NCBI GenBank assembly: GCA_964472845.1 | Contig: CAYYND010000003.1 | Span: 1 to 43,897 of the forward strand | Length of the DNA: 43,897 nt | Direction of reading: 5' to 3' | Source of the DNA: an uncultured Lachnospiraceae bacterium | GTDB taxonomy: Bacteria; Bacillota; Clostridia; Oscillospirales; CAG-272 | Shown: in pieces, positions 1 through 43,897 of the stretch | Layout of the letters: every line of letters starts with the position of its first letter | Numbering within the stretch: position 1 is the first letter of the stretch | Translations under genes and position numbers: made by a program | Notes under the pieces: model-generated | What the model saw: the letters and a program-made list of their open reading frames with translations, nothing else | Databases searched by the model: none | What the model was told of the DNA's origin: nothing

Positions 1-373
1 CGGTATGACAGGTGAGAACCTTCTCGGTCTTGTTGAACGCAGATTTGATAACGTTGTATACACAATGGGATTTGCAAACAGCCGTAAGGAAGCTCGTCAG
101 CTCGTACTTCACGGTCACTTTACCCTTAACGGTAAGAAGGCAAACATTCCTTCCATTCTCGTTAAAGCCGGCGACGTGATCGCAGTAAAAGAGAGCAGCC
201 GCTCCACAGCAAAGTTCACAGCAGTAGCTGAGGAACTTGCGACCAAAGTCCTTCCTAAGTGGATCGAAGTCAACGCCGAAAACCTTCAGGGTAAGATAGT
301 TGCACTCCCCACAAGAGAAGATGTAGAATTCCCGTTCAACGAACAGCTTATCGTCGAGTTGTATTCCAAGTAA
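1..373 (+). CDS. rpsD: 30S ribosomal protein S4, C-terminal part (5' end lies outside the window)
   Basis: The ORF is open to the left edge. The translation ...RFDNVVYTMGFANSRKEARQLVLHGHFTLNGKKANIPS... is the S4 RNA-binding domain. rpoA-rplQ follow, as in the alpha operon. Confidence 0.9.
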   Translation, partial: GMTGENLLGLVERRFDNVVYTMGFANSRKEARQLVLHGHFTLNGKKANIPSILVKAGDVIAVKESSRSTAKFTAVAEELATKVLPKWIEVNAENLQGKIVALPTREDVEFPFNEQLIVELYSK

Positions 374-534
374 TACTGAGATCCGTGGAGCAAACGATGC
401 GTACCGCATAATGCTTGCTCTTGCGTATTAGCTGTTGGCGGAAGTATGTTAAAAAAACAGGAATGTCATCAGCAGATCAGTATAGCAACCACTACAAAAC
501 TATATTTAATAATTTTTAAGGAGGTTTATTTGGA

Positions 535-1503
535 ATGATCGAAAAGCCCAATATAACAACCGTTGAACTTAATGAAAACGGAACACAGGGTACCTTTGTA
601 GTTGAACCTCTCGAACCGGGATACGGAATAACGCTTGGTAATTCACTTCGCCGTGTATTGCTCAGCTCGCTCCCGGGCGTTGCCGTAACTAACATCAAAT
701 TAGACGGAGTATACCATGAGTTTTCGACTATTCCCGGCGTAATAGAGGACGTCACAGAGATCGTTCTTAACGTAAAGGGAATAACCGCAATACTTCACGG
801 TGCATACCCCAAGACGGTCATTATTGACGTTACCGGAGAATGTGATGTAAAAGCCGGCGACATAAAGGTGGATTCCGATATAGAAATTCTCAATCCCGAT
901 CACTATATAGCACACGTTAATGAGAACGCTCGCTTCTATATGGAGCTTACGTTCAATAAGGATCGTGGCTACGTATCACAGGATAAGAATAAGCAGCTTC
1001 ACGCAAAGGCTCTTGGAGCGAATGCGTCGGCACCTATCGGAACTATCTATACCGACTCAATTTATACTCCCGTTTACACTGTAAGTTACACAGTTGATAA
1101 CACAAGATTCGGAGATAATACCGAATACGATAAGCTTACGCTTAACGTTGTAACAAACGGAACAATATCAGCAAAAGAGGCGATTTCACTCGGCGCCAAG
1201 ATTCTCAACGAGCATCTCAACCTCTTCGTTGCTTTGTCGGACGAAGCAAGCAAAGTGGTAGTTATGGAAGAGCGTGAGGAGTCAGTGAAAGAGACCATAC
1301 TGGGGATGACCATTGAGGAACTTGACATGTCTGTAAGAAGCTTCAACTGCTTGAAGCGCGCAGGCATTGACACAGTAGCAGATCTTACTAACCGTACCGA
1401 GGAGGATATGATAAAGGTCAGAAACCTCGGAAAGAAATCGCTTGACGAAGTAATAGCAAAACTTCACTCACTCGGACTTGAACTCAAAAAAGAAGAAGAG
1501 TAA
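535..1503 (+). CDS. rpoA: DNA-directed RNA polymerase subunit alpha
   Basis: 322 aa, with an N-terminal assembly domain and an alpha-CTD ([19 protein letters not shown]...[10 protein letters not shown]). An AGGAGG RBS sits 10 nt upstream. Flanked by rpsD and rplQ. Confidence 0.95.
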
Positions 1504-1537
1504 TCAGGTCGACAAATATTAAGGAGGGAAAAGGACA

Positions 1538-1948
1538 ATGCCCGGAACCAGAAAACTTGGCAGAACCACTGACCACAGAATCGCTATGATGCGTGGTATG
1601 GTTACACTCTTGCTTAAGAACGGCTCTGTTGAGACAACAGTAACAAGAGCAAAAGAAATTCGTTCTTGCACAGAGAAAATGATAACACTTGCCAAAAAGG
1701 CAAACAAATGTATGGCACTCGGCACCGCTGAGGGCAAGGCAAGTGCTCTTGCATATCGCCGTCAGGCAATTGCGTACATTACCGAGCCTTCGGTAGTTGA
1801 AAAGCTCTTCAGCGAGATCGCTCTCAAATATGAAAATCGTAACGGTGGATATACACAGATATTCAAGACCGGTTACAGACGCGGCGACGCAGCTGAGATG
1901 GCTATCATCAAGCTTGTTGATGAGGAAAGCACAACAGAGAAGAAGTAA
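1538..1948 (+). CDS. rplQ: 50S ribosomal protein L17
   Basis: 136 aa beginning [14 protein letters not shown]..., with a typical L17 C-terminus ([24 protein letters not shown]). AAGGAGGG RBS. Confidence 0.95.
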
Positions 1949-1978
1949 TCGAAATTTGACGGTCGCTTCTTAACAATA

Positions 1979-2024
1979 TAAAGCAAGCTCGTAGGACTCG
2001 ATCCTTTACGGGCTTGCTTTTTTA
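1979..2024 (+). terminator. Rho-independent terminator after rplQ
   Basis: AAGCAAGC (1981-1988) pairs with GCTTGCTT (2012-2019), and a T-run follows. Confidence 0.6.
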
Positions 2025-2031
2025 AAAATAC

Positions 2032-2060
2032 TTGACAAAGATCGGTTATTGTGGTATCAT
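2032..2060 (+). promoter_or_regulatory. Sigma-A type promoter for fhs
   Basis: TTGACA (2032-2037), a 17-nt spacer ending in TGg, then TATCAT (2055-2060). Located about 45 nt upstream of the fhs start. Confidence 0.5.
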
Positions 2061-2107
2061 TACAGTAACATTTACAAGAGGATCTGTTGCTTTAGGGGGG
2101 GATGTAT

Positions 2108-3781
2108 ATGACGTATAAGTCGGATATAGAAATAGCTCAATCTGCAAAAATGAAGCCAATAGCCGAGATCGCCGAGGTTGCGGGCATCGATGAAAAATAT
2201 CTTGAGCCTTACGGAAAATATAAAGCCAAGGTGGACACATCGATATTAAATGAATCGGATCGCAGAAACGGCAAGCTGATACTTGTGACCGCGATCAGCC
2301 CGACCCCCGCGGGAGAGGGAAAAACGACTACTACCATAGGTCTTGCCGACGGTTTGCGTAAGATCGGCAAAAATTCCGTCGTGGCTCTTCGAGAACCGTC
2401 ACTCGGTCCCGTTTTCGGAATTAAGGGCGGTGCCGCCGGCGGCGGGTATGCTCAGGTCGTTCCTATGGAGGATATCAATCTTCATTTTACGGGCGATTTT
2501 CACGCGATAGGCGCGGCAAATAACCTTCTTGCGGCAATGCTCGATAACCATATTTATCAGGGAAATGCGCTAAATATCGATCCGAGAAGGATCACTTGGA
2601 AGCGATGCGTTGATATGAACGACCGCCAGCTTCGTTTCGTTACCGACGGTCTTGGCGGTAAGGTCAACGGAGTGCCTCGTGAGGATGGCTTTGACATAAC
2701 CGTCGCATCGGAAATAATGGCGGTGTTCTGCCTTGCCGATTCAATTGCTGATTTAAAAGAACGACTTTCAAGGATAGTCGTTGCATATACTTATAATGAT
2801 GAGCCCGTTACGGCAGGTCAGCTTGGCGCGGTGGGGGCTATGACGGCACTTCTTAAGGATGCCTTGAAACCGAATCTTGTGCAAACGCTCGAGGGAACCC
2901 CCGCATTTGTTCACGGCGGCCCTTTCGCCAATATCGCGCACGGATGCAATTCCGTTTTGGCGACCAAACTTGCTATGAAACTTGGGGATTATGCGGTCAC
3001 AGAGGCCGGCTTTGGCGCAGATCTCGGTGCTGAAAAATTCCTTGATATAAAATGTCGCAGTGCGGGATTGCGTCCCGATGCCGTTGTTGTTGTCGCGACT
3101 GTTCGCGCGCTTAAGATGCACGGCGGCGTTTCCCAAAATGAGCTTGGCACAGAAAACACCGAGGCACTCGAAAAGGGAATACCTAATCTTTTGCGCCACG
3201 TTTCCAATATAAAAAATGTATACAAGCTCCCTTGTGTCGTAGCGGTCAACCGTTTTCCGACCGACACCGATGCCGAGATATCGCTTGTTATTGAAAAATG
3301 CCGCGCACTCGGCGTAAATACCGTGCTTTCGACCGTATGGGCGGATGGCGGCAACGGCGGTAAAGCACTTGCAAACGAGGTTGTAAAGCTTTGCAAGGAA
3401 GATAATGACTTTTCTTTCAGTTATGAGCTTGACGGCACCATAGAGGACAAGATCGATACAATAGTGCGCCGCATTTACGGCGGCGAGGGAGTCATCTTTA
3501 CTCCTGCGGCAAAAAAAGATATAGAGAGGCTGACATCTCTCGGATTTGATAAGCTGCCGATCTGTATGGCTAAGACTCAGTACAGCTTTTCCGACGATGC
3601 CTCAAAGCTCGGTTCTCCTGAAGGATTTACCGTTACTGTACGAAGCCTCAAGATATCAGCGGGAGCGGGATTTATAGTTGCACTTACAGGAGATATCCTA
3701 ACTATGCCGGGATTGCCGAAATCGCCTGCCGCCGAGCGCATAGACGTCGACGATGAGGGAAGAATAATAGGTCTGTTTTAA
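2108..3781 (+). CDS. fhs: Formate-tetrahydrofolate ligase
   Basis: About 557 aa. N-terminus [12 protein letters not shown]-loop region [15 protein letters not shown], and a full-length FTHFS-like sequence. I prefer ATG 2108 over ATG 2102 on RBS spacing. Confidence 0.95.
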
Positions 3782-3817
3782 CAGAGTGCGTGTTCGTTTT
3801 GCGAATATTATAAGATC

Positions 3818-3850
3818 AACGCCTCCCGTAACGTGATGTCGGGAGGCGTT
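3818..3850 (+). terminator. Strong hairpin downstream of fhs (terminator candidate, no clear U-tract)
   Basis: AACGCCTCCCG (3818-3828) pairs with CGGGAGGCGTT (3840-3850), an 11-bp perfect stem. The downstream sequence is not T-rich. Confidence 0.45.
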
Positions 3851-3894
3851 GCAAGAATTCATCGGGAATTATTCAAAAATCTTTGTTTTTGCGC

Positions 3895-3923
3895 TTGACA
3901 AAACGCTCGAATTATGATACAAT
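3895..3923 (+). promoter_or_regulatory. Sigma-A type promoter of the pyr operon
   Basis: TTGACA (3895-3900), a 17-nt spacer ending in TGa, then TACAAT (3918-3923). This leaves only about 28 nt of leader before pyrC. Confidence 0.55.
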
Positions 3924-3951
3924 ATATCAAGTTTGTAGTTAAGGAGTTCAT

Positions 3952-5181
3952 ATGAAAAAGGTGTTTGATATTTCAACTGAAAATATTGATATTCTTATGG
4001 ACAGGGTAAGATCCCATTACAAAAAATGTTTTATTGACAAGGGTGCCGACTCTCTCGGTGCGTTTGACTTTGACGGATATACCGTTTTTCCCGGTTTTTG
4101 CGATGTGCACGTGCATTTTCGTGAGCCGGGTTTTTCTTATAAAGAAACGATAAAAAGCGGTTCGCAAGCTGCGGCAAGGGGAGGATACACTACGGTGTGC
4201 ACGATGCCGAACCTTGATCCCGTTCCGGACACATATGACGCCATCAAGCTTCAAAAGGATATAATAGATCGAGATTCTTGTATACACATCTATCCTTACG
4301 CCGCCATAACGGTTGGCGAACGGGGAGAGCGTCTTTCGGATATGGAGGATATGGCGGATATTGCCGTTGCATATTCGGACGACGGAAGGGGCGTTCAGTC
4401 GGAGGATATGATGCGCAACGCTATGCGCAGAGCCAAAACGCTTGGCAAACTCGTCGTTGCACATTGCGAGGTGAACGATCTTTTGAAGGGCGGCTACATA
4501 CACGACGGTGAATATGCAAGAAGTCACGGTCACAGAGGAATTTGCTCCGAGAGTGAGTATCGCCAGATCGAAAGAGACATAAAGCTTGCGCAAGAAACGG
4601 GCTGTGCATATCACGTGTGTCACATTTCCGCAAAGGAAAGCGTAGATCTCATAAGACAGGCAAAGGCTGACGGAGTTGATATCACGTGTGAGACCGCACC
4701 GCACTACCTTGTTATGGACGAAAACGATCTTCGTGAGGACGGAAGATTTAAGATGAATCCGCCGCTCAGATCAAGCAGAGACAGAGAAGCACTCGTAGAT
4801 GGAATAAAGGACGGGACGATAGATATGATAGCTACCGACCACGCGCCTCATTCCGCCGAGGAAAAATCAAGAGGACTTGAAAAAAGCGCTTTTGGTATAG
4901 TTGGGATAGAGACGGCGTTTCCGGTAATGTATACGAAGCTCGTGCGAACGGGGATAATAGATATACAGAGGCTTATGGAGCTTATTGTCGCAAATCCGCG
5001 AAAGCGGTTCGGAATTCCTTATACAGATGACTTTTCGGTCTGGGACCTTGAGAAAAGCTTTAAGGTGGATCCGAAGGATCTTCTCTCCATGGGGAAGGCT
5101 ACACCATTTGAAGGCGAGACCTTGTACGGAGTCAATTTTCTAACGGTATGCGGTGGAAAGATCGCGTATAAGAAGGTGTGA
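3952..5181 (+). CDS. pyrC: Dihydroorotase
   Basis: 409 aa. Metal-binding DVHVHFREPG motif, an amidohydrolase fold pattern (ATDHAPH), and pyr operon context. Confidence 0.9.
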   Translation: MKKVFDISTENIDILMDRVRSHYKKCFIDKGADSLGAFDFDGYTVFPGFCDVHVHFREPGFSYKETIKSGSQAAARGGYTTVCTMPNLDPVPDTYDAIKLQKDIIDRDSCIHIYPYAAITVGERGERLSDMEDMADIAVAYSDDGRGVQSEDMMRNAMRRAKTLGKLVVAHCEVNDLLKGGYIHDGEYARSHGHRGICSESEYRQIERDIKLAQETGCAYHVCHISAKESVDLIRQAKADGVDITCETAPHYLVMDENDLREDGRFKMNPPLRSSRDREALVDGIKDGTIDMIATDHAPHSAEEKSRGLEKSAFGIVGIETAFPVMYTKLVRTGIIDIQRLMELIVANPRKRFGIPYTDDFSVWDLEKSFKVDPKDLLSMGKATPFEGETLYGVNFLTVCGGKIAYKKV

Positions 5182-5256
5182 GAACGAAAAAAGGAAGCAC
5201 TGGTTTATATAATAAATTACAAATTTATTTTTGGTATAATTTATCGGGAGGCAAGT

Positions 5257-8200
5257 ATGGCAAAAAGAAAAGATCTCAAAAAAATACTTATTATCGGCTC
5301 CGGTCCGATAGTTATCGGTCAGGCGGCGGAGTTTGACTATGCGGGAACGCAGGCGTGCCTGGCACTTAAGGAAGAGGGATACGAGGTCGTGCTCGTAAAC
5401 TCCAACCCCGCAACCATTATGACAGATACCACGATAGCGGATAAGGTGTATATGGAGCCTTTGACGCTTGAGTATATTGCAAAGATCCTTCGTTACGAAA
5501 GACCCGATGCAATAGTTCCGGGCATCGGCGGACAGACGGGGCTTAACCTTGCTATGCAGCTTGAAAAGAAGGGCGTGCTTAAAGAGTGCCACGTTGAGCT
5601 TCTCGGAACAAGCAGCGAAAGCATAGAAAGAGCGGAGGACAGAGAGCTTTTCAAAGAGCTTTGTCAATCGATCGGAGAGCCTACGATTCCGTCGGAGATA
5701 ACGTACAGTATAGATGAGGCCAAAGCGGCGGCACTCAGCATAGGATATCCCGTAGTACTTCGTCCCGCCTTCACGCTCGGCGGTACGGGCGGAGGTTTTG
5801 CAAACAATGAGGCTGAACTTATCGAGATCGGACTTAATGCCTTTAAACTCTCGCCCGTTCATCAGGTGCTTGTTGAAAAGAGTGTTAAAGGATATAAAGA
5901 GATCGAATTTGAGGTAATGCGCGACTCGAATGATAACGCTATTACTATCTGCGGTATGGAAAACGTCGATCCTGTCGGTATACATACAGGTGACTCGATA
6001 GTTGTAGCGCCTATACTTACACTTAACGATCACGATCTTAAAATGCTCAATGACAGCGCCATAAAGATAATAAGAGAGCTCAAGATCGAAGGCGGTTGCA
6101 ATGTACAGTTTGCATTAAATCCTCAAACAAGTGAATATTACCTTATTGAGGTAAATCCGCGAGTATCCAGATCGTCGGCTTTGGCTTCCAAGGCGAGCGG
6201 ATATCCGATAGCGAGGGTCACGGCTAAGATCGCGGTAGGTATGACGCTTGATGAGATCAAGATCGCCAACGCAACTGCAGCTATCGAGCCGAGACTCGAT
6301 TATATCGTTGCCAAATTTCCGCGTTTCCCGTTCGATAAATTCACGTCGGCATCAAATATACTCGGTACACAGATGAAAGCTACAGGCGAGGTTATGGGAA
6401 TCGGCTCCAATCTTGAAGAGTGCCTTTTGAAGTCGGTTCGCTCGCTTGAAACGGGAGTTTGCCACTTATATCTTGCAAAATTTGATAATATGTCCACCTC
6501 TGAGCTCTTAGATTATGTTAAAGAATTCAGATCCGACAACATATACGCGATAGCACAGCTTGTACGTATGGGCGTTTCTGTTGACGAGCTTTATGATGTC
6601 ACTATGATCACTCCGTATTTTCTTGAATCGATCAAAAAGATCGTTGATATGGAGAATGTGCTCAAAAATAATGTGAATGACATAAAGCTTCTCAAAGAGG
6701 CTAAGAAGATGGGCTTTGCGGATAAATTTATTGCCAAGCTTTGGGGTGTGTCTGAGTCCTGCGTTGCTTCCTTGAGAAAGCAAAACGGTATCGTTCCGGT
6801 ATTCAGAATGGTAGACACGCTTCACACGGGAGCGTACATTCCATATTTCTACTCGTCGTATACGGGAGAAAACGATTCTGTGATCACAAATAAGAAAAAA
6901 GCCGTCGTTCTCGGTGCGGGACCCATTCGTATAGGTCAGGGCGTTGAATTTGACTACTCCACAGTACACGCCGTAACTACGATCAAAAAATGCGGATATG
7001 AGGCTATAATCATCAACAACAATCCCGAGACCGTTTCAACCGACTACACTACAAGTGATAAGCTCTATTTTGAGCCTCTTACTCCCGAGGACGTAATGAA
7101 TATAGTTGATTTTGAAGATCCGGAGGGCGTTATCGCCTCTCTCGGAGGACAGACAGCAATCAATTTGGCTGAGCCTCTTATGAAACAGGGAGTAAAGATC
7201 ATAGGCACGGATTGCGAGGCTATCGATCGCGCGGAAAACCGTGATAGATTTGAAAAAATGCTCAAGGAACTCGGAATACCTCAGCCCGAGGGCAGAGCAG
7301 TGACCAAGATCGAGGACGGAGTGGAAGCGGCGAAGAAGATAGGTTATCCCGTGCTCGTTCGACCGAGCTTCGTACTTGGCGGACGTGCTATGCAGATCGT
7401 TGCAAATGAAGCTCAGCTCCGCCATTATCTGAAAACTGCGGTAGAGATCGACGAGGACAAGCCGGTGCTTGTAGATAAATATATCATCGGTAAAGAGGTT
7501 GAGGTGGACGCGATATGCGACGGTCGCGATGTGTTCGTTCCCGGAATTATGGAGCTCGTTGAGAGAACGGGTATACACTCGGGAGACTCGATAAGCGTTT
7601 ATCCTACCTTCAGTATATCCAACAAGGTCAAGGGAATTATTCTTCAGTACGCAAAGAAGCTCGGACTCGGTATAGGTATCGTCGGTCTTTACAATATTCA
7701 GTTTATTGTAGATCACGAAGAGCGCGTATACATTATCGAGGTCAACCCGCGTTCCTCCCGTACGGTTCCGTTCCTTTCAAAGGCTACGGGATACAGTCTT
7801 GCCGATATAGCGACAGAGGTCATTATGGGCAAGTCTCTTAAAGAGCAGGGAATATTCGATATCTATCCTAACGAGAAGAACAGATGGTATGTAAAGGTTC
7901 CCGTATTCTCTTTCAGTAAGATAAGAGGTCTGGACGCTTATCTTTCTCCCGAAATGAAATCAACGGGCGAGGCGATAGGCTATGACGACAGACTTAACCG
8001 TGCACTTTATAAAGCACTTCAGGCGTCGGGTATGCACCTGCAGAATTACGGTACGGTATTTGCAACGATCGCCGATAAGGATAAGGAGGAGGCACTGCCG
8101 CTGATCCGCCGTTTCTACGACCTCGGATTCAATATAGAAGCTACCGAGGGTACGGCGACATTCCTTAAGTGCAACGGTATACGTACTCATGTACTTCACA

Positions 8201-8430
8201 AGATAAGCGATGGAAGCGATGAGATATACGAATCCATCCGTCAGGGACATATCGCTTATGTTATAAACACGAGCGACATCGGATCCAATGATCACTTGAG
8301 TGACGGATATAAGATCCGCAAATATGCTACCGAATGTAATGTTACTATGTTTACGTCTCTTGATACTGTTAAGGTGCTTCTTGATGTACTTGATGAGACC
8401 ACACTTCGTATCTCGACGATAGATTCATAA
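5257..8430 (+). CDS. carB: Carbamoyl-phosphate synthase large subunit
   Basis: 1057 aa. Two ATP-grasp halves (IIGSGPIVIGQAAEFDYAG... and VLGAGPIRIGQGVEFDY...) and a C-terminal MGS-like domain. Confidence 0.95.
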   Translation: MAKRKDLKKILIIGSGPIVIGQAAEFDYAGTQACLALKEEGYEVVLVNSNPATIMTDTTIADKVYMEPLTLEYIAKILRYERPDAIVPGIGGQTGLNLAMQLEKKGVLKECHVELLGTSSESIERAEDRELFKELCQSIGEPTIPSEITYSIDEAKAAALSIGYPVVLRPAFTLGGTGGGFANNEAELIEIGLNAFKLSPVHQVLVEKSVKGYKEIEFEVMRDSNDNAITICGMENVDPVGIHTGDSIVVAPILTLNDHDLKMLNDSAIKIIRELKIEGGCNVQFALNPQTSEYYLIEVNPRVSRSSALASKASGYPIARVTAKIAVGMTLDEIKIANATAAIEPRLDYIVAKFPRFPFDKFTSASNILGTQMKATGEVMGIGSNLEECLLKSVRSLETGVCHLYLAKFDNMSTSELLDYVKEFRSDNIYAIAQLVRMGVSVDELYDVTMITPYFLESIKKIVDMENVLKNNVNDIKLLKEAKKMGFADKFIAKLWGVSESCVASLRKQNGIVPVFRMVDTLHTGAYIPYFYSSYTGENDSVITNKKKAVVLGAGPIRIGQGVEFDYSTVHAVTTIKKCGYEAIIINNNPETVSTDYTTSDKLYFEPLTPEDVMNIVDFEDPEGVIASLGGQTAINLAEPLMKQGVKIIGTDCEAIDRAENRDRFEKMLKELGIPQPEGRAVTKIEDGVEAAKKIGYPVLVRPSFVLGGRAMQIVANEAQLRHYLKTAVEIDEDKPVLVDKYIIGKEVEVDAICDGRDVFVPGIMELVERTGIHSGDSISVYPTFSISNKVKGIILQYAKKLGLGIGIVGLYNIQFIVDHEERVYIIEVNPRSSRTVPFLSKATGYSLADIATEVIMGKSLKEQGIFDIYPNEKNRWYVKVPVFSFSKIRGLDAYLSPEMKSTGEAIGYDDRLNRALYKALQASGMHLQNYGTVFATIADKDKEEALPLIRRFYDLGFNIEATEGTATFLKCNGIRTHVLHKISDGSDEIYESIRQGHIAYVINTSDIGSNDHLSDGYKIRKYATECNVTMFTSLDTVKVLLDVLDETTLRISTIDS

Positions 8431-8447
8431 GCAGGACGGAGAACGGT

Positions 8448-9182
8448 ATGAAGCAAGTTGTATTTAAAATAAAAGAAAATCTTCCGCTGACGGAGAATGT
8501 CTATAAAATGATCCTCTCGGGCGATACGGGTGATATTACGTGCCCGGGGCAGTTTGTGAATATCAAGCTTGACGGTTTTTTCCTTCGCAGACCGATATCG
8601 GTATGCGATGTTCGCGGTGATGAGCTGACGATAATATATAAAGTGGTAGGCAAAGGCACCGAGGCTATGAAAGATATGAAATACGGCGAGCTTGACGTTC
8701 TTACGGGACTCGGAAACGGATATGAGCTTTCGGAATCGGGAGACAAGCCCTTGCTCATCGGCGGAGGTGTCGGCGTTCCACCTATGTATCTGCTTGCCAG
8801 GAGGCTTATATCCGAAGGAAAGCGGGTATCGGTCATACTCGGCTTTAATACCCAAAACGAGGTATTTTACGAGAATGAATTTAAGGCACTCGGAGCGAAG
8901 GTATATGTAACTACCGTTGACGGTTCGTACGGAATAAAGGGCTTTGTTACCGAGGCGATGCGCAACATTGAATATACATATTTCTACACCTGCGGTCCCG
9001 AGCCTATGCTGAAGGCGGTGTGCGGCGCATCTTCTTCGAGCGGTCAGCTCAGCTTTGAGGAGCGAATGGGTTGCGGCTTCGGCGCTTGTATGGGATGCTC
9101 GTGTAAAACCCTTACGGGTAACAAAAGGATCTGCAAGGACGGTCCCGTTCTTCGCAAGGAGGAAATAATATGGCAGAAATGA
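8448..9182 (+). CDS. pyrK: Dihydroorotate dehydrogenase B electron-transfer subunit
   Basis: 244 aa. FAD/NAD-binding fold (RRPISV) and a C-terminal 2Fe-2S motif CGFGACMGCSC. Overlaps the pyrD start. Confidence 0.9.
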   Translation: MKQVVFKIKENLPLTENVYKMILSGDTGDITCPGQFVNIKLDGFFLRRPISVCDVRGDELTIIYKVVGKGTEAMKDMKYGELDVLTGLGNGYELSESGDKPLLIGGGVGVPPMYLLARRLISEGKRVSVILGFNTQNEVFYENEFKALGAKVYVTTVDGSYGIKGFVTEAMRNIEYTYFYTCGPEPMLKAVCGASSSSGQLSFEERMGCGFGACMGCSCKTLTGNKRICKDGPVLRKEEIIWQK

Positions 9183-10081
9183 AGGTCGAGCTGTGCGGTA
9201 TAGAGCTTGATAACCCAATAATTCCGGCAAGTGGGACTTTCGGATACGGTTATGAGTTTGCAGAGCTTTATGATATAAATATTCTCGGAACCTTTTCTTT
9301 CAAGGGAACGACCAGGGATGCTCGTTTCGGCAATCCTACGCCGAGGATAGCCGAATGTACTTCAGGTATGATAAATGCCGTGGGACTTCAAAATCCGGGC
9401 GTGGATAAGGTGATATCCGAGGAGCTTCCGAAGCTTTCAAAATGTTTTCATAAGAAGGTTATGGCAAATGTAAGCGGCTTTTCGGTCGAAGATTACGCCT
9501 ATACCTGCGAGCGACTCGATAAATGCGATCAGGTGGGATGGCTTGAGGTAAACGTAAGCTGTCCGAACGTTCACGGAGGAGGTATGAGCTTTGGCACGTC
9601 TCCCGAGGCGGCAGCCGAGGTTACGAAAGCTGTCAAGGCGGTAACAAAAAAGCCTGTATTTATAAAGCTTTCACCGAATGTTACAGATATAGTGTCGATA
9701 GCCAAAGCCTGCGAGGATGCAGGGGCTGACGGTATAAGCCTTATAAACACACTGCTCGGTATGAGGATAGATCTGCGTACGAGAAGACCCGTTATCGCGA
9801 ATAAAATGGGCGGATTTTCCGGAAGCGCGATCTTTCCCGTAGCTTTGAGGATGGTATATCAGGTGTCTTGCGCGGTGAACATTCCCGTAATAGGTATGGG
9901 AGGAGTCTCAAGCGCTGAGGATGTTATAGAGATGATGCTTGCGGGTGCTACTGCGGTTGAGATCGGCGCGGCAAACCTTGTCGACCCGTTTGTATGCAAG
10001 GATATCATCGAGCAGTTACCGAGGGTAATGGAAAAATATAAGATAAATTCACTTAGAGAAATAATAGGAGGAGTAAACTGA
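9170..10081 (+). CDS. pyrD: Dihydroorotate dehydrogenase B catalytic subunit
   Basis: 303 aa. Class 1B DHOD sequence (NPIIPASGTFGYG...NAVGLQNPG...NVSCPN). GGAGG RBS. Confidence 0.9.
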   Translation: MAEMKVELCGIELDNPIIPASGTFGYGYEFAELYDINILGTFSFKGTTRDARFGNPTPRIAECTSGMINAVGLQNPGVDKVISEELPKLSKCFHKKVMANVSGFSVEDYAYTCERLDKCDQVGWLEVNVSCPNVHGGGMSFGTSPEAAAEVTKAVKAVTKKPVFIKLSPNVTDIVSIAKACEDAGADGISLINTLLGMRIDLRTRRPVIANKMGGFSGSAIFPVALRMVYQVSCAVNIPVIGMGGVSSAEDVIEMMLAGATAVEIGAANLVDPFVCKDIIEQLPRVMEKYKINSLREIIGGVN

Positions 10082-10779
10082 TGGGAAGAGATGTCATAAT
10101 TGCTTGTGATTTCGACAGTGCCGAAAGAACATTTGCGTTTCTTGATAAATTCACGGGCAAAAAGCCGTTTGTAAAGATAGGTATGGAGCTTTATTATGCT
10201 GAAGGACCTTCAATAGTGAGAGAGATAAAGGCGAGAGGTCACAAGATATTTCTTGATCTTAAGCTTCATGATATTCCGAATACGGTAAAAAAGTCAATGG
10301 CAGTGCTCTCAAGACTTGACGTTGATATGTGTAACCTTCACGCAGGCGGCACCGTTAGAATGATGGAAGCGGCTATTGAGGGACTTACTCGCGAGGACGG
10401 CACGAGACCCTTGCTTATTGCGGTAACTCAGCTGACCTCTACCGATCAGGAGAGTATGGAAAATGATCTGCTCATAAAGGAGCCGATAGATAAAGTAGTT
10501 ATGCACTATGCTTCCAATGCAAAGAAAGCCGGGCTCGACGGCGTCGTATGCTCGCCGCTTGAGGCAGGAAAAGTTCACTCGATCTGCGGAGATGACTTTA
10601 TTACGGTAACTCCGGGAGTAAGATTTGCTGACGGAGATGTTGGGGATCAGAAGCGTGTTATGACGCCTGCTGAGGCTAAAAGGATCGGATCCGACTATAT
10701 CGTTGTCGGCAGACCGATAACGGCTGCGGAGGATCCCGTTTCGGCATACGAAAGATGCGTCAGAGAGTTTGTTGACTGA
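10081..10779 (+). CDS. pyrF: Orotidine 5'-phosphate decarboxylase
   Basis: 232 aa. DLKLHDIPNT motif. TGATG start/stop overlap with pyrD. Confidence 0.9.
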   Translation: MGRDVIIACDFDSAERTFAFLDKFTGKKPFVKIGMELYYAEGPSIVREIKARGHKIFLDLKLHDIPNTVKKSMAVLSRLDVDMCNLHAGGTVRMMEAAIEGLTREDGTRPLLIAVTQLTSTDQESMENDLLIKEPIDKVVMHYASNAKKAGLDGVVCSPLEAGKVHSICGDDFITVTPGVRFADGDVGDQKRVMTPAEAKRIGSDYIVVGRPITAAEDPVSAYERCVREFVD

Positions 10780-10822
10780 TGCAGATCAAAAGCAAAACGT
10801 CGAATATATAAGGAGAGTTAAA

Positions 10823-11479
10823 ATGGAAGGGTACAAAAGAGAGTTTATTGAATTTTTGCAGGGAGCCGGTGTCTTGAAATTCGGAGATTTTACAGCAAAG
10901 AGCGGAAGAAAGATCCCCTATTTTATTAACGCAGGCGACATAAAAACAGGCGATCAGATTGCAAAGCTCGGTGAGTTTTACGCAAAAAGCTATCTTGAAA
11001 AGGTAGGAAACAAAAGAGCGGTTCTTTACGGCCCCGCCTACAAGGGTATTCCGATAGCCGTTTCGGCAGCAGTTGCGTTGGCTAAGAACGAACTTGATGT
11101 TCCTTTCTTCTTCAACCGTAAGGAAGAGAAGGATCACGGAGAGGGCGGCATATTCGTAGGCTATGTTCCGAAGTCGGGCGAGGAGATCGTCATTGTTGAG
11201 GATGTTATCACTGCAGGTACCGCCATACGCGAGAGTATGTCAAATCTTCAAAGACTTGACGGCACTAAAGTTGCCGCGACCTTCGTTATGGTAGACAGAA
11301 AAGAGAAGGGCAAGGGTGAGAAGAGCGCTATGGCTGAGATCGAAGAAGAATACGGATTTCCCGTTTATTCCGTTGTCGATGTTTATGATATCATCGAATA
11401 TCTCGAGGAAGACCCTGCTAATAAAGAAAATGTTGACAGAATAAAGAATTATCTTGCGGTAAACGGAGCAAAGGCGTAA
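10823..11479 (+). CDS. pyrE: Orotate phosphoribosyltransferase
   Basis: PRPP-binding motif IVIVEDVITAGTA. I prefer ATG 10823 (MEGYKREFIEF) because AAGGAGAG lies 5-6 nt upstream. The ORF track extends to 10769. Confidence 0.9.
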   Translation: MEGYKREFIEFLQGAGVLKFGDFTAKSGRKIPYFINAGDIKTGDQIAKLGEFYAKSYLEKVGNKRAVLYGPAYKGIPIAVSAAVALAKNELDVPFFFNRKEEKDHGEGGIFVGYVPKSGEEIVIVEDVITAGTAIRESMSNLQRLDGTKVAATFVMVDRKEKGKGEKSAMAEIEEEYGFPVYSVVDVYDIIEYLEEDPANKENVDRIKNYLAVNGAKA

Positions 11480-11501
11480 ATCTTATTTAAGGAGATAAAA
11501 G

Positions 11502-12599
11502 ATGAGAAGCGTTATAGATATTTTGGATCTTACGACGGAAGAGATAGACAGACTTTTGAGCGTAGCAAATGATATTATAGCACACCCCGAAAAATACGCC
11601 GAGGCGTGCCACGGTAAAAAGCTTGCTACTCTTTTCTTTGAACCCTCGACGAGAACGAGACTGAGCTTTGAGGCTGCAATGCTTGAACTTGGCGGATCTG
11701 TCATAGGATTTTCTTCGGCACAGACCTCCTCGGCATCAAAGGGTGAAAGCGTAGCGGATACTTCTAAGGTAATAAGCTGTTATGCGGATATAATCGCTAT
11801 GCGTCACCCCAAAGAGGGCGCTCCGTTTGTTGCGTCGCAAAATGCGTCGATCCCCGTTATAAATGCGGGCGACGGCGGACATTGTCATCCGACGCAAACG
11901 CTGGCAGATCTTTTGACGATACAGAGAGAAAAAGGCAGGCTTCACGACCTTACCGTCGGCTTTTGCGGAGACCTTAAATACGGCAGGACCGTACATTCAC
12001 TCATTTCCGCGCTTTCCAGATACGAAAATATACGTATAGTATTGATCTCTCCCGATGAGCTCAAGCTTCCGAGCTATATCAAAAATGACGTTATGATAAA
12101 GAATAATATGGAATATATACAGACAACCGAGCTTGAAGAGGTAATGCCCGAGCTTGATATTCTTTATATGACTCGTGTTCAGGGAGAAAGATTTGCAAGC
12201 AACGACGAGTATTTAAGACTTCGTGATAGCTATATTCTGACACCGGACAAGCTTAAGAACGCAAAATCCGATCTTGCCATCCTTCATCCGCTTCCGAGAG
12301 TAAATGAAATAAGCGTGAAAATAGATGACGATCCCCGAGCTTGCTATTTTAAGCAGGTATCAAACGGAAAATATATGAGAATGGCACTCATACTCAAGCT
12401 TCTTGATGAGGCAAAGAACCCCGAAAGGAAAAAAGCCGATCATACGGGCAGTGAATATGTAGTCAATAAGCTCAAATGTCGTAACCCGAGGTGTATTACT
12501 ACGGTGGAGCAGGAGCTTGATCAGATCTTTCACGTTACGGATGCCTCTGAAGGGGTATGCAGATGTATTTATTGCGAATCTAAAGAATATATAAAATAA
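11502..12599 (+). CDS. pyrB: Aspartate carbamoyltransferase catalytic chain fused to a PyrI-type zinc domain
   Basis: 365 aa. ATCase motifs STRTR, HPTQ and HPLPR lie within residues 1-302. Residues about 318-365 (KCRNPRCIT...[11 protein letters not shown]) match the Cx4C...Cx2C zinc domain of the regulatory chain. Confidence 0.9.
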
Positions 12600-12648
12600 T
12601 AAAAAACACATACTTATATAACATCGTAATATGTAAAGGAGAATTGCT

Positions 12649-13425
12649 ATGTGGGATCAAACAACAGAAAAGATTGGTGTTACAGGTCACAGAGGCTGTA
12701 AGGCATATATGCCCGAAAATACGCTTATGTCGTTTTCGGAGTCGTTTAAACTCGGTATCGACGTACTGGAGTTTGATGTTCAGCTTACGCTTGACGATGT
12801 TGTCATCGTAATGCACGATACGACCGTCGATCGTACTACCGACGGAAAGGGCGCCGTTTGTTTCAAAACGCTCGCCGAGATGAAAGCACTTGACGCAGGT
12901 GTTAAATTCGGATATCCGGGTGCCCGTGTGCCTACTCTGGATGAAACGCTTCAGCTCATCGTTGATGAGGCAGACAGCAATATGCTGCTCAATGTTGAGA
13001 TAAAGGATCAGACACCTCGCGTTATCGATAAGACGATCGAAGCGCTCCGCCGTTTTGGACTTGTGGAGCGTACCGTTATCGCAAGCTTTGATGCTCAAAC
13101 CTTGCTTTACGTTCAGAAATATTATCCGGAGTTCAAGACTCAGGGTCAACCTCCCGTTTGTATGAAGAGATACGATGAGAGCGTGCTTGACAAGATGTAC
13201 GGCATGGGAGTTCCGATGGATTCGTCCAAACTTCCTACCGATGAAGATATTTTTGAGGTGGTAAAGCTTGCAAACGATCACGGTATTCAAGCTTGGGGAT
13301 ATCATGCTGATAACCGCGAGGCGGCGGAAAGAGCTATGAAATACGGCTTTACCAATATAACCGCTAACGATCCGCGCGAGCTTATCGCTTATCTCGATGA
13401 GATCGGCAGACGTGTAGGCAAATGA
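12649..13425 (+). CDS. Glycerophosphodiester phosphodiesterase family protein
   Basis: 258 aa. GDPD motifs GHRG...PENTLMSF...LEFDVQLTLDDVVIVMHDTTVDRTTDGKG. Confidence 0.85.
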   Translation: MWDQTTEKIGVTGHRGCKAYMPENTLMSFSESFKLGIDVLEFDVQLTLDDVVIVMHDTTVDRTTDGKGAVCFKTLAEMKALDAGVKFGYPGARVPTLDETLQLIVDEADSNMLLNVEIKDQTPRVIDKTIEALRRFGLVERTVIASFDAQTLLYVQKYYPEFKTQGQPPVCMKRYDESVLDKMYGMGVPMDSSKLPTDEDIFEVVKLANDHGIQAWGYHADNREAAERAMKYGFTNITANDPRELIAYLDEIGRRVGK

Positions 13426-13461
13426 TTGTATCGTAAGGATCGGACGATCGATATGATATAT

Positions 13462-13510
13462 AAAAGCAAATATGCCGTTGTACCCTTGCGGTCTCGACAT
13501 ATTTGCTTTT
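13462..13510 (+). terminator. Hairpin terminator after the GDPD gene
   Basis: AAAAGCAAATATG (13462-13474) pairs with CATATTTGCTTTT (13498-13510), followed by TTAT. The loop is 23 nt. Confidence 0.5.
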
Positions 13511-13545
13511 TATCTTTCGGCTTTGTAAATATTCAGGGCATAATA

Positions 13546-13574
13546 TTGACAAATCGACGATATAATGATATCAT
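13546..13574 (+). promoter_or_regulatory. Sigma-A type promoter for the HD-domain gene
   Basis: TTGACA (13546-13551), a 17-nt spacer ending in TGa, then TATCAT (13569-13574). Confidence 0.5.
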
Positions 13575-13617
13575 TATACGATGGATCGATCATAAACAAC
13601 AGATAGGAGAGATAAAG

Positions 13618-14202
13618 GTGCAACCGAAGGAATTTATAACATTTATGAATGTTATCGAAAAGCTAAAGTGCAATACAAGACATTCTTGGACGTCGAGCGG
13701 ACGTCACGAGAGCGTTGCAGAACATTCTTGGCGGCTTGCGGTAATGGCGTTGCTTTGCTCTGATGAATATCCCGAGCTCGATATGGACAAGGTAATAAAA
13801 ATGTGTCTCATACACGATCTCGGAGAGGCGATAACGGGGGATATACCGTCATTCAACAAGACCGAGGAGGACGAAAGAACAGAGGACAAGGCAATAGAAC
13901 AGCTTATGAGCCTTTTGCCGGAGCACTATTCCGAAGAGCTTTCAAGGCTCTTTGATGAGATGAGGGAAAGACAGACTTCGGAGGCTAAACTTTTCAAAGC
14001 ACTTGATAATATGGAGGCAGTAATCTCTCATAATGAAGCGGATATATCAAGCTGGATCCCGTTTGAATACTCGGAAAATCTTGTATACGGACAGGATGCT
14101 GCCGCATGGTCTGATTGGACAAGAAGACTCAGAGCGCAGCTCAAAGAGGATAGCCTGTCAAAGATAGAGCGAGCCCAAAAGCAAAACGGTCAAAAAGAAT
14201 AA
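13618..14202 (+). CDS. HD-domain phosphohydrolase (YfbR-like 5'-nucleotidase family)
   Basis: H...HD...D pattern (ESVAEHSWRLAVMALL, IHDLGEAITGDIP). I prefer the GTG start at 13618, which lies behind an AGGAGAG RBS. The longer ORF from 13426 would run through the terminator and promoter. Confidence 0.75.
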   Translation: MQPKEFITFMNVIEKLKCNTRHSWTSSGRHESVAEHSWRLAVMALLCSDEYPELDMDKVIKMCLIHDLGEAITGDIPSFNKTEEDERTEDKAIEQLMSLLPEHYSEELSRLFDEMRERQTSEAKLFKALDNMEAVISHNEADISSWIPFEYSENLVYGQDAAAWSDWTRRLRAQLKEDSLSKIERAQKQNGQKE

Positions 14203-14272
14203 CAATGTGAAGACCTATTATCCTCGGTGCCGCTTTGAGGGGCGGACTTAGTGATAATTTATTAAACAAAAA

Positions 14273-14331
14273 ATGAGCAGTACTTTGCAAGGCATCTTTT
14301 GATGCGCTTTGCGGTTGACTGCTCATTTTTA
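14273..14331. terminator. Bidirectional terminator between the HD gene and ldh
   Basis: ATGAGCAGT (14273-14281) pairs with ACTGCTCAT (14318-14326). An inner GCATC-TTTT-GATGC hairpin is present. An A-run lies on the left and a T-run on the right. Confidence 0.55.
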
Positions 14332-14379
14332 TATTGTTTGGCTTTTACTGTAATGTCGCTTATATCGCGGCAAGATAAC

Positions 14380-15321
14380 TTAAAGGTCTATACCCTTGAT
14401 AACGGTTTTGAGATTTTCGGCACTGTTGTGAAGTAATGCTATCTCCTTGTCGTTAAGAGGCAAGAGTACCTTGCTGTGCGCGCCTTCGTTGCCGACTATA
14501 TTTAAAAGGCTGAGGCATACATCGTTGATGCCGTATTCACCGTGTGTCATAGTTGATACCGTCAGGGTCGTGTCGATTCCGCTAAGTAAGCACTTGCAGA
14601 TATGACAAGCTGACATAGATACCGCATAATATGTCGCGCCCTTACGCTGAATAATGCGCGAGCCCGATTTGCGAACGTAGTCCTCGACCTCGTCAAGCTT
14701 GAGCTCGGGATATTTTTCGTGGTTCATAACCGATCTGCCAAAATCCGCAACGGGAATGTTGGATATGTTTGCTACAGACCACGGAATAAATCCGGAGTCG
14801 CCGTGTTCACCAAGTACATAAGCGTGTACATTCATCTGGCTGACAGAGTAATATTCCGATATTCTTGAACGGAGTCTTGCCGTATCAAGTATCGTACCCG
14901 ATCCGATGACTTTGGATTCGGGAAGCCCCGTATATTTGCAGAAAACGTATGTAAGGATGTCGACCGGGTTACTTACTATAACATACGTTGCATTAGGAGC
15001 AAGCTTTACCACATTGTCTGCTACGGTCTTCATTATGTTTACGTTCGTCTGTGTAAGCTCAAGTCGTGACTGTCCGGGCTTTCTTGCGATTCCCGACGTA
15101 ATGATAACGATATCGGAATCCTTTGCATCCTCATAATTTCCTGCGTAGATCGTGGTAGGATTGCAGAAGGGCGTTCCCTGGCGTATGTCGAGCGCCTCGC
15201 CGAGTGCTTTGTCTTTGTTGATATCGATCATAACGATCTCGGATGCAGTACCTAAGATTGTTAATGAATATGCTATCGTTGCTCCCACACTGCCGGAGCC
15301 GATAATTGTAATTTTATTCAT
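14380..15321 (-). CDS. ldh: L-lactate dehydrogenase
   Basis: 313 aa. Rossmann motif IIGSGSVGATIAYSL and the LDH-type GEHGDS motif. Starts only 39 nt downstream of hydA2 on the same strand. Confidence 0.9.
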   Translation of the reverse strand: MNKITIIGSGSVGATIAYSLTILGTASEIVMIDINKDKALGEALDIRQGTPFCNPTTIYAGNYEDAKDSDIVIITSGIARKPGQSRLELTQTNVNIMKTVADNVVKLAPNATYVIVSNPVDILTYVFCKYTGLPESKVIGSGTILDTARLRSRISEYYSVSQMNVHAYVLGEHGDSGFIPWSVANISNIPVADFGRSVMNHEKYPELKLDEVEDYVRKSGSRIIQRKGATYYAVSMSACHICKCLLSGIDTTLTVSTMTHGEYGINDVCLSLLNIVGNEGAHSKVLLPLNDKEIALLHNSAENLKTVIKGIDL

Positions 15322-15360
15322 ATGTTTTCCTCTGTCTTCTTGTATGATTTATTTGTTGGG

Positions 15361-16791
15361 TCATTTAAGAACGGATATCGCGTCTCCGATGGTTTTCTCG
15401 AGAGCTTCGCGTCCGTATTTGTCGACCTCTGACTTGCTTTTTTCTCCGTGTGTTAAGCAACCTGCTCCGCCGATACATCCGCCGATGCAAGCCATTCCTT
15501 CGATGAAGTTACCGTCAAGGACGCCTTTGTTCAGCTTGAGAAGTGCCACACGGCACGCTTCTATGCCGTCACATACGACAGGCTTTACGGTAAAGTCAAT
15601 ATTCTGCTCCTTCATAGCCTGTGCCGCCGCATCCGTAAGTCCTCCGCTTCTTGCAAAGATCCTTCCAAAGTAAGAGGCGTTATCGAGCACGCCCTCTTCA
15701 AGCGACTGAATATCAATATCACGGCTGTCAAAGAGTGCCTGAAGCTCTTCAAAGGTCAGTACGGTATCTATATAGGGCTTGACTGCCTCAAGCTGAGCCT
15801 CCGCCTTCTTTGCAGTACAAGGACCGATGAATATGACCTTTGAATTCGGAGTCGTTTCCTTTATGTACTTTGCAAGAGTAGCCATAGGCGACAGATTGTG
15901 AGAGATATGTTCCACAAGATTTGGGAAGTTTGATTTGATGTACTGAACGAACGCAGGACAGCAGGAGCTTGTCAGAATACCTTTTTCGGAGAGCTCGCGA
16001 GCTTCTGCCATCGCGACCATATCCGCACCGAGAGCTGCCTCGATAACATCTTGAAATCCGAGCTTTTTAAGTCCCGTCACTACCTGACCGAGCTTTGCAT
16101 ATGAGAACTGACTTGAGATCGAGGGAGCAACTACGGCATATACCTTATAGCTTCCGTTTTCGGAGTTGCGATTGCTCTTTTTAAGAATATCGATCGCATT
16201 GAGCATAAAGGATTTATCCATAATAGCGCCGAAGGGGCACTGATAAACGCACGCTCCGCACTGAATACACTTGTTGTTATCGATCTTAGCCGCTTTTTCT
16301 TCGTTCATTGATATAGCCTTTACTTTACAAGCGTTCTGACAGGGACGCTTGCGGCTGACGATTGCGGTATAGGGGCACACCTTAGCGCACGCTCCGCACT
16401 CCTTGCATTTCGATTTGTCGATGTGAGCCACATGATTGTGATCAAACGAGAGCGCACCGAATTTGCAAACGTCTTCGCAGCGGTGTGCAAGACACCCGCG
16501 GCAAGCATTCGTTACCTCATAGCCTCCGACGGGACACTCATCGCAGGCGATATCGATCACCTCGATCACGTTCGGATTGTCTTTGTCTCCGCCCATAGCG
16601 AGCTTTACACGTTCTCCGAGTATCGCTCTTTCCTTATAGACACAGCATCGCATTGTCGGCTCATTGCCGGGAACGAGAAGCTTGGGAATATCCATCATAT
16701 TCTCAAGCAATTTATCATTCCAAGCAAGACGCGCAACCTCGCGAAGTACTTTATATTTTAAATGCTGTACCTTTGTATCAAATTTACGCAT
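15361..16791 (-). CDS. hydA2: Monomeric [FeFe]-hydrogenase, ferredoxin-dependent type (HydA2-like)
   Basis: 476 aa from ATG 16791 (GGAGG lies 6 nt upstream). Several CxxCxxCxxxCP ferredoxin motifs. H-cluster motifs TSSCCPAF, GPCTAKKAE and EGMACIGGCIGG. Confidence 0.8.
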   Translation of the reverse strand: MRKFDTKVQHLKYKVLREVARLAWNDKLLENMMDIPKLLVPGNEPTMRCCVYKERAILGERVKLAMGGDKDNPNVIEVIDIACDECPVGGYEVTNACRGCLAHRCEDVCKFGALSFDHNHVAHIDKSKCKECGACAKVCPYTAIVSRKRPCQNACKVKAISMNEEKAAKIDNNKCIQCGACVYQCPFGAIMDKSFMLNAIDILKKSNRNSENGSYKVYAVVAPSISSQFSYAKLGQVVTGLKKLGFQDVIEAALGADMVAMAEARELSEKGILTSSCCPAFVQYIKSNFPNLVEHISHNLSPMATLAKYIKETTPNSKVIFIGPCTAKKAEAQLEAVKPYIDTVLTFEELQALFDSRDIDIQSLEEGVLDNASYFGRIFARSGGLTDAAAQAMKEQNIDFTVKPVVCDGIEACRVALLKLNKGVLDGNFIEGMACIGGCIGGAGCLTHGEKSKSEVDKYGREALEKTIGDAISVLK

Positions 16792-16802
16792 TTTTACCTC
16801 CA

Positions 16803-17975
16803 TTAGAAATAACTTACCTTGATGCGTTTTCCCATCTTTCTGAGGCAACTCGAAAGCTCCTCTACCAAATTCATCTTTATGTTAAAATTTATAGGAAGAT
16901 CGGGGTTCTGGTGAGCAGGATTTACCGCTCTTCCAACATAGAAATTGATGTCCGTTGCCTCTTCAAACAAAAGTCGGCTTATAAGGGACGCACCGTCTTT
17001 TTTAAAATTCCAATCCTCGTAGAGGTCGTTCTCTCCGAGATAATCTTTTGCATATTGAATTACCTTGTTCATTGTAATTACGCCTTCCGTTACAAGATCT
17101 ACACCCTCGATATATGCTATCGGAGGTACATCGCTGCGCTCAAAATTCAAGCTCGCCTTTACGGGCTTGCCGAGATATTTTGCCGCAATAGATGACGTTG
17201 TACCGCCGCACACGATATGCTTGCCTTCTTTTGAGAAGAAAAGTGACATCATTCTGGTCGCGTCGTCCCGGTTTGAGGGGGGACCGAACAAAATATTCAT
17301 GGGTTCTCTCTTGCGTATCTTAATAACACAAGCCGTTGTATCATCGCCCGGTTTGTTTCCGTACAGGTTGTCGCACTCATCCACGAGCATAGTCGAGAGA
17401 TTCTTCGCGGTATATCCGCCCGCCGCAAGCGCCAACATATATTCTGCGATATCCTCGCGCTTCCAACCGAAGTTGTATTTGCCTCCCATTCCGGCATGAG
17501 GGCATCCGTCACTCATGGCTATGAAAACGTCATCCTCTTGCAGGCTGATGGTAGACTTGTATATCTTTTTACCGTCGATGTTCATCTCAGTCTTTGGATA
17601 ATCGTACAGCGCAAAATCTCTGATGATGATAACCTGAGGATTATCGTACTGAATGATCTCGGCTAACTCATTATTCAAAAGATGAATAATCGTGAATGTT
17701 GAATATGCCACGCCTCTTACCGAGCATACGGGAAGCGTTGCGGCAATAGTTGCTACACATTCCTCAATGGGAAGTCCCGCAGCCATCATCGTGGAGATTA
17801 TTTTGGAAGTTAGAGTTGAAAGTATGCTTGCTTTGACTCCCGAACCGAGACCGTCAGCCAATACTATGACGGTGGAGTTCTCGTTTTCTTCAACAACGTC
17901 TACGTGATCACCGCAAAGCTCTTCTCCGAAGTGATTGATGCTTTTGTATCCGATATCTGCACACAGATCATTCAT
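16803..17975 (-). CDS. SpoIIE/PP2C-family serine phosphatase with an uncharacterised C-terminal domain
   Basis: 390 aa. PP2C metal motifs ELCGDHV, LADGLGSGVKA, AMSDG and GDDTTACVI lie within residues 1-210. The remaining roughly 180 aa have no motif I recognise. Its start overlaps the hydS stop by 8 nt. Confidence 0.8.
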   Translation of the reverse strand: MNDLCADIGYKSINHFGEELCGDHVDVVEENENSTVIVLADGLGSGVKASILSTLTSKIISTMMAAGLPIEECVATIAATLPVCSVRGVAYSTFTIIHLLNNELAEIIQYDNPQVIIIRDFALYDYPKTEMNIDGKKIYKSTISLQEDDVFIAMSDGCPHAGMGGKYNFGWKREDIAEYMLALAAGGYTAKNLSTMLVDECDNLYGNKPGDDTTACVIKIRKREPMNILFGPPSNRDDATRMMSLFFSKEGKHIVCGGTTSSIAAKYLGKPVKASLNFERSDVPPIAYIEGVDLVTEGVITMNKVIQYAKDYLGENDLYEDWNFKKDGASLISRLLFEEATDINFYVGRAVNPAHQNPDLPINFNIKMNLVEELSSCLRKMGKRIKVSYF

Positions 17976-19656
17976 CGTTGATAGACTCCTTTAGCTTGGT
18001 TAAGGCTATCTTGGTCTCAGCCGCCGTTTCTCCGAGCAGGGAAGCGATCTCCTGAACTATCCTCATCTGCTTTTCTACCACGGTATCCGCAACCTCAACA
18101 GTCTTTTGATTGATCCTTGTCTTGTTCTCGCGAGCAGCTTCATCTGCGGTAATGTCACGCATAATTCCGATAAGAAGATGAGATTCGGGATCGTATACGA
18201 CCGTTTGCTCAACATATTTTTTGTATTCCGCAAGATATGCCGTTTGGTTGTTTACGCTTCTTCCGCTGTTTTTGACTTGAACGAATACGGTAGGATCAAG
18301 AATACGAATGACAGGCTCGCCGAGTACATCGGACTCGGCGCGGATGTTCATTATCTTACGCGCCGCCGCGTTTACTTGCTGTACCTCAAGATTTTCATTG
18401 AGTACGATAAGTCCGTTGGGGGTGTTTTTAACTATCGTGTCGGAGAAGCTTTCCGCCTTATCTTTAAGATAGGGCAGACACATGGATATCTCCGCCTTGC
18501 CCTGAATTATCGCGATGGCCTTTTCACGGCAGGAATTGTATCCGCAAGAGCCGCAGTTAAGCTCGTCTGAAGGCTTGAATTTACCCATCTGACGAAGGAC
18601 AGTCATGATCTCATTTTCGGTAGGCTGAGCAAGTCTGTGCTCGATCATCGTCATATGCTTGCGAAGCTCCATCGGTGTAGGCTGTGGTACTTTAAAATCG
18701 CGCTCACCCGCAAAATTTGCAACTGCCATATAATCCTTGACAGGGGACGAGCTGTGATACTTTTCCATAACGGGGCCGCCTATGCAGCTTCCGATGCAAG
18801 CCGACATCTCGATAAAGCATTTGTGAACCTTACCGTTTTCAATATCTTTAAGCGCGGCGATACAGTTGTCAACACCGTCGAGCGCAAGGTAACTGTATCC
18901 CGGAGCATTCTGAGCCATTGTTTTAAGTATACCGCCTGTGGTGGGGAAGAAGCGTGCGCGACTTTCCGGTTTGGGCTCAACTTCTTTTTCAAGCTCTATA
19001 TTCTCGGCTTTTAACATTTTTGTGAGCTCTTCAAATGTAAGAACGGCGTCCACTAAACCATCGTAATATTCAGCCTCATCCTTTTTTGCTACGCAGGGAC
19101 CGATAAAGACAGTCTTGGCGTTTGGTATACGCTTTTTGATGTCTGCGCAGTGTGCTTGCATAGGAGACATAGTATCCGCAAGGTATTCGAGCAATGAGGG
19201 AAAATATTTTTGTATCAACAAGTTTATGGAATGACAGCACGAGCTTATAACTACATCTCTGTCCTCCTCGCGAAGCATACGTTCATACTCCGTTTTAACG
19301 ATAGTGGCACCGATAGCGGTCTCTTCAACATCATAAAATCCGAGTTTTTGAAGCCCGCGGCGCATAGCTTGGATTCCGACGCCTTCGTAATTTGCAATAA
19401 ACGACGGCGCCAAACTGACAATAACGGGATCTCCGCTTTGAAGGAGCACTCTTACCTTTTCCGTGCCGTCAACTATTTCCTTTGCGTTTTGGGGACAAAC
19501 GACAAAGCAATGACCGCATAAAATACACTCATTGCCTATGATATGAGCTTGGTTCCCCGAAAAACGTATAGCCTTGACGGGGCAGTAACGGATACATTTA
19601 TAGCAGTTTTTGCAATTTGATTTTTTTAGTGTCAAGCAATTTGCCAATTCCGTCAC
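17968..19656 (-). CDS. hydS: Sensory-type [FeFe]-hydrogenase homologue with C-terminal PAS domain (HydS-like)
   Basis: 562 aa. Two N-terminal CxxCxxCxxxC motifs. A modified H-domain (SSCCHS, GPCVAKKDE, EMSACIGSCIGGP). An extra Cx2Cx4Cx16C motif (C368-C393). A PAS-like region at about residues 403-505. The GTG start overlaps the upstream stop (GTGA). Confidence 0.8.
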   Translation of the reverse strand: MTELANCLTLKKSNCKNCYKCIRYCPVKAIRFSGNQAHIIGNECILCGHCFVVCPQNAKEIVDGTEKVRVLLQSGDPVIVSLAPSFIANYEGVGIQAMRRGLQKLGFYDVEETAIGATIVKTEYERMLREEDRDVVISSCCHSINLLIQKYFPSLLEYLADTMSPMQAHCADIKKRIPNAKTVFIGPCVAKKDEAEYYDGLVDAVLTFEELTKMLKAENIELEKEVEPKPESRARFFPTTGGILKTMAQNAPGYSYLALDGVDNCIAALKDIENGKVHKCFIEMSACIGSCIGGPVMEKYHSSSPVKDYMAVANFAGERDFKVPQPTPMELRKHMTMIEHRLAQPTENEIMTVLRQMGKFKPSDELNCGSCGYNSCREKAIAIIQGKAEISMCLPYLKDKAESFSDTIVKNTPNGLIVLNENLEVQQVNAAARKIMNIRAESDVLGEPVIRILDPTVFVQVKNSGRSVNNQTAYLAEYKKYVEQTVVYDPESHLLIGIMRDITADEAARENKTRINQKTVEVADTVVEKQMRIVQEIASLLGETAAETKIALTKLKESINDE

Positions 19657-19916
19657 TTCCTTTCGTTCTCGATCACGTCAAGTATGTTTTCTTTAAAAAA
19701 TTCTCTGAAATTCTCTCTTGTCACTCCGACGTGAATATCATCGTTTACCTGAACGGTAACTCCGACGCGGTTGCACTTTCCGATGCAAAAGCTACCGGAA
19801 AGTACGACCTCGTCCTCAATATGATATTCCTCAACGGCTTTCTCAAGGAGCTCGACGATATCGTACGAGCCCTTGAGGTGGCAAGACGAGCCAACACAAA
19901 CCTGGACAAACAGCAT
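19653..19916 (-). CDS. Thioredoxin-like [2Fe-2S] ferredoxin (NuoE/HndA-like small protein), copy 2
   Basis: 87 aa. Cx4C...Cx3C pattern (CVGSSCH...FCIGKC). Paralogue of the adjacent 81-aa ORF. Confidence 0.7.
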   Translation of the reverse strand: MLFVQVCVGSSCHLKGSYDIVELLEKAVEEYHIEDEVVLSGSFCIGKCNRVGVTVQVNDDIHVGVTRENFREFFKENILDVIENERK

Positions 19917-19918
19917 AA

Positions 19919-20164
19919 TTATTTTACCTTAGCAAGTACTTCTTCCGCGAAAAATTCACCTACGTTTTCAGGTGTAACTGAATAAAACGAATCGTTTACG
20001 GTAACGCAAACGCCCTGCTGGCATTTTCCCATACAGAAGGTGCCGCTGAGCTCTACTTTGTCACCGACCTTGTTTTCGGCGATAAGATACTGAAGCTGTT
20101 CTACTACTTGACGTGAACCCTTGATATGGCAGGAGCTTCCGATACAAACTGTTACTTTAATCAT
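19919..20164 (-). CDS. Thioredoxin-like [2Fe-2S] ferredoxin, copy 1
   Basis: 81 aa. CIGSSCH...FCMGKC. Separated from copy 2 by 2 nt. Confidence 0.7.
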   Translation of the reverse strand: MIKVTVCIGSSCHIKGSRQVVEQLQYLIAENKVGDKVELSGTFCMGKCQQGVCVTVNDSFYSVTPENVGEFFAEEVLAKVK

Positions 20165-20232
20165 AATAATTACCTCTCAATGTATAAAAAGTATGAAAAT
20201 CATTTTTGGTATTGAAATTCTGTGGAATGATC

Positions 20233-20982
20233 TTATTCGTAATCTACAACGCCGACCCAGCTCATAAGGAATTCGCGTTCTTTTTCGTTGCCCTTTACAG
20301 ATTGTGAAGCGGCTACGATGGGCATCCATTTCTGTACGTATTGCTTAGCGGTATCGCTCTTTTTGCAGAAGGTGTCAAGATATATCTGCGCGCCCGTGAT
20401 GTCTCCGTTCAGCCAGAAGAGAAGATATGTTCTGGCGGCATCTGCGGAAGCGTTACCTTGCGTTGCGTGTGACCAATCTATTATATACGGAGCACCGTTC
20501 TCGGCAATGATTATGTTGGAGGGGTTGAAATCTCCGTGGCATACCTTGTTATGCTTTGGCATGCTCTCAAGGCGTGTGTGAAGATCGTAACGGGTGGTTG
20601 CGTCAAGATCCGTCTGAGCGATCTTGCGGCTCATCTTATCCTTGAGCTTATTGAGAAGGGGAGAGGTCTTTTCGTGAACGCTCATCTGAATATCAACGAG
20701 CAGTTCGATGTACTCTTCCTTTTTCTCGGGAGCTTCTTCCATAAGCTGTGCCAGGGTCTTTCCTTTAATGTATTCGGAAACGATCGCCCATTTGCCGTCT
20801 ACCATGGTGACTTCAAGGATCTTGGGAATGTTAAGCCCTGTTTCCTCGATCCTTGCCTGATTGAGTGCCTCGTTCAGAACATCTGCTTTTGAATATTCCG
20901 AATTAAAAACCTTTATACATTTATCACCCTCACGGTATATCGTCTTGCTGTTTCTTACTGCTATTACTCTGTCAAGTTTCAT
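20233..20982 (-). CDS. APH/choline-kinase-fold protein kinase-like phosphotransferase
   Basis: 249 aa. Catalytic loop CHGDFNPSNIII and IIDWSHATQGNASADAARTY, an APH-type HxDxxxxN...IDW pattern. Starts 18 nt downstream of adhE. Confidence 0.7.
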   Translation of the reverse strand: MKLDRVIAVRNSKTIYREGDKCIKVFNSEYSKADVLNEALNQARIEETGLNIPKILEVTMVDGKWAIVSEYIKGKTLAQLMEEAPEKKEEYIELLVDIQMSVHEKTSPLLNKLKDKMSRKIAQTDLDATTRYDLHTRLESMPKHNKVCHGDFNPSNIIIAENGAPYIIDWSHATQGNASADAARTYLLFWLNGDITGAQIYLDTFCKKSDTAKQYVQKWMPIVAASQSVKGNEKEREFLMSWVGVVDYE

Positions 20983-21000
20983 TTTTGATTCCTCCTGCCG

Positions 21001-23697
21001 TTAGGCTTTCTTTCCCTTGCGGTAAGGGGTCTTGACCGCATCGGGCGTTATTTCGGATATATCAGACGCAGGCATATCCGCCTCTACGAAGTGCTTGCCG
21101 TAATATGCGTTGAGATACATCTGCTTGATCTCGCTCATAAGAGGATAACGCGGGTTAGCACCTGTGCACTGATCGTCAAATGCCTGTTCTACCATATCGT
21201 CAAGGCGAGCCAAGAAGTCATTTTCGTCGATACCGTAATCCTTTATGTTCTTCTTGATACCTACGCGAGCTTTAAGGTCGTTGATGGCTTCAATGAGCTT
21301 CTCAAGCTTTTCTTCATCGGTTTTGCCACCGAGTCCGAGGTAATCCGCAACCTCAGCATATCTTGCGAGCGTATGAGGATGATCGTACTGCGAGAAGGTA
21401 CCCATCTTAGCAGGAGCCTCTGCGGCATTGAAACGAAGTACCTCTTCGATCATAAGCGCATTTGCTACGCCGTGGGGAAGGTGATGGAACGCACCGAGCT
21501 TGTGAGCCATTGAGTGACATACGCCAAGGAATGCGTTTGCGAATGCCATACCTGCCATTGTAGCGGCGTTAGCCATCTTTTCTCTTGCTTCAACGTCGGT
21601 CTGACCGTTGTCGTAAGCTCTGGGAAGGTATTCAAAGATCACCTTGAGCGCACGGAGTGCAAGACCGTCTGTGTAATCAGTCGCCAACATAGCGGCATAC
21701 GCCTCAAGCGCATGCGTTACTGCATCGATACCCGATGCAGCTGTCAAGCCTCTCGGAGCCGACATATGGAAGTCTGTATCGATAATAGCCATATTGGGAA
21801 GCAGCTCGTAATCCGCGAGAGGATACTTAACACCTGTCTTTTCATCCGTGATGACTGCGAAGGGTGTGACCTCGGAGCCGGTACCTGCGGAGGTGGGGAT
21901 AGCGATGAAATATGCCTTTTCGCCCATCTTCGGGAATGTGTATACTCTCTTACGGATATCGATAAATCTCATCGCCATATCCATAAAGTCTGCCTCGGGA
22001 TGCTCGTAAAGTACCCACATAATTTTGCCGGCATCCATTGCGGAGCCGCCGCCGAGCGCTATAATGGTATCGGGCTGGAATGCTCTCATCTGGGCTGCGC
22101 CTTCCATAGCATTGGCAAGCGTCGGATCGGGCTGAACATTGAAGAATGTAGTGTGCTGGATCCCCATTTCGTCGAGCTTATCCGTGATCGGCTTGGTGTA
22201 TCCGTTCTGATAGAGGAAGGTGTCAGTTACGATAAACGCCTTCTTTGCGCCTCTTACGGTCTTCAGCTCGTCGAGAGCTACGGGGAGGCAACCCTTTTTA
22301 ATATATACCTTCTCGGGGGTTCTGAACCAAAGCATATTTTCTCTCCTCTCGGCAACTGTTTTAATGTTGATAAGGTGCTTTACACCGACGTTTTCGGATA
22401 CGCTGTTACCGCCCCAGGATCCGCATCCGAGCGTGAGCGAGGGAGCGAGTTTGAAGTTGTAAAGATCACCGATACCGCCCTGCGAGGAGGGAGTGTTTAC
22501 GAGGATACGGCAGGTCTTCATTCTTGCGGCGAACGCACTGAGCTTTTCCTTCTCGGTTACTTCATTGAGATAGACGGAAGAGGTGTGACCGTAGCCGCCA
22601 TCGGCAACGAGTCTGTCTGCTTTGTCAAGCGCTTCTTCAAAGGTCTTTACCTTGTACATAGCGAGTACGGGCGAAAGCTTTTCGTGTGCGAATTCCTCGG
22701 AAAGCTCTACGCTCTCGACTTCACCGATGAGGATTTTAGTGCCCGCGGGAACCTTAACACCCGCAAGCTCGGCGATCTTAGCAGCCTTCTGACCTACTAT
22801 CTTGGCGTTGAGCGCGCCGTTTATGATGATAGTCTTTCTGACCTTTTCGGTTTCCATAGGATCAAGGAAATAGCATCCTCTTGCCGCAAATTCGGATTTT
22901 ACCGCATCATATATGCTTTCGAGAACGATCACAGACTGCTCGGATGCGCATATCATACCGTTGTCGAAGGTCTTTGAATGAATGATCGAGTTGACCGCAA
23001 GAAGGATATCCGCACTTTCATCGATTATTGCAGGTGTGTTACCGGCACCGACTCCGAGAGCAGGCTTTCCGCTGGAATATGCGGCTTTAACCATGCCGGG
23101 ACCGCCTGTCGCGAGAATTATATCCGCTTCCTTCATAAGTGTGTTTGTCATTTCGAGAGAGGGAATATCTATCCAATCTATGATACCCTCGGGAGCACCT
23201 GCGGCAACTGCGGCTTCAAGAACGAGCTTTGCAGCGGCAATGGTGGCACCCTTTGCTCTGGGGTGAGGGCTTATAATAATGGCATTGCGTGTCTTGAGCG
23301 CGATAAGGCACTTGAAGATCGCGGTGGATGTGGGGTTCGTTGTCGGGATGACCGCCGCGATAACACCTATAGGCTCTGCGATCTTTTTGATACCGTATGC
23401 CTTGTCTTCCTCTATAACGCCGCACGTCTTTGTGTCTTTGTAAGCGTTGTAGATGTATTCTGCGGCGTAGTGATTCTTTATTACCTTATCCTCAACTATG
23501 CCCATACCTGTTTCTTCGACAGCAAGCTTTGCCAGCGGAATTCTTGCTTTGTCTGCAGCAGATGCTGCGGCAAGGAATATCCTGTCAACCTGCTCCTGGG
23601 TGTAGGTCGCAAACAGTTTTTGAGCCGCTCTTACGCGTGAGAGCGCTTCGTGCAGCTTTTCTACGCTGTCGACGATTTCATAAGCTTTGGGTTCCAT
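21001..23697 (-). CDS. adhE: Bifunctional acetaldehyde-CoA / alcohol dehydrogenase
   Basis: 898 aa. An N-terminal ALDH domain and a C-terminal iron-ADH domain (GGGSAMDAGK, histidine-rich metal site HSMAHKLGAFHHLPHG). AGGAGG RBS. Confidence 0.95.
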   Translation of the reverse strand: MEPKAYEIVDSVEKLHEALSRVRAAQKLFATYTQEQVDRIFLAAASAADKARIPLAKLAVEETGMGIVEDKVIKNHYAAEYIYNAYKDTKTCGVIEEDKAYGIKKIAEPIGVIAAVIPTTNPTSTAIFKCLIALKTRNAIIISPHPRAKGATIAAAKLVLEAAVAAGAPEGIIDWIDIPSLEMTNTLMKEADIILATGGPGMVKAAYSSGKPALGVGAGNTPAIIDESADILLAVNSIIHSKTFDNGMICASEQSVIVLESIYDAVKSEFAARGCYFLDPMETEKVRKTIIINGALNAKIVGQKAAKIAELAGVKVPAGTKILIGEVESVELSEEFAHEKLSPVLAMYKVKTFEEALDKADRLVADGGYGHTSSVYLNEVTEKEKLSAFAARMKTCRILVNTPSSQGGIGDLYNFKLAPSLTLGCGSWGGNSVSENVGVKHLINIKTVAERRENMLWFRTPEKVYIKKGCLPVALDELKTVRGAKKAFIVTDTFLYQNGYTKPITDKLDEMGIQHTTFFNVQPDPTLANAMEGAAQMRAFQPDTIIALGGGSAMDAGKIMWVLYEHPEADFMDMAMRFIDIRKRVYTFPKMGEKAYFIAIPTSAGTGSEVTPFAVITDEKTGVKYPLADYELLPNMAIIDTDFHMSAPRGLTAASGIDAVTHALEAYAAMLATDYTDGLALRALKVIFEYLPRAYDNGQTDVEAREKMANAATMAGMAFANAFLGVCHSMAHKLGAFHHLPHGVANALMIEEVLRFNAAEAPAKMGTFSQYDHPHTLARYAEVADYLGLGGKTDEEKLEKLIEAINDLKARVGIKKNIKDYGIDENDFLARLDDMVEQAFDDQCTGANPRYPLMSEIKQMYLNAYYGKHFVEADMPASDISEITPDAVKTPYRKGKKA

Positions 23698-23718
23698 TTT
23701 TATGTGTCCTCCTAAAAA

Positions 23719-24342
23719 TTATTTACTGATTTGATTATTGAGATATGCAAGGGAGAGCGCTAAATTTTCCTGTTTGAGAAGTATACCTTCGGGGATCTTT
23801 AACGTGCAGGGAGCAAAGTTCCATATAGCCGTGATCCCGCTTTCGACAAGCTGATCACAGACCTCTTGAGCTGAGCCACGTCCGACCGTGATTATGCCGA
23901 GCTTTATGTCATTCTCTTTGCAGAATGTATCAAGAGTACTTACCGGCAAAATAGCCTTGGAAGTATTTCCTGTCCGAATGATCTGCTCATTGCAGTCGAA
24001 TGCGGCGACTATTTTTACTCCGAACTCTTCAAATCCGTCATAATCCAAAAGCGCTTTGCCGAGTTTTCCCGCTCCGACAAGGACCGCATGCGTCAGCCTG
24101 TCATATCCGAGATGACCTTCTATGTCGCTTATAAGCGCGCTGGTTACGTATCCTATCTTCGGTTTTCCCGCACCGCTTACTGCCGCAAGGTCCTTGCGCA
24201 CCTGAACCTCGCCGAGCGACAAGCCCTTGGCGATCGCGGTCGCGGATACGGTGCTGTACTCAAGCTCGGGTAAGCTTTTAAGATATTGAAGATACTGCGG
24301 AAGTCTTCCGAGTGTTGCTTTCGGTATGCTGTATCCGTTCAT
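23719..24342 (-). CDS. rex: Redox-sensing transcriptional repressor Rex
   Basis: 207 aa. N-terminal winged helix (IPKATLGRLPQYLQYL) and a Rossmann motif LVGAGKLGKAL. Its stop lies 21 nt upstream of adhE. Confidence 0.9.
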   Translation of the reverse strand: MNGYSIPKATLGRLPQYLQYLKSLPELEYSTVSATAIAKGLSLGEVQVRKDLAAVSGAGKPKIGYVTSALISDIEGHLGYDRLTHAVLVGAGKLGKALLDYDGFEEFGVKIVAAFDCNEQIIRTGNTSKAILPVSTLDTFCKENDIKLGIITVGRGSAQEVCDQLVESGITAIWNFAPCTLKIPEGILLKQENLALSLAYLNNQISK

Positions 24343-24362
24343 TCGCCACCTCCTTGATTTTA

Positions 24363-24379
24363 TCGTTAATATTTTATCA
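24363..24379 (-). promoter_or_regulatory. Candidate Rex operator overlapping the rex promoter -10
   Basis: The minus strand reads TGATAAAATATTAACGA, against the clostridial Rex consensus TGTTAA-N4-TTAACA (2 core mismatches). The background is AT-rich, so chance cannot be excluded. Confidence 0.3.
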
Positions 24380-24399
24380 TACTTTTTGCATTTTGGGAA
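24371..24399 (-). promoter_or_regulatory. Candidate promoter of the rex-adhE...ldh block
   Basis: On the minus strand: TTCCCA (24394-24399), a 17-nt spacer ending in TGa, then TAAAAT (24371-24376). Confidence 0.4.
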
Positions 24400-24406
24400 T
24401 TATTAA

Positions 24407-24467
24407 AATGTTATATCGGTGTTATGCTTATCGATATAACATTAATCGATAAGCAAGATATCGATTA
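24407..24467. repeat. Four (A)TCG(A/G)T palindromic cores phased every 15 bp, forming two overlapping inverted repeats
   Basis: ATCGGT lies at 24415 and ATCGAT at 24430, 24445 and 24460. AATGTTATATCG (24407-24418) is inverted with respect to CGATATAACATT (24432-24443). CTTATCGAT (24427-24435) is inverted with respect to ATCGATAAG (24445-24453). Confidence 0.6.
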
Positions 24468-24497
24468 AATAAGGCGATGCGCAGTATGATCGGAGGA

Positions 24498-25427
24498 TCA
24501 GTTGTTATTCAGATATTTTCTTTTTGATTCGCAAAGTTCAGTGATAAACTGCTTGTCGAGCTCTGTTAGTTTGTATCCGTTACGGTATATGAGGACATCT
24601 TTATATATCTTTTGGTTATCGGCGCATTTTTTCTGAACAAGATCGTACCTGTCGAGCATCTTCTTGGGAGCGGGGGAGACCCACATAAACGTATCCGAAT
24701 TTTTTGAAAGCAGATCAAATTGGCTGGCTCTCTCGAATATAAATATACGCCTTTGGATGCTGTCACGAAGTTCTTCCTTTACCACCTTTGAAAGGGGCAT
24801 AGACGGAACATAAGGGTCCGCGTGAGCTATTTCTATATACGGGAGCAGATCGTCGCAAATTATCTCGTCCTTTTGAGCGAGGGGATTGTCTCGGCTCATA
24901 ATCAAAACGTAAGAAAATTCCGAGATCATCTCGTACGCCAGCCCTTTTTCATCAAGCATATCTTTGAAATATCGGTCGTAATTGTCGGCGTATCGAATTA
25001 TTCCGAGCTTGTAATCCTTGTTCAAAATATTATTTATGGCGCGTTGAGAGTTGGTCTCTTTGTAAAAGATCTCCGCGGGATCGTCACTTAAACATTTGGA
25101 AAATTCGGCAAATGCCTCCGATATATAGCAAGCGCGGGGGACAGATACTGAGAACTGCTGCTTTTTCGGCGCTCCGTGCTTGTACAACATTTCGACTTCA
25201 TCGATCTGCTTGAGTATACTCTGAGCGTAATTTATGAATTCTTCGCCTTCGGGAGTCAACACCATTCCTTTGGCACTTCTGTTGAATATTGTGATTCCGA
25301 GATCAGCCTCAAGCTCTTTTATTGAGCGGCTAATATTTGGCTGAGCAATTATCAGCGACTCCGACGCTTTATTGAGCGATCCGAGGCGCGCTACCTCGAC
25401 CGCGTATTTCATATGAAGTATATTCAT
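24498..25427 (-). CDS. LysR-family transcriptional regulator
   Basis: N-terminal HTH (MNILHMKYAVEVARLGSLNKASESLIIAQPNISRSIKELE) and a LysR substrate-binding C-terminal domain. I prefer ATG 25427 over the GTG at 25460. Confidence 0.85.
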   Translation of the reverse strand: MNILHMKYAVEVARLGSLNKASESLIIAQPNISRSIKELEADLGITIFNRSAKGMVLTPEGEEFINYAQSILKQIDEVEMLYKHGAPKKQQFSVSVPRACYISEAFAEFSKCLSDDPAEIFYKETNSQRAINNILNKDYKLGIIRYADNYDRYFKDMLDEKGLAYEMISEFSYVLIMSRDNPLAQKDEIICDDLLPYIEIAHADPYVPSMPLSKVVKEELRDSIQRRIFIFERASQFDLLSKNSDTFMWVSPAPKKMLDRYDLVQKKCADNQKIYKDVLIYRNGYKLTELDKQFITELCESKRKYLNNN

Positions 25428-25478
25428 AAACGTGGTATCCCTTCGTTTAGTGGATTTCACAAAAATTCTTCAGTTTAT

Positions 25479-25507
25479 ATTATAACATATAACGACTTAA
25501 AAATCAA
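25479..25507 (-). promoter_or_regulatory. Candidate promoter of the LysR gene
   Basis: On the minus strand: TTGATT (25502-25507), a 17-nt spacer ending in TGt, then TATAAT (25479-25484). The dyad TTATAT-N6-ATATAA (25475-25492) overlaps the -10. Confidence 0.5.
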
Positions 25508-25777
25508 GACTTTGACGATATAATTTATAATGTTATCGTAGCATTTTTGCTGTAATTTCGTATGGACAACGGGAGACGATTATGATATAATTGTTTTGAG
25601 GCGGTTGAACTTTACATATAAAGCTCTGATGACGTCATAAATCATATATCTTTTGGAATTATCGCACAATTCTCGTATGTCGAGAGTGATTCTTGACTTT
25701 TGGGGTGGTATTCTTTCTGACGACATGGTAGAATGTAAGCACAATACATCAGAGAACGCAAGGAGGATGTCTTTACT

Positions 25778-26098
25778 GTGGAAAGAAAAACAATAGGAAA
25801 ATTTATATCGGTATTGCGACGCGCAAACGGAATGACCCAAAGAGAACTCGGAGAGAAGCTTTTTGTATCCGACAAGACCGTGAGCCGATGGGAGCGTGAC
25901 GAATGTACTCCCGAGCTTTCGCTCATACCCGTAATTGCCGAGATATTCGGCATAACGACAGACGAGCTTTTGAGAGGGGAACGAAACAATTCCGACGCTT
26001 CGAGAAATACAGAAAATGTTGAACTGATCGAAAGGCAAAAAGCGAAGAGCGACCGACAATTTCGGTTTATGCTCAATAAAAAAACAGCGGGATTATAA
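25778..26098 (+). CDS. XRE-family helix-turn-helix protein (possibly the N-terminal part of a split HTH-membrane protein)
   Basis: 106 aa. HTH_3 signature GKFISVLRRANGMTQRELGEKLFVSDKTVSRWERDECTPELSLIPVIAEIFGITTDELL. GTG start behind an AGGAGG RBS. The ORF ends just after an A7 run. Confidence 0.75.
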   Translation: MERKTIGKFISVLRRANGMTQRELGEKLFVSDKTVSRWERDECTPELSLIPVIAEIFGITTDELLRGERNNSDASRNTENVELIERQKAKSDRQFRFMLNKKTAGL

Positions 26099-26111
26099 AA
26101 ATCTAACGCTG

Positions 26112-27164
26112 ATGTCAATAGGCTTGACGTTGCTTGGCATCATAATAACCGCGATAATCAATTTGGGCTTTTCAAAGGGCTTGATAGCTTTTTGTGTCGG
26201 CACGGCGTTTTGTATAGCAAGCGAGATGAGTCAGATATGTATAAGCGTTAACGCGCGGCTTATCTATGATGAGGAGGAGGCATACGCCGAAAAGATAGAT
26301 GCTTACAATACGTCGGTCATTATGACATCGGTCAGAGTCTCGTTCTTTAATATTGCCGCATTTGCGTTTTGCTTGCCGCTCGTTACCATTATCGACGGAG
26401 CTAATTTCGGCTTGAAATTCGGCTTTTGGTTAGAATACGGAGCGCTGTTCGCGTCTGTATGCGCAGTCGTTTCCTACATTGTTTACGAGCTTTTGATAAA
26501 AAAACTTTTGATGAAGCGATGCTTGATATCTCTATCGGATACCCAAAAAGAAATAATGTCTCGCAACACCAAGCTTCTCAAAAAAACTTTTGCGATTTCG
26601 TTAGGTATAGCCTTAGCAATTCTTGCCGTGATCGTGTTGCTGAATACTATCATCCGTGCAATCGGTCCAAAGAAGTACGTATTTGACAATTGCGAGGATT
26701 TTAAGACCTTCGTGCAAAACGATTACGACCGTTGGTACAACGAGGGGTATCGTTATTATGATAATAACGGCGATGTTGTAATAAGTTATCCCATAGGCGG
26801 TGTTTACGTTGAAGGGGATAAGGAACCCATCTGGTCCGGGGGTGAAGAGAATGAAGAATATCCGCGGAAGATATATGCCGAGATTACCAATTCAAAGGGC
26901 GAGATAATTTGCGAATACTACTATAATCCGGATCTTTACTATGATATTACGTTTACCGAGTTTACGAATGACAAAATGCCCGTGACTGTGATAACAAAAG
27001 AGGACTATTACGCGCAGCTTGACGTGAATTCAACGATCGAATCTTTCATATATTTTCTGATATGCGTCGATATTGTGATCTCGATCGCGATATATGCGAT
27101 CAAGTTGTATAAGATCAAAAGAAGCGTGCAGACCGATCGGCTCGATACACATAAAAATAAATGA
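26112..27164 (+). CDS. Multi-pass membrane protein (possibly the C-terminal part of the same split gene)
   Basis: 350 aa. About 5-6 hydrophobic helices and a Tyr/Asp/Glu-rich soluble loop. No good RBS. The reading frame is open upstream to 26028. Confidence 0.6.
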   Translation: MSIGLTLLGIIITAIINLGFSKGLIAFCVGTAFCIASEMSQICISVNARLIYDEEEAYAEKIDAYNTSVIMTSVRVSFFNIAAFAFCLPLVTIIDGANFGLKFGFWLEYGALFASVCAVVSYIVYELLIKKLLMKRCLISLSDTQKEIMSRNTKLLKKTFAISLGIALAILAVIVLLNTIIRAIGPKKYVFDNCEDFKTFVQNDYDRWYNEGYRYYDNNGDVVISYPIGGVYVEGDKEPIWSGGEENEEYPRKIYAEITNSKGEIICEYYYNPDLYYDITFTEFTNDKMPVTVITKEDYYAQLDVNSTIESFIYFLICVDIVISIAIYAIKLYKIKRSVQTDRLDTHKNK

Positions 27165-27171
27165 AACAAAG

Positions 27172-27203
27172 AAGCGTACCGCTGCAGTTGTGCAACGGTA
27201 CGC
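27172..27203. terminator. Bidirectional hairpin between convergent genes
   Basis: AGCGTACCG (27172-27180) pairs with CGGTACGCT (27195-27203). Confidence 0.55.
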
Positions 27204-27228
27204 TGAATTATTTAATGCTTAATGCCGA

Positions 27229-28203
27229 TTATTTTGAAGGCTGATCATCGGGCTCATCGGGGGTTACGGGAGTGGACGGTGTCGTTGTACCTGTATCCTT
27301 GTCACTTTCGCTTACCCATTTGATCGAGCTGTAATCTGTTGTGAGCAATGTCTTTCCATCGGATCCTATCATGCAGAGGTAACGAACCTCGTCGTTGTAT
27401 ATGATCTTTATGAATTTGTCATTCTTAGCGATCGCCTTGAATTCCTGACCCTGTTTGATCTCGGCAGAGTAGACGATGTTAGTCTTACTCGTTGTGTCGG
27501 GAGAAGTTCTGAGCCAGAGTCTGTAAGCGCTTACGTAGTAGGTCTCGTTGCATTCAACGAAGTCGGTAGGCTCGGTGGGGGTGATGGGCTTTGTTGAGGT
27601 TCCGGGCTCATCGGGGGGTGTTGTCGGGCTCGTCGAGATATACTTGTTGCTTACAAAGCAAACGATGTGGTCTACAACGATACGGCTCCATTCGCCGTTC
27701 TTGCCGGTTCTCTGGTAAGACTCTCCTTTGTGGAGAACAACGTATTTCTGGGTTTGATGATCTACGGTTGATTTTCTTGCCTGAACATTTTCATGAGTTA
27801 TGTATATTGTATCATTGGCGTCTTCGAATACTTCGTTCATCGGTTCGTCAACCTTCGTACCCGGTTCCGTGGGCTCTTCGACCTTGCTCGTGCCGGATTC
27901 TGTGGGGTCTTCAACCTTGTTTGTGCTTGACTCGGTAGGCTCTTCGACCTTGTTGGTGGTCGACTCTGTGGGTTCATCAGCTTTGTTTGTGTGGAACTCT
28001 GTGGGTTCACCGTTGTCCGAGCTATCGTCCGAAGGACTTTCGGAAGGCTGCGGGAGGTTGTTTGACGATGATTCGGATTGACTATCGCTTTCATCGGGGT
28101 TGTCATTGCTTCCGCCGCAAGCGAAAAGAACAATGAGCAAAACTGCAACGAGTAATACCGCTGCGCCAATGAGAATGATAAGTTTTTTTGTTGAGGGTGT
28201 CAT
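27229..28203 (-). CDS. Lipoprotein with acidic PTES repeats and two SH3b-like domains
   Basis: I prefer ATG 28203 (AAGGAG RBS). Signal peptide with lipobox LFAC. Five roughly 11-aa repeats (EPTESxTNKVE). Two SH3_3-like beta-rich segments. Confidence 0.7.
   Translation of the reverse strand: MTPSTKKLIILIGAAVLLVAVLLIVLFACGGSNDNPDESDSQSESSSNNLPQPSESPSDDSSDNGEPTEFHTNKADEPTESTTNKVEEPTESSTNKVEDPTESGTSKVEEPTEPGTKVDEPMNEVFEDANDTIYITHENVQARKSTVDHQTQKYVVLHKGESYQRTGKNGEWSRIVVDHIVCFVSNKYISTSPTTPPDEPGTSTKPITPTEPTDFVECNETYYVSAYRLWLRTSPDTTSKTNIVYSAEIKQGQEFKAIAKNDKFIKIIYNDEVRYLCMIGSDGKTLLTTDYSSIKWVSESDKDTGTTTPSTPVTPDEPDDQPSK
27841..28008 (-). repeat. Five tandem ~33-bp in-frame coding repeats
   Basis: Encodes EPTEFHTNKAD / EPTESTTNKVE / EPTESSTNKVE / DPTESGTSKVE / EPTEPGTKVD. 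Confidence 0.8.
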
Positions 28204-28264
28204 TTTTCGATCTCCTTTTCTTTGATTTTCGACGGTAACTGCCGACCGTGCTTTTCTGTCCTCA

Positions 28265-28293
28265 ATTATACCATAGCAGAATATATTTGTCAA
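28265..28293 (-). promoter_or_regulatory. Consensus sigma-A promoter of the SH3b lipoprotein gene
   Basis: On the minus strand: TTGACA (28288-28293), a 17-nt spacer ending in TGg, then TATAAT (28265-28270). Confidence 0.6.
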
Positions 28294-28472
28294 GTAAAAA
28301 AAGCCTGAATGAAACTTTTTTCGAGGAATTTTTTTCGACAAAAATCAGCTTGCCTCATTCGGTGTATCTCGAGATATATCGAAAGGTTACACTCGGCGTG
28401 CCTTCTTGCGGGCGAGGTCGCGCCATCCGTGGGAGTAGTGCCAAAAAAAGATCTAAAAAATTAAAAAAGGTG

Positions 28473-28501
28473 TTGTAAATCGGAGCAATATGTGGTAAAA
28501 T
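28473..28501 (+). promoter_or_regulatory. Candidate promoter of the HTH-TPR regulator operon
   Basis: TTGTAA (28473-28478), a 17-nt spacer ending in TGg, then TAAAAT (28496-28501). Confidence 0.5.
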
Positions 28502-28536
28502 TACTGTGAAGGTAAAAAATGTCGGAGGTGAGTTCT

Positions 28537-29442
28537 GTGAAGATAGGAGAAAAGATAAAGAATCTCAGAATGTCTAAAATGATGACACAAGCGGAGCTCG
28601 TCGGCGACAATATTACCCGGAATATGCTCAGTCGTATCGAAAACGGCACAGCGCTCCCGTCTCTTCCTACGCTGATCTACATAGCCGGACGGTTGAATGT
28701 CCCCGCCGGATATTTGATCGCCGAGGAAGACAACGAGATGATATACAGAAAGATCAACTGTATGGATAATATTCGCCGTGCCTACAACGCGAAAGAATAT
28801 CGGCTTTGCCGCACAATCTGCTTGCGCGAATTGGATCACGCCGACGATGAGATCGCACTGATCCTTACGGAAAGCTGCCTTGCGGTCGCAAAAGAAGAAA
28901 TGTCGGAAGGAAGGCTTCGAGCAGCTTGCTCATATCTTGATGAGGCTTTGACATATGCCGAAAAAACCATGTATACGACCTCGCACATAACATCGTGCAT
29001 TTCCGTATATTTTAAATATCTCGGAGAAAGGATCTCAAACACACTTTATTCGATGCACGACTTGCCGCAGGACGATTGCTCCTCTATGCTCTCATTCGGC
29101 GACGGCTTCTGCCGTTATATTGCCGCGCTTGAAAGTCTTGAAGCGGGGAATACGGATTTTGCGGACAGAATAGCGCGCAGCTTTTCCGCTTCCGAGGGAT
29201 GCTATGCCGCTTGCATAAACGCCTGTATCCGTATGTCGGACGGGATGTACGCCGAGGCGGCGATGCTTTTGCGCGCGGTGCTTGATTCCGATGAAAGTAT
29301 AGGAAAATTACTCTTGTTTGACATTGTAGGTCGTCTGGAGATCTGCACCAGGGAAACGGGAGATTATAAAAGCGCTTATGAATTCTCTTCAAGCAAGGTA
29401 AGGCTCCTTGAAAAAATGCTTGAGGAGGCAGACAGGATATGA
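28537..29442 (+). CDS. XRE-HTH regulator with TPR-like C-terminal domain (RNPP/Rgg-like architecture)
   Basis: About 301 aa from GTG 28537 (GGAGG lies 8 nt upstream). HTH segment KIGEKIKNLRMSKMMTQAELVGDNITRNMLSRIENGTALPSLPTLIYIAGRLNVP. A helical repeat-like remainder of about 230 aa. Confidence 0.75.
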   Translation: MKIGEKIKNLRMSKMMTQAELVGDNITRNMLSRIENGTALPSLPTLIYIAGRLNVPAGYLIAEEDNEMIYRKINCMDNIRRAYNAKEYRLCRTICLRELDHADDEIALILTESCLAVAKEEMSEGRLRAACSYLDEALTYAEKTMYTTSHITSCISVYFKYLGERISNTLYSMHDLPQDDCSSMLSFGDGFCRYIAALESLEAGNTDFADRIARSFSASEGCYAACINACIRMSDGMYAEAAMLLRAVLDSDESIGKLLLFDIVGRLEICTRETGDYKSAYEFSSSKVRLLEKMLEEADRI

Positions 29443-29876
29443 AATTCGGACTTGCAAAGCGAGTGTGCTTTCTTCTGATACCCGTGATCATTACACTTTG
29501 CATTTCCTCTTGTTCACAGTATGTCGATTCCGATGGCTTTTACGCGGGAGAGCCGATAAAACCGGAGGATATCGAATCGCTTTATGCCTCTTTCGCGGGC
29601 CATAGCGGAGTCGATGGAGACGGCTCATCATTCGGAGACCCGGATGCCGTGACGGTGTATTGGACGTCGGGAGGCGGTGTTTATCACACGGATCCGATGT
29701 GCAGACATTATGCCGATTCTTCCGAAAAGAATCAAGGCGCGATCGAGGTAGCGATCAAACTCGGCAAGAAAGAACTGTGCTCCGCTTGCAAAAAGAAGCA
29801 GGACGCAGAAAATAACGGCGATGATAGCAATGATACAGATACTTCAAAAGGAGAAGATGTTTATGATATTCCGTAA
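29439..29876 (+). CDS. Secreted lipoprotein with a YHxxxxC...CxxC motif
   Basis: 145 aa. Signal peptide with lipobox ISSC. Motif VYHTDPMCRHY...KELCSACKKK. Acidic tail. ATGA start/stop overlap with the regulator gene. Confidence 0.65.
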   Translation: MKFGLAKRVCFLLIPVIITLCISSCSQYVDSDGFYAGEPIKPEDIESLYASFAGHSGVDGDGSSFGDPDAVTVYWTSGGGVYHTDPMCRHYADSSEKNQGAIEVAIKLGKKELCSACKKKQDAENNGDDSNDTDTSKGEDVYDIP

Positions 29877-30969
29877 CTCAAAAAAATCAGATATAGACGA
29901 GATAATGAATTTGCTCGGCGAGGCTCGTGAATCGATAGGAAAGCTCGGTATCGATCAATGGCAGTACGGTTATCCTTCGAGAGACATAGTAGCCGAAGAT
30001 ATTAAAAAATCACGTTCATATGTTTGCGAGGATGAAGGAAGAATATGTGCGGTATTTACTATAATCACCGACGGCGAGCCGACGTATGACAAGATCTACG
30101 ACGGGAAATGGCTGACAGATGACACCAAGGACGGAAAATACAGCTATTACGCTCTTCACAGGATCGCAGTGGCAAACGATTACAGAGGCAAGGGTGTTTC
30201 AAGACAGATAATAAACTTTATCAGATCGAAATGTATAGACGGAAATAAACTCAGCATAAGAGTGGATACGCACAAAGGTAATATCCCTATGATAAGGATG
30301 CTGAAAAAGAATGGATTTGAATATCGCGGTATCATCTATTTGAAGGACGGACAGGAGAGAGTCGCATACGAAGCGCTCGTTCATCCCAATTTCTGCACAA
30401 AGATCTATGATATATCACGGGAGATCCTCTCGGCAGAGGTCTATCCGGGAGATACCAAGCCCACACTTACGACCGTTCGTTCGTTTACCAATGGCGACGG
30501 TTACAATTTGAGCGATATAACCATGTGCGTACACAATTCAACACATATCGATGCCCCCTCGCATTTTATCGATGAGGCACCGACGGTCGATTCCGTGTCG
30601 CTGTATAACTGTGTCGGAGACGCTTATGTTATCTCTTCGGAAAACAATATTACAAAGGACTTTATCGAGCTTCACGTTCCGATAGATTGCCATAGGCTTC
30701 TTGTAAAAGGCAATGTTTTCTTTGAGCCCGGTGTAGCCGAGAAGCTCGCAGAAAGGAATATCGTGCTCGTGGGCGTTGAGCCTCAGAGCGTATCGTATGG
30801 AGATTTCACAAAGCAAGTTCATCTTGAAATGCTCGGAAAGGGAATGGTTATAGTAGAGGGGCTTGATATGTCCGCCGTACCCGACGGAAAGTATGAGCTT
30901 TGCGCGCTTCCTTTAAAGATAGCCGAATGTGACGGAGCGCCATGCAGAGCTATACTTATAAAGCATTGA
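29863..30969 (+). CDS. GNAT N-acetyltransferase fused to a cyclase/arylformamidase-family domain
   Basis: About 368 aa from ATG 29863. GNAT motif A (RIAVANDYRGKGVSRQII) in residues 1-170. Cyclase-family motif VHNSTHIDAPSHF in the C-terminal roughly 200 aa. Confidence 0.75.
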   Translation: MIFRNSKKSDIDEIMNLLGEARESIGKLGIDQWQYGYPSRDIVAEDIKKSRSYVCEDEGRICAVFTIITDGEPTYDKIYDGKWLTDDTKDGKYSYYALHRIAVANDYRGKGVSRQIINFIRSKCIDGNKLSIRVDTHKGNIPMIRMLKKNGFEYRGIIYLKDGQERVAYEALVHPNFCTKIYDISREILSAEVYPGDTKPTLTTVRSFTNGDGYNLSDITMCVHNSTHIDAPSHFIDEAPTVDSVSLYNCVGDAYVISSENNITKDFIELHVPIDCHRLLVKGNVFFEPGVAEKLAERNIVLVGVEPQSVSYGDFTKQVHLEMLGKGMVIVEGLDMSAVPDGKYELCALPLKIAECDGAPCRAILIKH

Positions 30970-31018
30970 AACGATAAAAATATATACAGACCGAAAATCT
31001 CGGTCAAAAGGAGAATTT

Positions 31019-31741
31019 ATGAAGATCATTGTATGCAGAAACTACGCGGAGATGTCTGTGGAATCCGCCAAGATAGTCGCAGAGCAGATAAAAAGTAAGC
31101 CCGATTGTGTGCTCGGGCTTGCAACCGGATCAACTCCCGAAGGAATGTATGCGTGCCTTTCGACGATGCACAGAGATGAAAAACTTGATTTTTCAAAGGT
31201 AACCTCGGTAAACCTCGATGAGTACTACCCCATAGCTCCCGATAATGACCAAAGCTATCGCTATTTTATGAATTTTCACCTTTTTGACAAAGTCAATATA
31301 GACAAGTCAAATACATATGTTCCCGACGGAACCGCAGAAGATCCCGACAAATTCTGTGCGGATTATGAAAAGCTTATCGAAGAGCTCGGAGGAGTTGATC
31401 TTCAAGTTCTCGGTATCGGAAGAAACGCTCATATCGGCTTCAATGAGCCGGGAGATATTTTATACCCTGACACGCATTTGACCGAGCTTACGCCGAGCAC
31501 CGTTGAAGCTAACTCGCGTTTTTTCGATTCTGTCGACGATGTGCCGAAGCACGCACTGACGATGGGCATTGCCTCGATCCTTCGCGCAAAAAAGATCATC
31601 GTACTTGCAAGCGGGAAAGAAAAGCACAACGCTGTTCTGAAGCTTCTCGGAAATACGCTGGAGACTAAATATCCCGCAACTATGCTCGCATTGCATCATG
31701 ACGTTACCCTCATATGCGACGATGCGGCATATAACGGCTGA
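31019..31741 (+). CDS. nagB: Glucosamine-6-phosphate deaminase
   Basis: 240 aa. LGLATGSTPEGMY and GIGRNAHIGFNEPG motifs. Confidence 0.9.
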   Translation: MKIIVCRNYAEMSVESAKIVAEQIKSKPDCVLGLATGSTPEGMYACLSTMHRDEKLDFSKVTSVNLDEYYPIAPDNDQSYRYFMNFHLFDKVNIDKSNTYVPDGTAEDPDKFCADYEKLIEELGGVDLQVLGIGRNAHIGFNEPGDILYPDTHLTELTPSTVEANSRFFDSVDDVPKHALTMGIASILRAKKIIVLASGKEKHNAVLKLLGNTLETKYPATMLALHHDVTLICDDAAYNG

Positions 31742-31823
31742 AAAAATCGGCGTTTGCAACGCCAATCGATAGTTTTTAAATTATTTTTAAATTATAAATT
31801 GTTTTTTGAAGGAGAAAAATGTT

Positions 31824-32711
31824 ATGATCTTATCTACACAGACAAGCAATGTAAGAAACAGATTTGGCGACAAGCTTGCGGTTGACTATCTGAAGGATGC
31901 AGGATATCAGTATCTCGACCTTTCGATGTTCCATATGTCAAACGCCGACAGCCCTTTCAATGCCCCGGATTGGGAGAAGACAGCAAAGGAGCTTAGAGCA
32001 TATTCGGACGATCGCGGAGTGATCTACAATCAGAGCCATATTCCGTTTACCTTCAACTATAACATTCCCGGCGAATGGGAACGCTTTATAGGCCCTACAC
32101 AGTGGCGTGCACTCGATATCTGCGGAATACTCGGCGTCAAATACGTGATCGTTCATCCGCTTCATCACATCCCTTATTTCGGCAACGAGGAGCAGCTGTA
32201 CGAATATAATATGAGATATTACAGATCCATGATCCCGTTCTGTGAAAAGTACGGATATAAGATCTGTATTGAAAATATGTGGCAAAGGGAAGTAAAGACT
32301 CGACGCATATGCCACTCTGTCGGCTCGAAAATGTCGGAGCTTAAGAGATATATTGACGATCTCGGCGGAACGGAGCATTTTGTTGCGTGCCTTGATATAG
32401 GGCACACCGCACTTGTCGGCTTCGAGCCAGAGGATTGCATAAGAGAGCTCGGTCCGAAATACCTTCACGCGCTTCACGTACACGACAATGACTATACGGG
32501 AGACAACCATCTTCTCCCGGGTCAGGGCAAGATAAATTGGGACGCTGTTTGCCGAGCACTCGGCGAGATAAACTACGACGGAGAATTTACTTACGAGGCA
32601 GATGCCTTCATTCGCAATTTCTCAAACGAGATGCTTCCTATGGCACTGAAATTTATGAACGAGGTCGGACGTCACCTTTGCGATAAGGTGGACTCTTACA
32701 GACCGCAATAA
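31824..32711 (+). CDS. Sugar phosphate isomerase/epimerase (xylose isomerase-like TIM barrel)
   Basis: About 295 aa from ATG 31824 (AAGGAG RBS). AP-endonuclease-2/TIM-barrel pattern (VIVHP...IENM...DIGH...HVHDN). Confidence 0.8.
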   Translation: MILSTQTSNVRNRFGDKLAVDYLKDAGYQYLDLSMFHMSNADSPFNAPDWEKTAKELRAYSDDRGVIYNQSHIPFTFNYNIPGEWERFIGPTQWRALDICGILGVKYVIVHPLHHIPYFGNEEQLYEYNMRYYRSMIPFCEKYGYKICIENMWQREVKTRRICHSVGSKMSELKRYIDDLGGTEHFVACLDIGHTALVGFEPEDCIRELGPKYLHALHVHDNDYTGDNHLLPGQGKINWDAVCRALGEINYDGEFTYEADAFIRNFSNEMLPMALKFMNEVGRHLCDKVDSYRPQ

Positions 32712-32722
32712 CGCAATAAAAA

Positions 32723-32783
32723 AGACCCGCTTAAAACGTACCGTCGGCTTTGCCGTATTTTGCGGTATGCCGCGAGCGGGTCT
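32723..32783 (+). terminator. Compound hairpin after the isomerase gene
   Basis: AGACCCGCT (32723-32731) pairs with AGCGGGTCT (32775-32783), with inner pairing. A weak T-rich tail follows. Confidence 0.4.
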
Positions 32784-32843
32784 ATCTTATGCTTCCTAAT
32801 TAAGATGCAAGATCAAGATGCGAGATAAACAGGAGAAAAGAAT

Positions 32844-33467
32844 ATGACAAGTAAAGAACGCCGAGAAAGAGAAATGCTGTTTATTGCAGACAACAATGAT
32901 TGGGTAGAAATGAAAAGAGCAAGACGGCTGACAAAGGAGATAAATACGGCAGACCGTGCGGATTTTGAGAAGATACGTGAGTTGATAAACGAACTATTCG
33001 GGAAATCAGATGGGACTACATTTGTGAATCCGCCTTTTTACTGCGATTACGGTTCGAATATCGAGGTGGGAAAAAATTGTTTTATAAACTACAATTGTAC
33101 TATCTTGGATAATGCAAAGGTGAAAATGGGCGACAATTGTTTGCTTGCGCCAAATGTTTCTATTTACACAGCCGGTCATACGATACATCCGGATGCAAGG
33201 GCTCTCGGATATGAATATGGAGTTGAGGTAACTTTGGGAAACAATGTTTGGGTCGGTGGGAATACCGTGATATGCCCGGGAGTTCACATAGGGAGCAACG
33301 TCGTGATCGGTGCCGGAAGCGTGGTGACAAGGGATATTCCGGACTGGTCGCTCGCTGCGGGAAATCCCTGCAAAGTCATCAGAAAAATTACCGATGAAGA
33401 CAGAAGATATTATTTTAAAAATCGCGAGATAGACGAGGAAATATCGAAGATCTTGAGTAGCCTTTAA
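32844..33467 (+). CDS. maa: Maltose/galactoside O-acetyltransferase (hexapeptide-repeat family)
   Basis: 207 aa. N-terminal Mac domain (EREMLFIADNNDWVEMKRARRL) and left-handed beta-helix hexapeptide repeats. Confidence 0.85.
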   Translation: MTSKERREREMLFIADNNDWVEMKRARRLTKEINTADRADFEKIRELINELFGKSDGTTFVNPPFYCDYGSNIEVGKNCFINYNCTILDNAKVKMGDNCLLAPNVSIYTAGHTIHPDARALGYEYGVEVTLGNNVWVGGNTVICPGVHIGSNVVIGAGSVVTRDIPDWSLAAGNPCKVIRKITDEDRRYYFKNREIDEEISKILSSL

Positions 33468-33500
33468 CAACGTGCTTATACTGAATACAATTTGAACACA

Positions 33501-33548
33501 AAAAAGATCTGAGCCAAGAGCTAAAAAGCGTTTGACTCAGATCTTTTT
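33501..33548. terminator. Bidirectional terminator between maa and the convergent lipoprotein gene
   Basis: AAAAAGATCTGAG (33501-33513) pairs with CTCAGATCTTTTT (33536-33548). Confidence 0.6.
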
Positions 33549-33568
33549 AATTCTGTACCGAGCAGTAC

Positions 33569-34087
33569 TTATTCAGTAAGCTGCTTTTCGATCGCATCGA
33601 TTACCTTTGCACCGTCCTCGGCGGTCAGTATTGTGTATACTACGTAATTACCTATGACCTTAGTTTTTGCGTTTTCGATCTTCGGATATTCGTTTGGAGT
33701 ATAGTTGATGGAGTTTCTGAAGCTCTCATCCTTTGCTACAAGATAATTCTTTACCGATTGCTCGCCGTTTTTAGCGTCATCGGCACTTGAGAAGTGGAAT
33801 ATGCCCACCTCGTTCAAGTTGGCACTTGAATTGGAGGCGATAAAGACATCGGCTTCCTTGAATGTGGGAAGTGCTTCAAAGTTGAATTCGAAATAGTCGG
33901 AGTCGACGCTTACGTAACCCTCGTCGTTGGGGATCTGTCCCTTTGCGGCGGTAGCGAGTGCCGATATTGCAACATCGTCCTTGATTTTTACATTGTCGCT
34001 GTCACACGCTGTAAAAGCTAAAGCGGAGCAGAGGAGCAACACCGCCATAACGGTGGATATTATCGAACGAATGAGATTTTTTTTCAT
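33569..34087 (-). CDS. Lipoprotein of unknown function (DUF4358-like by recollection)
   Basis: 172 aa. Signal peptide with lipobox FTAC. No catalytic motif recognised. Confidence 0.6.
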   Translation of the reverse strand: MKKNLIRSIISTVMAVLLLCSALAFTACDSDNVKIKDDVAISALATAAKGQIPNDEGYVSVDSDYFEFNFEALPTFKEADVFIASNSSANLNEVGIFHFSSADDAKNGEQSVKNYLVAKDESFRNSINYTPNEYPKIENAKTKVIGNYVVYTILTAEDGAKVIDAIEKQLTE

Positions 34088-34157
34088 ACTGTTTTTTCCT
34101 TTCGCCGTTTTTACTATATTTGTTTTTGTTTGTTTTTATCTGTCGGAGCTTTTGAAT

Positions 34158-35060
34158 TTATTGCAATTCGTAAGCGTGTGTGCGAATATAATTTATGAGG
34201 ACTCTGAGACCCGTAGGCGTCATATGGATACCGTCACCGCTCTGATAGCTGTTTTGCATATACCCGTCAACGCCCCTCAGACACTCTTGAGAATCAAGAT
34301 ATTTGAGTCCGTATTCCTTGGCTACATCTTTTACCCATACGTTGGCTTTATCGATCCTTTCGTTTGAGATCGTCGGATTCTCTTGGGTATCCAAATTTGC
34401 GGCAACAGGGAAGATGTTTTGAAGTATCATTACGGTATTGGGGGAGTTCTCCTTTACTGTTTCTATGAGCTTACGGTAGGATGCTTTGAACTGCTTTTCT
34501 TCAAAATATCCGGCTACGCCGCCGTTGAGTCCGAGCGTTATTACTAAGTAAGCGGGCTTCTTTTTTGCTACCGCTTCGCCTATGGTAAGCGCGCAGTCAT
34601 CGTCTGGGTAGTATATCTTTGTTTGATTTATGGTAGTATAGAGGGCAAGTGTACCGTTCGTACCTCCGTTTTCACCGGCGCCCGTCCAAACCTGATTTTT
34701 TCTTACAATATCGTAGTAAGAGAGTGCGTATGTCGTGGAGTCTCCGAGAAACACGATCTTGTCGATATAGTCTTGTCCGGCGTCAGTGGTGGGCTTTAAA
34801 ATGACGCTGTCGGTATCGGCGGTTTCCGTTTCTTTTGACTGTGAGTCGCCCGTCTCATCGGATTCTGCGTTACTTGAGTCTTCGGGCGAGTTCGACGAGT
34901 CATCTCCGTCGGAGATATCGGAAGAATGTTCTTCATAAGCTTTTTTTTCGGATGCGTAGACGCCTGCGAATACTATTCTGGTAACCAAGCACAGCAAAAG
35001 CGCGAGCGCAAGCACGGGCAGTATCTTTTTTAAAAAATAGGTAAACTGTTTGTCATTCAT
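34158..35060 (-). CDS. Membrane-anchored SGNH/GDSL hydrolase
   Basis: 300 aa. N-terminal TM helix and an acidic Ser/Asp/Glu linker. Block I FLGDSTTY and block V DGIHMT. Confidence 0.75.
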   Translation of the reverse strand: MNDKQFTYFLKKILPVLALALLLCLVTRIVFAGVYASEKKAYEEHSSDISDGDDSSNSPEDSSNAESDETGDSQSKETETADTDSVILKPTTDAGQDYIDKIVFLGDSTTYALSYYDIVRKNQVWTGAGENGGTNGTLALYTTINQTKIYYPDDDCALTIGEAVAKKKPAYLVITLGLNGGVAGYFEEKQFKASYRKLIETVKENSPNTVMILQNIFPVAANLDTQENPTISNERIDKANVWVKDVAKEYGLKYLDSQECLRGVDGYMQNSYQSGDGIHMTPTGLRVLINYIRTHAYELQ

Positions 35061-35084
35061 ATCTGTGTTTCCCCCGTATCCTTA

Positions 35085-35504
35085 TTATTTGAACATTGAG
35101 TCGTATTTTTTTTCTTTGTTTTTCCTTGAGTTAATGACAGAGGTGATCAGTCTGTATATCAAGTACCCGAAAACATAAACGATAGTGACCGTAAACAATG
35201 CTACGAGTATCTCCGAGCCTCTTGCGTTCGTTGCGGTCGGAATGTACATAAGTACAAAAAAGCCAAGCGCTACGGCAGCGTAGTGGCAGAGCACACGCAG
35301 AACGACATTTATTTTCTTATCCGAGTGAACGATCCCTCCCAATGCTATGAGGAAGGAATACGGATATATCAGAATAAATCTGAGAGGAGTTACCGTTGTC
35401 GTATCGGTCTCTTCTCCGAATATGAGTTGAACCGCAAGTAAAAATATCGAGATCAAGGTAAAATATACGCATCCCGATGCAAGGGCTTTTTTGATTGCTT
35501 TCAT
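35085..35504 (-). CDS. Small integral membrane protein (4 predicted helices)
   Basis: 139 aa and hydrophobic throughout. Lies 24 nt upstream of the SGNH hydrolase gene. Confidence 0.6.
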   Translation of the reverse strand: MKAIKKALASGCVYFTLISIFLLAVQLIFGEETDTTTVTPLRFILIYPYSFLIALGGIVHSDKKINVVLRVLCHYAAVALGFFVLMYIPTATNARGSEILVALFTVTIVYVFGYLIYRLITSVINSRKNKEKKYDSMFK

Positions 35505-35554
35505 TTAAACTTTGGGGATCCTTTCAATTTTTATCAAAAAATGTGACTGTATAT

Positions 35555-35583
35555 ATTATAACTCAAATCGACATATTTTGCAA
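35555..35583 (-). promoter_or_regulatory. Candidate promoter of the membrane protein-SGNH-lipoprotein operon
   Basis: On the minus strand: TTGCAA (35578-35583), a 17-nt spacer, then TATAAT (35555-35560). Confidence 0.55.
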
Positions 35584-35731
35584 CACCCAAGAACAACTTT
35601 TTTATTAACTGTCTTACCGTTTTAATTGTACTCAAATTGAATAAAAGATCGGAAAGTTATCGTGACCGGTGATGTGTAATTAATATTATGCTGTAAAAAG
35701 TGAATATTTATAAGAAAACTTGCGTTATCTG

Positions 35732-35762
35732 TTGACTTTTTAAGGCTTTTTTTTTGTATAAT
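35732..35762 (+). promoter_or_regulatory. Candidate promoter of the nusB block
   Basis: TTGACT (35732-35737), a 19-nt spacer (longer than optimal), then TATAAT (35757-35762). Confidence 0.4.
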
Positions 35763-35804
35763 GTAAATTGTATATTTATGACTAATACCGAAAGGAATGT
35801 TAAA

Positions 35805-36227
35805 ATGGCAGGAATCATCAGAAAAGAAGCCAGGACCGCTGTCTATGAGCTTTTGTTTGAAACGGAATTCAGACATGATGAAGCTCCCGAGCAGATTTTC
35901 GATACGGCTGTCGAGGTAAGAGAGCTTCCGACCGACGACTATGTGAAAACCGTGTATTTCGGCGTGCTCGAAAACAAAGAGGCGATAGACGAGCTTATAG
36001 AAAAGTATTCCAAGGGATGGAAGATAGACCGTATATCAAGGGCGGCTCTTTGCGCTATGCGTATTTGTATCTATGAGATGCTTCATGTTAAAAATATTCC
36101 CGTCAATGTTTCGATAAACGAAGCGATCGAGCTGACGAAGGGTTACGACGAGGAGAAGACACGCGGATTTGTAAACGGTGTGCTCAACGGCGTAAAGGAT
36201 CATATTCTCGGCTCGGAGAACGGATAA
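35805..36227 (+). CDS. nusB: Transcription antitermination factor NusB
   Basis: About 140 aa from ATG 35805 (MAGIIRKEARTAVYELLFE...). NusB fold signature ...DRISRAALCAMRICIYEML...NEAIELTK. Confidence 0.85.
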   Translation: MAGIIRKEARTAVYELLFETEFRHDEAPEQIFDTAVEVRELPTDDYVKTVYFGVLENKEAIDELIEKYSKGWKIDRISRAALCAMRICIYEMLHVKNIPVNVSINEAIELTKGYDEEKTRGFVNGVLNGVKDHILGSENG

Positions 36228-36235
36228 GGTCCGAT

Positions 36236-37198
36236 ATGAAAAAATGCTTTGTCGGAATAGATACCAGCAACTATACGACCTCGCTTGCGGTCTGTGACGA
36301 AGACGGGGAGATCCTGCTTAACCTTCGCAAGCTCCTTTCTGTGAATGAAGGCGAGCGAGGTTTACGTCAAAGCGACGCGGTATTTGAACACGTTCGGAAT
36401 ATGCCTGTGCATACCGAAAAGGCAAGAGAACTGCTTTCAAACTGTGATGTATGTGCCGTAGCGTGTTCTTCAAAGCCGAGGGATGTCGCCGAGTCGTATA
36501 TGCCTTGCTTTCTTGCGGGCAAAAATACGGCTTATGCTATGGCAAGCGTCCTCGGAGTGCCGACGTATGAGTTCTCTCATCAGAACGGACATATTATGGC
36601 GGCGGCATATTCGTCGGGAAAACATACCGAGCTTTTGAAGTCGCCTTTCTGCGCTTTCCATATTTCGGGCGGTACTACCGAGATATTGCGTGTCACACCG
36701 ACTTTTGACAGCAGAATATTTACGGCTGAGCTTGTCGGCGGCACTAATGATCTTAACGCAGGTCAGGCAATAGACAGGACGGGAGTACTTATGGGTATTA
36801 AATTTCCGTGCGGTAAAGAAATGGAATTGCTTGCCGCCGAGTACTGCGGTAAGGTACCGTCTCCCAAGATAAGCGTTAAGGGGCTCAATTGCGATCTTTC
36901 TGGGCTCGAGAGCCTTGCGGCGAAACTTTACGGCGAAACTCGGGATAAACGACTTGTAAGTAAATTCGTGCTTGATTTTCTTTCGAGGACGTTTATAAAA
37001 ATGACCGAAAATCTTCTTGATACGTATCCCGATACACCGCTTCTTTATGCGGGCGGGGTGATGAGCAACAAATATTTGCAAGCGTGTATCGGCGAAAGAT
37101 TTAAGTCATCGTTTGCCACCCCGGAGTTTTCGGCTGACAATGCCTCCGGGATCGCGTTGCTTTGCAGGGAGAGATACATCCGCGGCGGTAATGCCTGA
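36236..37198 (+). CDS. Kae1/TsaD-family (glycoprotease, ASKHA fold) paralogue
   Basis: 320 aa. GIDTSNYTTS, HQNGH (HxxxH), SGGTTE, AGGVMSN and PEFSADNASGIA parallel the TsaD motifs. The remainder is divergent. Confidence 0.7.
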   Translation: MKKCFVGIDTSNYTTSLAVCDEDGEILLNLRKLLSVNEGERGLRQSDAVFEHVRNMPVHTEKARELLSNCDVCAVACSSKPRDVAESYMPCFLAGKNTAYAMASVLGVPTYEFSHQNGHIMAAAYSSGKHTELLKSPFCAFHISGGTTEILRVTPTFDSRIFTAELVGGTNDLNAGQAIDRTGVLMGIKFPCGKEMELLAAEYCGKVPSPKISVKGLNCDLSGLESLAAKLYGETRDKRLVSKFVLDFLSRTFIKMTENLLDTYPDTPLLYAGGVMSNKYLQACIGERFKSSFATPEFSADNASGIALLCRERYIRGGNA

Positions 37199-37240
37199 GT
37201 AGGATCTCAGCAACAATGTTAAGGAAAGAGTACAGGATAA

Positions 37241-38479
37241 ATGAACGGAGTATACAGGATCACACCGGAGAACGCCATAACGGTCACCGAGCTCAATTGG
37301 TATCTGAAGGAGCTGCTTGACAGTGACCCGATAGTGCGCCGTATATTCGTAAGGGGCGAGATCTCCAATTTTAAAAATCAATATTCCTCGGGGCATTTAT
37401 ATTTTTCTCTTAAGGATAACGAAGGTCTTGTGCGTACCGTGATGTTCCGCTCGAGCGCCGTAAAACTCGGATTTACGCCCGAAAACGGAATGAAGGTCAT
37501 AGTGGGTGGAAGAGTGTCTGTTTACGGAAAAGACGGACAGTATCAGCTCTACGCAGAAAGTATGATCCCTGACGGCGTGGGAGAGCTCTATCTTGCCTAC
37601 GAGCAGCTTAAAAAACGGCTTGAAGCGGAAGGATTGTTCGATGAAGCTCACAAAAAGCCTTTGCCGCGATTTCCTAAGACGGTCGGTATCGTGACCTCAC
37701 CAACGGGAGCGGCAATAAGGGATATATTGAATATACTGAAAAGAAGGTATCCGCTTGCGGATATCGTGCTCTATCCCGCACAGGTACAGGGAGAGGGAGC
37801 GTATGTCGGGCTTGTAAACGGTATAAGATATTTTAACCGAACGGCATCCGCAGATGTCATAATCATAGGCAGAGGCGGAGGATCTATCGAGGATCTGTGG
37901 GAATTTAACCGCGAGGAGCTTGCAAGGGAGATATATGCGAGCGAGATCCCCGTGATATCAGCGGTAGGACACGAGACGGATTTTACGATCTGCGATTTTG
38001 TGGCAGACAGACGGGCGCCGACCCCATCGGCTGCCGCCGAGCTTGCCGTTCCTGATCGTGCAGATCTCCGACAGGGCATAAAAAACACAGATGCGCGGCT
38101 TCGCGGCGCCGTAAGGACAAAGACCGATCGGCTTCGCGCGAAGGTGGAGCTTATATCGTCCTGCTATTCTATGCGCTCATTTGGCGATCTTATAAATTCA
38201 AAGCGTATGGATACGTTGAGACTCAGCGAAAAGCTGGATGATGCCGCCGCACAACGTGTTAAAAATGAAAGAAATCGGCTTGCTTGGCTTATCGGAAAGC
38301 TTGACGCGCTTGATCCATTGGCGGTGCTGTCAAGAGGATATGCCATAATCAGTACTTGCGACGGCAAGAAGGACATTTCTGACGTGTCTCGTCTTGACGT
38401 TGGTGAACGCATAAACATAAGGCTTCGGGACGGTCTCGCTGTCGCGGATGTAGTCAGCATTGAAACGGAGAATAAATGA
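37241..38479 (+). CDS. xseA: Exodeoxyribonuclease VII large subunit
   Basis: 412 aa. N-terminal OB fold (VRGEISNFK...GHLYFSLKD) and a catalytic region (IGRGGGSIEDLWEFN). Confidence 0.9.
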   Translation: MNGVYRITPENAITVTELNWYLKELLDSDPIVRRIFVRGEISNFKNQYSSGHLYFSLKDNEGLVRTVMFRSSAVKLGFTPENGMKVIVGGRVSVYGKDGQYQLYAESMIPDGVGELYLAYEQLKKRLEAEGLFDEAHKKPLPRFPKTVGIVTSPTGAAIRDILNILKRRYPLADIVLYPAQVQGEGAYVGLVNGIRYFNRTASADVIIIGRGGGSIEDLWEFNREELAREIYASEIPVISAVGHETDFTICDFVADRRAPTPSAAAELAVPDRADLRQGIKNTDARLRGAVRTKTDRLRAKVELISSCYSMRSFGDLINSKRMDTLRLSEKLDDAAAQRVKNERNRLAWLIGKLDALDPLAVLSRGYAIISTCDGKKDISDVSRLDVGERINIRLRDGLAVADVVSIETENK

Positions 38480-38506
38480 TCCGATGGATCGGAAACGGGT
38501 ATTGCT

Positions 38507-38728
38507 ATGAGTAATGAGAAGAAAACAAAAAGTGAAAAGCCGCTTACCTTTGAAGAGGCGAGCGCAAGGCTTGAAGAGATAGTAAAGCTCTTGGAGGATC
38601 AGAAGACAACGCTTGACGACTCACTTTCGCTTTACAGCGAAGGTGTTCAGCTTATCGGGATTTGCAACAAGAAGCTTGATGAGGCTGAACAGAAGATAAC
38701 CGTCATCGACAGCAAAGAGGGCATTTGA
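38507..38728 (+). CDS. xseB: Exodeoxyribonuclease VII small subunit
   Basis: 73 aa. LTFEEASARLEEIVKLLE... Immediately follows xseA. Confidence 0.9.
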   Translation: MSNEKKTKSEKPLTFEEASARLEEIVKLLEDQKTTLDDSLSLYSEGVQLIGICNKKLDEAEQKITVIDSKEGI

Positions 38729-38738
38729 ATTATCGATT

Positions 38739-39650
38739 ATGAATAAGAAAAAGAAAGCTATTTTAACTGAGCGTATAAAGATAAATCGGGGACGTACCGA
38801 GGAGTATCTGCGAGGCGTTTTTGCGGATCCTGACAGAGAGCCGTTGCTTTCTACGATATTTTCCGCTATGAATTACAGCCTTGAAGCCGGCGGAAAGAGG
38901 ATAAGACCTTTTTTGACGCTCGAGGTATGCGGGATGCTCGGAGGGGCAGAGTCGGTAGCGCTTCCGCTTGCATGTGCGGTGGAGATGATACACACTTATT
39001 CGCTTATACACGATGACCTGCCGTGTATGGATAATGACGATCTCAGAAGAGGAAAGCCGACGAATCATAAGGTCTACGGTGAGGCGGTCGCTACGTTGGC
39101 GGGCGACGGTCTGCTGACGCATGCCTTTGAGGTGGCATTGACGGCGGATATTCCTGCGCAGGACTTGATAAAGTGCGTAAGGATGATCTCGGAGGCTGCG
39201 GGTGCACGCGGTATGATAGGCGGTCAGATAATAGATATCGAGAGCGAGAATAAAAGTATAGATATTGAGGTCTTGCGCACTATGCACAGGCTCAAGACGG
39301 GGGCATTGATAAAGCTTTCTGCGACGCTCGGCTGTATTGCCGCAGGTTACGGCGATGAGTCGGCGGAATATAAAGCTGTTGAGGCATACTCGGAAAAGCT
39401 CGGCACGGTCTTTCAAATAGTTGACGATATACTCGATGTGACATCGGACGACAAGACACTCGGAAAGCGCGTGGGAAGTGACAGTAAGAACGGGAAAACG
39501 ACATTTCTTACTTTCTATACAGTCGAGGAAGCACAAAAGCTCGCAAGAGAGATGACGGATATGGCAATATCTGATATTTCCGAATATGATAAGAATACGG
39601 ACGGTGTGCTCAGCGCTTTTGCCGAATATTTATGCGAAAGATTAAATTGA
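38739..39650 (+). CDS. ispA: Farnesyl/geranyl diphosphate synthase (polyprenyl synthetase)
   Basis: 303 aa. First DDxxD region LIHDDLPCMDNDDLRRGKPTNH and second DDILD. Confidence 0.85.
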   Translation: MNKKKKAILTERIKINRGRTEEYLRGVFADPDREPLLSTIFSAMNYSLEAGGKRIRPFLTLEVCGMLGGAESVALPLACAVEMIHTYSLIHDDLPCMDNDDLRRGKPTNHKVYGEAVATLAGDGLLTHAFEVALTADIPAQDLIKCVRMISEAAGARGMIGGQIIDIESENKSIDIEVLRTMHRLKTGALIKLSATLGCIAAGYGDESAEYKAVEAYSEKLGTVFQIVDDILDVTSDDKTLGKRVGSDSKNGKTTFLTFYTVEEAQKLAREMTDMAISDISEYDKNTDGVLSAFAEYLCERLN

Positions 39651-39710
39651 CAGACGGAATATTCATGGAAACGGCGTATACCGATCTGCAAAGGAAAGGA
39701 TCCCTGTAAG

Positions 39711-40520
39711 ATGAGGGCAGATGTATATATCCATATCAACGGGTATGCCGACAGCCGTAAAAAGGCGCAGGTATTGATAGATCTTAAGGCGGTCTCGATC
39801 GACGGCAAGATCGTAAAGAAGCCGTCCGAAAACATCGATGACGGTCTGCCGCACAGCGTTGAGGTGTCATTTAAGGAAAAATATGTCGGCAGAGGCGGAC
39901 TTAAACTTGAAAAGGCTTTGGAGCTTTTCAATATATCCGTAAGAGGATGCCGATGTATAGACATAGGTGCATCGACGGGAGGATTTACCGACTGTCTGCT
40001 TCAGAACGGTGCCGAGAGTGTTTGCGCCGTTGATTCGGGCAGAGGACAGCTTCATCCGAGCCTTTTGAATGATCCGCGGGTGACTTCATACGAAGGTATG
40101 AACGCGCGAGATCTTTCGCTTGCGTACGTCGGCGGTGAACGGTTCGATATTGCCGTGATGGACGTATCCTTTATCTCCCAAACGTATATAATTCCGTGCG
40201 TGTCCGGCGGAATATTGCGAGTCGGCGGTATATTCGTCTCCCTTATCAAGCCCCAATTCGAGGCAGGAAGGGCGGCACTTGATAAACACGGGGTCGTCAA
40301 AAAGCCGTCTGACAGGTATTCGGCGGCGATCCGCGTGGCCGAATCGGCATACGCAAACGGCTTTGAACTGTTGGATATGACAGACTCTCCCATAAAAGGC
40401 GGAGACGGCAACACGGAGTACCTTGCGGCTTTTTCACTTACGGGTAATATGGGCTCCGAGATCCCCGCGGAGGTGCTTTCAAAGATAAAGCAGATCACTT
40501 TTTCGCAGAGAAGCATATAA
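39711..40520 (+). CDS. tlyA: TlyA-family rRNA 2'-O-methyltransferase
   Basis: 269 aa. N-terminal S4 domain and an FtsJ-like SAM motif (CIDIGASTGGFTD). Confidence 0.85.
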   Translation: MRADVYIHINGYADSRKKAQVLIDLKAVSIDGKIVKKPSENIDDGLPHSVEVSFKEKYVGRGGLKLEKALELFNISVRGCRCIDIGASTGGFTDCLLQNGAESVCAVDSGRGQLHPSLLNDPRVTSYEGMNARDLSLAYVGGERFDIAVMDVSFISQTYIIPCVSGGILRVGGIFVSLIKPQFEAGRAALDKHGVVKKPSDRYSAAIRVAESAYANGFELLDMTDSPIKGGDGNTEYLAAFSLTGNMGSEIPAEVLSKIKQITFSQRSI

Positions 40521-40549
40521 CTTACAATAACAGAAAGAAGAGTATCAAT

Positions 40550-41428
40550 ATGATAAGATTTGCCTTGATAACAAATTTTAACATTCCGGAAAAAGCAAAC
40601 GCCGCGATGACGGTCGTTGAAAAATTGAATCAGCTCGGAGAATGTGAGATAGTTCTTTCGGTGTATAACAGAGAGAAGATCGCAAAGCTTCGTAATTTCA
40701 GCGAGCGCGTTACCTATGTTTCGGCGGATCAGCTTTACAAGCAGGCAGATATCATAATTGTACTCGGAGGAGACGGAACGATACTTGAGAGTGCAAGACG
40801 CGCGGCTCCTTGCTCAAAGCCGATACTCGGATTTAATCTCGGCAGGCTCGGTTATATGGCGGAGCTCGATATGAGCGAGACGGATAAGCTCGCCGCCCTT
40901 TTCAGTGGGGAGTATGTCTTCGAGGAAAGATCAATGCTTTCGGTCGAGATAATGGGTGCTTCGGGTAAGCAAAGATTTGCGGCACACGCTCTGAACGAGG
41001 CGGTAATATCGAACGGATCGGTGGCAAGGATAGTTGATCTGGATCTTTATCTTGACGGAAAGCTTATGAATAATTATCGTGCCGACGGTCTTATCGTTTC
41101 AACCCCTACGGGTTCAACGGCGTATTCGATGTCGGCGGGAGGTCCCGTTATAGATCCTCGGCTGAAATGCTTTTGTGTGACGCCAATAAGTTCCCATTCG
41201 CTTCTTGCACGTCCTGTTGTATTGCCCGACGACCGCGAAGTGTGCATCAAAAATACAAGCAGAAGGGAAAGATCGCTCTTTTTAACTCTCGACGGTAAGA
41301 CGAATTGCGAGATATACTTCGGAGATATTGTAAAGATAACAAAATCCGATTACACGACTAAGCTGATAAGAATAAAGGAACAGATGTTTTACCGCACTCT
41401 GAGACAAAAGATGCGTGAATATAACTGA
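40550..41428 (+). CDS. nadK: NAD kinase
   Basis: 292 aa. GGDGT motif (IIIVLGGDGTILE) and the NE...SN / TPTGSTAYS motifs. Confidence 0.9.
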   Translation: MIRFALITNFNIPEKANAAMTVVEKLNQLGECEIVLSVYNREKIAKLRNFSERVTYVSADQLYKQADIIIVLGGDGTILESARRAAPCSKPILGFNLGRLGYMAELDMSETDKLAALFSGEYVFEERSMLSVEIMGASGKQRFAAHALNEAVISNGSVARIVDLDLYLDGKLMNNYRADGLIVSTPTGSTAYSMSAGGPVIDPRLKCFCVTPISSHSLLARPVVLPDDREVCIKNTSRRERSLFLTLDGKTNCEIYFGDIVKITKSDYTTKLIRIKEQMFYRTLRQKMREYN

Positions 41429-41468
41429 CAATTTACAACCGATATCAAAAAGCAGATGTATATAAATA

Positions 41469-41924
41469 ATGAAATCAAAAAGACAGGAAAAGATCGTCGA
41501 ATTGATAGTGAACAATACCATAGAAACTCAGGACGAGCTGATCGAGCGACTTGCCGCGCAGGGCTTTAGTGTGACTCAAGCGACGGTCTCAAGAGATATC
41601 AGAGACTTGAAGATATCAAAGGTACCTACGGGAAACGGAACGTATAAATACGTTCTTACAAAACACGAAGATATCTCGTTTAATTTGCGTCTCAATGCAA
41701 CTCTGACTGCGTCTATCAAGCGTATAGAAAGCGCAAACAATCTTGTTGTTTTCCATACCTTGCCCGGACTTGCCTCGGCGATAGCGGCGGGAGTTGACAG
41801 TATGGATATTCCCTCATACCTTGGATGCGTTGCGGGAGACGATACGATATTGCTCATTTTTAAAGACAATGCGACGGCTTTTGAGTTCGGAGAAGAATTC
41901 AAAAGCTATGCAGGCTTGAATTAA
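41469..41924 (+). CDS. argR: Arginine repressor
   Basis: 151 aa. Winged helix (QDELIERLAAQGFSVTQATVSRDIRDL) and a C-terminal oligomerisation domain (GCVAGDDTILLIF). Confidence 0.9.
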   Translation: MKSKRQEKIVELIVNNTIETQDELIERLAAQGFSVTQATVSRDIRDLKISKVPTGNGTYKYVLTKHEDISFNLRLNATLTASIKRIESANNLVVFHTLPGLASAIAAGVDSMDIPSYLGCVAGDDTILLIFKDNATAFEFGEEFKSYAGLN

Positions 41925-41949
41925 GATATTTTTGATCGAGAGGCAGTGT

Positions 41950-43626
41950 ATGTTAAGATCGCTTCATATTGAAAATATCGCCGTTATAAGCGGTATAGAC
42001 ATTGATTTTGAGTCGGGCTTTTCTGTTTTGACGGGAGAGACCGGCGCAGGCAAATCGATAATCATCGATAGCATAAATATGTTGCTCGGTAACAAGATAT
42101 CAAAGGATCTCATACGGAACGGGGAGATGAGAGCCCTTGTTTCGGGAGTGTTCGAAGATCTTAATAAACAATCCGTTGATGCGATAAAAGAGCTTGGCTT
42201 TGACATAGAAGACGGCTCGGTGATGCTGCAACGCACCGTGTCAAGGGACGGAAGGTCAAGCGCTAAGGTCAACGGGCAGACGGTCACTCAATCGCTTATG
42301 CGCGAGATATCTCAGTTGCTTATAAATATTCACGGACAGAACGACAATCAACGCCTTCTGCAAAAGGCTCATCATACAGAGATACTTGATTCCTATGCAG
42401 AGTGTGGGGATATGCTTTCGGAATATTCGGAGGTATACTCGTCACTTACCAATGCGTCAAGAGAGCTTGAAAAGCTGAATGTTGATGAGGCGGGAAGACT
42501 GCGACGCATTGAAATGCTGAAATTTTGGATATCGGACATAAAGTCCGTTTCTCCGAGGATCGGAGAGGAAGAGCGGCTTGAGGCTGAAAAGAAAAAGCTT
42601 TTGAGCATTGAGAAAATCAATAAACAAACGGCTTTTTCCTATAAAGTACTTTACGGTAACGAGAAAGGCGCATCCGTTCACTATATGCTTGAAAGGGTTG
42701 CGCAGTCTCTGTCATCCATCTCGGATGCCGTTCCGGAATTTGAATCGCTTTCCGAGCGCGTGAATGAAATAAAATACGAGATCGCGGATATAGCCGAGAA
42801 TGTGCGTGCTTACGAGGACGACAGCAATGCCGATTCAACCGAAAGGATCAATAAGATCGAGGCACGACTTGATGCAATATCAAAGCTTAAAAAGAAATAC
42901 GGCTCGACGGTGGAGGATGTTTTGTCCTTTGCAAAAAGGTCATCACAGGAGCTTTCGGAACTTGAAAACAGCGATGAAAAGACCGAGGAGCTCGAAAAGC
43001 GCATCTCGGAGCTTCGCACCAAGGCAGAGAAAAGCGCGGAACGCCTTCACAAGGCAAGGGAACTTGCGGCATTTGAGCTTGAGCGAAGAATAATGGACGA
43101 GCTGGTTTTTCTTGATATGTCAAAGGTCAGATTTAAAGCGGATGTCAAAAGGACGGGAGAGCTTACACGGAACGGATGTGACAGCATAGAGTTTCTTATT
43201 GCTACTAATAAGGGAGACAAGCTTATGCCGCTCATTTCGATCGCCTCGGGAGGCGAGCTTTCAAGAATAACCTTGGCTATCAAGAGCGTGCTTGCCGATA
43301 AAGACGGCGTGGATACACTGATATTTGACGAGATAGATACGGGTATATCGGGTAAGACATCAAGAAAGGTCGGCATAAAGCTAAAAGAAACCGCCACGCG
43401 TGTTCAGGTGATATGTATTACACACTCGGCGCAGATAGCGTCACTGTCGGATGCGCATTATCTCATATCCAAATCGGACACCGAAAGCGCAACAGAAACC
43501 TCCGTGCGCCTGCTTGACAAGGATGGAAGGATCGAGGAGATCGCACGTATACTCGGCGGCATAAATATAACCGATGCTCAGCGAAGCGCGGCATCGGAGA
43601 TGATTGCCGAGGGCGAAAAATATTAA
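41950..43626 (+). CDS. recN: DNA repair protein RecN
   Basis: About 558 aa from ATG 41950 (MLRSLHIENIAVI). Walker A GETGAGKS, a coiled-coil centre, the signature SGGELSR, and Walker B LIFDEIDTG. Confidence 0.9.
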   Translation: MLRSLHIENIAVISGIDIDFESGFSVLTGETGAGKSIIIDSINMLLGNKISKDLIRNGEMRALVSGVFEDLNKQSVDAIKELGFDIEDGSVMLQRTVSRDGRSSAKVNGQTVTQSLMREISQLLINIHGQNDNQRLLQKAHHTEILDSYAECGDMLSEYSEVYSSLTNASRELEKLNVDEAGRLRRIEMLKFWISDIKSVSPRIGEEERLEAEKKKLLSIEKINKQTAFSYKVLYGNEKGASVHYMLERVAQSLSSISDAVPEFESLSERVNEIKYEIADIAENVRAYEDDSNADSTERINKIEARLDAISKLKKKYGSTVEDVLSFAKRSSQELSELENSDEKTEELEKRISELRTKAEKSAERLHKARELAAFELERRIMDELVFLDMSKVRFKADVKRTGELTRNGCDSIEFLIATNKGDKLMPLISIASGGELSRITLAIKSVLADKDGVDTLIFDEIDTGISGKTSRKVGIKLKETATRVQVICITHSAQIASLSDAHYLISKSDTESATETSVRLLDKDGRIEEIARILGGINITDAQRSAASEMIAEGEKY

Positions 43627-43668
43627 CTGTCAGATAAAATACGTAAACAGATAAGAAAGGACATAAAT

Positions 43669-43897
43669 ATGATCAAGATCAAACAGGCGATCGCGGAAAA
43701 GATCGCCGACATAATTAAAAAGCAGTATCCGGATGCAACGGTCGAAACGAGTGATATCGTGGCATCGTTCGAATATCCTCCGGAGCCGACGATGGGAGAT
43801 ATTTCGCTGCCTTGCTTTAAATTCAGTAAAGTGCTTCGCCGTTCTCCTGTTCAGATCGCGGCATCCATCAGCTCTGAGCTTGAGGGCGGGCCGATCG
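43669..43897 (+). CDS. argS: Arginine-tRNA ligase, N-terminal fragment (runs off the window)
   Basis: My manual translation is MIKIKQAIAEKIADIIKKQYPDATVETSDIVASFEYPPEPTMGDISLPCFKFSKVLRRSPVQIAASI... This resembles the ArgRS N-terminal additional domain. The ORF is open to the window end. Confidence 0.75.
   Translation, partial: MIKIKQAIAEKIADIIKKQYPDATVETSDIVASFEYPPEPTMGDISLPCFKFSKVLRRSPVQIAASISSELEGGPI

Follow-up and report, generated by a model that had tools for sequence, protein, structure and literature searches.

Aspartate carbamoyltransferase (ATCase) is a classic model of allosteric control, in which the zinc domain of the regulatory chain PyrI docks on the enzyme while the N-terminal domain of PyrI senses nucleotides and dimerises. 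In the window analysed here, a stretch of 43,897 nucleotides from the metagenome-assembled genome (MAG) of an uncultured member of the clostridial family CAG-272, a single reading frame in a pyr operon encodes a catalytic chain (PyrB) with a short, cysteine-containing C-terminal extension. This raises the question of what the extension is, how it came to be attached to the catalytic chain and what kind of enzyme such a chain would form.

Domain structure of the fused gene

The gene, referred to here as pyrB-Zn, occupies positions 11502..12599 of the forward strand, on which all features given below are located, and encodes 365 amino acids between an ATG start codon (11502) and a TAA stop codon (12597-12599). 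A Shine-Dalgarno-like AGGAG can be read in the sequence at 11490..11494, 7 nt before the ATG. The protein scores above the threshold of the ATCase catalytic-chain equivalog model TIGR00670 (345.9 bits, cut-off 236.95), and Pfam recognises both catalytic domains, the carbamoyl-phosphate-binding domain PF02729 (OTCace_N, 163 bits) in residues 2-141 (11505..11924), with the STRTR motif at residues 49-53, and the aspartate-binding domain PF00185 (OTCace, 97.6 bits) in residues 149-298 (11946..12395), with HPLPR at residues 262-266. The active site of ATCases is marked by the motifs STRTR, HxxPTQ and HPLPR, by an arginine that follows the 100s strand and by an R-x-Q in the 230s region; none of the residues S49-R53, R101, H129/Q132, R162, R225/Q227 and H262-R266 varies among 73 fused sequences. 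A Foldseek search matched the fold to the solved ATCase catalytic chain 3csu_C (E 6e-34, target-normalised TM-score 0.94, rmsd 1.4, 302 columns), and E. coli catalytic chains were matched with 46% identity and target-normalised TM-scores of up to 0.94. No solved chain in the PDB covers the whole fusion in this search, which returned catalytic chains only, over at most 313 aligned columns.

A first-pass annotation of this DNA had placed the end of the catalytic chain near residue 302, counted 63 further residues and assigned the tail to the zinc domain of PyrI. The PyrB part does end at residue 302, the aspartate that closes ...MALILKLLD, and the sequence quoted there for residues 303-365 (nt 12408-12596) is exact. 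The tail opens with a variable linker of about 17 residues (303-319; 12408..12458), made up of the end of the PyrB C-terminal helix and a remnant of the PyrI inter-domain linker, and continues into the PyrI_C zinc domain PF02748 (residues 320-361; 12459..12584), which is recognised with 40.5 bits in the whole protein, 44.6 bits in the tail alone and 44 bits in a profile scan of the genome, against a gathering score of 23.4. The first cysteine pair, C326-x4-C331 (12477..12494; TGT at 12477-12479 and at 12492-12494), encloses N328, and the second, C355-x2-C358 (12564..12575; TGT at 12564-12566, TGC at 12573-12575), is followed by E359. A profile constructed from 33 fused tails retrieved solved PyrI chains, with the matches confined to the zinc domain (residues 103-144 in E. 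coli PyrI), and the four cysteines line up with the Cx4C and Cx2C pairs there, N328 with the asparagine between the first two cysteines and E359 with the glutamate after the second pair.

The N-terminal, allosteric part of PyrI is missing from the reading frame, in agreement with the first-pass annotation: PF01948 has no match anywhere in the 365-aa protein. The 142-position PyrI model NF002063 matches residues 311-361 with its positions 87-137 alone, and PyrI is therefore represented by its C-terminal third only. Taken over the NCBIfam PyrI models, coverage is limited to profile positions 87-140, and the protein stays below both PyrI cut-offs (TIGR00240, 22.5 bits against 148.55; NF002063, 43.6 bits against 171). 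This confirms pyrB-Zn as a complete ATCase catalytic chain, a linker and a PyrI zinc domain on one polypeptide.

Genomic context

Upstream of the fused gene, Pfam identifies the pyr operon genes pyrC (3952-5181), carB (5257-8430), pyrK (8448-9182), pyrD (9170-10081), pyrF (10081-10779) and pyrE (10769-11479), and pyrD, pyrF and pyrE are also its upstream neighbours at 27-37 of the 38 fused loci. A known pyr leader was not found, no Rfam family reaching its gathering score anywhere in the window. The earlier observation that the operon lacks a separate pyrI could be extended to the whole MAG (77% complete, 142 contigs), in which a profile search found none; PF02748 exceeds its cut-off in this genome at the pyrB-Zn gene only. 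The sole PF01948 match of the MAG, on another contig (C67), stays below the cut-off of 25 with its 15.6 bits and was rejected as a pyrI; the gene beneath it we take to be that of ribosomal protein L9, from its product as read by eye alone.

The first-pass annotation had also raised the concern that a sequencing or assembly frameshift might have merged pyrB with a full-length pyrI. We assign next to no probability to this explanation, in favour of which we found nothing. Allosteric-domain sequence appears in no reading of the frame, the identical 365-aa protein is encoded on several independent contigs from Logan, ENA and NCBI, and the same architecture is found in dozens of species, which together refute an assembly artefact.

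Distribution of the fusion among relatives

The combination of PF02729, PF00185 and PF02748 is present in all 120 homologues listed (71-100% identity, 359-383 aa), and the three-domain layout occurs in 22 of the best 30 clusters of the ESM Atlas. When 80 genome loci were compared, 37 were fused, 42 were split into two genes and one was interrupted by a contig end. In order to follow the spread of the fusion, a point that the first-pass annotation had raised, we surveyed 121 genomes of CAG-272, the window's own family. An ATCase over the cut-off is encoded in 94 of them, as a zinc-only fusion in 45, as an ordinary pyrB and pyrI in 48 and as another type in one. PF02748 is present in 89 of the 121 genomes and PF01948 in 50; in the 39 genomes that have PF02748 without PF01948, the PF02748 match lies within frames of 323-434 aa, and a further six genomes carry Cys4 tails that have diverged beyond Pfam recognition, which brings the fused forms to 45. 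The one ATCase of another type belongs to G082, the sole ATCase-bearing genome of the family sample without a zinc domain, and is characterised by an HPGP motif in a 319-aa frame. A survey of the class yielded 196 matches, about 150 of which were listed. Outside the family, 10 hand-picked genomes belonging to six further families in the class were inspected, and 8 of them carry the fusion, the hits in the remaining two (G518 and G305) being below the cut-off and presumed spurious. A homologue search with the tail alone (residues 303-365) returned 29 candidates and is unfit as a census. Public databases annotate the fused proteins plainly as 'aspartate carbamoyltransferase', and our literature searches found no paper on a zinc-only PyrB-PyrI fusion. 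The layout is conserved and apparently unstudied.

Feedback control might have been retained if the zinc domain served as an adaptor for an unrecognised sensor acting in trans, which would replace the allosteric domain of PyrI. We regard such an arrangement as improbable: PF01948 is absent from all 39 Pfam-recognised fused genomes of the family and, at E<=0.01, from the 10 fused genomes of 95-100% completeness that were checked; the genes that follow the fused gene differ between loci, the commonest 3' neighbour occurring in 8 of 38; and the fused protein ends 4-15 residues past its last cysteine.

Sequence constraint on the tail

If the tail were a functionless, decaying remnant of a deletion, its sequence should have drifted, and there are observations that could be read in this way. 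Fused zinc domains score lower on PF02748 than canonical ones (20.9-46 bits versus 47-61 bits), 6 of the family's 45 fused forms do not reach E 0.001, and several positions that are fixed in canonical PyrI vary among the fused forms, although the fused set is also the more diverse one. The lower scores and varying positions could reflect a partly relaxed constraint on the fused zinc domain. Against decay stands the pattern of what has been kept. C326, C331, C355 and C358 together with N328 and E336 are invariant in the 73 fused sequences. The Cys4 pattern is kept in 35 of 35 fused sequences, within which median pairwise identity is 74% for PyrB, 53% for the zinc domain and 17% for the linker, and it persists in diverged tails of the HPLPK type and in the six other families. 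A truncated tail occurs in none of the fused sequences seen, and within the family sample the zinc domain is missing only from G082, whose ATCase is of a different type. To assess the constraint at codon level, we compared dN/dS by region; most of the 67 pairs show saturated dS, which makes region-wise ratios unreliable, and we relied on amino-acid identity and on the sole pair with unsaturated dS (L005/L006), where dN/dS is 0.054 for PyrB and 0.058 for the zinc domain. Judged from these comparisons, the zinc domain is under clear constraint while the linker is free to vary, and we consider a functionless remnant very improbable.

Origin of the fusion

The first-pass annotation had left open whether the allosteric domain was lost or had never been there. 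Split relatives whose PyrB is 76-81% identical to that of the fused protein carry a full-length pyrI that overlaps pyrB at the same site behind pyrE, with a pyrB of 303-308 aa, a pyrI of 137-164 aa and, in most cases, an ATGA overlap. Moreover, in the alignment to NF002063, the fused tail still shows some 10 residues from the linker between the two PyrI domains. The ancestral state would have been an ordinary pyrB-pyrI pair, in which a deletion that kept the frame would have taken out the stop codon of pyrB together with roughly residues 1-86 of PyrI. Given that close relatives retain both genes, overlapping, in this place of the operon, loss of the allosteric domain is the most likely origin of the fusion; the alternative that the domain was never present is not favoured by these comparisons. 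Since the evidence speaks for loss, the suggestion that the fused gene is an evolutionary intermediate appears unlikely, and a derived state fits better.

Phylogenetic trees were used to examine how often the change may have occurred. A PyrB tree of 81 rows needs three changes of state, and a single clade of all 38 fused rows is not rejected on it (AU p 0.468, delta lnL 4.07). With the zinc-domain columns added, the tree holding the fused forms together lies 27.3 lnL above the quick free search (p-AU 0.78). Both trees come from a quick search with midpoint rooting, and L077, which is cut by a contig end, was omitted from the second. Since the AU tests do not reject one fused clade, we make no claim of recurrent independent deletions, and the fusion may have arisen once or several times.

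Predicted docking of the zinc domain

An AlphaFold2 (AF2) model of the monomer reached a pLDDT of 90.8 and a pTM of 0.90, with values of 84-91 in the tail. To visualise how the tail might sit on the enzyme, the catalytic part (residues 1-305) and the tail (residues 314-365) were submitted to complex prediction as separate chains, together with three controls. The pair reached an ipSAE of 0.84 as compared to 0.00 for the best control, passing a mark that 116 of 157 solved complexes attain, as do 2 of 215 mismatched pairs, though likeness to solved ATCases may explain the pass. Contacts agreed between runs by at least 97%, and partner pLDDT was at least 87. On the catalytic side the predicted interface comprises residues 83-85, 102-107, 109-110, 124-127 and 192, on the zinc-domain side residues 328, 330-332, 334-337, 339, 356-359 and 361. 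The zinc domain is thus predicted to dock on the carbamoyl-phosphate domain. From the residue correspondence and the interface residues of E. coli, we take the predicted site to be the canonical c1-r1 interface. N328, R330 and E359 align to E. coli N111r, N113r and E142r, which 10.1101/662718 places in a hydrogen-bond network with R167 and the 130s-loop region. The prediction may express likeness to ATCase holoenzymes, through memory of solved structures, rather than binding as such.

With these models, the earlier proposal that the enzyme keeps the structural clamp in cis and is devoid of the nucleotide-binding domain finds support at the level of sequence and modelling, through the significant domain match, the absence of PF01948 from this MAG and from 10 of 10 near-complete fused genomes, and the predicted docking. 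A new quaternary arrangement and a loss of nucleotide allostery, which had been suggested along with it, are plausible possibilities.

A proposed single-chain enzyme

We consider it likely that pyrB-Zn represents a conserved single-chain ATCase, derived by deletion, with a zinc domain docked in cis, and that it forms a (c-Zn)3 trimer outside PyrI-type nucleotide control. In this enzyme the zinc domain would fold back on its own chain and rest against the carbamoyl-phosphate domain, near residues 102-110 of the catalytic part and the loop 124-127. This loop corresponds to the 130s loop of E. coli, the seat of the PyrI zinc domain in the holoenzyme. The regulatory subunit of the canonical enzyme dimerises via its nucleotide-binding domains, and each of its zinc domains binds one catalytic subunit, according to PMC11601545. 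Because the PyrI domain that dimerises and binds CTP, UTP, ATP and GTP is missing, the product would be a trimer, with no regulatory dimers bridging it to a second one and no PyrI-type nucleotide control.

The fused chains could alternatively build a higher-order assembly, for instance a (c-Zn)6 hexamer with substrate cooperativity and no nucleotide control, in which each zinc domain would make an additional contact to a chain of the second trimer, as r1 does to c4 in the T state of the E. coli enzyme. In favour of this, the catalytic chain belongs to the class-B type known from E. coli (46% identity), the zinc domain is strongly conserved, which would suit a role beyond simple stabilisation, and in E. 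coli the zinc domain contacts chains of both trimers. In addition, an E. coli enzyme engineered to work without regulatory subunits is reported, in a work cited by PMC4581275, to be capable of cooperativity. We nevertheless judge the hexamer unlikely: neither the sequence data nor the two-chain models indicate a contact to a second trimer, and in E. coli the trimers are joined by dimers of the nucleotide-binding domain, as PMC11601545 describes, a domain that is absent here.

For the trimeric single-chain enzyme, it has to be asked why the zinc domain was kept. Probably the catalytic chain of this lineage depends on it, either to remain stable or to hold the region of the 130s loop and active site in an active conformation. 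The catalytic trimers of E. coli remain stable and active when PyrI is absent, and a stabilising role for the zinc domain is therefore not self-evident. More tentatively, and with a rather low expectation of being right, the PyrI zinc domain might be a self-contained module on which class-B chains depend whether or not nucleotides are sensed, and might do more in these anaerobes than stabilise. One possibility is that zinc-domain contacts alone hold two trimers together, which would allow cooperativity without heterotropic control; another is that the Cys4-zinc site works as a switch, responsive to redox state or to zinc, that controls the 130s loop and the active site. With either role, if true, a textbook enzyme would be regulated by a new logic.

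In these organisms the two jobs of PyrI appear to have been separated naturally, with the docking half alone surviving, fused to the enzyme, in roughly every second genome that encodes an ATCase in this large clostridial family of the gut and rumen. What the zinc domain itself contributes to the catalytic chain thereby becomes a directly testable question. To the extent that function can be read from sequence, pyrimidine synthesis in these abundant gut anaerobes would not be under the textbook CTP/ATP mechanism, a difference that metabolic reconstructions miss as a result of the plain public annotation.

Comparison with known aspartate carbamoyltransferases

The class B holoenzyme of E. coli and archaea (PyrB6-PyrI6, two c3 and three r2) shares its type of catalytic chain with pyrB-Zn (46-50% identity), and the catalytic chains of E. 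coli and Pyrococcus fit the pyrB-Zn model with target-normalised TM-scores of at least 0.9. The Cys4 zinc domain is likewise shared, and its predicted docking falls on the corresponding surface. In contrast to the holoenzyme, pyrB-Zn lacks the nucleotide-binding and dimerisation domain, hence has neither regulatory dimers nor a known nucleotide site, and carries the zinc domain covalently on the C-terminus of the catalytic chain rather than on a separate subunit. Catalytic and regulatory parts are also joined on one polypeptide in the fused PyrB-PyrI of Thermotoga maritima (NF009916, 525 positions; Chen et al. 1998, as cited in PMC4581275). The Thermotoga type contains the whole of PyrI, including the allosteric domain, and is reported to be allosteric, whereas pyrB-Zn is devoid of PF01948 and reaches 121.2 bits on the NF009916 model against a cut-off of 800, with the catalytic part alone matched. 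Class C ATCases, of the Bacillus subtilis type, consist of catalytic trimers only, have no zinc domain and belong to another sequence type. Their expected behaviour, that of a trimer without nucleotide-binding subunits, would be shared by pyrB-Zn; the class C example within CAG-272 is the G082 enzyme described above, which differs from pyrB-Zn in having no zinc domain.

The nearest laboratory analogue is a complex of three catalytic chains and three zinc domains without allosteric domains, said to have been prepared by Markby, Zhou and Schachman (PNAS 1991) from the E. coli catalytic trimer and an isolated 70-residue zinc domain of PyrI. Binding in this complex was reportedly tight, with altered kinetics and no cooperativity. 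The Markby complex is man-made, non-covalent and confined to E. coli proteins, whereas pyrB-Zn is natural, covalent and conserved in many Clostridia.

A catalytic chain fused to the PyrI zinc domain

The pyrB-Zn ORF (11502..12599, + strand) is a single frame of 365 aa with an ATG start, a TAA stop and an AGGAG located 7 bases upstream of the ATG. A Pfam search of the protein places OTCace_N at residues 2-141, OTCace at residues 149-298 and the PyrI zinc domain (PyrI_C, PF02748) at residues 320-361. The zinc domain exceeds its gathering score of 23.4, with 40.5 bits in the whole protein and 44.6 bits when the 63-residue tail is searched by itself; the PyrI allosteric domain (PF01948) has no match. 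NCBIfam identifies the protein as aspartate carbamoyltransferase (ATCase; TIGR00670, 345.9 bits, cut-off 236.95), and the 142-position PyrI model NF002063, whose cut-off is far above the score obtained, aligns residues 311-361 solely to its positions 87-137. When a profile from 33 fused tails was compared with the PDB, the matches were exclusively solved PyrI chains, always on the zinc domain (residues 103-144 in the E. coli chain). The first-pass annotation had recognised this domain by eye and had noted the lack of an allosteric domain; both statements are borne out by the Pfam search, and the coordinates, residues and Cx4C and Cx2C pairs it gave are exact on re-reading the ORF.

The fused gene follows pyrC, carB, pyrK, pyrD, pyrF and pyrE in the pyr operon (3952-11479 up to pyrE), in which no carA, encoding the carbamoyl-phosphate synthase small subunit, lies beside carB. 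Directly after it come genes for a glycerophosphodiester phosphodiesterase and an HD-domain YfbR-like 5'-deoxynucleotidase (12649-14202), a pair that is not conserved at this position in other fused loci. The gene comes from a 1.71-Mb MAG of 142 contigs. PF02748 exceeds its cut-off there at the pyrB-Zn gene alone, and a search for a separate pyrI found none in this 77%-complete assembly. The lone PF01948 match (15.6 bits, cut-off 25) was rejected as pyrI, the gene product being read, by eye only, as ribosomal protein L9. At E<=0.01, PF01948 is likewise absent from each of the ten fused genomes of 95-100% completeness that were checked.

That an assembly artefact, such as a frameshift merging two genes, produced the fusion is hardly credible, as the identical 365-aa protein is recorded on several contigs from three sources and all 120 homologues listed (71-100% identity, 359-383 aa) share the three precomputed Pfam domains. 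Their sources name these homologues merely 'aspartate carbamoyltransferase'. In the ESM Atlas, OTCace_N, OTCace and PyrI_C occur together in 22 of the nearest 30 clusters (at least 50 members each), which belong to Bacillota wherever the phylum is known. The zinc-only fusion is solid as an observation and was already visible in precomputed Pfam annotation. We found no description of it in the literature; a 2015 family review, in the part available, gives regulatory chains that are separate or fully fused, plus bare trimers, and nothing else (PMC4581275). A metagenomic protein of 203 aa (P0125), with precomputed PF01948, PF00072 (response-regulator receiver) and PF02748, would, if real, be an odd PyrI variant.

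Distribution among Clostridia

The spread of the fusion was surveyed in 121 genomes of the GTDB family, including the MAG itself, of which 94 have an ATCase above the TIGR00670 cut-off, 89 have PF02748 and 50 have PF01948. PF02748 accompanies PF01948 in all 50, in frames of about 140-240 aa that represent ordinary pyrI; in the remaining 39 it lies in frames of 323-434 aa lacking PF01948, that is, in the fusion. Of the seven ATCase-positive genomes without a PF02748 match at E<=0.001, all of which were inspected, six have a more diverged catalytic chain of the HPLPK type whose C-terminal tail shows the Cx4C...Cx2C pattern, and the seventh (G082) has a different, tailless ATCase type. The 94 ATCase-bearing genomes comprise 45 with the zinc-only fusion, 48 canonical ones and one of the other type. 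Two genomes (G062, G069) have pyrI, with pyrB truncated or absent. ATCase seems to be wholly missing where neither domain occurs, as found in all five such genomes checked, including the sole other genome of the genus. In a class sample of 401 genomes, PF02748 occurs in 194, mostly as ordinary pyrI among the matches listed; ten of the listed genomes were singled out for low scores or long frames, and eight of these, spanning six further families, carry the fusion. The other two (G518, G305), with sub-cut-off matches, are presumably spurious.

A second, more diverged fused subfamily (loci L085-L089, L094 and L095, from G001, G044, G054, G068, G085, G030 and G050) has HPLPK in place of HPLPR and the tail motif CxNPRC(I/V)(T/S)..E.YLP...CxYC, mostly at or under the Pfam threshold for PyrI_C. 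De novo pyrimidine synthesis seems to be frequently gained or lost in the family, since the other genome of the genus (G042; 85% complete, 10 contigs) has neither an ATCase nor a PyrI_C match and TIGR00670 finds no match at E<=1e-40 in 24 of the 121. Second PyrI_C matches over the cut-off (43 and 55 bits) at G031:C35:17035-17145 and G369:C182:12772-12903, in short frames (59 and 106 aa) lying some 2-2.5 kb downstream from the ordinary pyrI, may be stand-alone zinc-domain mini-genes.

Origin of the fusion

A pattern scan using one genome per species yielded 80 loci, of which 37 are fused (358-370 aa), 42 keep pyrB and pyrI as two genes and one runs to the contig end. The split loci encode a PyrB of 303-308 aa and a PyrI of 137-164 aa from the first in-frame start, mostly 137-143 aa, and the two genes overlap as ATGA in most cases. 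These split relatives share 76-81% PyrB identity with the fused protein, carry the pair immediately after pyrE, in the same place as the fused gene, and have PyrI zinc domains similar to its tail. The simplest history would be an in-frame deletion reaching from the pyrB 3' end to roughly residue 86 of PyrI. Because of this, of the two options in the first-pass annotation, an allosteric domain lost or never present, loss is favoured, and on sequence grounds the fusion is better supported as a derived state than as the evolutionary intermediate proposed there. As to the number of origins, a quick maximum-likelihood tree of the PyrB part requires three changes of state, by an AU test, uniting every fused row in one clade is not significantly worse (p 0.468), and adding the zinc-domain columns favours one fused clade. 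In the tree, the pyrB/pyrI pair on a contig titled Bacteroides faecis (L065) nests among Acutalibacteraceae sequences; that record has probably been misbinned or mislabelled.

Constraint on the tail

Across 73 fused sequences, C326, C331, C355, C358, N328 and E336 are invariant and I332, Q337, E338, L339, F343, R354 and Y357 almost so; all 35 full-length sequences keep the Cys4 pattern, and the median identity between pairs of them falls from 74% over PyrB to 53% over the zinc domain and 17% over the linker (residues 303-319). The invariant positions and the excess of zinc-domain over linker identity argue against a decaying remnant, which we consider very improbable even though fused zinc domains score below canonical ones in Pfam and the segment immediately before the first Cys, nearly fixed in 42 canonical PyrI, is variable in a fused set that is itself more diverse. 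This variability would be in keeping with contacts to the lost domain no longer constraining the segment. Most pairs have saturated synonymous sites; in the one clean pair, PyrB has a dN/dS of 0.054 and the zinc domain one of 0.058.

Predicted docking and proposed assembly

In an AlphaFold2 model of the single chain, built with a 73-row alignment (pLDDT 90.8, pTM 0.90), the tail scores 84-91, and the position of the zinc domain against the rest of its own chain is therefore predicted with confidence. In a Foldseek search the model matched catalytic chains of ATCase, among them that of E. coli at 46% identity, with target-normalised TM-scores of at most 0.94, and no solved chain extended past about 313 columns. 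Complex prediction, with residues 1-305 (catalytic part) and 314-365 (tail) entered as two chains, gave an ipSAE of 0.84 (best of three controls 0.00). This passes a mark that 116 of 157 solved complexes reached, as did 2 of 215 mismatched pairs, a pass that may reflect memory of solved ATCase; contact agreement between runs was at least 97% and partner pLDDT at least 87. The predicted interface involves residues 83-85, 102-107, 109-110, 124-127 and 192 of the catalytic side and 328, 330-332, 334-337, 339, 356-359 and 361 of the tail. The docking is predicted to be canonical in kind, because N328, R330 and E359 correspond in the fused-tail profile alignment to E. coli N111r, N113r and E142r, which a preprint (10.1101/662718) describes as hydrogen-bonded in a network that includes the catalytic R167/130s-loop region, and residues 124-127 correspond to the 130s loop by an offset derived from conserved motifs.

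E. coli regulatory chains dimerise via their nucleotide-binding domains and bind one catalytic chain per zinc domain (PMC11601545). Loss of the nucleotide-binding domain would leave neither regulatory dimers nor a known nucleotide site, and we expect, because this domain is missing, a trimer of fused chains, (c-Zn)3, with hyperbolic kinetics and no response to CTP or ATP. The zinc domain would have been kept owing to a dependence of this lineage's catalytic chain on it, as suggested by its absence from just one of the 94 family ATCases, that one being of another type. A hexamer held together by zinc-domain contacts, with cooperativity retained, appears unlikely, and a partner protein supplied in trans still less likely, given that no gene is conserved downstream of the fused gene (most common neighbour in at most 8 of 38 loci). 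The expected (c-Zn)3 trimer has a laboratory precedent: E. coli catalytic trimers complexed with the zinc domain on its own, reportedly obtained by Markby, Zhou and Schachman in 1991.

Follow-up and report, generated by a model that had tools for sequence, protein, structure and literature searches.

The window analysed here, positions 1 to 43,897 of contig CAYYND010000003.1 of GenBank assembly GCA_964472845.1, carries on its minus strand a ten-kb block of genes for a redox-sensing repressor, alcohol and lactate dehydrogenases, two small ferredoxins, two [FeFe]-hydrogenases, a protein phosphatase and a kinase-like protein. An earlier note on this DNA had proposed that the block is a self-contained device reading both NADH and H2, and the locus raises the question of how far this holds, what the block is related to, and which of its proteins might pass on the signal. 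Judged from its sequence, the block is a further copy of the published H2-responsive ethanol/hydrogenase cluster of Ruminococcus albus 7, extended by a terminal ldh gene, and as such largely known. We consider it probable that it is the orthologue, in an uncultured gut bacterium resembling Ruminococcus, of the R. albus 7 rex-adhE-kinase-fdx-fdx-hydS-PP2C-hydA2 cluster, to which an L-ldh gene has been added at the 3' end; this judgement covers jointly the orthology and the single-transcript, H2-response and HydS-PP2C signalling model proposed below.

Gene content and transcriptional organization

Nine minus-strand open reading frames were confirmed, encoding Rex, AdhE, an APH/RIO-like kinase, two [2Fe-2S] ferredoxins, HydS, a SpoIIE/PP2C phosphatase, a group B HydA2 and an L-lactate dehydrogenase. 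Recomputed from the coordinates, the junctions comprise gaps of 21, 18, 68 and 2 nt, then overlaps of 4 and 8 nt (the latter ATGAATGA), and finally gaps of 11 and 39 nt, exactly as previously described. The assigned gene identities likewise passed curated cut-offs, with the exception of the Ser/Thr kinase, for which Pkinase scores below and APH and RIO1 score above the threshold. The first gene, rex (23719..24342, minus strand as all features below), codes for a 207-aa redox-sensing repressor (NF003994, 246.7 bits versus a cut-off of 130) with a GAGKLG Rossmann motif and matches to PF06971 and PF02629, that is, the winged-helix N-terminus and the NAD(H)-binding Rossmann domain of a Rex repressor. 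It is followed by adhE (21001..23697), which encodes a bifunctional acetaldehyde-CoA/alcohol dehydrogenase of 898 aa (NF010378, 1397.7 bits versus 951). The last gene, ldh (14380..15321), encodes an L-lactate dehydrogenase of 313 aa (TIGR01771, 333.9 bits versus a cut-off of 303.55).

A sigma-70-type promoter-like site (24371..24399; TTCCCA-17 nt-TAAAAT, extended TG) lies upstream of rex and is, as had been noticed before, the sole decent element of this kind, further promoter-like and terminator-like matches inside the block occurring at the level expected for shuffled sequence. The earlier designation of the hairpin at 14273..14331 as the first convincing terminator is borne out by its stability (-28.8 kcal/mol, z = -6.8) and the U6 that follows it; with its A5 and T6 flanks it works, by sequence, in either direction and is common to the converging HD/GDPD/pyrimidine genes. 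The statement that the block contains no internal hairpin with a T-tract requires a small amendment: fdxA contains one weak hairpin with a T-rich tail (20012-19993), which is probably a chance occurrence because even one conspecific contig lacks a conserved copy. It is the spacing of the genes and the absence of conserved internal signals that lead us to infer a single transcript of all nine genes, from about position 24364 to the terminator at 14273.

The alternative that ldh, possibly along with the fdxA-hydA2 core, is driven by a promoter of its own and that related units are merely juxtaposed appears improbable to us. In five independent metagenome contigs of the same species the ldh gene adjoins hydA2, but it does not follow hydA2 in R. 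albus 7 or in the sister species, whose HydS is 86-87% identical; by this distribution it is a lineage-specific addition to the cluster, and its absence there implies that it was added recently and could therefore retain its own signals. Moreover, the kinase-fdxA gap amounts to 68 nt compared with a median of 18 nt among the related loci listed, and a Rex-like box is present in the hydA2-ldh gap of one related locus (L033). Against separate units, the hydA2-ldh gap of this locus measures just 39 nt and contains a ribosome-binding site, with neither a promoter nor a terminator found in it, the promoter-like match between the kinase gene and fdxA overlaps the start codon of the latter, and the sole internal hairpin is the unconserved one within fdxA. 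Furthermore, eight loci of other species, among those listed, have ldh inserted between pp2c and hydA2, leaving gaps of 14-29 and 9-51 nt, and a separate transcript from such a position is implausible.

Relationship to the R. albus 7 cluster and conservation of the architecture

The precedent named in the earlier note, plasmid pRUMAL01 of R. albus 7, carries LysR-rex-adhE-phosphotransferase-2x[2Fe-2S]-hydS-SpoIIE-hydA2: eight genes agree with the present block in order and orientation, and lysR directly precedes them. This cluster has been described as H2-responsive (Zheng et al. 2014; Greening et al. 2019): expression of the eight-gene unit fell about 111-fold when R. albus 7 was grown together with an H2 consumer, and at low H2 ethanol was lost. 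The proteins of the two loci are 51-81% identical (69% for HydS), the hydS/pp2c overlap is the same, and the R. albus 7 promoter is preceded by the same dyad, TATATCG-N13-CGATATA. The present locus differs in the ldh gene after hydA2, in its chromosomal-looking position beside pyrimidine genes, whereas the R. albus 7 cluster resides on a 420-kb plasmid, and in having three rather than two ATCGAT hexamers.

The following counts refer to a sample of related loci, drawn from 600 pattern matches of a genome scan. An invariant core, fdx-fdx-hydS-pp2c-hydA2, was found in at least 80 related species among the matches listed, and since synteny spans more than 80 of the related loci listed, the arrangement is more than chance. 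The hydS and pp2c genes overlap in all 82 loci listed (-5 to -8 nt; 8 nt in this locus), and the fdxB/hydS gap has a median of -4 among them. As read from this gene layout, the core of two Trx-like [2Fe-2S] proteins, HydS, PP2C and group B HydA2 is translationally coupled. Variable additions are lysR, rex and adhE plus kinase on the upstream side, together with ldh, which lies within the core or behind it. The latter gene has been recruited at three different positions among the loci listed: besides the eight cases between pp2c and hydA2, it follows hydA2 in other loci and is located divergently upstream in two. The combination of adhE and ldh occurred in none of the 35 complete species-level loci listed. 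The order rex-adhE-kinase-fdx-fdx-hydS-PP2C-hydA2, shared by R. albus 7 and this locus, was present in 6 of these 35 loci, five of them with an adjacent lysR, and is found identically in locus L001. Conservation of the full gene order across genomes, which the earlier note had suggested as a check, did not extend to all nine genes, whose order was repeated, among the loci listed, only in conspecific metagenome contigs.

The promoter region: Rex, dyads and LysR

The palindrome TTGTTAANNNNTTAACAA is taken by us to be the Rex palindrome of the Clostridia type, and a promoter was assigned to a Rex regulon if it carried this palindrome with no more than about two mismatches. A degenerate Rex-box-like palindrome, ATGATAAAATATTAACGA (24363..24380), covers the -10 region and the predicted start site. 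With three mismatches to the Clostridia-type palindrome it is at chance level when taken alone; it gains weight only because near-perfect boxes of related species, with 0-2 mismatches in about 28 of the loci listed, occupy exactly the same place. Boxes with at most two mismatches were found 43 times in 1.36 Mb of loci, 31 of them just 5' of the first cluster gene, and a single core base separates the box of the present locus from that of sister species L084. The assumption that Rex reads NADH for this block is thus supported by the register with the boxes of relatives and weakened by the mismatches of the box itself. At rex-first loci Rex cannot account for all of the regulation, since R. albus 7, the sole organism with expression data, has an even poorer box (seven mismatches versus three).

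Further upstream lies an operator-like array (24407..24468) of three palindromic ATCGAT hexamers with a 15-bp period, which form the perfect inverted repeats AATGTTATATCG-N13-CGATATAACATT and TTAATCGATA-N7-TATCGATTAA. The orthologous dyad is located at a fixed distance of 56 nt 5' of the Rex box in 20 of the loci listed, ATCG-N13-CGAT being present in 15 of 21 rex-first loci versus 2 of 50 others, and AATTCCCAAA and the -10 region stay in register across species in the promoter alignment. In these comparisons the promoter layout, an upstream dyad array followed by a Rex box over the -10 region, is conserved across species.

Directly upstream of the block and co-directional with it, lysR (24498..25460) encodes a LysR-family transcriptional regulator (Pfam HTH_1, 63.8 bits) that is 68% identical to its positional counterpart, likewise a LysR protein, in R. 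albus 7. Of 35 complete genome loci among those listed, 21 have a contiguous lysR directly upstream, and R. albus 7 as well as most adhE-type loci share this placement. The notion of a self-contained device does not stand up to this conserved neighbour, on the same strand and with the conserved operator-like dyad array between it and the promoter. LysR-type regulators activate promoters from an A/T-rich dyad that, by a position rule, is centred near -65; in this locus the dyad is centred at about -61, counted from the start site deduced from the -10 region. LysR is nevertheless only a candidate for binding of the dyads, because the ATCGAT array also occurs at rex-first loci without a nearby lysR.

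Proteins of the conserved core

The two thioredoxin-like [2Fe-2S] ferredoxins, FdxA (19919..20164, 81 aa) and FdxB (19653..19916, 87 aa), match PF01257 with 36.8 and 34 bits, respectively. HydS (17968..19656) is, by its domain matches, a putative H2-sensing group C [FeFe]-hydrogenase. The true start of its gene is more likely the TTG at 19647 than 19656, as AGGAAG lies 8 nt upstream and most relatives have 559 aa; the fdxB-hydS junction would therefore be a 5-nt gap and not a GTGA overlap. The protein shows the domain composition of group C (M2f), with N-terminal [4Fe-4S] domains (Fer4 families), an H-domain with its four Cys ligands (Fe_hyd_lg_C, 170 bits), a C-terminal four-Cys FeS cluster motif (PF04060, 41.9 bits) and a PAS domain (25.8 bits, cut-off 22.6). 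Its motifs are SSCC, GPC and ACIGSC, with EMSAC as L3 motif. Downstream, hydA2 (15361..16791; start ATG 16791, GGAGG upstream) encodes a monomeric group B [FeFe]-hydrogenase of 476 aa (TIGR04105, group B1, 578 bits versus 450) in which the group B motifs TSSCCP, GPCTAKK and EGMACIGGC are intact.

The phosphatase gene (16803..17975) encodes a SpoIIE/PP2C domain (aa 1-221; PF07228, 48.2 bits versus 25), in which the metal-binding Asp motifs DG, SDG and GDD characteristic of this family are invariant, fused to a conserved C-terminal domain (aa 222-390). The latter, an unclassified domain of 169 aa, had no match in Pfam or PDB. For the AF2 model of the phosphatase (pLDDT 74), the top Foldseek matches were SpoIIE (E = 3e-13), RsbU, RsbX and RssB, so that, in structure, the phosphatase domain comes nearest to PP2Cs of partner-switching modules (SpoIIE/SpoIIAA/SpoIIAB; RsbU/RsbV/RsbW). 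In contrast to these systems, the locus encodes neither a STAS substrate nor a GHKL anti-sigma kinase, and the phosphatase carries the fused C-terminal domain instead: a profile search of the nine proteins of the block for STAS, HATPase_c and sigma families yielded no match. As stated before, no STAS, response-regulator or sigma partner that could serve as phosphatase substrate is recognizable within the block.

Proposed response to H2

We propose that transcription of the cluster would rise upon H2 build-up. High H2 would block NADH re-oxidation by the bifurcating hydrogenase, NADH would increase and Rex would leave its operator, while a second factor, for which the adjacent LysR is the obvious candidate, would activate from the upstream dyads. 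Electrons could then enter three alternative sinks, HydA2 taking reduced ferredoxin and AdhE and Ldh taking NADH. In line with this, genetics ties the hfs operon of Thermoanaerobacterium, described below, to the split between ethanol and lactate: deletion of hfsC or hfsD directs flux to lactate, and that of hfsA or hfsB leads to more ethanol and more adhE transcripts. In parallel, HydS might read H2 directly at its modified H-cluster and pass its state via the PAS domain and the C-terminal helix to PP2C, whose gene overlaps that of its proposed signal source. The path from HydS to an output was described as biochemically unresolved in the earlier note, and papers from 2025-2026 still treat it as open.

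The proposed sensory role draws on the active site. In HydS, the position of CpI M353 is occupied by Gly and that of M497 by Ser. Similarly, in the putative sensory group C (M2f) enzyme TmHydS of Thermotoga maritima, which has the same domain order and low catalytic activity, a small residue replaces M353 and Ser replaces M497. The two proteins differ at CpI C299, which is Cys in the HydS protein described here (SSCCH) and Ala in TmHydS, a position that varies among sensory [FeFe]-hydrogenases; HydA2 likewise has Gly at the M353 position.

Alternatively, HydS, PP2C and the two ferredoxins might be subunits or post-translational controllers of HydA2 in an Hfs-type complex, the effect of H2 on transcription being indirect via NADH, Rex and the upstream factor. 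We regard this as possible, yet rather unlikely. The core is universally coupled, with genes that overlap or nearly abut as is typical for stoichiometric complexes, and is invariant without including any transcription factor; the near-perfect Rex boxes over the -10 region in about 28 species speak for it as well. The relationship to the hfs operon of Thermoanaerobacterium, pointed out earlier, holds according to the literature: hfsABCD of Thermoanaerobacterium saccharolyticum comprises a small upstream HfsA, a PAS-bearing HydS-like HfsB, a PP2C-like HfsC and a HydA2-like HfsD. Unlike the present locus, it lacks adhE, rex, kinase and ldh, its adhE being regulated at a distance. There, deletion of hfsA or hfsB lowers H2 more than deletion of all four genes, and the enzyme activities of hfs mutants shift beyond what transcripts explain, both of which fit a complex. 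Moreover, 1 atm H2 failed to reduce the C-terminal cluster of a group D sensor, a result that calls earlier ideas on signalling into question. Against this reading stand the PAS domain and the very strongly conserved C-terminal helix of HydS, which are typical signalling parts, its sensory-type substitutions as in TmHydS, and the 111-fold regulation in R. albus 7 from a promoter without a good Rex box. Our preferred reading, direct H2 sensing by HydS with PP2C as recipient, resembles in outline HoxBC-HoxJ-HoxA of Cupriavidus necator, where a low-activity hydrogenase senses H2 and controls expression of the catalytic enzyme via phosphorylation. The Hox proteins are unrelated; their system uses a histidine kinase plus a response regulator of known output, in place of which a PP2C phosphatase and an atypical kinase are found here.

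The kinase-like protein

The gene between adhE and fdxA (20233..20982) encodes a protein of 249 aa which scores as an APH/RIO/Bud32-like phosphotransferase (Pfam APH, 50.6 bits, cut-off 23.2; RIO1, 40.9 bits, cut-off 22). A Hanks-type Ser/Thr kinase was considered and rejected, as the Pkinase match (25.8 bits) falls below the cut-off of 31.7 and the GxGxxG motif is missing. By profile, the protein is of APH/RIO/Bud32-like fold and a putative phosphotransferase, and the label Ser/Thr kinase is not established. In an alignment of relatives, K24, E38, HGD149-151, N156 and D169 are invariant.

It has been considered whether this protein, instead of being the partner of PP2C, uses a small molecule as phosphate acceptor or targets AdhE within the ethanol module, which we judge unlikely. 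The gene directly follows adhE in all 35 adhE-bearing loci among those listed, all ldh-type and minimal loci listed keep PP2C without the kinase, and the hfs operons of Thermoanaerobacterium have a PP2C and no kinase. In our main reading, too, the kinase, which tracks adhE and not the core, possibly serves the ethanol branch and would not be an obligate partner of PP2C. The nearest solved sequences (choline kinase, Bud32, hygromycin kinase), all of them weak matches, point in the same direction, as do the profile scores. On the other hand, relatives of the RIO and Bud32 type act as protein kinases or ATPases, and Zheng et al. (2014) are cited as treating the protein as the Ser/Thr kinase receiving the PAS signal. 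Furthermore, at least three loci whose upstream sequence is complete (L008, L066 and L077) lack adhE and yet retain the gene, always directly before fdxA.

Organization of the gene cluster

Nine consecutive ORFs on the minus strand fill positions 14380-24342 of the window, and recomputation of their junctions from the ORF coordinates gave exactly the values reported in the earlier note, i.e. gaps of 21, 18, 68, and 2 nt, a 4-nt overlap, an 8-nt overlap, and gaps of 11 and 39 nt. The gene identities proposed there were borne out by curated models: Rex (NF003994, 247 bits versus a cut-off of 130), AdhE (NF010378, 1398 versus 951 bits), two thioredoxin-like [2Fe-2S] proteins encoded by fdxA and fdxB (PF01257), HydS (Fer4, Fe_hyd_lg_C, PF04060, and PAS domains), a SpoIIE/PP2C phosphatase (48 versus 25 bits), the monomeric group-B [FeFe]-hydrogenase HydA2 (15361-16791, minus strand; TIGR04105, 578 versus 450 bits), and L-lactate dehydrogenase (TIGR01771, 334 versus 304 bits). 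The class of HydA2 differs between sources: the NCBIfam model TIGR04105 denotes group B1, whereas HydA2 of Ruminococcus albus 7, which is 76% identical, was placed in group A1 (Greening et al. 2019).

The start codon of hydA2 (ATG 16791) is sound and preceded by GGAGG, and the overlap between hydS and the phosphatase gene pp2c, ATGAATGA, was confirmed in the sequence. Translation of hydS probably starts at TTG 19647 rather than at GTG 19656, since an AGGAAG motif lies 8 nt upstream of the TTG but abuts the GTG, and most related proteins have 559 amino acids. The GTGA overlap described before hydS holds for the annotated GTG start and becomes a 5-nt gap if the TTG is used, a cosmetic change; a 5-nt gap is also found at the fdxB/hydS junction of L084, a locus from a sister species.

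The terminator 3' of ldh (-28.8 kcal/mol, z = -6.8) is followed by U6, and a promoter-like site (TTCCCA-17-TAAAAT with an extended TG) is located at 24399-24371. The statement that no hairpin with a T-tract occurs inside the block needs slight amendment, as a scan of the coding strand gave, besides the ldh terminator, one weak site inside fdxA (20012-19993). This candidate was discarded because its hairpin is lost in a conspecific contig and in relatives, as was a promoter-like match in the kinase-fdxA gap, where the fdxA start codon falls within the -10 element. Generic promoter and terminator matches in the block are as numerous as expected from shuffled sequence. A scan of the whole window against Rfam gave no match, so none of the described riboswitch or leader RNA families is represented.

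Relationship to the hydS cluster of Ruminococcus albus 7

A megablast search of the block against plasmids gave no match, and the related locus on plasmid pRUMAL01 of R. albus 7 was reached by protein search of the plasmid collection only, HydS being 69% identical. On one strand, pRUMAL01 encodes in succession LysR, Rex, AdhE, a phosphotransferase, two (2Fe-2S) ferredoxin-domain proteins, an [Fe-Fe] hydrogenase-domain protein, a SpoIIE phosphatase, and a 4Fe-4S dicluster protein (HydA2). The annotated neighbourhood thus agrees with the precedent named in the earlier note, and the likeness is one of orthologous gene order, beyond mere content. By gene order, the system of the window is assigned to the R. 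albus-type hydS cluster.

According to published work on R. albus 7, hydA2 and hydS are transcribed as a unit from pRUMAL01, hydA2 transcripts are decreased 90-fold in co-culture with Wolinella, and a 'putative eight-gene cluster' is decreased 111-fold at low H2, where ethanol production stops. The chromosome of R. albus 7 carries another rex (Rumal_1252), which is expressed constitutively, so the rex gene of the cluster is an extra copy in this strain. Zheng et al. (2014) are cited for the proposal that H2 is sensed by HydS, which then signals via its PAS domain to the neighbouring kinase.

An invariant core and its optional modules

With the HydS alignment as query and one genome per species, at least 80 loci with a HydS identity of 74-85% were sampled, all of them from gut or rumen MAGs labelled Ruminococcus, Acutalibacteraceae, Oscillospiraceae, Eubacterium CAG:180, and similar. 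When ten proteins of the window were mapped onto each locus by tblastn, the core fdxA-fdxB-hydS-pp2c-hydA2 was found in essentially all loci among the matches listed. Within the same matches, hydS and pp2c overlap in all 82 of 82 cases, the overlap measuring 5 to 8 nt, and the median distances are -4 nt for fdxB/hydS and 12 nt for pp2c/hydA2.

The genes around the core vary. Among the matches listed, 35 loci have complete flanks, and in 12 of these the order is lysR-adhE-kinase-core without rex, followed by the R. albus order lysR-rex-adhE-kinase-core (5/35), lysR-core, the bare core, and ldh between pp2c and hydA2 (3/35 each), rex-adhE-kinase-core without adjacent lysR (1/35), and other single variants (eight of 35). 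Conservation of gene order therefore extends across species for eight genes; the full nine-gene order occurs in none of the 35 complete loci and is shared with a conspecific contig only. Of the proteins encoded in the block, the cluster Rex is conserved least (49-79% identity). In L084 (87% HydS identity), an Fe-alcohol dehydrogenase gene and an NfnAB-like pair (DHODB_Fe-S_bind plus a pyridine-nucleotide oxidoreductase), a further redox module on the same cluster, lie between lysR and rex (1194-4764).

The ninth gene deserves separate consideration. Look-up of exact proteins showed that a conspecific contig has all nine genes in this order together with lysR and that hydA2 and ldh are adjacent in four further samples, and in two sister-species contigs with 86-87% HydS identity the cluster stops at hydA2, which marks ldh as a recent addition in the lineage of the window. 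In other species ldh is found at different positions: between pp2c and hydA2 in eight loci among the matches listed (gaps of 14-29 and 9-51 nt), with products 54-58% identical to Ldh of the window, after hydA2 (71-76% identity), or divergently upstream of the core (69-70% identity). To judge from these arrangements, capture of ldh by the core is recurrent.

The putative sensor, the phosphatase, and the kinase

HydS carries the domain set of group C and has a glycine at the position of M353 and a serine at that of M497 of CpI, as does TmHydS, the putative group C (M2f) sensor of Thermotoga maritima; TmHydS lacks, however, a cysteine that is retained in HydS of the window. At the level of sequence, HydS fits group C of the [FeFe]-hydrogenases, and the phosphatase, encoded by the overlapping gene, is the probable recipient of its H2 signal. 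The remark in the earlier note that the output path of HydS is unresolved is accurate, as the literature of 2025-2026 still calls sensory [FeFe]-hydrogenases 'putative', with their signalling untested and its route open.

The model of the PP2C phosphatase domain is of moderate confidence (pLDDT 74), its nearest relatives being SpoIIE, RsbU, RsbX, and RssB. No STAS or GHKL partner is encoded in the block, and the system is neither a partner-switching module nor a two-component system. The C-terminal domain of the phosphatase (amino acids 222-390, 169 residues; 16803-17312, minus strand) is as conserved as the catalytic domain and contains an invariant CGGTTSS loop. It has 1077 representatives in a library clustered at 50% identity; among them are proteins of about 160 amino acids that cover it in full and may be stand-alone forms. 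Neither the domain, searched against Pfam up to E = 10, nor the representatives of its family obtained a Pfam name. A STAS-like or SIS-like module is unsupported, the only sequence match being to a SIS-type isomerase with an E-value of 0.76; the AF2 model of the isolated domain is poor (pLDDT 60), and Foldseek returned nothing credible for it. It is flagged as the likeliest site for reception or relay of the signal.

The 249-aa kinase passes the APH and RIO1 models and fails Pkinase (25.8 versus a cut-off of 31.7), and a search of PDB sequences gave choline kinase, Bud32, and hygromycin kinase as the nearest solved ones, with weak E-values. Since its catalytic residues (K, E, HGDxxxxN, D) are invariant, it is an atypical kinase-fold protein that is predicted to be active. 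Among the matches listed, the kinase gene follows adhE in 35 of 35 cases, and at least three loci whose upstream sequence is complete have the kinase gene but no adhE.

A conserved promoter next to lysR

A gene for a LysR-family regulator (24498-25460, minus strand), outside the block of the earlier note, is located 155 nt upstream of rex, and this position is kept in R. albus 7 and in most adhE-type loci. It has a good promoter-like site of its own (25507-25479), with no terminator before rex. Stacking of the regions between lysR and the first cluster gene from about 35 species revealed one conserved architecture, consisting of a TATC-N6-GATA / ATATCG-N13-CGATAT dyad, the sequence ATTTTAAkAATTCCCAAA, a spacer of about 13 nt, and (A/T)TGTTAAAATATTAACGAAGTC, which encloses the -10 element and lies at a fixed distance of 56 nt downstream of the dyad. 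The last element is a near-perfect Clostridia-type Rex box. Boxes with at most two mismatches occur 43 times in 1.36 Mb of fetched loci, 31 of them directly upstream of the first cluster gene. Searches for canonical Rex boxes in the window alone yield hits at chance level and become informative only through the register across species: the Rex-like element ATGATAAAATATTAACGA (24380-24363), with three mismatches at chance level by itself, is in exact register with the related boxes and differs by one core base from the two-mismatch box of L084. The boxes of adhE-first clusters (L012-L076) keep zero to two mismatches over the -10; those of rex-first clusters (the window, R. albus 7, and the loci L022, L025, and L068) are mostly degenerate, with three mismatches in the window and seven in R. 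albus 7.

Upstream of the -35 element, the window contains three palindromic ATCGAT hexamers with a 15-bp period (24407-24468), which form two perfect inverted repeats. The centre of the proximal dyad lies at about -61 relative to the start site inferred from the -10, in the region where LysR-type regulators usually bind. In 17 of the 20 best-matching promoters lysR is directly upstream. ATCGAT-type arrays precede rex in 15 of 21 rex-first loci, some of them without lysR, and ATCG-N13-CGAT arrays do so in six loci that have neither lysR nor another regulator gene nearby; no second regulator gene was found upstream of the lysR-less loci. In view of these loci, LysR is a candidate rather than an established binder of the array. 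Some variants of the dyad (GATAATGATAAT) resemble half a Fur box. In two ldh-type loci (L028, L048), a Rex-like box accompanies a distal promoter in the region about 120-190 nt before rex; a hairpin (GCCATTTAAG...CTTAAATGGC with a T-rich tail), itself conserved, separates this promoter from the ATCGAT array, and the region looks like a short leader or attenuator.

Proposed regulatory model and significance

At high H2, the bifurcating hydrogenase would be unable to re-oxidise NADH; the rising NADH would cause Rex to leave its operator, and an activator at the dyads, for which LysR is a candidate, would permit transcription. The operon would then provide an outlet for reduced ferredoxin through HydA2 and for NADH through AdhE and Ldh. 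According to the literature on R. albus 7, expression of the orthologous cluster follows H2. Thermoanaerobacterium strains without hfsA or hfsB have more ethanol and higher adhE transcripts, and in those without hfsC or hfsD flux is diverted to lactate; these genetics fit a regulatory role and tie the module to both ethanol and lactate.

In the main rival explanation, HydA2 is the post-translational target of the module, and H2 registers only indirectly, by way of NADH. This rival is favoured by the strong Rex boxes. Control by Rex alone is disfavoured by the 111-fold regulation seen in R. albus 7, where the box is very poor. A more far-reaching proposal, which we consider improbable as a whole, regards the core as a portable cassette for H2 sensing. 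Genes for NADH sinks (adhE with its dedicated atypical kinase, and ldh at three positions) would have been captured by it independently and repeatedly, and its output would be reversible phosphorylation of the adjacent LysR or of the co-encoded sink enzymes rather than a classical two-component or partner-switching relay. Were the cassette proposal true, the lineage of the window would be the only one among those sampled with H2, ethanol, and lactate sinks under one H2/NADH-gated promoter.

In gut and rumen fermenters, H2 sensing and the choice between acetate/H2 and ethanol or lactate underlie interspecies hydrogen transfer, methane output, and biofuel yields. The locus of the window gives no solution to the signalling route of putative sensory [FeFe]-hydrogenases; R. 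albus 7 is already a cultured strain with the cluster, and the window is no more tractable and will not surprise the specialist. The comparison sets an invariant core apart from optional modules and finds lactate dehydrogenase, like AdhE, repeatedly tied to the sensor; the conserved promoter with its dyad array and Rex box and the adjoining LysR are singled out as concrete, testable candidates for the output. New, to a modest extent, are the ldh tail, the first adhE plus ldh arrangement among the matches listed, the recurrent capture of ldh, the conserved dyad and Rex-box promoter with its LysR neighbour, and the unclassified phosphatase domain. The finding is well founded and useful for the design of experiments.

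Genomic neighbourhood

Whereas the cluster of R. albus 7 resides on a plasmid, the context of the block looks chromosomal. On the plus strand (5257-14202), genes of pyrimidine biosynthesis, followed by GDPD and HD-domain genes, converge on the ldh terminator; according to the Pfam labels of conspecific contigs, they comprise a fused ATCase catalytic plus regulatory protein and pyrE-, pyrF-, pyrD-, and pyrK-like genes. Two ORFs next to lysR (26112-27164, plus strand, 350 aa; 27229-28341, minus strand, 370 aa) had no Pfam match at E = 1e-5, and both are also present in the conspecific contig L087.
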